Below are positions 1 through 64,000 of a DNA stretch of 64,000 nt, piece by piece. Position 1 is the first letter of the stretch; every line of letters begins with the position of its first letter. Location of the stretch: the NCBI GenBank assembly GCA_050084985.1, contig JBITNC010000001.1, positions 12,152,001 through 12,216,000 on the forward strand. The letters run 5' to 3'. The notes below the pieces were generated by a model, which was given only the letters and a program-made list of their open reading frames with translations, had not been told where the DNA came from and searched no databases. A program made the position numbers and the translations under genes. The stretch comes from Nageia nagi. Its lineage: Eukaryota; Plantae; Pinophyta.

Positions 1-281
1 ATTACTTCCAAGTTGTAACACTCCAAATGTAGCCATAAATATTTTGATTAAATAAGATAAGTTGGAAGTGCCCAAGGAGTTCTTCAGTTTTGGAAAATTT
101 GTAAAATGAAAGGATAGAAGAACAAACCTACAAGCTATAATAGTACAATAAGGTTATCAATTGTGTGTTAATACTAAGAAGAGTAAGCAAGCAAGAGGAG
201 AAAAGTGGAGTTAGAGCTTGGAAGACCAGTGTAAACCCACATTATCACCATAATCAAAGAGAAGAAAATTGTTAAACTTCA

Positions 282-2115
282 TGTGACACTGAGAGGGGGG
301 TGAATTAGTGTGTCTAAAACCTAAATGCAAATTTTTTACTTTTGAAACCAAGGTAATGCAAAACTGAAATCAAATGAGCAAGCACATGAAAAACAACACA
401 CAACGCAAGATGTAATGAGGTTCACCAATTTGGCTACATCCTTGGAAATGACTACTTGGACTCCAATCCTAATCCAACTATAAAAATATTACAATATTTT
501 GTTGCACCCATTGTAAAGAATAGCATCAACTACTCTATCATTATGCAACACCAATTACAAGGAGCACCGATCCTCTCACTAAGCACCCACTTGATGAACT
601 CAAATAAAGAAGATAAATGATTGATTACAATTCACACAAGATCTTGAATGATCTAGCTCAAAAACATAGCCTCTTCATCTACTCACTCTTTAATCATTTC
701 TATTCATTTTTAAAAACTCCACCACCAAATTTGTATCTTATACTATTCCATTCTACACACCTATTAGCTAAAAATGCCCCAAAATGGATAAAGAAGTTGT
801 TGCTAAAATACTAGAAGGATTGCTGTTACTCAAACCAAGAAAACATCTTTAATTCTGATTCAAAACTTTTATTAATTCTTACACATTTATAGAACTCTCA
901 ACATTTGTAGAATTATAAAGAAATCATTCCTTGTAAACACATTCATTACTCACATATACTTCACACACTACTCAAAATAATACTACACTGCCAACACACA
1001 AATTGAGGAAAATCAAAATATGACCAAACTAGTTCATGAAAATACATTGATTGGATCCAAAACATGTGTTCCAATTCCATTTGGCATGAAATGGTATTAG
1101 GAGTTTTGCATAAGTGTCGAATGACCTCTAATAACTTGTATTTGTTTTAGATATTCTCAATAGAAAATAGTTTTCAAAAGAGACAATATCATAAAAACTC
1201 TCCAATCTAAAAAATGGGAGTGTTATTTCTTTTCACAAGAAATAAAATATATTCTCAAAAAATTATTCACCCAACAATTAAACTTAGTCCAAAAGTATTC
1301 AGCCACATGTCACTTGGAGAGAGAAAATAATTACACACAAGGATATCTCGAAGAATTTGCCAAGTGTTATAACTAGACTAGATGCATTTCATCAAACATT
1401 TTACAAGTTTTTTCAAACACCATAGCAAGCATTTCATCAAACATTTCACTGCCAAAAGTGGTCTCAACAATTAGCAAAAATTATGCCTTTCATTTCGTCA
1501 AGCACATACTAGGCATCCTTGTTCACTGACTTCTAAACCTTGGATTGAGATGAACCAAAAATTAAATTTGTGAGATTTTTTGTGTTGATTACAAATATAC
1601 AACCAAAAATCAAATATCTAAAATCAAACTCATGAAATTGCTTTTTTTCTTTGCTATCCCAAAAAGTGCACCAAATTGCAAAAAAGTTACTAAGTGGCAT
1701 TTTGTAACTTGTACCATTTCTTCCTTGGTTTCCACCTTGATGAAAAATTTGGATCACATATTTTTGGTATATAGTACTATATGTGTTCTAAATTTCAGCC
1801 TCTGATTCATCACCATTGGCTTGCAATTTGATTTGCATGAAGCTAATTTCACCCAGATTTTTGACTTCTCCAAAATCCATAAGAATGCTCTAAAATGTAG
1901 CAACATGAAATTTGACCATTCCAATTTACGTTTTGGCCCCCTTAACAGCTTTTGGTAACTAATGACAACTTTTGGTCCCTTTATTGTTTTTATGTCCAAC
2001 AACTTTACAAATATTATCAACATCATTCCTATGATATGTGTAACCATGGAAACCTTATGCAAAATAATCTCATCATGTTGATAATAATGATAACATTGCT
2101 GCATCATACTCAACA
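282..2115 (-). repeat. 3' LTR (~1.83 kb) of the copia element
   Basis: On the minus strand it starts TGTTG right after the PPT AAAGGGGGAGAT and ends ...ATTCACCCCCCCTCTCAGTGTCACA, a SIRE/Maximus-type LTR terminus. Confidence 0.8.
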
Positions 2116-2128
2116 ATCTCCCCCTTTG
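2116..2128 (-). promoter_or_regulatory. Polypurine tract of the copia element (extra PPT-like copies at ~2166-2177 and ~2299-2310)
   Basis: Plus-strand atctccccctttg abuts the LTR start. Confidence 0.8.
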
Positions 2129-2330
2129 GAATTGTTGGCAACACACACAAAAGCTTATTACTCTTCTCTCCCTTTGAAAACAAATACAAAGGGGTGACTT
2201 GGACTCTTGTTGAGTCCATACACAAAATATTTAGGTGCAAATCAATATATAAGAGAAAATAATTATACAGGGGCCAAAAGATGAAAAAGTACAAAATTAC
2301 TCCCCATGAGATTGTGTGCCCAAAAGCTAG

Positions 2331-3432
2331 TCAATGCCTAGGCAATGTCACCACTCCCAATCTCTTTTGTTGGTACTCAAAATTTCCTTGGGTAATGGTT
2401 TAGTAAAGATATGTGCTACTTGCTCTGATGTGTGAACAAATTCCAACTTTACCTCTCCTTAATGCAACCTTTTTCTTCAAAAAATGGTACCAAATGGTAA
2501 TGTATTTCATTCTTGAATGGATGATCGAATTCTTAGAAATATTGATTGCACTTGTGTTATAACACATAACTAAGATGGGCATAGTGATCATTCATCAATT
2601 ATTTCTTACACAAAACATATGTACAATATGATGTTGTTGCTATGTACTTTGCTTTTGTTATGGATAATAATATCGATTCCTATTTCTTACTATGCCAACC
2701 AACAAGATTGTTACCTAAGTAAAATGCACCACAACTAGTGTTCTTCCTATCATCTACACACCCTGTCCAGTCTACATCTAAGAAAGTAATGAGTGTGAAA
2801 TCCTTTCCCTTGGAATACCATAGATCATATTCCATTGTACCTTTGAGGTATCAAAAAATCTACTTTACTGTGGTCACATGTATCTCCTTTGGATTAGCTT
2901 GCAATTGTGCAACCATGCACAACGCTTGAAGTATGTTAGGTATGATAGTTTTTACATACAATATGCTCCTAATCATTGACCTATACATAGTATGATCCAC
3001 TAATGGGGACTTATCATCCTTACTAAGCTTGCAACCTATCATCATAGGAGTGCTCACAAGCTTGCAATCCTCTATAGTGAACTTTTTTAGCATCTCCTTT
3101 ACATACTTGATTTGTGAAATAAAAATACCATTCTTCAACTGATTAACTTCTAAACCAAGAAAATATAAAAGTTCACCTATCATTGACATCTTAAACTCTA
3201 TTTGCATTTGGTTAGCAAAGTCTTTGCATATTTCATCCTTGCTACCTCCAAAAATAATATCATCAACATAAACAACAATGATAACTTGATGATTATTTAC
3301 ATATTTAATGTAGAGATTACTATACACCATACTTTTTTTGAGACCCTGCTAATGAAGATATGCATAAAGCCTAGAGTACCATGCTTGGGGGGCTTATTTT
3401 AAATCATAAAGTGCCTTTTTCAGTTTGCACAC
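2331..3432 (-). pseudogene. Copia RT C-terminal half and RNase H, decayed
   Basis: VCKLKKALY.LK.AP, YVDDIIFGG, YRSMIRSIL, SAINISKN.I.HSR.KYI; many stops and frameshifts. Confidence 0.92.
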
Positions 3433-4551
3433 TATTGGGGGTTTTTTCTTTCCTACCGCTGCAAGTTGGTAAGTGGTATCGTAGGGCTTAGTGGAAAGAT
3501 TCCAACACTTGAGTCTTAGGGCATTACCCCTATCCACTATGAGGACTATTTACCTCAAAGGTTAGAAAGTGAAGGGTGCATAGGCTAACTCAAGTGGTTT
3601 GGTAGAGATGTTTTAAGCTATTATTAACTCAAAATATAATTTTGTTAATCAAGGACTTCAAGGGTCCTTAATCCAAGTAAGATTATTTCTAGGAAGAAAA
3701 TAAAAATAAAATGTTTGTTGCAAAAGATGTGTATGGAAATAGAAAAAGAAATGAAAAGGTTATGAATAGATGGTGATATGTGAGTGGGACTCTAGGGCAA
3801 TGTTTTCACTAACTTGTGTAGATTTTGGAGACTAAACTTGCGTGGGTTTGGTCTAGGTTCGATGCATTCCTAATCCAACTTGAAGGATAACAACATGAAT
3901 GTCATGATAAGGGGAGTTTGAAGTTGAAACAATGGAAAGGCAAGATAGGTCATAGGTAGAACTTAATGATAGAATAAAATTCCTAGGTTAAACAACATAT
4001 GTGAGTTATCCTAGAAGACACTAATCCAAAGTGCAAACTATGGAACATTACAACTATACACCACTTGGAATATTTTATAAGATTTACAAGAACTCTTTTG
4101 TCCACCTTTTAGAAGATTTACAAAATGAACCAAAAATTCAAGATAGCATGGAGAAATAACACATAATCACATCCATAGCCTCAAATAAAAACATTTTAAC
4201 TTCAATCACTTGAGATTTATATCACAATTATGAAAAAAGAGAAACTTGGAAGTTTGGAAAAATAGTGTAAGTAGCCCAATTTTGCACAATATGTCTAATC
4301 CCCTACAAATGATCCAAAATGGGCTATATATAGTTTTAGAGCAACCTTAAGTGTCACCCTAACCCTAATTGCAACTTACAAGAAAAAAAATATGGTCCAA
4401 TCAAAATACACCATATGGTGTTACAAGATATCTTCCAAGTTTGTGGGAGCAAATCCTCATCCATCACAAATATGGAAATTATTAACAAATAAATTAAAGT
4501 TTGTAACATAACTATTAAATATAATAAAATATAATATAGTAAATATTGTGA

Positions 4552-7500
4552 CTAGGTGTTTGGTGGGCCTAACGTGTCTACACTCCCCTCAAAGTCATCA
4601 TCTAGGAATTTGGCTGTGAGCTCCAATCCATGTAGCATCTTTGATAACCTAGGCCTATTCTCAATCATGTAGTGCTCCACCTTGTCCATGATCCTCAACA
4701 TGTCCTTCTCCCATGCATGAGCTTTGAGAAAATGTTTCAAGTGAATACCAGTATGGAATATTTTCATATCTTCAATAATAATCAAACTATGAAAGAAGTG
4801 CCTCACTTCTGCCACCACTAGGTCCTTTTCTCAAATGCCTACATCATCATCAAGGAACTTTACCTAGAACTCCATTTCCTCATGATAAGTGTTTACTTTA
4901 TCATTGAGCTTTTGTACATCCTTTTGCACCTCTTAGAACCAAGTGGCTATCTAATTGACCACACCCAAATAGAACCAATATTCTTCATAGAACTTCATGT
5001 CTTATGGCTTATGATTCTATGTCATCTCAAACTACATGATGATATGCTGCCTAAAATCTAGGATTTTGAGAAAACTAGTTTTCTCCATAATGATATCTTT
5101 GAGCTTTTGCTCCTTGAATGATACCCTCTCTAGTGCTCCAATAAATCATTGAACTATTGCCAAAACCTCATCTATGTGCTTTTGTTTTACCACAAGCATA
5201 CCCTCCTTAAGTGGATTAATCTTTTCAAGTTCTTTGGTGGGTACCTTAGCTGACTTTGATTCTTTTGTCAACTTCTTCAGTGCAGTTAACTCCTTAAGAC
5301 CCTTAATCTCCTTATATTTCATCATACTATATTTGGTGATGGCCTCTATATTGGATATGATTGCATTTTTATAACCAACCAAACTAATTGAACCTATGTT
5401 AATGATTTAGTTAATCTACCTAAGGTCTTTAAGCCATTGTGGGTTCTCCTTATCAGCTACAATAGTCTTAATGTGTATTACATTATCAGCCAAGTGGACA
5501 TACATCTAGGATTTTTTCTAGATGGGTGGAGTTTCTCCTACTTGGTAATCCTTTTCCCCTGCTCCAAATTCTTCTTTGATGTTCATATTGAACACATCAA
5601 GGCACTCCTCATTGATGACACCCCACTCATTCCTAGGTGATGGCTAATAAGTATCCACCATGGCCTCCTAATTGGTAATAGTGTTCCTCTTTGTTCTCTT
5701 TGAGGGTTTCTCCTCTTATTATTCATCATGCTGATCAATTGAAGCTCTTATGGCTTGTGACTATGGAGTCCTCTTCAATTAAGCCCTCCTATGTACTATC
5801 TCTGATACTGGCTCTCTACTTATCTCTATAGATGGCCTTGACGTTGTTTTCCTACAAGCCTCCTTTAAATCTCCATAGACACATCATGTTAGTACACACT
5901 AGGGATCTCCTCATCTTGGAACATATTATACTCTTGTTCATCCTTTGATACTCCAATATCTCCTCCCTCTTAGTTTTCATTAGGCCTATAAGATGAACTA
6001 AAGGCTGCTAATCTAGATGGTGGTACAATAGGTGAAGTTGTAATTATGGTGGCTCTAAGTGGTTTAGGTGGTGGACAAGGATCTTTATGTCTATTTTGCA
6101 CACATCTTACTACCTTACCCATGGCCACATGCTCTATTTCCCTTGCATCATGATCATCCATGGTGGCTTGCACTTGTATAACTTGTTCAACTAGGTTATT
6201 ACCATGCATGGTTGCATACTACCCAACAAGTGTCTTATTTACTAGAGAAGATTGGGTGACCTTGGAAGTAGAATCTTGAATTCTTCTTCCTTTTTTATAC
6301 AATAATCTCTTGCTAATTATGGCTTCCATAGGGTGTTTCTCATCACTTACATTTTTTTGTACTCTTTCTCTTATCCTCTTTATCTCTACCTCATTATTGA
6401 TGTTTTGAAAAGGTTCCTCATCTACAAGTGGCTTATGTTCATAGGGTTTCTTCCTTTCCTTCATGAAGAATGAGTGAAACCTATGGTATAAATCATAGTG
6501 ATTAGTAGCAAGCATATTTTTGAAGTTGAACTTGGCTAATTCTTCTTTCATAGCATCCACATCTATCTAGAACTTACACTGATATTCCCATAATGATCAA
6601 TATATTTGATGTAGGTAGTTTCTTTTGCCATACCTATTTATGTAAAAAGGCCAATTACCTCATCATATCCATTAGTATAATCCTATTATTCATGAACCTT
6701 GGCAATTGATAAAGCTATACAACTAATCCATGTATAAAAATATAAGAAAAGCATTGGCGATGGAGGAAGAAGTTGCCATGCTTCTTGAAAACATCTTGGG
6801 TGGAATTGGAGAATCATGTAACTGCAATTTCTCCCTTAAGCTCCTTATATATCTCATATGACCATCCATCATTTTCAATTATGAAACTATCCCATATTCT
6901 CTCTAACTTCCATTTGGGATAGCACTTCCAAATAGAGTAAGTTCCTCTTTCATTCCAAGTTGTCTCACCCTATGTTGTAGTCTTGTACCTACCGTGGAGC
7001 AACATGTATACTAGGTATGAATTGAGGTAGAATGTATGGGTTATATCAATGGATGATAATTGATTAGCTATTTAGTTATTCAACACCTTGCTCCATTAGA
7101 TCCTTCTCCCTCTAGTAATCTCAAGAAAGAACCCAAAGAACTCCTTATAGAATTTTGAATTGTTTTCCTTCCTAAAAACTTTGGATAATAGGAGAATCAT
7201 TAACTCAACTATTGGGTAGAATTTGGAATGAGGATCATTGATGAGTGCATTTCCCTTCAACTCATGATGTTCTTCCAACATCCAAATCTTAATAGCAATA
7301 TATTCTCTAGGAGTCTCTTGGTAGCATATGAGTGACCTAGCATTGCTATATTCATATTCAACCTTGGAAGTTCATTGAAATACTACATTAATAGCTTTAG
7401 GGTGAAGGTGCATAATGATGTCTCATTTAATGTCTTGAACGATTCTCTCTCCCTTCTTCCAATGGTGACTAAATTCCATGCATAACTCATTGAATGGGAC

Positions 7501-7776
7501 TATGAATGGGTTTAATGTACAAGTGGAGAGCCTAGAGAAGAAGACAATATCCTACTTTAGGTTGATGAAAGGAAGCCCACCAATGCTCTCCCTCATTTGC
7601 ATGGGGTCAACATTTTTCCATTCTATTTCTTCAATAGTTGTAAAACCATTCCTTGAGAAAATGACCCCTTAGGGAAGGCCTTATTGTGTCTCACCAATGG
7701 AGATGATGTAATCCTATTTCAATTGCTCAAGATCCCTAGCAAAGTTAGGAGTTGAATTACCCTTAGAGGGTGTCAT
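4552..7776 (-). pseudogene. Decayed ~1,070-codon TE-associated ORF of unknown function
   Basis: Minus-strand ORF-track pieces 7096-7281, 6219-6560, 5970-6209, 5146-5382 and 4552-4818 join into one reading from ATG 7776 (MTPSKGNSTPNF...LLLSKVFRKE...FYLNSYLVYMLLH...HGNFFLHRQCFSYIFIHG..LYQLPRF...), interrupted by scattered stops. Confidence 0.7.
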
Positions 7777-8380
7777 GGTGTTTTCAATTGCAACATGGCT
7801 CTCCAAGGATGCTACATAGGTTTCCAAGTGAAAATGATCCCCACATGATGGTATCTAGCCTCTTAATTATTTATGCAAGCCTGAGGATGCATAAATGAAG
7901 ATGTTTGGATGCAAAAATATATAATTTCCTACTATTTTGGTGCAAGGGTAGAAGAGGACCAAGTTTTGAATTTGGGAAAATGAGGTCCCAAAGCTTGTAT
8001 TTATAGCTATTTTATCTTTCACCTTGCCATAATCATCTCGGGTTTCTATCAAAACTCATCATATTCCTTCATCTAGTTGACCTCAAGATATCTTCCAATC
8101 TAGAAACTCATGCATTGACTCTTATGCCTAGACATTGGGGTCTAGAAGGTCATCCAAGCTTGGTACATGGAAAAAGAAACAAGAGATAAAAAGTGACTTT
8201 TTTAAACTATTTAGTAGCCCTAGGAGGGAGTATGCTTCCAACATTGGGTATATTATTCATGTGCTTGCTTTCTTTAATCTTCCAACTCACTCATTAACCT
8301 AATTTTTCTTGATTTTTGGTCTTCCAACCAATTGAATTTGTCAATTTTGATGCTTCATTTCAAACTGGGCAACCTAGGAC

Positions 8381-9121
8381 CTTGGTGCATGCTTTCAAAA
8401 GTCAATATTGTGACTTTTTAATTCATGCACCAACCTTACCTACCCCTCCAACTTGGTTGTATAGTTCAAAAAGACAACATTTTATCTTTTTGAAACATGC
8501 ATCAACCTCCAGTTGATCTATTTTCCCATATTTGATCTTCAAGTAAATTTTCATGTTTCTCAAATCCTAGAAGCTTCCTAGGCTTGGTGCATGCCTTAAA
8601 AGTTAATAATTTATCTTTTTATATCATGTGCTTGCCCCTTAAGTATGCTTGAGTTGATTTTGAGTTCCCCAAGCCCATGACTTGTCTAAATTTTCACTTC
8701 TACTCGAATTGGGAGCCCTTTCAATCTTGGTGCATGGTTTGAAAAGATAAGATTTTATCTTTTAGAGGTATACACCAGCCTCCTAGGTGAATTAGGTTCT
8801 TTTTTGGTATTAAACCTTGCTTAATTTATCATCTTGGCCAAATCACATGGTTCAAAAAGATAAGATTTTATCTTATTGAAGCATGCACCAACCTTTTGGT
8901 GTCTTTGCCTTAGGATTTTTACACCTTCTTCTAGTCTAGTATGCTTCTTATATCTGGCATATGCCTAGGAAATTCAAATTTTTATCTCTTGGAAATATGC
9001 ACTTAACTTGCAAGTGCTTAGTTTCCATCTTGAAGCCCCATTTCTTGCTTGGACATCCTTTGGGACCAATCACATGCCTCAAAAAGATAAAAATATGACA
9101 TTTTGAGGCATGTGCCAAACC
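8381..9121. repeat. Array of seven ~55-bp imperfect palindromes with variable spacers
   Basis: Units start at about 8381, 8452, 8583, 8726, 8839, 8953 and 9066. Approximate consensus CTTGGTGCATGGTTCAAAAAGATAAGATTTTATCTTTTTGAAGCATGCACCAACC. Confidence 0.85.
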
Positions 9122-9423
9122 TTAGAGATGTCTAGTTTAACTTAATTAAGATCTTACTTAACTTGGACTCCCTAGTTCTCCTAAGATCAACTTTTACCCT
9201 TGTTAGACTTAGCCATTTTTAAGTAATTTGCAATTTCTATTTTTATGAGACTAACTCTAACAAGGAAAGAAGCTTGAACTATAAGGGGTTTTCCATGAAT
9301 TTGGGTCTAGGTGACACAACTTGGGGGAGTGAAGATGATGACAAAATGAAGTATATACAAAGGTGTGTTTGAGGGTCCCCAAAATTATAGTATTTTGGGG
9401 CATGTTGTATTTTAGTTATAACA

Positions 9424-12400
9424 CACATAAAATTTGGGTTCTCACTTATCTAAAATCTATCCAATTGCTCAATGTATACTTTCTCCTCAAGCTTTCCATT
9501 TAAAAATGTTGATTTTACATCCATATGATAAACCTTGAAGTTCTTGTACATAGCCAAAGTAAGAAACATGTGAATAGCCTCTAATCTACCCATAAGAGCA
9601 AAGGTTTCTTCAAAATAAATACCTTCAACATGAGGATACCCTTTGTAAACCAACCTTTCTTTATTTCTTATTACTTTCCCATATTCATTAAGTTTGTTGT
9701 GAAAAGCCCACTTGGTGCCAATCATATTTTTGTTCTTGGACCTTGGTAACAACTCCCAAGTCTGATTCTTTTCAATTTGGTATAACTCCTCATCCATTGC
9801 CTTGATCCAACTCTCATATTGACTTGCCTTTGTAACATTCTTTAGTTATATACTTGAAAGAAGGGAATATGTTCTTATTGTTCTTCTCCTTATCTAAATT
9901 CCAGTATCTGGATCTCTAATTATTTTTTCGCTTGGATGATCCTTTTCCCATTTACCTATTTTGTGTTTCTAGTTTCCCTCCATTTCTAAATCAATGTGTG
10001 AGTCATTAGAACCACTCTTTGGTTTCTTTTTTGGTTGTTTCTCTACCTTATCTACCTTGATGTAATCTTGATAAACCAAAAAAATTTCATCATTGCCTTT
10101 TGGAGGTATTCACATCTCATCAATCTTAACATCTACAATCTCAACAATTTTCTTGATTATTTTGTTGTAACACTTGTAAGCCTTGATTTTTATTGAGTAA
10201 CCAAGGAATACACCTTCATATGCTCTATCATCAAACTTGCCAAGATTTTATTTCATCCTCTTGATGTATCACTTACTCCCAAAGACTTTGAAGTATCTTC
10301 TTGATGCCTTTTTTCTGAACCATAACTCATAAGGTTTCCTATTCTCATGGGTCCTCAACATACACTTGTTTTAAATATAAACCATTATGTAGACTATTTA
10401 TTTCCAAAACCTATTAGCTATTTTGCTTTTTATCAACATTGTTTATGTCGTTTCTTGAACTGACCTATTCTTTCTTTCTACCATACCATTTTGTTGAGGT
10501 GTCATTACTGTAGAAAATTATCTCCTAATACCATACTTGTGATAAAACTCATTGAAATAATCTCACCTCCTCTATCTGATCTCAAACATTTGATCCACCT
10601 TCCAATTTGATTTTCTATTTGATTCTTGAAGGTCTCAAATTTTTCAAGTGCTTATGACTTGTGCTTCAAAAACAATATCCATGTCATCCTAAAATAGTCA
10701 TCTATGCATAACATAAAGTACATATCCCTATTTATACTTTACATCCTCATAGGACCACATAAATCAGTATGAACAAGCTCTAGGTGTTTGCAAGAATAAT
10801 ATTGCTTTGTGTTGAAAGTGGATCTAGTGAGGTTACCATTTTGACATGAAGAATAAAGACTATTTGGTGGTTTCCTAATACTTGGAGTATCTTGAATTGG
10901 CCCCTTAGAATATATTTTGACTAAGTTATCAAAGCTAATGTGTCCAAGCCTCTTGTGCCAATGCCAATATTTATCCTCCCTTCTAACAAAGCATGATCCC
11001 TCTAAAGTCTCTATTAGTGTATACACATTTTCAAAATTCCTTGTGCCAATTGCTACCAATTTACCATTATCTTCTTGTCTAATTTTGCATCTTCACCTTT
11101 TAAAAATCATGTTATGACCTATATCATAATTCTTACTTACACTTAACAAGTTATATTTTAGACCAATCATAAATAAAACCTCTTCTAATCTGATTTTACC
11201 ATCACTTATCTTCACTATCCCTTTACCAACTATCTTTGCTCCATCATTATTCCCAAATTTGACTGAACCTCCTTCATATTGTTGCAACTTTCCAAATTTT
11301 TGTTTATCATCTATCATATGACTTGAACATCCACTATTTACCAGCCACGAAGTTGTTTTATTCTATGCTTTAAGAGCTATTTGTACTATCAAGGATTCTT
11401 TTTCTTATTTTGACTTTTTCTTCTCTTTCCATTCCTTCTTGATACTTATCTTGATTTCCTATATTATCTCTTCCTATTTGGTTTATTGTACCTATCTCTT
11501 TGGAATCTTTCTATTTTGTTTCATGCCCTATGACTAAAAAGATCTTTGTTGAAATTGATTGGAAGAGAATATACTCTTGCAGTTTCTTGCAATGTGACCA
11601 TAGTTGTGATAGTTATAACATTCTATATCATAATCCATCAATGGTGCAAATATGTTTCTACTTGAGAAGTTTCTTGGACTTATATTATATTTGCACTAAG
11701 AGATTCTATATCCATACCCATTGCACTTAAAATAATAACTAGAAAAGGATTGAGTGAACCTGGGTTGTGGGCTTTACTACGTTATAGCAGGTACTAAAAA
11801 TCTTCTTCTATTTTGATGTGCTACATGTCTGAATCCATCATTGTCCATATTTCTATCATTTCTAGTAGTATTATTTTGCCTTGCATAATATGGTTTTGCT
11901 TGATTGATTGGTTTCTTTTCTTCCTTGATTTCTATTTTTTTATCTATATATTTGGAGGTGTTTTCTTCTTCAAAACCTAGACCAAATTTAATATTTAGTG
12001 ATCTTTGGCTCTTTAGCATTTCATCTAACTTTAAAGATCCTCTCTCAAGTTTATGATACTCACTAATCTTATGACTCATCTCTTCTAGATGAATACCCAA
12101 CTTTGTAATCTTTGCTTCTAATTTGTTGCACTACTCAACTTTGGTAGTGAGTTGTTATTCAAGATCCTTAGTTATTTTTTGCATTTCTTCTACTTGTACT
12201 TTTAAGCTTATGATGATTTCATTTGCATCATCAAGTTTTTGAGAAGTTTTCTTATGCCTCTTCCTTTCTATCTCTAATTCTTCTAGAGCTGCAATTAGTT
12301 ATCTTTCCAGATTGACTTCTGCTTCAATTTCTTCTTCCAATTTTTGTTTCATTTTTGGTTTTTCCTCTTCAAATGCCATGAACAGAGCTTCATCAAACTC

Positions 12401-12657
12401 TTCTTTTGAGTCTTCATTTGAATTGGCTTTTGATTAACTAATATTCATGGAAATAAAGCTTTTCTTCTTGAAATTACCTTTTATGAAATTCAATTTTATC
12501 TTCCAGTCACTTCTCTCTCTATGCAAACTTTCATCATCTTGGTTCTTTCCTTTATGTAGACATTTCTCTATAAAATGCCCTACATCTCCATAATTGAAAT
12601 ATTTAAAAGGCAATTTCCTTTTTCTTTGTGTAGACATTTCTCTACAAAATGCCCTAA
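9424..12657 (-). pseudogene. Copia gag-protease-integrase-RT N-terminal region, decayed
   Basis: MDEELYQIEKNQTWEL..IGTKW, MDVKSTFLNG, WHKRLGHISF, VHTDLCGPM, VKFGNN..KIVGKG, and a CCHC knuckle. Confidence 0.92.
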
Positions 12658-14813
12658 TTCCCACAACCATGGTCACCAAGGATCTTCTCCCACCTTGGCT
12701 AAGTTTCTATGAAATTAAAGTGAATTATGACCCAAAAGTGGATGGCATTTTGAAGAACATGAAACAATAGCTTAAAAGCAATAAGTGGTCCATAGAGAAA
12801 ATAGTAGTTTTCAATCAATACAGGATTGAATCTAGGAATTAGTTTGCACCATTGGAATTAGATATGGATGATTTATTTATGAAAATGTGGCATCTAGAGC
12901 ATCCTAATAATGTTGATTCTTTAGATGAAGAATCTTCAAATGAAGAAGGAAAAACTAGAAAAGAGGATCAAGCCCAAGTATTGGAAGAAAATGTTGTAGA
13001 AAACTCTCCATAAAAGGCTAAGAAAGTATATTCTTCAAAGAGAAAGGCTCAACCTAGCCCTCAAAGATTGCAACCATAGAAGCATGTCAAATAAGCCACT
13101 CCTTGTTTAGGTATGCACTCTCATCACTATACTTCTTCTACTTCAATTTCTAAATCAATCCTAGTTGTGTCTCCTTCATCAATTGCATCAGTAATATTAA
13201 TGCCAACTCCTTTGCCCATTTTCATACCTCTAGTCCCTCTATTTACATATGTGTTAACCACACCAAAAATAGTCATGTCTCAATCACTTCCACCTCTACT
13301 CTCTACCTTAGCTACACAAACTATCACCCCCATCACCCAATTTCCCTTGACATCAACAAACCCACTTTCACCAGTAAACCTAGTCATAAATGTTAGCCTA
13401 GGCCTTGCCCAAGCAAGCCCTTTGACATCGGCCAAGCAAATCATGTTAGTACCAATGCAAGACTTGAGTCCTAGTTCATCATTTATCACTATTTTTGAGT
13501 ATAAAGTGTCCATCTATGGTATAATGCAATAGTACCAATAGATGAAGGCCAACCAAGAGGCTTGGATGGATAAGTAGCTGAAGAAGATTCCTATTCCAAG
13601 AAATCTAGTAAGGCTCTAGAGTTTCCTAGACTCCAAGAGCAAGGTCTTGTAGATGATAGTTGCCCATGAATCTCAAGAAGGTCCTAGGGACCTCATAGCC
13701 ATGAATACAAGCATCAAGATAGACTTGGCCAATGTGCCTAGGTGGGATAAGAATGAGTTATTGCACACTACAATTAACTTGAATATTTTTGAGGCCACCA
13801 AGCTAGAAGCTAAGTATAATAAGGTGCTCAAGTCCAATGAGTCACTTAAGAAGCAATTAGGCTTCAAAATTCTAAGGTATAAGATGTGAACAATTAAATT
13901 TATGGGTTGAAGAAAGCTTTGGCCAATGATCCTATAGCTAACACATTGGTAAAGAAGAATGTTATGCTTGCTGAAAAGGAGGTATAACTGGGTAAGAAGG
14001 AAGCTACCATTATGGCAAAAGACCAAGAGCTAGCGAATAAAGATACTAAAATTACATTAAAGGATGGAACCATTAGTAGTATGAATGTTAATTTGGCACA
14101 TCGACAATAGCTAGCCCATACAAATAAAGTAGATAAGGCATTTTTACTAAAGGTAAAAAAAATTCTAGAATTCAATCACTCCAGACCTAAAAATGGTAAT
14201 ACAAGTTCGAAATCATGTGAAGATTTGCTTCAAAGGGTTAAATAAGTTTAGTGCAAAGGTGCTTAAGAAGAAAGCTAACTATGATTTGCTAATAGATGAT
14301 GACAAGAAGGCAATTGAAAAAATGAGCAAAGTCTCCCATGAATAGTTAAAGGCTTTGAATCTAGGGAGTAGAATGGAGATATTAACAATTGATAAATCAC
14401 CCTATGTAAGGGAAAGGAGTCTGTGATAGTATAAAAGAAGCCTACTCAAATGGCAAAGCAAGATTGATTCTTTGAAAGGAGAACTATAAGACATAGTATC
14501 TTTGGGGATACCAATTTTGTGGAAGGCAAATAAAGAACCCATCCCAAATATAGAATTTTTAAGCAAAATACAAGAGGCTATGATGGATAGTTTAGATGTC
14601 AATAGTTTAAAAACTTCATTCAATGAGAAAAGTATACTACAATTCTTTGAGTACTATGAAAAGATAAAAGTTAATCTATAGCAATTCCTCCAAACTCACA
14701 AGCAAATTTCCTATGATATCTCTAATTTAATGGCTTTGGCTAAGTTTCAATTGAAGAATCTATCTAATGTCCAAGAGAATTAGCATAAAGTGCAACAGTT
14801 AATTAGTAGTTAA
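12658..14813 (+). pseudogene. Decayed TE accessory ORF (acidic/basic, S/T/P-rich, coiled-coil and C-terminal domains)
   Basis: Pieces 13113-13532 and 13653-13889 plus the readable tail DIVSLGIPILWKANKEPIPNIEFLSKIQE...LKNLSNVQEN. Confidence 0.6.
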
Positions 14814-15033
14814 GTGATTTTTTCAAGTGTTCTACCTATCTAGACCCCAAATTTCTTTTAATAAGATGAAATTTTGCCTCAAAAGTCACTAGAATGTATA
14901 CTTATATATAATTCTATATTTTTGGAAAGACCCTTGAAGTGTATTGAATGTATTTAAAGCATTATTTTATATTTGTGAATATTTCAAAGTCTTTAAAATG
15001 AAAATAAGCTAAGTATAAAGGGATCTCGAAAGA

Positions 15034-15440
15034 GATGACATCATGTAGAGTAGCAAAATTTTATTTTTGTCTTATCATCAAACTTGAGAGATGATGATGT
15101 CATCAATGAAGTTTGTAGAGTGTGAAGGTCTTATTTTTGTTATTTCTATCAAGCCTAAGGAGAGATTATGTCATATGAAGAATTTGATATTCCAAAGTCT
15201 ACTCGACCTAGTAACCTTGGGAAGAAGTAGAGTAAAAATGGCTAGGTATAAGACATTTCTCATTATGACATCACTCAAGGTGCAAAAAATTCATTTTTGT
15301 CTTATCACTAGACTTGGAGAGAGGTGATGTCATCAAGGTAATGCATGGCCCCGAAAGAAGATGACCTCGAAAGAAATAATATGAAGTGTGGAGGTCCCAT
15401 TTTGTTCTTACCATCAAGCCTAGGATAAGAGATGTCATCA
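15034..15440. repeat. Cluster of degenerate ~65-70 bp repeats bounded by GATGACATCA/TGATGTCATC motifs
   Basis: An ATTTTTGTCTTATCATCAA-like core occurs four times (~15061, 15131, 15291, 15398). Confidence 0.65.
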
Positions 15441-16536
15441 ACAAACATTTATAATTCCAAAATGATCCAACATAAAGCCTCAAAAGAAGAAATAAGAAGA
15501 AAAGGACTGATATACAAATAGACATCTTTGAAATGATAGCAGAGCTTTGGAAGAGAAGTAGATATGAGAGTAGATGTTCAAAAAAGAGCATAATATTTTG
15601 AAACCATAGAAGTAACACCCAAAAACCTTTGAAAATGGCTTTTTACCTCTAAGGAAGTAGGAACAGTTACAAAGAACCTCTCTAGAGTTGTAGATTGTTA
15701 CAAAATATTTTGAAAAAGATGCAAGTGATCAGAAAAACTCAAAAGAAATAACTACCAATCAAGAAGACTCCAAAAAAGGAGATCAAACCTATTGAGGCAT
15801 TTTTTGTAACTATTTAGTATTTTCTGTTACATTATAGTTACTTTAGTTTTTGTATAAGTAGAGGTAGTAATAAGGCAAAAGCATTGGAATCCCTAGTATT
15901 GCCCCTTGTACTTATTTTCAAAGACCTTTTATTTCCTCAACAATATGATACTATGTTGACCTTTGTTTCCCACTACTTGTTACAATTATTCTTAATCTAG
16001 TTATGTTGTGGCAATTTATGAATGTTTCTTGAATAATAATAGTAATGTCTTGGAATTACTATGTCTATTACATTGTAAATTGTATGTTGAGAAATAATTA
16101 AGAGAGTGAAGGCTTGCTCCATGGCTACTACACTAGATTCTTTCCAAGGTTTCACACATTGTGAAGGCCCACGCTAAACTAGTTATCCACCCCTTTGCTT
16201 TATTCCTTATTACTCTATATATTTATTTTATTCCTTGCATTTTTACCCTTTTATTTCTTTCTAGTTACTTATTTTTTATAGTTTATGCCTAATGTATAAG
16301 GAACTGGTCTTCTTCAGAGATTAGATTATCATGGATAGTATATTATTGAGATTATAGTAGGTGAAGATATTACACAATCTTAATCAACAACTAGATTCAT
16401 TTTAATAACATATTGATTAGGCAATTCATTATGTTGAAAGAAAATCATGTTACAAACTATATCTACATCAAGATTAGCTACTAATTTCATAAATCTAGTA
16501 ATAGGAATATTTGCATCAACTTTAGTCTTTTTAAGT

Positions 16537-17688
16537 GTAGCAAATAATAGGAATTAAATAATGAAAACTACACATCAAATCCAATGTCTAAGAACATAGA
16601 GATAAATGGAAAGATTTCAATAATAGAATGTAATTGTATTGATAAAGAAATGATAAAGAATAATTACAATATTTTTATCAACCTATAGAGTTTTTACTAG
16701 GATTATCTCCTATGGGATTATTTTGGATGGAGCTAGGGTCTCACCAATCCTAGAAGTAGTAAGGAAATATGATGTCTCATTTGCACTAACTATGATGGAA
16801 CCAATAATGTTCCTCTCAAAATGGCTAGAGTAAGTTCAAAGGTAGCCTCCTCTCCTCTCAAGACCTCAAAATTAGGTTTCCCCATAAGTGGCTAAAATAG
16901 AGTCTCCTATCAATCCAAAATAAATGGTTAATAATCACATTTAACATATCTCATAATGGTTATGAGTTCTCCTTTTATAGGTGAGGGTCATCATCCTATA
17001 ATATTACATTGAGATGATCCAATAGTGGAGAGATGTGATTCGTATGGTCATGTATGCAACATCCAAGATGGGATGCCTTGGGATAAGTGAAATCACATCC
17101 AAGGGTTAGGAATACCAATATTCAATAGGGGGTAATAACAAAGCACCTCATGATCAGTGCCATTGATCCATGTGCTTAGGAGGTACAATGTGGGATGTTG
17201 GGATCCTCACATACCCAATGTCCATGCTCTAGGATCATCTACTTGCTTCGATATTACCAATGCCTAGTTTGAAGTGTCAGGTCCATCCTTAGAGCTTCAA
17301 ATGATCTTGTAGTCGATACAATCACCTAGGGGGATGTTCTACCTCAAAGAGAGAAGCAATAATGAATAGAGATACATTTAATACTAATATTACAATAATC
17401 AAGGCTAAAATATGCAACACCTAATTTAATTAGACTAATATTGCATTCACAATTATAATTAGCTTGGTATAGTAAATACAAAATTTATTAGTATCTTAAA
17501 ATAACTAAATCAAAATAAATAAATAAATAAAAGGAACATTTATTCCATAATTAGAGCTTTATCAAGTTGCTAAGTGGAATTTATATCATTTTGGCCAAAT
17601 TATACAAAAATAGCCTAAAACACTCCTAAATTAATGTTCCATTTATTAGAGGTGAAATGGAGAAAATACCTAAAAAATAGGGACATCA
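16537..17688 (-). repeat. Solo/partial LTR, inverted relative to 18473-19911
   Basis: Reverse-complement similarity to 18473-19911 over about 1 kb (e.g. tactaggattatctcctatgggattatttt vs aaaataatcctataggagataatcctagta); ends ...agggacatca. Confidence 0.75.
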
Positions 17689-18472
17689 TAATCATGTCTT
17701 TCTAATATGCTTCTATTTTCAATTCTTTTTTTATATGCTTGTCAACTAACTACTTTTGTTTATTTTCTTAAGATAATCTCTCTCCATATCATACATCTCT
17801 AATCGTATTAACATCCAAAAATAAACATGAATACAATAACTACATAACCATAAATATAAGAGAAAATTAACTAACTTGTTAATGTGTCAAAACTTTCATG
17901 CACACACCCAATCATCTTCATGTTACTCAATGCATGCCTATTGTTTCTTGTCACTTGTATTCATATGTATGACTTTTGAAGTCGCTCATATTTGTGTGAA
18001 CTCTAAAATCATCCTTATCAATGCAAATGACTTATGAAGTTATTTGGACTAGTAATCATGACTCTATAAAAACATACCTTAACACCTATTTTGGCCTTCA
18101 ATCTTTATATATATGGATGAACAAGTCTCTCCATTGCTAGCGACCTCTTCATTCATATGCATGTACAAATCCCCAACCCTATGAACTAACCGACACTTAT
18201 AAAATTTAAAATCATAACATAATTAACATTTTTTCCCCTAATTATTTATTTTTTATCTAATTTATTAGTTATCCTATGCTATTGTGCATTTCTAGCATAC
18301 ATCCTAGCATTCCTTTTATAAAAAATAAATTTAAAAAGTAAGAAAAAGATAACCAACCTTCTCTACACTCCCTCCAGTGGTCGCTCATGGGTCTACCATG
18401 TGATGTTCCATGTGTATTAGCTACAACAACACTTCATCCCATAAATGGGGAACTCACATGTCAGGCTTAACA

Positions 18473-19911
18473 TAATGTCCCTAATTTTTAAGGTTTCATT
18501 CATTTTTGGTTTCAAGGAGATTTCATCTTATACAAGCTATAAATGAACATTTCAACAACACAAATGGAAAGAGGACCTCATGCCAATGATTTTGACAAGT
18601 TACATGACCTATTTTGGTCAAGAAATGAAGAAGTTGTGGTATTTTAAAGTTCACCCAAAAAGCTAGCATGATCATATCACATGTGCACATGGGAATCCAA
18701 AATTCTCGTTCTAGTTTACTCCTGGAAAGGCTACATCCTTCCTTTAAGCATGTGTAATGATTACTTAGTTAATTGAGGAGTGTTTCATATATATTTAAGA
18801 TCATTTCATTATAGTAAATCCTTTATTATATGTTCCACTTGGATATTATTTAATTTCTCCAATTATGAGATGTTGGACCTACATTAGTATGATAGGAGTA
18901 ATTTAGTTAATTGATAGAATATTGATAATGTTGTATTTGAAATACCAAGGTAATTATAATTGTAAATGCAATATTAGTCTCATTAAATAAGGAATTAAAT
19001 TTTTTAGCCTTAATAATTATAATATTGGCATTAAATGTATCTCTAGTTATTAGTGCTCCCCTCTCTGAGGTAGAGCATCCCCCTAAGTGATTACATTGAC
19101 TACAAGGATATTTTGAGATCCAAGGAATAAACTAACACTTTAAACTAGGCATTGGTAATTTTGAGGCAAGGATACAACCCTAGAGAATGGACATTGGGCA
19201 TGGGAGCATCCCAAGATTCCATGTTAGTCTTCCTAGGTACATTGATCAATCACGTTGATCATAAGGTGCTTCATTATCACCTCCTCTAGGATGTTGGCTT
19301 TCTTGGCCCTTAGATCTAATTTCACTTATCCCAAGGCTCCCTGTATTGAATGTTGCATACATAAGCACACAAATCACATCTCTCCACTATTTAATCACCC
19401 TAATGCAAGATTATAAGATGATCACCCTCACCTATAAAAGGAGTACTCATAGTCATTATGAGATATGCTAAATTTGATTATAAACCTTTTATTTTAGATT
19501 GAGTGGAGACTCTATCTTTGCCACTTGTAGGGTGACCTAAATTTTAGATATTGAGGAGAGAAGAGGATACCTTTGAATTAAATTGAGCCATCTTGAGAGG
19601 AATGTTGTTTGTTCCATCAAAATTGCTATAGAAGAGACTTGGTCTTGCCTTGAACTACTTCTAGGATAGGTGATACCCTGGAGACATCAAAAATAATCCT
19701 ATAGGAGATAATCCTAGTAGAAACTTTGTAGGTTAACAAAAATATTATAATTATAATTTATCATTTCTTATCAATACAATTACTTTTTATTATCAAAATT
19801 TTGCTATGTATATCTCTATGCTTAGATGTTAGATTTGAAGTGTACTTTGCATTATTGAATTCATGTTATAGCTTCCTATTTGCAATGTTGGATTTCTAGG
19901 GATATTTTACA
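18473..19911 (+). repeat. Solo LTR of the same family
   Basis: Starts taatgtccct (decayed TG), has TATA-like cctataaaag at ~19431, ends gggatattttaca. Confidence 0.75.
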
Positions 19912-20123
19912 TGTTTCTACTCATCTTTTATTTTCCAATCTAAATATTGGGTGTGTGGAGTAATTTTGCTTTATCAAGTTACTATTTTGCTCTTAGGTTG
20001 AGATGTTAGAAGATTAGAGGAATTACATGCTCAAATATTATGTTTTACTCATCATAGCTAGACATTGGATCAGGAGGCATTTTTATGAGTTTGAAATCAT
20101 ATTTAGCATTTTTAGAAATTCAT

Positions 20124-20758
20124 TGTTTTATTTAAATAATGCATAAATAGTAAATCGATGCATTATTTATCTACAATATGTTATTGAAACATATATGAGA
20201 AATGTGGCATCAAATGAATAATGATAAATAATATACATTCATCATATTCATATAAACATGAAATAATAGATACCATTCATCAACCATCATACGACATTCA
20301 TAAATATGCTCAATACAATGGCCTAAAGATGCTACATCCCTAACTATGTACATTAAGTAGATTGATGAAGAAAATAAAAAATATACAAAAGCAACATGAA
20401 GGGTTTAATATATCTATGCAAAGGTGATGTTACAAAGTACCATTGTAGGTAGGATAGAGTGATACTGTATTTGTTGAAGTCTCTCTTAGTATTTTTGATG
20501 CCCTCACATGGTGTCTCTTACATTGCCTTTGATGTGTCTTTATAGCAACATCATGGTCTTCTCTGGTTCTTATGGTCATTGCATAATACATAGCCTAAGA
20601 TATCTTTCTTGATATTTGACACCTTTTATATTGTATAATGATCCATTACACTTATTACATTACTTTGGGTATATTTTTACTCCCTTTTTACAATAAATAT
20701 CATTGATGTTATAAAATGAATTATTTAATAAATAATAATTCATTTTTAGGTATCTACA
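20124..20758 (-). repeat. 3' LTR (~635 bp)
   Basis: Aligns along its length with 25011-25648; purine tract on the minus strand at ~20760-20770. Confidence 0.85.
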
Positions 20759-23700
20759 TTTTTCCCTTATTTGTAGGTGTGATTGAATCAATGAAATTAC
20801 ATGTCTAAGTAATAAGTACATAAGGAACTTTTGAGAAATTTGAACTCTTTGCTACATTACTACTTGATGATGTTGGTGATGGTGAAGGTCCTTTCCTACC
20901 CCCTTTTGGGTTGGTTTCCCCAAGAGTGGTCCTTGAGTGGTGCAACCAAGAAAAAATATAAAGAAATATGTCACTTTATTTCTTTTGATATCTCTTCCCT
21001 ATTAGGAACTCTACTAACAGGTAATCTTATGGTTCCACATCCAATCTCTAAAATGAAATATGTTGATTTTCCCCTTGCACTATTCAACCATAGATCTGTC
21101 CATTCTATTGTGTTTGGTACTTAGGAAATTTATTCTCTCACATACATACCTTGAAATAAAATAGGTCTCTTTATTTATGATGATATACCATTGATGTGTA
21201 TACTGCTAATGGTGTAGGAATAGTGAGCATGCCTCTGATGATGTGGGTTTCTTTGTATTCTTTTCTATTCTTCATGATGTAGATACCTACAAAAAGGTGT
21301 TATCTATACCCTGTATGAAAATTATTTGGATACATAATGAGTTACATCATCCATTAATGATGACACAATGTTAGTAATCTACTTACATATGCATCATCAA
21401 TTTACATTTTAAGTGAGTGAACTCTCACTAGCCATATCATTGGCCATCAGCGATCATACATTTTATGTCTATGAATTGAAAACATTATGCTTTGTATGGT
21501 TCAAAACAAAAACCATATGGATGCATAGCAAGTTGCATCATGCATTGGAGATGAGCCAATATCAACATCTTTCTTATGACTAAATCGTTAATTTATCTTT
21601 TAAGTGAGTGAAGTCTCACTAGCTATATCATCAATTTATACTATCATCAAATATTTATATATATTTTGTTTTGAAATACATGCAATTAGTGATGCATAAA
21701 TAGTAATTGACATCATTAGCTACATGAAAATAGTACAATACAATGAAAAATTGAAAATGAAACTCTATGATACAAGTATCTTGCATAAGATTTTTGATGT
21801 TTTGCAAGGCACATGGTCGCTATCTTTATACAAAGAAGCATTTGAGGTGGGTGTCATTGAAGGTATTTGGTTCTTCTTAGCCATCCATGTAAAAGAGTTT
21901 GTAGGCTCCTGATCCTGTTGCTTCTAGTACAACAAATGGACCAAGCCAAAGCCTTATTTCCCTACTTGGCTTTGTGATAAGAATAATGTTAGCCATCTAC
22001 TTAGAATAATCAATTAGTTTAATAAACCCAACATTCAAATAGTTTTCTTTATCTTTCTTAACTAACAAAGCTTTTGAAGGATGCATTTTTCTTGGCTTTT
22101 GCTTGATTGGCCTAGCCTCCTTTTTAAGTGGTAAATTATGCATCACAAAGGAAGGATCTAAAATAGACATATCATTATAAGACCAAGCAAAAATTTTTGT
22201 AATGTTGAATGAATTTATTTTTGTACCTTTCCTATTGTGGTGTAGGTAGGGTTGCTCCAACTTGAACTAATATTTGCTCAATTATAGTCCCAATATTGAA
22301 ATTCATCAATTCTTCCATTGGAAAGGTAAGCTCATCTTTCTTTTGCAATAAAGAAGGAAATTCCTCTAATCCTTGTATGTCATATGTATCATTAGTCTTT
22401 AGTTGAACCTAAAACACTTCTAAACAAGATGAAGAGAATTGCAAATTTGATTTCAAACATGATAACATACCATGCATAATGAATGTTGTTAACAGCCTAA
22501 AATATGAAGAATCTAACCTTGCGCAAAGAACAAAATATGATCATCACAACTAGGGAATAACAAATCCAAGGTTAATTAGTGGTGTCTAAAGACTCCATTT
22601 TAGTTGTGGTGCATTCCTTGTACTTGCCTACCTAATCCTCCCCCTTTGTACTTGTAATTTTTAATAATATATTTATGAATAAAAGGATACTACATGAGTT
22701 TACCTATTTCAATAGTCATTTGATCTTCCATTGAATTATCAAAGTTGGGAAATATAGATGTGTTGAAGTAAGATCCTTCCCCATATTCATTTTTCCATGC
22801 CATTAATGGCCTTCTAGCACTAAAGCACACTACTGACAGCCTTTTAGTAGAAAAGCACACTATTGATGGCCCTCCATAGATAAATTTTTGGGTTGTTCCA
22901 AATATTTTATGGATGTAAATAAATCCACATTCTCAATTATGTATATACCCATTTTAGTTTCTATAATTTAAGTCTATTTTTTTGTATTTTCCCCCAATGC
23001 ATTCTATTCCAAGGGCTCAATCTCATATCTTGGATAACTCATTGTGAATTCTTAAAAATTTGCTACATTACAGAAAGCATATGGCTCTAGATTACCAACA
23101 ACTATATGAAACTCACCTTGATATTCAAATTTTAATCTATCATGTACTGTATATGGGATTGCATCCATATCATGAAGATAAGGCCTTCCCAATAATAAAT
23201 CATTAGATAATTTGGAATCAACAACTTGAAACTTAGCTACAATTTTCCTTACTCTTGTACTTACCATAATTGTGGCTATCCAAACTAATTTTTTAGATGA
23301 GCTATCATATGCCCTAATCCTAAATCTATCTTCTTCTAATGGAAAGATTTCTACATCTTTTTCTTTGAGTTGAATCAAAAACATGTGGGAACGTACATAA
23401 ATAGATGATATTTTATCTACCAATGTTCATTTTATTTCTCGTCCATCAATCATAGGTGTAATATATAAAGATAAACACTCATCAAGAAACTCCTTATTAA
23501 GCTTTTAAAATTTGTAAAAAGAGATAGCATCATATTCCTTAATAGCTCTAGGCTTTTTAGAGAACATAGCAGCAAACATATTTTTAGGAACTATCTCCTT
23601 TTTGAACAAAGCATATAAGATATCCCTATGTGTTCTACATGTGTATATAAGATCATATAAACTAATATTTGTAGGAGTTGTTTTTAATTGGCTAATCATA

Positions 23701-24994
23701 CTATATGTCTTTGGATCATGAGGGATACTTATTCTGTAGTGATCAGATTGGAAGCATGCCTTGGACACCCTCTTCTTAAACCAACACAACTTTATTTAAC
23801 CACTGAAATTGTATTCATCGTATATCCTTGATTTTCATCTATTTGATCAATTTGATACTTTCCTTTAGTAATAAGATCCAAAGTAGCTTCCTCTAATTCT
23901 TTACAAAAATTTGTAGCATGACCCTTCCTTTGATGAAATGTGTAATAAGAATCTGATTTTCCTGTAGGAACATTGTTATCTTGTGCTAAATTTTCCAATG
24001 GCTGCAATAATCCCTTTTTCATTAGATACCTCATGTCTTTTGTAGTGGCAAATCTTTGCAACTTTGGTGGAGAAGCAGTTTCTATCAGCCATATGTACTA
24101 TTTTTTCTTCCTTTTTAGCATATATATTCTTATTCTCCTTATGCAAAGGAGTAGGTGCATACTTGAGTTCCCCCAACTCAAGTAAAACTTTTTCTTTTTC
24201 AATAATTCTTGTATCAATACTCTTAATCCAATATTCTTATTACTAGGAGCATGCAAATTCATAATTAGCACAATAGAATCTCTAAATATAGCATAAATTT
24301 CACTTTCATCTAATTTTCTTCAAATGGATTTCCATATCTTTTTGAATAGTGGAATGTACTTTTCTAGGGTATTATTACCCCTTTGTCTCATTGCATATAA
24401 CTATGTAATGGTACTTTGATTTTTGATGTTGTGTTTGTATTATCCCATGAATAATTTAACCAATGACTTGAAAGAATCAATTGAACGACCAGCAAAATTA
24501 TAGAACCATTAACTAGCATCACCTTTCATATTCCTTGGGAAGAACTTTATCATCAACTTCTCCTCTAACTCTAAGTTCAACAAGCACTCCTCTTGAAAGC
24601 TGATAAGATGCTATTTTGGGTCTTATTCACCACTAAACATCTCAAACTTGGGGGCCTTGTGCTTGGGTGGTAGGGAAAAATTATGAATCTCCTCAAAAAA
24701 GGGTGAGATGAATACACCATCATACTCCTCTTCACTTTTATGTGATCTTATGTTATTCTCAAGGTTGGCTAGTCATGTAGCTATGATGGGATTTGACATT
24801 GCTGATGAGCTACCCTAACTATTGAATGATTGCATTTTCTTTTCCATAGTTTCTATTCTACTAAGAACTTACTTCATAAATTGTTCTATTTTTACATCAT
24901 TAATGGCCCAAAATAGCTAAAAATACCATTAAAGGTACATATTTGTTATAGAATTATCATAAGATCTTGCTCGTAGGGCAAGATAAATCAAATA

Positions 24995-25007
24995 GTTGGG
25001 TTCACCA
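24995..25007 (-). promoter_or_regulatory. Primer binding site, tRNA-Trp type
   Basis: Minus strand TGGTGAACCCAAC lies 3 nt from the 5' LTR; the complement of the plant tRNA-Trp 3' end is TGGTGAACCCGACG. Confidence 0.75.
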
Positions 25008-25010
25008 AAA

Positions 25011-25648
25011 TGTAGACCTCAAATAATGCATAAATGGTAAATCAATGCACTATTTATCTACAGTAATATTATTTAAGCATATATGAGAAATATGACATCA
25101 AATAAATAATGATAAATAATGTACCTTCATTATAGTCACATAAATATGAAATAACAGAGATCATTCATCAACCATAACATGATATTCATAAATATGCATA
25201 AAACTAATGACCTAAAGATACCATGTTGAGAGCCGGATGGAGTAAATAGATCGATGAATGAAATAAAGATATATGAAAGCAACATGAAAGGTTTAACAAA
25301 TCTATGTAGAGGTGGTGTTACAAAATACCATTGTATGTAGGATAGAGTGATCTTGCATTTGTTGAAGTCTCTCTTAGTATTTCTGAAGCCCCCACATGAT
25401 CTCTCTTATCTTGCCATTGATAGGTCTTTATAGAAGCATCCTAGTCTTCTTTTATTCTTGAGATCATTGCATATTACATAGTTTGATATGTCTTTCTTAA
25501 TATTTGACACCTTTTACATTATGCAATGGTCCATTACATTTATTACATTTCCTTGGGTGTATTTTAACCTATGTTTTTTAAAATATATATCATTTATGCT
25601 ATAAAATGAATTATTTAATAAATAATAATTCATTTTTAGGCATATACA
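25011..25648 (-). repeat. 5' LTR (~638 bp)
   Basis: tgtagac...catataca termini, adjacent to the PBS. Confidence 0.88.
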
Positions 25649-25749
25649 CTTCCTCTTCTAGGGCATGTTTGAGGAGTGATCCCGAAAATGGATCATCATA
25701 ATGAAGCTTTTTTATTTTTAAGTGTAAAGTTTGTACAAAGATTTATATC

Positions 25750-28201
25750 CATTGTTGTAGTTTATATTAGGGCCAACTTAAACCATCATTAAAATCTATC
25801 ATCTAATATAATTTATGATGGTTCTTAAAACCCCCTCTCAAAATCATCCTTTAATATGTATAATAATGGAGGTTATAAACCTTGTTAGGAAACCACAATA
25901 AATTCATTACCATAAAATCTTAATTTTGGTGTAGTGAAGTTGCTTCCCAAATACTTCATTAGATGAAAGAGTATAAGGGCATCCTTGATATAGTCATAAA
26001 TTGCATATATTTACTAAAACATTTTCAAAATTTCAATTCCTTGGTATTCATAATTGAATTAAAATTTAAATTATTGAAATTAAGGTGGAGAATGAAAGAA
26101 AATAATATTCCATGGTTTGAATATTTAAATTTTGATATTAGCATTTTTGCCCTATCTCTCTTCCACCATTGGCTACTAGTGGACTACTATTTCAACTACC
26201 CACTTTAACTTAGTTTGAAAGCATGTAGTTGATCTTTTAATTCTCACAATTTGATCTTATAACTATCAAATCTTCTTCTTCTATGAAGAATTGCCATCAA
26301 TAGTGTTTTGTTGACTTAATATACATGTACCATACATTTTGTTAGATTATAGTCCCTTACACACCACTTCTCCACTCAAGTAAAATAAAGGAATATTTAC
26401 CATCATTTTATTATTATTTGGTATTTATTTTTCACCAAAATATATCAAGAGAAAAATATTTGCAACTCTTTGATATGGCTATGTGGTGTGCTTCTATTTT
26501 TAATCATGTCTGTATGAAAAAACACTTGTAGATCTTTACATAAGTTATATAGAGAAAAATCAAGGTAATATTAATATATTTGGTCACATTTTATCTTGGT
26601 GAGTATTTATTAATTTTTCATTTTATGCAAAAACTTTATATATTTTCATGGTTGTCCCAAACTATTCCTTTTTCAAATCAATTTTCTTTTGGAGTCTATA
26701 AAATTTGTTCTATACATCCTTTTGGCGTGATTTTTTTTCGATGGCTACCTTCAATAAATTTACAACCTTATATACCATGATACACTTTGTATTTTAATCA
26801 CCTTCACAATCCATAATTTTTTGATCTGCACTTATGTAATCCTAGTCAATAAGCCATATGAAGTGTTTTGTTTCCAACTATATTTTGACCTATCGAATAT
26901 CCTATATATGCCATTAACCTTTTACCATTGGATATGTATTTTCATTCTATTTCCAATGGTATATAACACTCCCATATTTTGATAAATATTGACCAAGTTA
27001 CATCACTTTTTGTGACCACATATAACCAATTGTTTCTTTATCATGGATTTGTATTTTTTTACTATAAGGGACCAATAATATAGCCTTTATCTATGTCCTA
27101 AAACTAGATCCTATATTTTTAATGTCACCCTTAATAAAACCTTATACATCATACATATTTACCACTTCATCCACTTAGGAGGCCTATATATGGTCCAAAA
27201 AGATTCATATCTACCCCTATAACATCAAAGTGATATTTTCAAAGATACATAACTCCATTTTATTCATATGAGTACTCATTGAAAAGTTATATTTGATATA
27301 TATCAAAATATATAAAAAATTAACATCTAGGAGAACCTAATTTTATTGTATAGCCTCTAAAATTCCTAATAGTTGTATCTTTCAAATAGAATAAAAATTT
27401 AGACATGTATTCTATATAAATAGACCTTTCCAATGGTTTAAAGAATTCATAAAATGAAGTTAAAAATCAAAAGATATTATCTCTACAAGTTGATTGATTT
27501 TTATAGGACTGTAGCTAAATTTTTCATGATATTTAGATATTTTGTTATCCCAACAATGGAAGATTCAGACCCCACATTTTTTAGAAATACAATGCATAAA
27601 AAAACAAGCTATCACAAGTTTACAATTTACCACATTGATATCAAATTCTTGCAATAACATCAACCACTTAGCTACTCTTCCTAATAAATATTTTTTTGCT
27701 ACAAGATATTTCAATGGGTTAACCAGGCTAACAACATATGTAGTGCAATATAAAAGATAGTACCTCAATTTTTCTATAGTAAAAATGATACCAAAGAAAA
27801 GCTTTTCCATGTGTGTATATCTAGTTTCATAATCAATGGGAGTTTTTCTAAGGTAGTATATTTACCTTTTTTTGTTCTCATCATCCTTCTAACAATAGTT
27901 TCCCCAAGGCATACAATGTGGTTGATATATAAAGATAAGTTGGCTTTGCAAAATCCATAGGCACTAAAATGAGAGGATTTAACAAGTATTGTTTTATTTC
28001 CTTGAATTATTTTTGACACTTTTCATCCCATACAAAATTGAAATCCTTTTTCAACAAATGAGTAAATGGCCTACATTTATCTCCATGTTGGGAAATGAAT
28101 CCTTTTACTAAATTAATCTTACCTTAAAGACTCTTTAGTTGCTTGAGATTCCTTGGAATGGGCATGCTTACTATGGATTTTAATTTCTTATGATCCACCT
28201 C
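25750..28201 (-). pseudogene. Tat-like gypsy pol: RT end, RNase H and integrase, heavily decayed
   Basis: EVDHKK..IVSMPIP.NLKQLKSL.GKIN; KLRYYLL...NPLKYL....L.GRVAKWLMLLQEFDI; integrase-like remnants down to ~25900. Confidence 0.8.
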
Positions 28202-28844
28202 AAAAAAAGAGTTTCATTGTAGTATGCTACTAGGTGGAAGAAGTCTACTACTGGGTGGAAGCAGAATGCTACCAAGCAAAGTAGTCTTCTACTGGGTAGC
28301 AATAGCCTACTACTAGGATGTGAATTTAGCTGCAAGAGACTAATTAAATAGACTCTAATTATAAATGAAATATAATGGAAGAAAATTGTAAAATGATACT
28401 CTTCTCATTCTTGAATTCACTCTAGCTCTTTAAAAGAATACAATCCATCATATAGCAACCAAAAAACTAGAGAAACTGTAAAATCATCTATTTCTAAAAA
28501 TAGCTAAAAATAAAAATAAGTTGGATTATACCCAAAATTGGCATACACATCCCTCTTAAAATAATAAATATTAATTTAAAATATAAAAACTCAACTTAAT
28601 GTATAAAAAAAGATATTAAAGTTATAACATACAAAAAAGCTTAAAAAGTTTGAGAACATAAAGCAAACGCTAATTTTGGGATGCTATATGGAGGAGTCAG
28701 GTATCAAAAATATAATTTTTAGAGGATTTAGCATAATAAATTTAAGCCATATGCAAAACATGCACATGATTCCATGTTTTAAATTTCAAGAAAAATAGAC
28801 ATCATGATCAAAAGTTATGGCTCTACTAAGGTGCATCATACCAG

Positions 28845-29280
28845 ATAGTAGTAGGAAGTATGCTATCGAGCGGTAGCAGTATGCTACCAATGGTAATAGT
28901 AGGCAATAGAATGCCACTATATGGTACCAATATGGCTCCATGTAGGAGCAAGATGTTTCCTTATGATAGAAGGATGGCTTCGCACAATAGCAAGATGTCA
29001 TCATGCAGTAGTAGGATGCCACCGTGCAGTAGCAAGATGCCATCGCACAGTAGAAAGATGTCACCACATGGTAGTAGGATACCATAGAGTGATAGTAGGA
29101 TATCATTGCATTATAGTAGGTTTTTTTTGGGTGATATAAGTTTTCTTCCATGCAAAATTAGCTTACTACCATTCGAAGGCAAAATGCAACTGTTTGAAGG
29201 TAGAATGTGATCATTCAAAGATAACATGCTACCATTCGAAGGTAGACTACTACTATATTTAATACATGCTACCATAAGGT
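28845..29280. repeat. 21-bp minisatellite with internal palindrome (GGTAGCA-nnn-TGCTACC); related copies at 28218-28320
   Basis: For example cggtagcagtatgctaccaat followed by gtagtaggatgccaccgtgca-type units. Confidence 0.8.
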
Positions 29281-29506
29281 ATTTGTATGGAGTTATTTCA
29301 TTAAAATATAAATAATAATTTGTAATTTCAAGGCAAAGTTGGCTATTTATTATTTCAAAATATTAGCAATTTAATAAAAATTTAATTTAAAATTTAAATT
29401 TGTCTTGGCGACTCGGATAAAAAAAAATAGTAATAAAACTTTTTGGTGACATGGTTATTGTTCTAATGAAAGAAAACATTCCCCACTTTGTAGTGAATGT
29501 AGTTTT

Positions 29507-31027
29507 ATGCTAGGAAAAGATTGGAGAAACCCTGCAACTACTATTGTGTGCACGATGCTTGGGCCCCAATACATGGCTATGGGCACGGGGGACCCCTCAG
29601 ACCTCCCACAGAATGCTTCCTTCTGTGATGTTTTACGATCAAGATCATCTGGAGCAGGTTGTGGAACAAACAAGCCAAGATTTCACCGTATAAATATGCC
29701 AAAGTTTGAGCCATGGAAAATTGATTCTGGTTGTCTACATGGTACATTTGAGATCCCTGAAATAACTATTCATAGTGATAGCGTGCATGATGAAATTAGT
29801 TTACTGGAAACTAGAGCATTGATTTGCAAATTTTTGGGCTCCTGCTCTCCCTTAGCAGTGATCAAACACTGGGTTACAAATGCTTGGAAGGTTCAAGGTG
29901 AGATCTGTCTAAGCTTTTACCCGAATGGCTATTTCATTGCCTTATTTGCCATAGAAATAGATAGAGATATGGTCTTTGAAGGTGGCCCATGGTTCAATGG
30001 TAATGCAGGGCTCTTCATGAAGCCCTGAAATATAGGGTTCAAATTGGATAAAGAGTATCCCTCCTCTACTCTTGTTTGGGTACATATCCCAACCCTCCCA
30101 AGGGAACTCTGGAAGGAGGATATATTCATAGCCATTGGTAATGCCATAGGGGCATTCATGGGGGTCTCAGAGAAGACATGGAAACTAGACTCTCTTGGTT
30201 ATGCTCGGATCTGTGTCTACATAAAAACTAATTCTCCCTTGCCAGCCCAAGTTAAGATCAACCTACCCAAGGATGGCCTAACCTACCTCCAGAATATAGA
30301 CTATGAGAACCTCCCCTTCCATTGTCAGATCTACTCAGAATATGGGCATCTAGCCAAAGCTTGTCCCCTAGCACAAAAGGTCAGTAATAGCCTAGAAATT
30401 CCCAATGGAGGCTTCCAAGAACCCAAGTGAAAACACCAAGCACTGAAAAGATCCACCCTTGATAAGGATTCCTGATCCAGCAATCATTTCCAAATACTTC
30501 AAAATGTAAAGGACACCTCCAACCAAGAATCTATAAAAGTTCCAACCCCCCCAAATCTTCAACAAGATCCTCAGAGTAATGAACTGCAATAAGAAATAAC
30601 TACAGAAACTATGAACTCCCCACATGCTAATCCAGTGCAGAGAATTGGTAACATACAAGAGCAAATCTTCTCTTATTCTGATACAGATCTCACCCCCATA
30701 ATGCAACCAAATCAGATAGAAAATGTTCTATAGGAAATGGACATGAATATGGAAGACCTTGTAGGCATGGATCAAGGTATGGAGCTAGCCAAAGTAGCCT
30801 CACCAAATGATAAACCCAAGCATATTCACAGTAGGCAACCATCCATTTCTATCATAAAGCAAACACCATCCTACCTAAAAATTGTAGTAGTTGGTCAAAA
30901 CAAGCTCAAAGGTAGAACATCTAACCAAACTAAGCATTCTCAAGAAGCTATGGCAAGTATAGAAATTGGGAGTCAGACACGATTGGAGGAACTCCTTGCC
31001 TCCAAAAAACACCAGGTTTCCCAATGA
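29507..31027 (+). pseudogene. LINE ORF1 (DUF4283/RRM-like domain and zinc knuckle)
   Basis: LICKFLG...GYFIALF...DRDMVFEGGPWF..; VWVHIPTLP.ELW; YARICV; DYENLPFHC..YSEYGHLAKAC; in-frame stops. Confidence 0.9.
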
Positions 31028-34000
31028 TTATTACATCATGGAATACTAGGGGCCTCCACGACCCCAAGAAAATCTGACATGTAAAAGCTCTAGTTAGGTC
31101 AATTAATCCTGCAATTCTCCTTATCTAGGAATCTAAGATGATGGCTACAGAGGTTGCAAAATATAGAAATAATTTTGGTTTAGAAGCTCTTTTCTTGCCA
31201 ATGACCCAAATGGTCAATCTGGTGGAGTTATTACTTTATGGGATCCCTCTAAGGTCTCTTGCTCCTTAGACTCTGTTCAGGAATCTTAGCTAGCAGTTTT
31301 GGTCAAGTGTAATGTCATAGGCTCCTCTTTTGGTCTCTTAAACTTTTATGGTCCTCAACAAATGGAGAAGAAAGTGAAGTGTTGGGAGCAAATATCAATG
31401 TGGCTAACAGCCCACTCTACTATACCTTGTGTAATAGGTGGGGATTTCAATGCCATTAGATCCCTAGATGAGAAAAAGGGAGGCTCACGTAATATGGATA
31501 GGGGTGATGACATCCTTAACCATTTCATTGACTCTCAACAACTAATAGAACCTTTTTGTATTCAAGGAAAATTCACTTGGTCAAATGGACAATCAAATGA
31601 AAAGCAAATCCTCACCAAGCTTGACCAGTTCTTGCATACTACTCATTGGATTGAACAGGGAATCATTACTCAGATGGAAGTGCTAACACATGGTGGCTCT
31701 GATCACTGGCCAGTATCCTTGCATGTAGAAACTCCAGCCAAATGCAAAGGTTCTCCCTTCTATTTTGAGTGTATGTGGCTCTCCCATCCCTCTTTTGAAG
31801 AACAAGTGGAGTCTTGGTGGTTTGAAGATATGTGGGTGAAAGGGTCAAAGATGCTTAAGTTTGCAACTAAGATTAGAAAACTTAAGGATAAGATTAAAGC
31901 ATGGAACAAGAAATGCTTTGGGGTTATTTTTGATAAAAGAGCTTGTTTAGAATTAGAATTGGCTCATATTGAAGTAGCTCTCCAAATTGCACAAACTGAA
32001 GACCTCCTTAAACATGAACAACAGACTCTCCACCAATTGGATACGGTATACCTTCAAGAGGAGATTCACTGGAAGCAAAAATCATGCCTCCACTAGTTGA
32101 AAGAAGGAGATAAAAACACCAAATATTTTCACATGACAACTATGGCTCACCGTGCCAATAATAGGATAACAAGGTTGATTACTCCCACAAATAGCACTAT
32201 TACTAACCTAGAGGACTTGGATGCCCACATTGTCTCTTTTTTTCAGTCCTTGCTTAGTGAAGAAGCCATTAGTTGAGAGGAAGCCCAACAACTATGCCTA
32301 GACTTCATCCCATAGCTCATTTCTCCAGCCATGAATTTCAAGCTTATGGCACCTGTATTAGAGGAGGAGGTTGAAATGGCAGTGTTTCAAATGAAAAGTT
32401 GGGGAGCCCCAGGCCCTGATGGTTTCCCTCCAGGGTTCTACCAACATTTTTGGCATTTACTAAAGGTAGAAGTAGTGGAAGTTGTCAAAGAATCATTTAC
32501 CTCAAAACAAGTTCTGAGTAGGTTCAACCATACATTCCTGACCCTCATACCTAAGTCAGAAGATGCAAAATCTATTGATGCATTCAGACCTATGTCTTTG
32601 TGTAATTCGATATACAAAATTATTTCAAAAGTGGCTACAAATAGGCTCAAGGCCATAGTTCCATACATCATCTTTGATGAATAAAAAGCTTTTGTACAAG
32701 GGAGACAGCTAATGGATGGTGCCATCCTAATTCATGAGCTTATTCACTCTCTTAATACCAGGGGGGAGAAGGGATTACTCATCAAACTTGATATGAAAAA
32801 AGCATTTGATAGAATCAGTTGGTCCTTCTTGCTAAAGATTATGGAAAAGTTTGGGTTTGACATTGGATGGATACAGTGGATCTATGCTTTAATTGGCAAT
32901 CCCTCATTCTCTGTGCTAATTAATGGGAGCGCTAGAGGCTTCTTCAAGAGTTCTCGTGGCCTCAACCAAGGAGACCCACTATCTCCATACCTCTTCATCA
33001 TAGTAGCAGAAGCCCTTGGTAGGGGTCTAACCCACTTGCGATCCTCTGGTCACCTAAAAGGCTTACACATCAACCACCTTTGCCCAGCTATCTCACACTC
33101 CCAATTTGCTGATGACACGCTACTAGCTACCTATCCATCCATTCAAGAGATAAACACTATTAAGAACCTACTCAGTACTTATGAAATTGCCTCTGGTCAA
33201 GTAGTAAACTATACAAAGTCAAAGTGGTACAGCATCAACCTAGACCCCATCCTCCTTTAGGTAATGGATAGATCCACAGGTATGACCCTAGACACACTTC
33301 CAAGCATCTACCTAGGTCTTCTCCTTGCTCAAGGTGGAAATGTAGGAGGATTCTGGGACTCCATAGTTGGCAAGTTAAAGTCAAAACTGGAGGTATGGAA
33401 AGGCAAATGGCTCTCTACCACTGGTAGAATGGTAAAAATTAAGGCTATCCTAAGTGCTCTGCCCAATTTTTGGTTGAGTGTTTTTTGGTTGCCAAATAAA
33501 ATTCTTGATCAAATGGAACAAATTATGTGGAATTCCTATGGAATGGTATGTCAGAAGCTAAAAAAATCCACCTAGTAGCTTGGAAAACTATTTGCACAAG
33601 TACTAAGTTTGGGGGGTTGGGTGTCAAATGCTTAAGATTAATGAACCTTGCTCTGTTGGGCAAAGTTGTGTGGAGATGTTATTGCAATCCTTCATCACTA
33701 TGGAGCCAAGCTCTTAGATCGAAGTACCTGGACAACTAGGATCCCACACGAATCTTCACAGTTGAGAACCTGCCTATTAGTTCATTAGTTTGGAATGGTC
33801 TTAAGAAAGCCAGGAATCATGTTCTACAATTCATAAAGTGGGATGTGGGGTCAAGGAAAAAAGCAAAATTCTGGGATGACATCTGGTTACTCCTTGAATC
33901 ACTCTCCAAAAAACCTGAATTTGGTGCACTTAAGACTATCTTGTGCAATCTTTGGGGAGATAGTATTGCAGATTATTATGAGTGGGTGGATGACAATTTA

Positions 34001-34813
34001 GTTAGATATCCAAGATGGAAGAAAGTAATAGGGATCCTCCCTGGACAGGAGGTAGCATCAACTCAGCTTGAATCCATGCTACACAGCCACAAACTCAATC
34101 CAAAAGAGGAGGATAAGCTCATCTGGACACTTACTCCCTCAAGGTCATACACGGTTAAATTAGCCTATAAAGCTTCTCATACTACTGCACACTCCCCTTG
34201 GCCTCCAACAGTTTGGTCCAAAGTGTGGAGAAACAGAGCATGGCCTAAGGCCCAATTTTTTCTATGGACAGCCACTCATGATAAACACCTTGTGGGGGTC
34301 TAGTTGCTCAAACGTGGCTTCTTAGGCACATACAATTGTGTTTTTTGTGGTGAAGCAGAGGAGTCAGGGCCTCACATCCTCTTGCATTGTACCTATGCCA
34401 TGGAAATCTAGTTCAAATTCCTCTACATCTTTGGCTTACAGTGGACTATGCCAAGCAACATAGGGAACCTGCTATTCTCATGGGAATACCCCAAATAGAT
34501 TCAAGTGCCAATGGTAATCTGGAATGCAGCTTCAGTAATGATTTGTTGGAATCTATGGATTGAACAAAATAATCACATTTTTAGAGGTCAACCAAAATCA
34601 GTAGACCAGGTTTGGCATGTTACAGGCAAAAATTTAGCAATGATATGGGCACCCCACATAGTTGTTGATAATGAAACAAGGCAAGAACTATCAAACCTTC
34701 ACCCCTGGGACCACATCCTCTTTGCCTGGCATCTCAAAGTATCAAACACTATCGATGAAGCAACACCAGTTGGATCAGATGACATTACATCTTCTGCTCT
34801 AGCCCATCCATGA
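31024..34813 (+). pseudogene. LINE ORF2 (APE endonuclease, RT, zf-RVT)
   Basis: MIITSWNTRGL; GGDFN; SDHWP; APGPDGF; KLDMKKAFDR; QGDPLSPYLF; QFADDT; C.FCGEAEES..HILLHC; several stops and frameshifts. Confidence 0.95.
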
Positions 34814-35205
34814 ATGAACCTGCATAAGAAGAAATCAATGTATCAAGCTCCAACACTGTTCATCCTACTTTTGCTTACTACATATGCTCCAGGGGGGCCC
34901 CACCATCGACCTTAGTATTCATACTGGTAGTCACAGTAATCTTAGAGGTTTGATTCAGTATTATGTACATGTCTAACTGTGCTCACTGTAGCTTCCATAA
35001 GCTTGACATGTCTTTCAGATTCCTTTGCTGACTCGGTAGTAATGGCCATCATGTAATTTTGTTCGAACTAGTTAATCAATAGAATTTGTTTACTTACCAA
35101 AAAAAAAGACATGGTTATTGTTCTAACCCAAAACATTCACCATTTTCCATTTTTATAATTTCTAAAATTCACTTATTAGTGAATATTCATAGCTAAAATG
35201 ATCCC

Positions 35206-38200
35206 TGCCATGAATACAAGCAAGTTTCTTGAAGTAACACCAAAAGCACACTTTTGAGGATTGAGTCTACGCTTATACCTTTTTAGGATTTAAAATACCT
35301 CTTCAAGGAGCTCTAAATGGTCTTGTCCTTGCTTTTATTTGACCAAAATGTTATCAAAATATACCTCTACTAATTTATGAATGTGCTCATGGAACATGGA
35401 CATCATAGCCCTTTGGTAAGTAGCACCTGCATTTTTCAATCCAAAAGGCATAACCTTCCAACAAAAATTTCCCCATGGTGTAGTAAACATAATATTATGT
35501 TGATCAACTGAATTGATTAGTATTTTGTTATATCCCAAAAATCCATCCATAAAAGATAAAGTGTCATGACCAACAATACTATCCATAATCATATCAATAT
35601 TAGGCAATGAAAAATCATATTTTAGACAAGCATTATTGATATCATAAAAATTAATACAAACCCTTATTTTTCTAGTAGGTTTTGCAATAGGAACAATGTT
35701 AGCCATCCATTTTGAATAATCAATTGGTTTAATGGATACAATATTCAAATACTTCTCTATTTCTTTCTTGACTAACAATGCTTTAGAAGGATACACCTTT
35801 CTTGATTTTTGTTTAACTAGCTTAGCTCCATTTTTAAGTGGTAAATTATGCATAATAAAAAAAGGATATAAACTAAGCATATCATTATAAGGCCAAACCA
35901 AATTCTTTTTGATTTTTAATAAATTTATTTTTTTACCTTTCTTGTTGGGGTGTAGGAAGGGCTGCTCCAACTATGAGCAACCTTTGCTCATCACTTATCC
36001 TAATATTAACATTTATTAGCTCTTCTCTTGGGCATGTTAATTCATCCTTTTTTTGTAGAAATAAAGGTAGCTCTTCTAATCCCTAAATGTCACCTTTTTT
36101 TGTAGAAATAAAGGTTAACTTGAAATATTTTATTAAAATTAACTTCTTGTCCAAAATATGCACACTCATTAAAAATACATTATTTTTTTCATTGGACTTA
36201 GGCAATTTTGAATATGCCACCAAGTATTCTAAAATATCATCATGAGTACTGAAGCAATCAAACTCAAATGGTATACTATACTAAAGCCATAAATCTTCAT
36301 CAATATCATTACAAAGTTCAATCAAATTGCATCCTTTTATAAACTTGATAGGTCTCATTATTTGTTTAGTATTTTGATCACTACCCAATCCATTCTTAGT
36401 TTTTTGAGCTCCTAAAGTAGTAGGAAAAGAAGACATTCCTTGTTTTGATTTACCTAAACCCCCTCCTTTATATTTGCAATTTCTTTCATGTACTAATGAA
36501 CAAAAGGAGATGGTTATGCTTATCACATGATCCTTTATTGATGTATTTGTACTAGATGATATCATCACTACAGAGTAAGATCCTCCATAATTTCCACTTT
36601 TTTCATACCATTAGAGACCTTCAGGTAGTAGAGCATGTGGCTAACAGCCTTTAACAGTAAGAATTTTTTATCACCTAAAATATTTAATGGATGTGAATAG
36701 ATAAATATGTTTGATTATGTATGTTACCATACCTATTTCTACAATCTAAGGTTACTTTTCTACATTTACCACTGGTGTACCTATTTCCAAAGGTACAATC
36801 CCATATCTTGGATAGGTCATTGTGAATAATTCTATGTATATTGCATTACATGAAGCATATAGTTCTAGATCACCAATTATTGTATGTACCTCACCCTAAT
36901 ATTCAAATTTCAATATGCCATGTATAGTATATGGGACTACATCCATATCATGAAGCCAAGGTATTCCTAATAATAGGTTATATGATAACCTAAAATTGAG
37001 TTGCAACTATTTTAACTCCTATTGTAATCAAAATTGTAGCTATCCCAGCTAGCTTTTTGGATGAAATATCATAGGCCCTAATTATGAAAGTAGCTTCTCC
37101 TAAGAGAGGTATTTCTACACCTTTTTCATGAAGTTGTATCAAAAACTTATGAGAACAAACATTAACAGTTGAGCCATTATCTACCAATATTGTTTTTATC
37201 TCTCATCCATATATCGTAGGTGTAATATACAAAGATAGACATTTGATAAGGATTTCTTTACTAAGATTTTCATATTTATAAAAATAGATAGCATCACATT
37301 CCATAATAGATCTAATTTTTTTCTGAAAACATGGTAGCAAACATATTTGTAGGGACTATTTCTTATTTGAATAAAGCATATAATACTTCCATATATGTTT
37401 CAAATATAGATATGAGATCATACAAACTAATATTATCATGAGTAGTTTTCAATTATTCAATAATGCTAAAAGTTTTTAGATCAGGTGGGACACTTACTTG
37501 TTCAATAGTAACCAAATTTGGAATATGTCTTGTACACCCATTTCGTAATCTAGCACAAACTTTTTTATCAATTGAAACTATGTTCTTTATTACCTATAGA
37601 TTTGAATCTTTTTGATCAATTTCATATCTTCTTTGGGAAATGAGATCGAGAATCGCTACCTCCAATGCTTTGCAAATTTTCTAGCATAACCTTTTCTTTA
37701 ATGTTAAGTGCAATAAGCATCAGATTTTTCCATAGAAATACTATCATCTTGTGTTGTTTTCTCTAATGGCTTCAATAAAAAAAAATTTCATTAGATCTCT
37801 CATAATGAACCTTGTTTGAATTGGAAATGTATACTTTTTTCTCTTGTGGTAGCTGATCTTATCAATTTAGATGCAGAGGTAGGTGTATCAACCATATTCA
37901 CTATCTTTTACTCTTTCTTTGTATATGTTATTCGAATCTACTTAGTTTAAGGAGTGCATGTTACTTGAGATCTCCTAACTCAAGAAAACATTTCTCTTTT
38001 TTGTAGCAATTCTTGTACTAATATCGTAAATTCAATATTTTTATTACTTGAAGCATGTAAGTTAATGATTGGCAAAATATAATCTCTGAATATACCATAA
38101 ATTTCACATTGATCCTATTTACTATTAATATATTTCCATACCTTTTTTAACCTTAGAATATACTTCTCTAGAGTTTCACTATTTCCTTGGTACATAGCAC

Positions 38201-38700
38201 ATAACTCTTTAATAGTTCTTTGTTCTTTAACATTATGCTTGTATTGACCCATAAACATCTTTACCAATGGCTTGAATGAATCGATTGATCCCTTGGAAAA
38301 TTATAGAACCATTGACTAGCATCACCTTTTAAACTCCTTGGGAAGAATCTAGCCATCAATCTCTCCATCGATCATAATTTCAATAAGCACTCATCCTACA
38401 AGTTGATAAGTTGCTACTTTGAGTCTTGTTCACCACTAAACATCTTGAACTTGGGGGCCTTGTGCTCATGTGGTGGGGGATAATTATGGATATCTTATGG
38501 CAAGGGTGAGGTGAATACACCATCAGAGTCTTATTTGCTTTGCTAGGATCTTTTACTATTATCAAGATTAGTTAATCATGCAACTAGTGTTAGACCTGGA
38601 ACTGATTGTGAACTACTACTAGAGTTTTGTATTGAGGCCATCATATTGCATAGAGCTTCCAATTCATTTTGCATAGAGCTTTTTCACATGTTGATTATGT
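35206..38700 (-). pseudogene. Tat/Ogre-like gypsy gag-protease-G-patch-RT, same family as 20124-25648 and probably continuous with 25750-28201
   Basis: VDNGSTVNVC protease; KYKGGGLGKSKQGM...GLG G-patch; MDGFLGYNKI...MPFGLKNAGATYQRAM; VYFDNILVK. Confidence 0.9.
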
Positions 38701-38714
38701 TTCATTTGATATTC

Positions 38715-38895
38715 TTTTATAACAACATCTTGATTCTCTTTTATTCTTAGGATCATTGTCCATTACATTATTTGTGGTGTCTTTCTTGATATTTTACACT
38801 CTTTATATCATTTTACCCCCTTTTTACAATAAATATTCATTGATGGTATACAATGAGTTATTTAATAAATAATAATTCATTTTTAAGTGTCTACA
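38715..38895 (-). repeat. Truncated 5' LTR of the Tat-like element
   Basis: Matches 25430-25648 (ttatttaataaataataattcattttta.gtgtctaca); the rest of the LTR and the PBS are missing. Confidence 0.8.
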
Positions 38896-38896
38896 A

Positions 38897-39215
38897 GAAA
38901 ATAGAGCTATAACTATTATAGCCTAGGAAGCAATTTAGCTTAGGCATATTGTAAAAGAAATTGGGTATATACAAGTTGGTCCTTCCTTGATATCTTTAGA
39001 TAATTAATCAGCTATTGCTTTGGCCAAGAACCATGTATTCTATCATATAACAAAATATATCAAAGTCCAAGCATATTTCTTTAGAAAGAAGTTTTGGATG
39101 GCACCTTGTAGCTTTAGTATTATCCATCAAATAAAAACTATGTTGATTTATTCACGAAGCCCCTTTCTAACACTTAGATCTACAAGCTTTGGGGGTCACT
39201 TGGGCTGGTGAAGTT
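38897..39215 (+). pseudogene. Copia RNase H 3' fragment
   Basis: DN.SAIALAKNHVFYHITKYIKVQAYF; followed by the purine tract aaagggag at 39222-39229. Confidence 0.8.
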
Positions 39216-39229
39216 TTCTTCAAAGGGAG

Positions 39230-40011
39230 TGAAGTTTGAATTCTTGTTGAATTCATTTTATTTGTGATGATAACTTCACCCCTACAAGTATCATTTGGCT
39301 GTATATTATTAATATTCATGTACACTTTTATATTTGGTTCTCCATGTGTGAGGAATTAGTATGTGCATGTTGGCATTATTTAGTTATCCACATGAGATAA
39401 ACTTATTTGTACACTTCTTACATTGTTTAGTTATCCATATGTAAGGAACTAGTATGGGCATGATGGCACTATTTAGTTATCCATGTGTGAGAAACTACCA
39501 TGTGCATGATTGGATGTATATCCTATCTTTTGATAATGATCATCAAAACATATGTTTCTTTTACAACAGGTGACTATGAGTTTGTTTGGAATCTTTTTGA
39601 TGACTTATAGTGCAACATTTGATCAGTTTATGGATAGTATTATTTGATTCATTTATATTATGTTGGTATGAATGGATGAGGCATCTAACTAATTTTGTAA
39701 ATGAGCTACTTGTAGCTTATAGGTTTCTTCTTAAGATTGTAGGTTACTTACTTTGAGTTTGTGGGATCATGGAGGCTCATCTTGTCAAATTCTTGTTAAA
39801 GGCTATTTCTAGTATATTGAAATCATTTATAATTGATTGTTATTGTATTGTAAACTATTTGTTAAAATGGTTAAGTAGTTGAGCTTTATCTAGGATCTAT
39901 TACTTCTCAAGATGTAATGTTCTTATCTCCAATTGTATCTATTATGGATGAGAACTCTCTTACTATCTCTCTCTCTCTTTCTATATTCTCTACTCTCTAC
40001 CCAATATTACA
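39230..40011 (+). repeat. Probable copia 3' LTR with internal ~46-bp tandem repeats (39330-39510)
   Basis: TG right after the PPT, ends ...aatattaca; ttagttatcca.. repeated. Confidence 0.5.
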
Positions 40012-40022
40012 TCAAGAGGGAG

Positions 40023-40520
40023 TGTTAGAATTCCTAATACATTATTGTTTGGTATCTAAAATGTATCTCACTTAATTCATATAAATACTAAAAGTTTTTA
40101 TAAATACCTTTTAGTATTTAGGAATTAAATAAGTGCAACTTGATCATTCTTACCTCATTTAAACCTCTAGTTAAAAAGTGAGTTAAGATGGGGTCCTCTT
40201 CTATAAATAGAGGGTTAAGCTTTGTTTTAAATATACTTAAATAAAGCAAACTTATGCTCATACTTTGTAGGTTGATAGGTTGGGATGAGAGAGAGGTTTT
40301 AAGCTTTGTAAGAATTATCTTTGAGAAGTAAAATACCTAGAGTTGAAGTGAAGTACTCTCATCCTTGAGAGAAACCACTATACATGATTATATCACTTGT
40401 GTTGGATTGAGTATTTGTCTCTTGAGTTGTTGTTGAAAAGTAGAAGAACACTTCAAGGTTGATTTTGGGTAAAGGAGGTTCTTCTCCTTTTAGTGAAAAG
40501 CTCCCTCAAGATATCTAACA
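40023..40520 (+). repeat. Copia-type LTR (498 bp) preceded by its own PPT
   Basis: aagagggag|TGTTAGA ... TCTAACA with perfect 7-bp terminal inverted repeats; ctataaatag TATA at ~40201. Confidence 0.8.
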
Positions 40521-41930
40521 TGGCCAAGAAGGTCAACAATGCATGTATAATGATTAATCCCATGATTAAGCATGAAATGCCTAATTTTTCATACATAATT
40601 TCATGGAATGAAATTATTGGAGGATATATAATTCATAGCTACAATAATTATGTCCTTAAACTATTCGATATGATGAATGATTATTATCATATTGCACCCA
40701 TAATGAAATTCACTATACTCTAAGATCTTAAAGTATTAAAAACCTATCCAAAAATGGTAAGTTGGAAAAAATATGCTTGTAATACTTAATTTCAATTCAA
40801 CTCAAAAATTTAAATGCTATGTTTTCTTATCTCTATAATAAGAAAAATAAAATATTAATGTTGAATATCTTTCCTCCAAGATAACCTATTCAAAGTATCA
40901 TGAATTAGATAAGTTAGGGTAGGAATAAAATATTCAAAATAAAATTTTGTTAAGTATCAAAAACTAGTCCAAAAGTGGTAAGTTGGCAAAAACATGCTTG
41001 TAATACTTACCCAATCATTGAAAAACCATGTGCTTCCCAAATGGATATCATAGTGTATAAAATTGGTTGAATGGTTCTCTCTTTTTGCTTTTAGGTTATG
41101 CATAAAATGGATTTCCTATAGCATGAGTGAATTTTGAAGAGGTATGGACATATATCAAAGAGTAGTTGAAAATGGTTTTTCATTGAATATTATGGTTATG
41201 GAAGACTTGAAAGGCATATATGTAAAATATGGAAGAATAAATAAAGCTTGGAAATTGTTTAACAAGATGCATGATGCAAACATAGTTTCATGGAATTCAA
41301 TGATTGTAGGATATGAATAAAATGGATTGTATAAAAAGGCTCTAGAGGATTCTATGCAGATGCAATTATAAGATGTAAATGCAAAATCTATATGGAGATC
41401 TGCCAAAGAGTAGTCGAAACTAGTTTTGCATCAAATATTACAATTATGACTTCCTTGATAGACATATATATAAAATGCAAACATATTTTCATAAAATGTA
41501 ATGATTAAAGGATATGCAATTCATGGATACAACAAGGATGACCTTAAACTCTTTGATCTATTGAAGCATTTAGGAATAAACCCTTATACCATAAACTTTG
41601 TATGTGTTCTACTTGCATGCAACCATGCAAATCTAATGGATAAGGCTTGTAAATACTTTAATAGCATGACTGATTCTTATTGGATTATTACTAGGATGAA
41701 TCATTATTCATGATAAATATATATGAAAAACTTGAAAAAAATATGCAAGATCAAGGAATTATTTGACAAGATGCATGACACAAATATAAATTGTTTGAAA
41801 AAATGCATGATGCAAATATAGTTTTATAATCTACAATGATTGCAATATATACATAAAAATGATTTTTTTCAAAAATCTCAAATAGACATGAAAAATGTAG
41901 AAGAATACATAAGACATAAGATTTGTTTAA
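40521..41930 (+). pseudogene. PLS-class PPR gene fragments, decayed and shuffled
   Basis: ISWNEIIGGY; KYGRINKAWKLFNKMHDANIVSWNSMIVGY; MIKGYAIHGYNKDDLKLFDLLKHLGINP..INFVCVLLACNHA. Confidence 0.8.
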
Positions 41931-42129
41931 CTAGATCAAGATAATTTTATTAGAACACCAAAGATGGGTTTTAACAATATATAATAAAAAACATGTTATT
42001 CTTTTGTATGCGATAGTAGGCGATATTTGAAATCAAACTAGACATGAATTAAAGTGAAGAAAATGTATAGCAAACTAGGCATCAACATGATAGGATCTTG
42101 CATGTGATACGTAAAGGTTATTTTATCTT

Positions 42130-44080
42130 CCCATGGACCCCCTCAATGCTTGGGAAGGGGTTCCTCCAATGTTTTCAAATAAAATAAATCAATATGGTTC
42201 ATGCAAAATAGATTTGGGCATTGAGGTGGAGATTCAACAAGTAGATTATGATAAAGAAATATTAAGAATAAGTATTCTAGATGCATCATATGATAAAATA
42301 TAATTACCAAGAAAGATTTACTTGGTAGGAAAATTCATGGGTAATAGAACTATTTAAAAAAATATCGTAAAATCAATAAAAAATAGCTAGAAGATTAGAG
42401 GAACACTCAAGATAGCCACCCTTCCATATGATTCTTTCCTTTTTGAGTTTAATCTTGCAAAAGATATGGAATATGTTCTAGATTATGGACCATGGTGATT
42501 TAGGAAGAATGATTTAGATTTAGGAGGAGTGATTTATATTTAAAAAGATGGTATATAAGATTTATACCTAAAAAGGAATCCTTTACATTCATACCAATGT
42601 CGATTACCTTACCCCTCCCACCGCTAAAATTCTAGAAATTGTTTAAGTAATCAAAGGGATTGCAAGTACCCTTGGAGAATTTATATGCCTAGATAAGAAT
42701 ACCAGATCTAGTACTTCATTTAGTTTAGCAAGATTTTGTGCAAATATTGATGTAACAAAACCACTCAAGACTCAAATCTGCTTGAAAAATAAAAGGGGTG
42801 AGCATGTTCAGAAACTCTTATATGACCTAAAAATAATTGCATGTTCAATGTGTAAAATATTTAGCCATACAGAAAAGGAATTACCATCTATACCCAAGCA
42901 ACAACAATTACTACCACAAAGAAAGTTACAATGGAGATTAACAAATAGAAGGAATCCAAACGTAACTTTGAAAGTGGACAAAGGAATGCAAATTCAAGAT
43001 GTAGGAACTTCAAAGGCTCAAGAAACAAAATTGAACCAAGAATATCATATTCAAAAGGAGAAATAAAACATTCCAAAGGTTTTATATTAAAAAATAGATA
43101 TAGATTAGACTTATAGATTCTTAGCCCTAAGAGATATAACAAAGGAAACCTTGAAAATTCATAATGAAAAAATGCCTAAATAAGAGAAAGAAGAGATTAG
43201 ATTATCATAAAAAGAAGAAAACAATGGAAAGGAGGAGAAATATGAGTTAGAAGAAAATGAAGTAGAGGAGGAACAAGATTAGTCATATGCAAATGAAGCA
43301 GAGGAGGACAAGATAAGTTAGAAGAGTCAAATATTGATAAGAAAGAGGAAGCAGAGTAGGAAAGTAAGAATGACACTATAAAAAGTATAGGGGAAAATGA
43401 AGCAACAAAATAGAGGGAAAAGTAAAAGAGAATGCATAAAATGAAAAAGTATAAAAAGGAAATAAATGTAAAGGTGAATTATTAAAATTAAAAGAAAAAT
43501 TGAAGAGCTTAAAATTGGACAAAGGGGAGATGGTAAAAAAAATTAACCCATAGGTGAAACCTAAAGAGAGAGAGTGGACATCAATTTAAGATAAAAATTG
43601 ATAATAATATGGAAATTATAATATAATGAAGAATAAATCTCACAAAATATCCTTAATGAAGAAGAAATAAAAAAATAAAATACAAAAAGTGGGATAAAGG
43701 CTTTGAAAAATTCTAGAAGGAGCTTTTCAAAGAAGCAAAGGAAAGGAAATGGGAGTTGGAAAATGGGTATACCCTATAAGAATCACAAGGTATCAAATAA
43801 GAACTTGATACTTATATATAATGCTTGTTACTTTAGATTGTATATTGGTATAGATTCTTGTTTCAAAAAAACCTATTTTGCTATGTTTTGTAGTTGGTAT
43901 TTCAAATTTCATTAAAAGAGTCTATAGATGCTTCATTTTGTACTATCTATATTTTGTAAAAGCTATGCTTTATTTTGTGGTCTACAATATACATATCTCA
44001 TAGTTATGAATAGATTGATTACTCTATGATAACGTTTTGTAATAAGATTCTCAAAGACCCTTTCAAAATTATTAATATAA
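42130..44080 (+). mobile_element. Decayed LINE-like element with ORF1 only
   Basis: YLVGKFMG; SFLFEFNLAKDMEYVLDYGPW; LARFCANIDV.KPL; CSMCKIFSH; E/K-rich tail, then an AT-rich 3'UTR-like stretch. No ORF2 motifs seen. Confidence 0.65.
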
Positions 44081-44679
44081 GGCATGAACATATTAATTAA
44101 GGCATGAAAAAGATGGGTTTTCTAAACAATACAAAAGAATATAAGGCATGAGAATATATCCATAATAGAGAGAAAGTAAAGGTCACAAACTCTAGAAAAT
44201 AAAAGGTTATAGACTATGAAAATTTAAATAAGGTCACAGATTGAGAATGCCTTGCACTGCTCCCCCCATCTCACCTTCGATAAAAGCTAACCCCTCAACC
44301 AACAAACTTAAGATGCTCAAACTATTCTAAGTACCTTCCTCATCTCCCAATGCACCCTTTTTTCATGAAGGGGAGGTTTTACTCAACCTCATCATGTTCT
44401 TATAGGGTAGGTTAAAACCACTCCATGAAAGTATCAAAAACTAGTCCAAAAGTGGTAAGTTAGAAAAAACATGCTTGTAATACTTAGCATAATTATATCA
44501 AAGAATACCACAATTATGATCAAGAATTATATAATTATGCTCAAATGATTCAAATATGCTCTATAGTAATGCTAAACAACATTTGATTTATAAGCACCAA
44601 GTAGACACATCAACACACCCAAGAAGCACTTTTTGAAAAACTGGAATGAAACATAGAACCTAATAGACGTGTGCAAAAT

Positions 44680-45010
44680 GTGGAAGATGTATGATGTATG
44701 ATGTAGACACAATTTCATAGACTACAATATGAAATATGTATTATGAAAATATAGTTTGATGGATTACAATATGGAAGATGCATTATGCAAACATAGTTTC
44801 CAATATGAAAGATGTATTATGCAAACATAGTTTCATTAGACTTATGTATTATTCTTTCATATTATATAGGGATCTTATTCAGGCACTTTGAATGAATGTG
44901 GAAGATGCACTATACAAAGCAGACACAGTTTTATGGATTGTAATGTGAAAGATGTTGTTTCATGGATTGCAATGTGAAAAATGCATTATGCAGACACAAT
45001 TTTATGGGCC
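44680..45010 (+). repeat. Degenerate ~40-bp repeats derived from PPR coding sequence
   Basis: ggaagatgcattatgcaaacatagtttcatgg units resemble the KMHDANIVSW codons at 41262-41295. Confidence 0.6.
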
Positions 45011-45799
45011 TCATGTATTATTCTTCCATATTTTGTGGGGAGCTAGGTAAGCACTTGAAGTATTTTTGATATTTTGAGTTCTTTGAGTTTTCCTACTGAG
45101 GGGTTAGAGGAGAGAAAGGGGCATTTTGCAAGGTAAGATGAGAGGAGATGAGGTGATATGAAAATTTAAATCATTTCATATAACATGATCTATTTTGATA
45201 TTTCAATGGGAGGTTTGAATTAAATCATTTCCTAGGATAGTGTGCAAAACCAAGAAGGTCAACCATTTTATGCATTTAAATGATGCATAATTGCATCATT
45301 TTAGAGCATATGGTGGATGATGCCAACATATAACTTTTGAACTAGTTTTTAACACTTAGAAAATTATGTCATGACATAATTAGAAGATAACCATCAATAA
45401 AAGATAGTACCAATTAGGTTATTTTCCAAGAAATGAAGGAGCTCATAATATGTTTCATTATTTTAGAGGTTTAATAGATACTTAGATCATATCGTAATAT
45501 TTTTTTCATATTATATGGTGTACTTAGATAATTTCATATCATATGGTAAACTTGCATCATTTCAAAATATATGGAGTGTACATGTTCCATTATTTTCATG
45601 TTATCATTTTCTATACACAACATGACATCCACATTGGAACCACATGATTTTTCTATTCTTGCCTAATTATTACAAGTATTTTTTTTTTCAACTTACCATT
45701 TTAGGACCAATTTTTTAAACTTATAAATTTGATGGAGGTTTCTGATAAAATATTTGATGCTTCTATCACTTCATGAGATTTCAAATCATATGTTTGTGT

Positions 45800-45990
45800 A
45801 TTTAGATCATTTCATATCATATATAGTGCACTTGATTCATTTTATATTGTATGGTGTACTTAAATCATTTCATATCATATGTATATTGAATTTAGATCAT
45901 TTCATATCATATGGTGTACTTAGATCATTTCATAGCATATGTTGGTGTATTTAGATCATTTCATATCATATGATGCACTTGGATCATATG
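45800..45990. repeat. 28-31 bp minisatellite (ttagatcatttcatatcatatggtgtac), about 7 copies; more copies at 45480-45575
   Basis: Direct reading of tandem units. Confidence 0.8.
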
Positions 45991-46863
45991 GGTTGAACAA
46001 TTGCTTTCCTTATCCCAGTGCAAAGAACTTGTGGGTTGGATGTGCAAAACATGATTTTTTGGAGCATGATAGACTCTTGAAGAAGATATGGACATACATA
46101 AAAGAGTAGTTGAAAATGGTTTTTCATTGAATGTTGTGGTTGTAAATGCCCTAATAAGCATATATACAAAATTTGAAAAAATACACAAAGCATAGGAATT
46201 ATTTAACAAGATGCATGATGCAGTCATAAAACTTTCATGGAATGTAATGATCACAAAATATGAAAAAAATAGGTTTCCTAAAAAAGCTCTAGAGACTTTT
46301 AAGAAGATGCAACTGTTAGATCTAAAGTCAAACTCTATAATCTTTGCTAGCATTCTCCCAACATGTGCCACATGGACATCCATCAAAGAGTATCTGAAAA
46401 TAATTTTTACATTGAATATTATGGTTGTGACTATCCTGATAAATATGTATGCAGAAGTGGAATAATACATAAGGCACATGAATTATTTGATGAGATGTAT
46501 GATGCAAACACAATTTCATGGAATGCAATGATTGAAGGATATGTAATTCATGGCTACAACAAGGATTCCCTTAAACTCTTTGATATATTGAAGCACTTGG
46601 GAATCAACCAAAATAATATAACCATTATATGTATTCTACTTGCATGTAGCAATATAGGTCTAGTGGATGAGAGGTATAAATACTTTAATAGCATGAGTGA
46701 CTTTTATTGCAGTATTCCTAGGATGAATAATTATATATGCATGGTTAAGCTTATTGGTTGTATAGGCTATGTTAAGGAAGATTTGAACTTCATTGCCAAA
46801 ATACCCATAAACCTTGAATTGGGTGTGTGGATGTCTCTACTTAGTATATGTAAATTAAATATT
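45990..46863 (+). pseudogene. PLS/E-class PPR pseudogene segment
   Basis: VVVNALISIY; KALETFKKMQ..LKSNSIIFASILPTCA; ISWNAMIEGYVIHGYNKDSLKLF; YICMVKLIG..GYVKE.LNFI.KIP....GVWMSLLS.C. Confidence 0.85.
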
Positions 46864-47428
46864 ATGGTTCATGCAGGCTATCTTGGGGGAGCTTTGAACT
46901 TCACTACCAAAAATACACATAAACCTTGAATTAGATATGTTTATGTGTCTACTTGGTTCTTCTAAATCAAATGTTATGGTTCGTACAAGGTATCTTGAGG
47001 GAACTTTGAACTTCATTGCTAATATATGTATAAATCCTAAATTAGATGTATGGATGTATCTACTTGGTACTTATAAATTGAATGTTGGGGTTCATGCAAG
47101 CTATCTTGAGGCAACTTTAACTTTTCACTATCAAAATACCCATAAACCCTTAATTGGATATGTGGATGTATCTAGTTGATGCTTGTAAATCAATTGTTAT
47201 AGTTTGTGCAGGCTATCTTGAGGGAGCTTTGAAATTTCAGTGCAAAAATACTCATAAAACCTTAATTGAATATGTGTATGTGTCTACTTGGTACTTGTAA
47301 ATCAAATGGTGTGGTTCATGCAGGTTATCTTGAGGGAGTTTTGAACTTTCCTTACTAAAATACCTATAAACCTTGAATTAAGTATGTGGATGTGTAGACT
47401 TGGTTCATGTAAATCAAATATTGCGGTT
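46741..47428 (+). repeat. Six tandem ~112-bp repeats derived from the PPR S2/E1 motif
   Basis: Units start near 46752, 46864, 46976, 47087, 47199 and 47312 (ggttcatgcaggctatcttgagggagctttgaacttc...aaaccttgaatt...tggatgtgtctacttgg). Confidence 0.9.
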
Positions 47429-49120
47429 ATGAGTATCCTCATGGACATATATGAAAAATATGGGGTTAGGGAGCATCATCTTTATGATTAACACATAATG
47501 ATAATTGAAAGCTCTTCATTTGGCACTATAATATCACCATCATCTATGTATTCACCATTCATCTCCGTTTGGTGGAAATAGATAAGTACCTTGGCATATT
47601 TATTTATCACCTAACATCTTTGAAAATATTAATCTGAGTGAATTGAACCATAGGAGCATTTATGTCAGCATCATATCATTAAATATTTTCAATTAATATC
47701 AAGCTTAAGCTCTTGAAAATAAATACCTACAACACTTCAAAATTATAGTAAAAAATATTAAAATATTTATATGAGAAATAAATATTTAAAAAAAATATTA
47801 ATAATGAAAAGATTAAGGGGGCCACCATGTTTCTAATGTTTGGCCCACCATATCATCGGAAGTTATCGAAAAGAGATGAAAAACATTGAGAAATTAATAA
47901 AATTGCCAAAACATTAGCAAGAGGAGGTATGAGGGGTTTTGAGCGGAGACGATGGAAGGAGAAGCCCTTGGATTCACCCTTGTTTGGCCTCTTCCAACCA
48001 ACTTATTGGGAAAGAACGTCTGAAGATTTTGGATGTATCCGGTGCTCCAATTTAATGGCAAATTTGATTTTGGATTTAGTTTTCAACAAAATATTATATT
48101 CAGATTTGAAGGATTTTGGAAATCTTATGCTAAAGATTTTGGGGTGTAAATTAAGGTGTTGAACAGAGAAAAAGGGCATAGGAGGCAAGCATGGAGTAGA
48201 GAGGCAGGCATAGGAGGTAGAACCGAGGCATCCATTACATGTTGTTCTTGCAATTAACCATGAATAAATTCATACTGCTAATTGTAAAATAATTCTAGAG
48301 ATTTTAAAAATTAAATAGGATTTGTTTTCCTGATTGATTTCTACTAATATGGATTGCGATAGTATTTTTATGACTTATTGCATTCCAGGTAATTATATTG
48401 GAAATCCCTCTTCATATTAAACTCATTTCTGTATTCAAATCCATTTACGAACAGTTGGTAGGAAGAGTTGGTCATAAGCCCCTTTTGTTATTGAAGAATT
48501 TGGTAAGTTGTTATTGTCTTTTCATAATCATACAATCTCATCAGTTACCCACCAAAATGATAATGTCCACATCGATATGAATATCTCACATAACTTTATC
48601 TGATAGACATTTAGAGCACGCAAAAATATAAGGGTTTTGCGAAAAAATATATCTTAGCTAATTGCAGCTGAGAATGAAAGCATGGTACGTCTACTCTGTT
48701 GTAACGATTTCATTTGATTGTAACATAAATAAAATAGATATACGCGGATAATTTTGTATTTTCTTTGAAACTAAATTACAGTTTATGAAACTTGTGTATT
48801 TATTTCATTAGAAATTATATATATATATGTATGATAACAATCGAGAGGTATATAATTGCTGGAAGATGTGTGCATCAATGGTCAAAGATTTCATCAATAA
48901 AATACTTTTCGATACTCAATATCTAATAAAAAATTATTATAAATTTTTTTGTAGGTGTGAGTTGCCTCCTAAAAGAAAAGCATGTATGCTTTTGTCAACT
49001 TTAATCCCACTTCTCCCACATGTATTCTTGATTCCTCAATCATTCAAGAGTGACCTTACTCTTTGAATATCATTTCCAAGATGTCCAAGAAATTTGAATT
49101 GGTCATGGGATGTTTAACAC

Positions 49121-50020
49121 TTGAAAAATGTTAATCTCCATGCTGTTACGAGGCTTAACATGGTCCTCCGAGCATTACCATTTCCTAGGCTCTATCTCTG
49201 CTCTGCATTCTTGGGCATGAGTATTATTCTCTAAGCGCTACACATTCTACTTCAAGATTTGTCTCTTTGCATAAGATTGAAACATCTCTAGGTTGTGTTC
49301 CATTCTTCACATTGGGACTTCCTTATCTAAGATATATCTCATTCCATTCGGGACTTCCTTATCTGGGACCTAATTTCTAGAATTCGAGTCTTGTTTTCCT
49401 AGGACTTGTTGCACCTATTGTTTTGGGTGAATGAATTCATTTTATACCTTGGACCCCAGGTCTTCTTACGCAATGATGTCTCTTTTGCTCCAAAATCCAG
49501 ATTTTACTTCATAAAAGTCTTTCTTCCTTGGAATTAAATGCTCAACCACCAACATTAATGTCTAAATACCAACATTAATTCTCTATATAAGAATGGTTGG
49601 AAATTAATCAATCATCTACAACCATTTAAGATTTTTCAAATGTCATGTAGATAGAAATAGTATGGGCTTCCTCTACCTTCTGCAACATTCAATGCTGTGC
49701 AAAGAGAAAGAGCATGGCCTTCTACAGAATGGACAACAAAATGCATGGATAGAGCCATGCTGCATTTAATTTTATTTTTGACTAAGTATCAGGCATATAA
49801 TATTTTATCTTAGTATAAATATAGGTAGCTTATGCATAATGTTATTAATGGGGGAGTAGATTAAACACGGGACGTGTATGTTTTGCTATTAGCTCCAAGA
49901 GAGCCTTGTAATATTTTGCACTTCTCTATAATACAAATATATTTTGGTCTCCAATTTATCTTGTTATTTATTATTCCTATGGTTAGCCTTATTATTTTTC
50001 TGGTTATACACATTATCATT
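49121..50020. repeat. Direct repeat copy 1 (~900 bp; LTR-like part plus flank)
   Basis: Colinear with 53184-54008. Confidence 0.88.
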
Positions 50021-53000
50021 AAGATTGACACCAATGTCACAGGCTAGGTCAAGTTTGGTGACAACAAAAGTGCCAACATCCATGGTAGAGGGACTGTTAC
50101 CTTTAAGTCCAAAGCTAGTAAGATATTTTATATGCATAGCACTCTCTTTTTTCTTGGCTTTAAGCACAATCTAAGTATTGGCTAGCTTAGTATAAGGGGA
50201 TATATAACCACCTTCATAAGGAAAGGGTGCACCATAGTAAAAGAGGCTACTAACCAACATATAGCCACCATCCATATGATTGAAAATAGGATGTATATGC
50301 TCAGGATGATACTTGCAGTAAGTTGTTTAAAAGCATCCATTGATTCTGCCTAGTTATGGCATAGGAGATTTGGTTATTTAAATTTTCACTCATTCAATGG
50401 TCTACAAAAATTGGTGAGAGGCCTTCCTACCATCTCACATACACCTAATGAGGTCTATGAAAGTTACATTGCAGGAAAGCAACATAGAGTGAAGTTTTCA
50501 AAGTACCAATATAGGGCCAAGTACCCTATTTAGCTGGTGCATGCAAACCTATGTGGACCAATGCAAACTCTTAGCCAATGCAAAAAGTCAAGATATATGC
50601 TTATCTTTACTGATGATGTTTCTAGGATGAGATGACTTTATTTACTGCAAAACAAGTCTAACTCTTTTGAGAGTTTTGTTAAATTTAAATATCTTATTGA
50701 AAAATAATCTGGCTATTTTATTAAGAAGTTTAGAACTAATGAATTTGAGAACTTCTACCATCAACATGGCATTGTTAGGTAGTATACAATTACCTACACT
50801 CCATAGCAGAATGGAGAGGCTTAACGAAAAAATTGAACAGTTGTTGAGATGGCTAGATGCATGACAAAAGAAAAGGGCCTTCCCACTAGTTTTTGAGGTG
50901 AAGTAATCCATACTGTAGTTTATATTTTAAATTGGTGTCCCACTCAAGTTTTATAGGATACCACCCCTTATGAAGCTTGATTTGGTGTATAGCCAAACAT
51001 TTCTCATCTCTAGATATTTCACTCAACCTATTTTGTGCATGTTGCAAAAGAAAATAGGAAGAAGCTTGATGATAATTCCATAAAATGTATTGTAGTGGTA
51101 TACTCTAAAGCATCTAAGGACTATAAGTGTTATGATCCACTAAGTGGCAAGATTCACATCAGTAGAGATGTGATTTTTGAAGAAGGGGATATATTCAATC
51201 AAGAAAATGGTGTTGAAGATACCACTATTGAATTCCAAATTGATGAAGATTGTGAACCTTCTCACACTACTCCACCTCATCATCCTTAACCTTCATCACC
51301 ATCTTCACCATCCACCAGCTCACCATAGCAAGCATAGCCAAATCAGTATCCTACTGGTCATACTCTACCAACCAAAAATAAGTGGAAAAGTGACTGCTAT
51401 CATCCTCCATCATTGATGCTAGATAAAGAACTCAATAAAAGGATGAATTAGTCATAAACCAAAGATGGAAATCAAGAGGTAAATATCTCTTATGCATTAA
51501 TATCTTCATTTGTTGAGACTTCCTCATATACTGAAGCTATTGCTAATGAGGATTGGAAGAAAGCCATGGAAGATGAGATTTAACAAATCCAAAAGAATAA
51601 CACTTGGAATCTTGTACCTGCTCCCAAAGATAAGAAGGTAATTGGTGTCAATTGGATTTATAAATTAAAGCATAATCCTGATGGGAATATTGCAAAGGAT
51701 AAAACCTATCTAGTTGTTAAAGGATATGCTTAAAATGAAGGGCTATATTATGATGAGACTTTTGCCTCGATGGCCTGGTTAGAAACTATGAGGTTTATGC
51801 TTACACTTGCCTCTCATTTTATATTGATATTCTATCATATGGATGTTAAATCAGCCTTCCTTAATGGATATTTAAATGAGGTTATTTACGTTAAGCATCT
51901 TGAAGGATTTATTATTCTTGATCAAGAAAAGGTGTATAAACTAAAAAGGGCTCTCTATGGCCTTAAACAATCACCTGGAGCATGGTGCATATGGATTTAT
52001 GGTTATCTTTGAAAAAATAGTTATCAGAGGTGCTCAACGGAAAGTACATTGTATACAAAACTTAAAGGTAGCAACTTCTTTATTTTGTGCTTATATGTTG
52101 ATGATATTATTTTTACTAACACCTTTGATGCTATGATAGATCAATTTAAGAATGCTATGATTAGTGAATTTGAGATGAGTGATCTTGGAGAGATGAATTA
52201 TTTTCTTAGCATAAAAGTTAAGTAATCCTCTAATGGCATTTTGATCACTCCATCCAAATATGTAGAAGATATGCTATCTTGCTTTAGGATACAAAATTGT
52301 ATCCCTATTGATACACCAACTATTGTCGAAGCCAAGCCATTAAAGGAGGACTCCTCCGCACATGTTGATGCCACTATGTATCGGTCCTTAATAGGTAGCC
52401 TTATGTATCTCACTGCTACTAGGCTAGAAATCATGTTTGCTATCAACAGAGTAGCTTGGTTCATGCACTCACCACATTACATGTATTAGATTACAACCAA
52501 GCGGATCCTACAGTATGTGAGTGGCACACGTCAATATGGGATCTCATATAAATGCTTAGACCAAACAATTTTATAGGCCTATACAATTGGACCGGATGTC
52601 TTGATGATCGAAAGAGCATGTTAGGGTATGGATTCTTTTTTGGAGAATCTTTGGTCTCATGGAGTAGTAAGAAGCAATCCACTATTGCACTTTGATTAGC
52701 AAAATTAAGTATATTGATGCCTTCACCACTTGTACACAAGCCATTTGGATTGCTCATTTATTTGAATATTTGGGCATGGTTATCAAGCTTCCCATATCAA
52801 TGCACTATGATAATCCAAACATGATTTCCATGATCAAGAACCCTTTATTTCACCATAGGACAAAGCACATTGATATACGACATCACTTTATGAGAGATTT
52901 GGTTGAAGATGGCTTTATCCAATTTCACCACTATCCTATTGATGCTCAAATTGCATACATATTTACAAAGCCATTTCCCATGGATAATTTTTCTACCTTC

Positions 53001-53043
53001 GAAGCCAATTTGGACTCCAAACCTTAGCCATTCTAGGGGAAAG
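50021..53043 (+). pseudogene. Copia pol fragment (post-protease, integrase, RT, RNase H) with PPT
   Basis: VKFGDN; LWHRRFG; LVHANLCGPM; RKKLDD.S.KC; MDVKSAFLNG; LYVDDII; YRSLIGSLMYL; RTKHIDIRHHF; PPT aggggaaag, then a short LTR start TGTTGG at 53044. Confidence 0.92.
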
Positions 53044-53183
53044 TGTTGGCAAACCTTAATGAGAATAGGATACTAATTGGACTCTGTATATATTGCATAT
53101 GTCTTTAACTATCTTTTCTTTATCTTTGTATTTTGTGGCCAATAAAGAAAATGATTTTTTTTGTCATGGAGATTAAGGGGTGA

Positions 53184-54008
53184 TTGAAAAATGTTAATTT
53201 CCATGCTACTAGAGGACTTAACATGGTCCTCTAGGTATTGCCATTTCTCGGGCTCTCTCTCTGTTCTCCATTCCTAGGCATGAGTTATTCTCTAGGCATT
53301 ACACATTCTACTCCAGGCTTTGTTTCTTTACATAAGACTAAAACCTCTCCAAGATGTGTTCATTCTTTGCATCAGGACCTCCTTATCTAGGATCTATCTT
53401 ATTCCATTTGGGACTTTCTTAGTCTTCTTTTCCTAGGACTAATTGCACCTGCTATTTTGAATGATTGACATTCTCATTTTATACATCAAAACCCAGGTCT
53501 TCTTACATAATGATGTCTTTTTTTTTTGCTCTGGAACCTAGATTTGACATCTATTTTGCTTCAAAACTCATATTTCACTTCATAGAAGTATTTCTACCCT
53601 AGAATTAAATGCTCAATCATTAACATTAATGTTTGAACATCGACATTAATTCTCTATACAAGAATGGTTGTAACATTCAATCTCATGCCAAAAGAAAGGG
53701 CATGACCTTCTATAGAATGAATGGCAAAATAAGTGCAAAGAGCCATGTTGCATTTAATTTTATTTTTTATCAAGTAGTAGGCATATAATATTTTATATTA
53801 GTATAAATATAGGTAACCTATGTGTAAAGTTATTGATGGGGGAGTAGACTAAACACGAGACATGTATGTTTTGTTGTTAGCTCCAAGAGAGCCTTGTAAT
53901 AATTTCCACTTCTCTATAATACGAATATATTTTGGTCTCCAATTTATCTCATTATTGATTCTGCCTATGGTTAGCCTTACTATTTTTCTAACTATACACA
54001 TTATCATT
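53184..54008. repeat. Direct repeat copy 2 (with a ~90-bp deletion near 53668 relative to copy 1)
   Basis: Colinear with 49121-50020. Confidence 0.88.
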
Positions 54009-54929
54009 TATTTTTCTTCAAAATATTCAACACTCCCATGGAAACACAAACATTATTAGAATTACATGGTGACTACCATATTGCAGTCAAGTTTACTTCC
54101 ATTATTGTATGAGATACTAATCGATTTTATCATTTCAATTAATGATAATGTCCTTTTGGATATTATTGGTAATGCAAATAATGTAAGATCTAAAGACCTC
54201 TAACAAAGATATAGAGCACACTTTCAGTTGAAATGAAATCATTGCTCATTTAAAAATATTATTATTAAATATTAGTGCAAATAGAGAATGTTATTAAATG
54301 CAGACATCATATTTCAAGAAATCGTAAAGATGAAAGAAGACTTACTTGAAGTTAAATATAAAACACTCAACAAATAATAAAGATTTTGCAAAAGGGCTTA
54401 AAAGTAAAATACTACTTGGTTACTAGAGAGAAAAGAAACTTTTAACTATACTTTGTCCTTTTCATTATCATTTTATGCAGTCCCTTTTTTCATTCCATTC
54501 CTTATGCTATTGACCATATGGGCCCAAACTTCTTTATGGGTTGACTCAATTTTTGCATTATTCATGGATAGATTTACCAAAAAATATTGTTATCTAGATT
54601 TAATTTTAGGAATTCTGTAGTGAAAGGTGTGATCCGTGAGGCTTTCTAAACCATTTTATTGTATCCAAAAATTTAGCCACACAGTTTTAGTGAAAGAGGA
54701 CCATAAATACTTAAAATCCATAATGATTATTATTGTATTACTCCAAGAGTGAATTATAACCTATATGTATTAATGATAATATTGATTGCATTAGTCATAG
54801 TGAAGATTTTATATACTAATAAGTGTTTCATTTTGCACTATTCTTAAAATGAATCATTAAACTTCCTTGTTAACCTTTCTGATTGCAAGTATATTGAAAG
54901 TATGTTACTCATTATGTTAAATTATACTT

Positions 54930-55210
54930 TCATTGTTAGTATAAGAGAATGACCATTACATTATTCCTTGGAGGGACCATTAAACAATAAATAATCTTCT
55001 TAACTATGAAAGCTTACTGAGGAAGCTCAAAATTCATAGTCAAAATACGAACTGGGTTTGTGGATGTGTTGTTTGGTGCATGTAGAGTACAAAGGAAATT
55101 ATGATAGCAATCCTTATTAGTAATCTAAATATGTCCATCTTATATTCTTCCTTCAAATATTAAATTGTTGAAATGGGTAGCAGAGATGATGATCAAATGA
55201 GTAAATGGTT
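54930..55210 (+). pseudogene. PPR E1/E2 motif remnant
   Basis: Frameshifted EEAQN...ELGLWMC..GACRV and SYILPSNI...MG.RDD. Confidence 0.45.
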
Positions 55211-58083
55211 GCAACTTATTTTTGCAAACCATATGAAATTGCATTCTAAATGGGAAGGTGTTGTTGATACCATCATACACTTTATAAAAGAAATTGTATA
55301 GCCATGAATTTTTGGAAATTTATATCAAAAAGCCTTAATTAGATTATGAACTCTTAATATGAACAAATAATATTATTATTACATAGAGTATGTTTTAATG
55401 GTTGTTGCCTCTCTTCTTTATATAATTGATTATGTTGATATAACATTGAGGTATTGATAGTTAGTATATTGTTCTTTTGTATATAACGTAGTTGTCTGCA
55501 TGTCACCCGATATTCATCTATATTATAGCATTTGATATCAAAAATTATGCTCAAAGTTCATAATCATATCATATAGTAGAAACCATGTTAGTCTACTATT
55601 GTCATCTTTAGCATTTATTGATAATAAAATCATTTAGCAACATATATACATCACTTGGATCCATAAGAAGGAATGTTATTGAAGATTGTAGAAGAACAAT
55701 CATGAGATTTTGCAAAATTACATGCTACCTTTCTGTTGAATATATGTGTGTGTAACTTATAGTTTGCATTGGATTTTGATAGGATGCATGGTTGCATGGG
55801 TCAAGATACCAATAAGCATGATTCACATTGCATTGTGGTCAAGCATATAAGGGATTTTCCCATTTTCTTGAGCTCAAGGGGGATGGAGGAGAAACAACGA
55901 TATCAATACTCTATCCCATGGTTGAGAGCAATTGTGTTTCCTATGGAGAGCCTTATTCGAACATTAATTTGATCCATTAGGTCTTTTTTTTTTTTTGAAA
56001 AATGTTAACTACTCAAGTTTAAACCTAATATAGTTTTCTTGTATAAAGATTTTGTTTTCATGGATGCGTACCCTTTGAGGATAATGGATCAATTTAGTGA
56101 AGACTCCTTTCATAAAATAGTAGTATTACTTTATGTCAATAGAGTTTTTGAGATGTCATTTGAAGCCCCTATGGAATTTAGTATTGTGATAAACTTATTG
56201 CACCAATTGATTGTAGAACTCAATATGGACAAAAAATATTAGTTTTATTTACATATGGAAGGTATCTTGTTGCAAAATATATTGTTAATATATGAATATG
56301 GAAAAATAAGAAGTTCAATTTAGTTGTTGTAAAATGTATGCTAAAACCACTTATTTGTATCTTGTTATAAATGTTGATATAACAAGCTATATAACACTTT
56401 GTTATAAATTTCTGTAATAATGGTTAAAGGAAGAATATTGTTGTGTATGTAGTTATGGATGGAATCCTAAGGATAATTGTAGAATTGCCAGAAATACATA
56501 TGAATAATACACTTTACTACATGCATGAAGTTAAAATGTTTATAAAATTTTTACATGGTAAATTGTATAGATACATGTTGATGAATTTGTATAATGAATA
56601 ATTATCTCTTCGAGTTCTTTTTGGCATTTAAATATGTATGCATTATGATGGGTTCCTGTGAAAGATGCAAGCCATATTAGTTTCTAAATTTTATTGGTTC
56701 ATAATAATGTGTAAAATTATATGTCGTTAATATGATTTGATTCAAAGTTTATCTTTGCTTATTAAATTATATGGATATGACCCAAAATGATAAAGTAGGT
56801 TGAATAGATACAATTATACTCTTATTTTATAATATCATATAGGAAAACTCTATTGTTTAAGGTGATAGAATAAGTAATATAGTTAAGCTTAGGAATCTTC
56901 TTTATCTATAAGAATGGACTACAATGCTTATGAAAATTCATTAATGTAAAAACTATGATCGAGTGATCTCGATTGGCTTACAAAGAGCACCTTTAAATAA
57001 AGTGACAAGTATGCCCAAACTCATATCATCAAATTGAGTTAAACCATCATGAAATGTTTATATATTATTGAGAGGTAACTTATAAATATGAAAAATTACA
57101 TGAGTTAGAAATAAATGAGTCAAGGGATGTGGTTTTATATGAATCTTAACTCTTTAGAAAAAGAATGTTGGAGAGAATCCAAGACTGGTAATATTGGAAT
57201 ATCTAAAGGGGATAAATTTAGAATTACATGAAATGATAATACAACTCACAAGGATGAGATAGTAACTAATCCAAGTTCATAAACAACACTTGGGTAAAGA
57301 AGATGAGCTCAAAACTATTGAGTAATTGATAAACCATGATCCCAACCTAATGAACTTGAATAAGCCACCAAATTTTAGGGAAAAGTAACTCAAACACATT
57401 TTCTTATGAATGAAGGCTAACTAGTATGAAAAAGACCTAGGTCAAGAGCTAGGATAAGTTTAACTACTCCCTTTAAACCTTGAATAAAAAAATATGATAT
57501 GGAAAGGATTATGGTACTTGATCAAGACCACTAGAGGTATATGCTTAGGATGAACCAAGATAAGATTCATCCCTTGAGATCTATACTAAAGTATTGGTGT
57601 GGCTGGTAATATCCCTAAATACTATGAGGATCATAGGCGAGGGTAGAAGTCCCCAAAAGTCTATTATGAACATAGAAATGGAATTTGATGCTATTGATAG
57701 GTTAGTAGTGTTAAATGTATGCATTTAAAGTTAATTTTATGTATTAGCTAGTTATTTGCAACAACATTGTGTAATACATAAGCTATGAACATGCTTTCCA
57801 TTTGTTGTTTTAAAAAAATAAATTGGTTTGGTCTTGGTCATAAGTTGAATGTAACATTAAGACAAAATAGTAGCAAAATATGATAAACATTCTTTGGATG
57901 ATATACTATGATTATTTTTCTTAATTTAGCTTATAAATGATTTAGGATAGTTTTTGGATGAAAGTGAGGCTAGATCTCAAATGATGTTCTTCAAAATCAT
58001 GATTCCTTGCCTGAGTATATTAGAGGCAAAATTGAATAACTGAAGTTAAGGGAGAAAAAGGAAACCAAGTTTTCATTAGATAT

Positions 58084-58088
<5 letters not shown>

Positions 58089-58128
<40 letters not shown>
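58089..58128. repeat. (TA)n microsatellite, about 20 units
   Basis: Direct reading. Confidence 0.95.
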
Positions 58129-58130
<2 letters not shown>

Positions 58131-60244
58131 ATTTAAATCAAGCACCTTGAATGATATATGAGGTTACCTCTACTATACTAAACTCTTTTTATTTTATTTT
58201 ATGTAGTAGTAATTTTAAGTAGTTTAAAGGGGTGTGTTCTTTTTACTTTTTTGATACTCTTTGTGGTACACCAACACATAGAGAGGGAAGAATGGTACAT
58301 TTATGATTATGACATTGATATTTAAGTTTGAGTTTTCTATATAAGAATGGGGATATTATTCATAATATTGGAGTTGATTGATGAAAGTTCATTCCTTAAC
58401 AAAGCATTGATAAAAATCAAAATCGGGCTTGGAAAAGAGATTCAAGTAGGAGTTTATCTAGAAAGGAAGAAAGAAGAAATTATTAAAAAGTATTCTACAA
58501 ATACTTTGAGATATTTTCTTATAATTATATTGATATTTTTTACTTAGATTCTAAGTTTCTCACTCATAGTTTGGTTATGAGGAATTATGCTAAGTTAGTA
58601 ACTCAAAAACCTATGAAATTTAATCAAAATAAATTATGAGGAATTATGAAATATTATAGAAAAATTGTAGCTCTGGCACTAATAACTTTACTCAAAATAA
58701 ATTATGAGGTGTAGTGCACTTGGGCTTGGGCACGATGCACTTGGAGCAAGGCATGTCGTGCTTGGTATTAGGTGCAATGTATTTTAGTATTGATATTCTA
58801 GATGTAGTGTGGATAGGATGGGGTATAATGTGTCCAATATGGGACATAATGTGCTTGGGGAGATGCTCCAAAATGCAATGTAAACAAAAAAGAGATATGG
58901 CAAATTTGGTGTGGGATATAGTGCGCTTGAAGTGAGGTATCTTTTTCCGTATGATGATATTTTAGACTCTGTAATTAAGCCTACAAAATAAGCTTTTATT
59001 CCTATACATGTCACACCTAGTACCATATGCAGTAGGACATTATATTTGGCCAAAAACTAGATATATAAGCTCTAAATGTTTAGATTTGATTAATTCATAT
59101 TCATATATTATCAGGTTCACCACTTAATGTATCACCTAAAATCCCTTCTTACCATGTACCAAACATGCTCAAGATATGAGCACATACAAGAATTCTAGAT
59201 AACACATAACATATGCTTTCTAAGTTAAAAATAATGCAAATATGAGTTAAATATATGAGTAAAACTTTCAATTATATTTCAATAATCTATTACAACATCA
59301 AAGAAAACTTAAATGCATCTAAATATGTTAGGCGTACCTCTAATTTGTGTGCCTTAAGGCACCTAAATGAGCTTGGAGTGAGTTGCCTCATTCCAAATGG
59401 TAATGTGAGCCCCCTAGATTTAATTCAATGAAGCCAATGTATATTATTGTACCTATTATGCAAAGCGTGTATGCCTAAGTGATTTGGAACAATTTAAAAT
59501 GATGTTATGACAATTTAATATAGATTCAACCACATAATTATTCAATTGAACTACAATTTAGATTTGAAACCCTATGATAATCAAAACCCTACAAATACCA
59601 AGAAACCTTAAAGATCCTTAGATCTAAAGGATCTAAGGATATGCATAAGGTTTATAACACATAACATAACATTTGCTTTCTATATGCACATAACCTAGGA
59701 AATAATTAAATATTTAAGCAAGGATACTTCTCCACCAAGCTTTAGCCCACTTCTAAAGGTGAGAATACTTTGAAACTTGCATTTCACCATAAGAACACCA
59801 CAATCTTGCAATATAATATGGAATGCAATCACTAGAAGTTACCCAATGGATTTGTGTTGATTATTTTAGGCATATTATGGTTGAAATTCTCCAAAATAGC
59901 TTCAAACCCTAGCTTGATCTTATCAAACCCCAGCATGAAATATTAGAATAATTTTGATAGCAAAAGTTCATAAGTGAGCAATAGAAAAATGAGTTAGGAG
60001 AGAGAATTATATATCTCCTTTATAACTTAATCTTAGATATCTATGAAATACATATTTTTCTTTAATTGGTTTTTAAGTTTAAATTATTGTTCCTTTTTGG
60101 ATATTTAACACTTCATGAAATATTTTTCTTTTTATAACATTTGAATATTTACTTTCTTAAAAATTGGGATATTTAGAATTAAGCAAAATTATGAACTAAC
60201 CATATTAGTGCAATTAATTCATGTTTTAAAAAAAATGTTATTTT

Positions 60245-60680
60245 AGGTAACTATATAAGGAATGGTTGTAGTAAGGAACCCATCAAACTATTTGAACAAA
60301 TGGAATATCTAGGTATTAATCTAGATGATGTTATATTTATTAATGTATGTTTTAAATTCATAGAAAAATAATTAGATTTGGGTTTCTTTCATGTACAATT
60401 ATGATAATAGGCCTCAAAAATATTTATATTGTAAATGTGGGAGCATTAAGATGATAATGGTTTTTACTGATAAGATGCATTATGAATAAATTATTTCAAA
60501 AAATAAAATAATTGAAAGGTATGCAAGGAATGGTTGTAGCAAGAAAGCCATGAAATTATTTGTACAAATAGAATATGTGGGAATTAATACATATAATGCT
60601 AAATTCAGTAGTGTATTTTTCAAATTCATAGAAAGATAATTAGATATGGGTTTCTTTTGCATGCAATTATGATAACAACC
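60245..60680 (+). pseudogene. Two duplicated PPR motif remnants
   Basis: YIRNGCSKEPIKLFEQMEYLGINLDDVIFINV and YARNGCSKKAMKLFVQIEYVGIN; ~160-bp copies at ~60248 and ~60517. Confidence 0.65.
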
Positions 60681-60699
60681 TTATATATATATATTATTG

Positions 60700-61235
60700 A
60701 GCAGAAAAGTGGATCCCTATCAACTAAGAATTGGATGGAAGATAAGCCCTCCAACCTCCAGTTTACAAGTTGGTTCTTGCCCTTCTCACCATAGGAAGGC
60801 TTAGGTGAAATTTTAAAAGTTGGGAGAAATAAAAGGACAATACACATTAAAAGGTGTAGGGTGCATGGAAAGAGATGGGAAATGATCCTGAGGCTTGTGT
60901 GCCCATATTTTCAACAATGGATCTTTTCATAGCCAACTAGGCTATCAAAAACATGGGGGGAGTAATTTATTCAATGGGGTCCAAGTAATAGCCACAGTAC
61001 AAGGAAGTGCAAGTAGTCCAAAAAAACACTCCCAAATAAGATCAACCTTAATGGTATTTCACTTAGGGTCACTTCCACAATGTATTAGCATCCTTAGCTT
61101 AGACTTTATGAACATGATCATCCCTACATCAATGTGACTAACTCCCTCAGCATTAGGAAGTAAAAACATCATCACTAACATAAAAATAATTACATCCATA
61201 AATTGAGAATGGAAAATATGCAAGTGAAAGACTAT
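60700..61235 (-). mobile_element. LINE RT fragment, decayed
   Basis: HLHI..QFMD-like segment and ...KNQLVNWRL-like segment typical of the L1 RT C-terminal region. Confidence 0.45.
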
Positions 61236-62055
61236 TTTTCATTATATAAAGATAAATTTATAATACATGGATGACTCTAACATGAAGAAAGTTATCTTTC
61301 ATCGATTAATCCTACGATAAATATTAAATTCCTTCAACTAAATCTCACATAACTAATGTATAAATGATATAAAATATTTTTATAATGCTAATCAATCTCT
61401 TCTCTAGACTATTAGACTTGATCTAATAGGAGGAACAGTATCCATTTTAGTACAAATTTAATATTTTGGAGGCTTAACTGCTCTATAGAACTTTTACCAT
61501 ATTGACTAACTTTTGAAAAGTACTTTCTTGATTTAGCAAAAGTAATCATAGATTTTTATGACAATACTTTAAACTTTCTCTAACTATACATTGTTGATAC
61601 CTTCGCAGTGTACTAACACCATTTCATAACTTTCCAGATTTTGTATTTGGAAATCCATCCATCTTTTATTGGCCATTGAATACTCATTCCGTCAATATAG
61701 GTGGCTTTCGTCTCTCGTGTGATAAAGATCATAGTTGGGAAGTTCTTTGGTTTCTGTGTGCTGGCTTCCGAAACAAAATAATCAATAGAACCTATTATTC
61801 CGTTGTGAGATAAGTGACGTCATTAGGCTCTAGCTCTGGGTTATAAATGAAATAATGACTATCGAGTATCAAAATTTAGCACCTCTCATGGCCGAAAAGC
61901 TTATTTTGATGGCATTTTACATATTTAAATATTGAGGCATAAATATTTACATGGGAATTTATACATGGTTTTTTATACAAAGGGACGTTTATATAGCTAG
62001 GAACATAGGATATACGGCCAAGTTGAATATATGGTAACAGAGAATAGACAAATAC

Positions 62056-62541
62056 CAATTTGGTAAAACCACAAACCTTGGCGGAATTGATTACACAATG
62101 GAATCTAGGAGGTGAGAAGTTGAAAACTAGACAAGTAGAAGGTATGATCAATGCACAGTTATGTTGGACCATTTGGAAAGAGAGAAATGTTAGGATCTTC
62201 AAGGATCGTAGTCAACCCACAGATAAGGGCCAACAAAAGAAAATGTTCAAGTATGTGTTAAGATGGATGCTGAAAAAGATGAGGAACTGATCAATTTACT
62301 ATCCAAGTTGGAATTTGGAGACAGAAGTATTGTGAATGTGGACACCCAAGAAGAAGCGCAAGGGATAGAGGTTGAAACAGAGGAATGCCATGTGAGGTAT
62401 AAGATGTAATAATATTGTAAATTTGGTACAATTTGAGCTCCTAACAGGCTATGATTGAGTAGCATTATTGTTTATTTTGAAGTCAGATTTTAGGATTCTA
62501 TCAAAACCCATTTTTTTAAATATAATTTACCTATAAAAAAA
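62056..62541 (+). mobile_element. 5'-truncated LINE 3' end
   Basis: CWTIWKERNVRIFKD motif, 3'UTR, A7 tail at ~62535-62541. Confidence 0.75.
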
Positions 62542-63284
62542 TTTAAAAATGCTTAAACGTAAATAATCTTCAACAATTATTTTCTATGGTAGTGGCCTGT
62601 CTAGTTGTGTAGGCTATGTTTGATGCCATGAGTTGAGCAGCAGGTATCAAAAATAGGTACCGAGACTTATCATTACCATCATCACACCGAAACACATCAA
62701 CCGAATTGTGATTAGGGAAGTTCTACTCTACAGAATAAGCATTTTTGTTAATGAAATATCTTGGCTGAAAACCAGCAATCATAGCAATATGTGACTTTAC
62801 TATATAATGCAAAGCTATCGACAACTATCCTAAAAGATATGGGGCAAGCATAACTGATTTTATGCTTGTGACAGTTATGCTTGCCCCATACCATTGTTAC
62901 AGGTTTTCATCGCGAACGTCATGTTGTTTTCTATATTAGTATTAGTTGACTATAGGATGTTGAACCAAATGTGTCTCTCACCAAAACTAAAGAACGAAAA
63001 AATCATATCGATGCCCACAGAGACTAGAAAAATCTGGCTGCTGAGATCACAACTTAGGAATTATCTACGAAGACACAAAGATCAAAACGTAGCAATTTAG
63101 TACACAGCCCACAGACCGCATATTCTGACTAATCCCTTCCTAAAACAAAAAAGGAAAAGTTGAAACCCATGAAAAGATACTGTACTGTACAGCACTAGAT
63201 GCACTACATTGCGACTGTGCCCAGCGTTTGACGATAAGAATAAGTTTGATTTCACCTATGTGGAGATGGAACATGAGAATCGAA

Positions 63285-63384
63285 NNNNNNNNNNNNNNNN
63301 NNNNNNNNNNNNNNNNNNNNNNNNNNNNNNNNNNNNNNNNNNNNNNNNNNNNNNNNNNNNNNNNNNNNNNNNNNNNNNNNNNNN
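63285..63384. other. Assembly gap (100 N)
   Basis: Run of N. Confidence 1.
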
Positions 63385-63559
63385 TTCAAGAAAGGCATTC
63401 ATTCCAGACAATATCACCATGAGTTAGTGGTAAGTTTATGAACCACATTCTGAATGGTGAATGTTGTGAGACATCCAACATTTAGATTTGGTACCTTTTG
63501 GTTATGTTACCCTTGTGTTCAACATAGATCCACCAATAAGGTAGTGATGGACACAACCT

Positions 63560-64000
63560 TCAAGGTTGAAAAGTTGATAAGGAGTGATGTACTTTGTACC
63601 CTTTCTAGAGTTTGTTGTTGATGAGGACATCAACTATTCTAAGTGGGGGAGAATGTGAGAGGGCCACCTCTCCCAGGGTTGTGAGTGTGCTTAGAGTGTA
63701 ACCTCTAGCACATGGAGACCCATTTCGAACCCAAACTATCATGCTTGAGGAACTATGGTGGACATAGATGCGAGTTTGTTCCTATGGTTACACTAGCTGG
63801 GATGAAAGGGTGAATAAAGCTTAGGGGGACCTTAGGGGTGCAACCCATTAGAAGGTTGTTGGTTGGGTGGTGAGCGCTAGGTCTCTAGTAACTATGATAA
63901 TCCAATGCTCCAAGGGGCCAGATCAACCCTAAAGGCATGAGGCCTCAAGTAGTATGTAACTACGAAGTTGATGGATAGGCAGAGTTGGCTAGACATGCGG
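63560..64000 (+). mobile_element. Ty3/gypsy 3' end: PPT and start of 3' LTR
   Basis: gaggacatcaactattctaagtgggggagaa|TGTGAG (LTR from 63654), a typical gypsy PPT context. Confidence 0.6.

Follow-up and report, generated by a model that had tools for sequence, protein, structure and literature searches.

Accessory genes of plant retrotransposons are described in the literature as internal to the element and lost on LTR recombination. Such genes in Ogre, Retand and Athila, associated with the domains PMD (PF10536), Transposase_28 (PF04195) and ATHILA (PF03078), and gene23 of Grande are long, have their own promoter and lie near repeats, as does the gene described here. However, they occupy the interval from pol to the 3' LTR or precede gag, whereas this gene lies between integrase-type ends, and none of the Pfam domains PMD, Transposase_28, Transposase_32 and ATHILA was found above cut-off in its protein. 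Genes encoded within a terminal repeat are known from retroviruses, in which MMTV sag and HIV nef lie in U3; should the unit be an LTR, our gene would likewise sit within its terminal repeat, but it is far longer and the arrangement of its promoters speaks against U3. Solo LTRs of long-LTR plant elements (Retrosat2, with an LTR >3.2 kb, and non-chromovirus elements, up to ~5 kb) share with the unit the TG...CA ends, the 5-bp duplication and the lack of PBS and PPT, but the unit is ~6 kb long, holds a selected gene and has no parent found. The available text of PMC6317226 gives a 5-bp duplication as the rule for plant LTR elements and LTRs of 'up to about 5 kb', which the 6-kb unit exceeds, and the accessible part of PMC3485330 describes the ORF0 of Retrosat2 upstream of gag-pol. 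SIRE (Sirevirus) LTRs have ~7 palindromes before the TATA box, as does the unit, and SIRE palindromes also occur upstream of the env-like gene (PMC4728375, in excerpt). That env-like gene belongs to the internal region and has several purine tracts behind it, whereas the protein of the unit has no transmembrane stretch (top 19-residue hydropathy of 1.3 across six segments). Finally, the VANC gene of VANDAL Mutator-like transposons (DUF1985, DUF287) lies beside non-coding DNA in which short motifs are repeated as an array (PMC5735166, in the portion available), a layout also seen in the unit. The motifs of the unit are dyad palindromes, however, and the unit is not a MULE (5-bp duplication, single gene, no transposase).

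Within the window, that is, the whole 64,000-nucleotide stretch of DNA analysed, the unit is a real insertion splitting a copia reverse transcriptase (RT):

3433..9423, unstranded: whole mobile unit, 5,991 bp, with two ends common to relatives
3428..3432, plus strand: left copy of the target-site duplication, CACAC
9424..9428, plus strand: right copy of the target-site duplication, CACAT, with one mismatch
2860..3427, minus strand: portion of the host copia RT that follows the insertion
9429..9845, minus strand: portion of the host copia RT that precedes the insertion

The original prediction had set the boundaries at 3433 and 9423, with a 5-bp duplication (cacac/cacat) and a host copia RT restored by removal of the unit. 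This is borne out by the flanking CACAC and CACAT (4/5 letters identical) and by an RT reading frame that is in frame and consecutive across the site, with Pfam RVT_2 positions 1-100 to the right of the unit and 144-243 to its left; moreover, contigs of run X1 link 3432 directly to 9429. As had also been proposed, the unit has no second terminal repeat (self-BLAST gave no repeat between its two ends) and its reading frames show one gene, neither gag nor pol. No gag, pol, PBS or PPT was found inside or beside it, the internal PPT-like motif not being conserved. Two TGGTATC words were rejected as primer sites, since the match at 7849 is not kept in the relatives L001 or L002 and the one at 3474 falls in a gap in both relatives compared there; an 11-nt word common to the flank and the unit of a third relative, L003, was discarded as evidence of self-priming, being a same-strand repeat.

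The two ends of the unit have distinct structures:

3433..3457, minus strand: tail-side terminus, a GGAAAGAAA motif followed by a C-rich end
9377..9423, minus strand: palindrome-side terminus, which opens with TGTT and carries a stack of two short inverted repeats

Sequence comparison shows that 3433-9423 is a family unit with fixed ends. L001:7906 and L002:2849 begin exactly at the homologue of 9423 and L003:3824 ends exactly at the homologue of 3433, so that both ends are common to distant relatives; the flanks are unrelated (0/10 pairs among five 300-bp flanks scored >23), and the same layout is repeated in relatives of 64-73% likeness. TG...CA termini, of which one had been reported as decayed in the window, are common to the family in L001-L003: the tail-side terminus ends in TA in the window, and both L003 and the second unit of L002 finish with CAACA there. 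L002 holds two related units head to tail with 31 bp between them. The outer of the two stacked inverted repeats is also decayed in the window. Among the best 6 of 379 rows listed for loose ends in run X1, seven contigs depart from the window near 9408, track the unit to the terminal CA and then diverge, with a flank agreement of 0.65 (0.67 simulated for unrelated flanks). Run X1 covers 30/30 depth bins of the unit (1,716 contigs), depth per bin not being taken as copy number.

The single gene of the unit, with its most conserved part, is the following:

4552..7776, minus strand: decayed long gene, ~1,075 codons
6661..7776, minus strand: conserved N-terminal domain of the long gene, predicted fold weakly VANC21-like (PDB 9lnk)

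An ORF of ~3.2 kb had been predicted here; the long gene is indeed present but it is not open, having 33 stop codons in its three frame segments and no fewer than three shifts of frame, and the window copy of the unit is dead. ORF openness and dN/dS had been suggested as checks: the gene of L003 is one reading frame over 912 codons, and dN/dS is 0.06-0.28 in the 10 of 16 pairs with computable dS (the other six are saturated). As judged from these substitution rates, the long gene evolved under purifying selection, though it is broken in the window copy. Its homologues formed 68 clusters, one of which (P0031, a repetitive bacterial-type protein) was removed as spurious before alignment, and a further search added two fragments. 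Taxus chinensis was the only plant name among the 20 homologues looked up, and the host of the family is likely a gymnosperm. Homologues were absent from the first metagenome scan, three viral scans and one prokaryote genome scan; word-based protein searches, a weak test, gave no longer relatives of the protein, and Rfam gave nothing significant.

Neither the N-terminal domain nor the whole protein matched a Pfam family above cut-off, including DUF1985 and DUF287. Both predicted models of the domain had the VANC21-DNA structure (PDB 9lnk) as rank 1 of 48,161 chains, weakly: Z was 6.3 for the first (rmsd 4.6, 216 aligned) and 4.7 for the second (rmsd 4.6, 201 aligned), both below the level of 8 of the structure-comparison tool, and identity to the VANC match was only 5-9%. 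The other structural matches listed align <80 residues. Foldseek against PDB and viral models gave nothing at E<=0.001, a PDB sequence search gave nothing significant, and Atlas scores of 0.79-0.81 (Transposase_32 and ATHILA at 0.81) are leads only. The models thus weakly predict a fold like that of plant transposon anti-silencing factors.

Upstream of the gene and near the opposite end of the unit we found sites that may control its expression:

8372..9126, unstranded: array of 7 palindromic units, core AAAGAYA-N6-TRTCTTT, with outer CATG arms
8005-7998, minus strand: TATA box TATAAATA, 229 bp upstream of the start codon and also kept in L001 and L002
4324..4368, plus strand: second promoter-like site, a TATA box at 4325-4332 followed by AACCCTAA at 4361-4368

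The palindrome array noted in the original prediction is present, with seven copies at 8397-9112, and a pattern scan found it enriched (7 matches in 8150-9200 versus 12 in the other 63 kb, P ~2e-9); it occupies the same place in L001 and L002. The canonical TATAAATA at 8005-7998, which had been missed, sits between the palindromes and the gene and is likely the promoter of the latter, so that, as in SIRE LTRs, a palindrome cluster precedes a conserved TATA box. Because of this conserved upstream box, the earlier proposal of a complete expression cassette inside the unit gains support. The window copy of the box at 4324-4333 is symmetric; in L003 and in L002 (second unit) its sequence is TATAAATA when read against the direction of the gene. 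The site is thus promoter-like and faces the gene (convergent) in these relatives, where it would be a putative second promoter. We tentatively suggest, with less than even confidence, that the N-terminal PMD/VANC-like domain may bind the palindromes as a dimer and keep the promoter of the family active against silencing.

We lean slightly towards the unit being a solo LTR that absorbed its accessory gene; 'LTR' is what we infer, since no two-LTR parent was seen. On this view the copia RT would have been the target of a full-length element, and recombination between the two 6-kb LTRs of that element would then have left one behind. The gene would be read from the palindrome-side promoter and, for that reason, would lie downstream of it and outside U3, either as a sense gene of R/U5 or on the antisense strand relative to the other promoter. 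A gene inside an LTR would survive LTR recombination, so each solo copy could keep supplying the protein in trans; and if the domain keeps the promoter active as predicted, every copy that is still intact would affect the rest of the family in trans. Were the protein to bind the adjoining palindromes, the role of PMD-like accessory genes of LTR elements could be tested with a single protein and a single short motif, and anti-silencing of the VANC type would reach from eudicot DNA transposons to gymnosperm retroelements.

Junctions bear directly on this reading. In none of the four further ones (L001-L003) does a copy lie beside a primer site, purine tract or gag-pol: TGG does not occur within 5 nt of any of them, nor is there a clear purine tract (one has 12/15 purines, but continues into an RVT_1 fragment), and tblastn with the six pol pieces of the window found no pol in the flanks of L001 (7.9 kb) and L002 (2.8 kb). 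With the two of the window, all six junctions seen in assembled DNA are outer. At the conifer ratio of one solo to 3.7-7.5 full elements (PMC5751070, from the text available), the chance of four outer junctions is 0.08-0.10, which counts against the LTR reading; in a solo-rich family it would be 0.4-0.7.

Somewhat less plausible, and on balance doubtful, is a unit without any two-LTR parent, self-contained and non-autonomous, which would move by cut-and-paste through an integrase-like enzyme supplied from another source and binding to the palindromes and terminal inverted repeats. It would accommodate the uniformly outer junctions, the asymmetric ends with stacked inverted repeats, the head-to-tail units of L002 and the X1 loose end near 9408, at which at most ~2/7 contigs could have one flank in common; besides, VANC genes reside on DNA transposons (PMC5735166, same excerpt). 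Nevertheless, four junctions are few, given the outcome expected in a solo-rich family, the loose ends are known from those best 6 of 379 rows, and no transposase was seen. To our knowledge, no plant DNA transposon has TG...CA ends and a 5-bp duplication, which also counts against this alternative. If no parent exists, the unit would be an undescribed kind of mobile element. It seems unlikely that a gymnosperm family of 6-kb integrase-ended units spreads without a two-LTR parent while carrying both a VANC-like, sequence-specific anti-silencing gene and the palindromic operator array of that gene; no such portable anti-silencing cassette has been described in plants.

The original prediction of a solo LTR in the direction of the gene, in which U3 holds the gene and the TATA box of the LTR is 4324-4333, as in MMTV sag, has become quite improbable. 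The symmetry of the box in the window and the order of palindromes, gene, box and C-rich CA end agree with it, and TATTTATA might presumably still act as a promoter. However, the box reads opposite to the gene, as TATAAATAG, in two of two relatives and is followed by AACCCTAA in L003. In addition, the upstream half of the SIRE LTR consists of palindromes and then a TATA box (PMC4728375, in the portion available), a layout that would place U3 at 9423-8000, before the gene.

One further motif, also overlooked in the original prediction, suggested a shorter LTR:

4583..4592, minus strand: motif resembling a purine tract, next to TGTAGA where the gene ends and preceding it, judged coincidental

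Here 3433-4582 would be an ordinary 1.15-kb LTR after its purine tract and the rest a Retand/SIRE-like spacer between pol and the 3' LTR of a 5'-truncated element, which we consider very improbable. Although TTTGAGGGGAG immediately precedes TGTAGA and such spacers carry accessory genes and repeats (PMC11963269), the motif is absent from L003 and was rejected as a true PPT, and 15 contigs span 4576, with no loose end there among the rows listed. The shared end at 9423, a true end with unrelated flanks in L001 and L002, largely refutes this reading. Scarcely credible, finally, is a gene between two short decayed LTRs, which the original prediction had named as a contrary outcome, or a one-off chimera of nested elements: 4571-4116 and 8222-7786 show a weak collinear similarity (reached by 0, 2 and 3 of 60 shuffles under three scoring schemes), but this support for the two promoter regions as ancient duplicates is borderline, the 14-mer they have in common is lost in L001, L002 and L003, the head of L001/L002 has no BLAST match to the tail of L003, and the recurrence of one layout in copies of 64-73% likeness contradicts this reading.

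The 5,991-bp unit (3433-9423) splits a minus-strand copia reverse transcriptase (RT), and its edges are flanked by CACAC and CACAT. The original prediction took these for a target site duplication and held that removal of the unit would restore the host copia RT. The RT is indeed consecutive and in frame across the insertion site, with Pfam RVT_2 positions 1-100 to the right of the unit and 144-243 to its left, and contigs of the public sequencing run X1 join 3432 to 9429. The two unit ends share no repeat in a self-BLAST of the window, in agreement with the claimed lack of a second terminal repeat. The host copia (window 283-12660) shows two traits of SIRE elements, the purine tract AAAGGGGGAGAT ahead of TGTTG, at about 2114-2127, and a C-rich LTR end around 283-310; no matching 5' LTR was seen for it in the same self-BLAST.

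A metagenome scan confirmed relatives of the unit in 4 of 190 candidate stretches, 64-73% alike in DNA; loci L001 to L004 carry such relatives. Other copies share the termini, so that the family has fixed ends: both the L001 and L002 units start with TGTTGTGACTAA, precisely at the position homologous to 9423, and the L003 unit ends with CCCAACA, precisely at the counterpart of 3433. Five 300-bp flanks were compared in all 10 pairings, and no score exceeded 23. In X1, 1,716 contigs match the unit and leave none of its 30 bins empty; seven that exit near 9408 track it to the terminal CA and then diverge, with a mutual agreement of 0.65 (simulations gave 0.67 for unrelated flanks and 0.72 if three contigs had a common flank). 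Spacing is also kept, both from the end to the TATA box (1,418, 1,421 and 1,331 bp) and from the tail box to the other end (900, 874 and 938 bp). A second unit, within L002:1-2848, is the 3' portion of a less closely related copy (C-terminal profile E 1.5e-18) that terminates in CAACA, 31 bp ahead of the next unit, head to tail, a spacing that may reflect chance, insertion preference or shared structure. CpG is almost gone from the window's unit (observed/expected 0.06); inside the units the ratio is 0.37-0.44 in L001-L003 versus 0.06-0.07 in the window and L004, a contrast that may reflect host or age, since the L001-L003 flanks resemble their own units.

The gene spans about 1,075 codons of the minus strand, starting at 7776 and ending at 4552. 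The long gene expected from the original prediction of a ~3.2 kb ORF is thus present, but it is not open: its three frame segments contain 11, 4 and 18 stops (33 across the three), with at least three frame changes. In L003, a single frame extends over 912 codons with six stops. The dN/dS comparison proposed earlier gave pairwise values of 0.06-0.28 in 10 of 16 pairs (synonymous sites were saturated in the other six), and the gene has therefore been under purifying selection. A search of 1.84 billion representatives retrieved 68 homologue clusters, mostly fragments. Among 20 looked up, one was a Taxus chinensis hypothetical protein, one a spurious repetitive match and 18 were nameless; as Taxus is the sole real name, we infer a gymnosperm host for the family. 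No Pfam family passed for the gene product, and no transmembrane stretch was found in it.

We built two AlphaFold models of the N-terminal domain (6661-7776), one from the distant homologue P0026 (pLDDT 64) and the other from the domain as encoded in the window (pLDDT 70), which are not independent because most alignment rows are common to both. For both, 9lnk (VANC21 bound to DNA) ranked first of 48,161 chains, with Z 6.3 (216 residues) and Z 4.7 (201 residues), respectively; rmsd was 4.6, and both Z values are below the tool's level of 8. Foldseek gave no match for the models at E<=0.001. The Atlas provided leads only, to DUF1985 (0.79) and to Transposase_32 and ATHILA (both 0.81). PMD domains are reported to resemble structurally the DUF1985 domain of VANC (bioRxiv 2024.09.27.615353; PMC13547354), and PMD-A clades to be encoded by Gypsy elements (PMC5418596). 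The modelled domain is therefore likely a distant member of this fold group rather than a VANC.

Upstream of the gene lie two features:

8397-9112: seven palindromic units
8005-7998: TATAAATA box, between the palindromes and the ATG

The predicted palindrome array was thus recovered, and a pattern scan gave 7 matches in 8150-9200 versus 12 in the remaining window. Its core units number six in L001 and eight in L002. L001 retains the 8005-7998 box, and L002 has it as TATAAAAA. The tail box at 4324-4333 is symmetric in the window; in L003 and the second L002 unit it takes the form TATAAATAG on the opposite strand from the gene, and AACCCTAA lies downstream of it in the window and L003. A 14-mer, TTGGAAGATATCTT, occurs in the window at 4421-4434 and 8085-8098, 93-102 bp from each TATA box, and is not conserved in the relatives. 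The orientation of the tail box speaks against its earlier reading as an LTR promoter in the gene direction, and because of it the two promoters are predicted to converge. The gene would therefore lie in R/U5 in sense, or in antisense, and not in U3, whichever promoter is the LTR's. The sense option matches SIRE LTRs, described with palindromes ahead of the TATA box (PMC4728375), and the antisense option matches the antisense accessory genes reported in Ogre and Retand (PMC6317226; PMC11963269).

Four further junctions (L001-L003) were read in both directions; none enters a primer site or leaves a clear purine tract. An RVT_1 fragment, whose motifs are presumably of non-LTR type, makes up the L003 flank. 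In the L001 flank, the nearest 1 kb gave no Pfam match, and 7.9 kb gave none to six pol pieces. DNA photolyase exons occur at L001:4050-4750 (FAD_binding_7, E 1.7e-16), about 3 kb from the unit end. TG...CA ends together with a 5-bp duplication are the mark of an integrase, and where PBS and PPT are both missing they ordinarily stem from a solo LTR. We somewhat favour a solo LTR with the gene outside U3. A parentless unit, one without a two-LTR parent, appears rather unlikely: the four junctions speak for it, but no plant DNA transposon is known to combine TG...CA ends with a 5-bp duplication. Conifers are reported to have 3.7-7.5 full elements for every solo (PMC5751070); at that ratio, the chance of no inner junction in four is 0.08-0.10; it is 0.41 at three solos per full element. 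A solo LTR with the gene in U3, as originally predicted, is very improbable given the opposed tail box in L003 and the second L002 unit.

If the unit is a solo LTR with the gene outside U3, a full element would have integrated and then undergone LTR-LTR recombination, leaving the observed ends, duplication, selected gene and conserved boxes and palindromes. The gene's protein is predicted to bind the dyad palindromes that precede its promoter and, so bound, might shield the family from silencing; VANC21 is reported to counter silencing via short motifs in non-coding repeats (PMC5735166). The palindromes may equally well serve a host transcription factor or have an siRNA-related role, as proposed for SIRE.

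Taken alone, the solo LTR, the PMD-like accessory gene and the palindrome array are each of a known kind; of their presence together within one pair of integrase ends we found no description. Among titles and abstract beginnings, a coverage mostly outside subscription journals, we found no case of a plant gene located within an LTR, nor of a giant LTR, and plant accessory genes are reported in the internal region (PMC7264820, PMC6317226, PMC3485330).

Elsewhere in the window, two inverted copies of about 970 bp (16544-17510 and 18901-19869), which are 80% alike and separated by 1.4 kb, possibly form a terminal-inverted-repeat element. Two decayed gypsy elements (20134-25651 and 35335-38895) have LTRs of about 630 bp that begin TGTAGA-like, and related pol pieces. 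On the plus strand, 29450-34303 holds a decayed LINE-like element in which visual inspection suggested frames resembling endonuclease and RT. Repeated, partly tandem fragments resembling PPR-gene pieces occupy 40590-47428, and an assembly gap of 100 N lies at 63285-63384.
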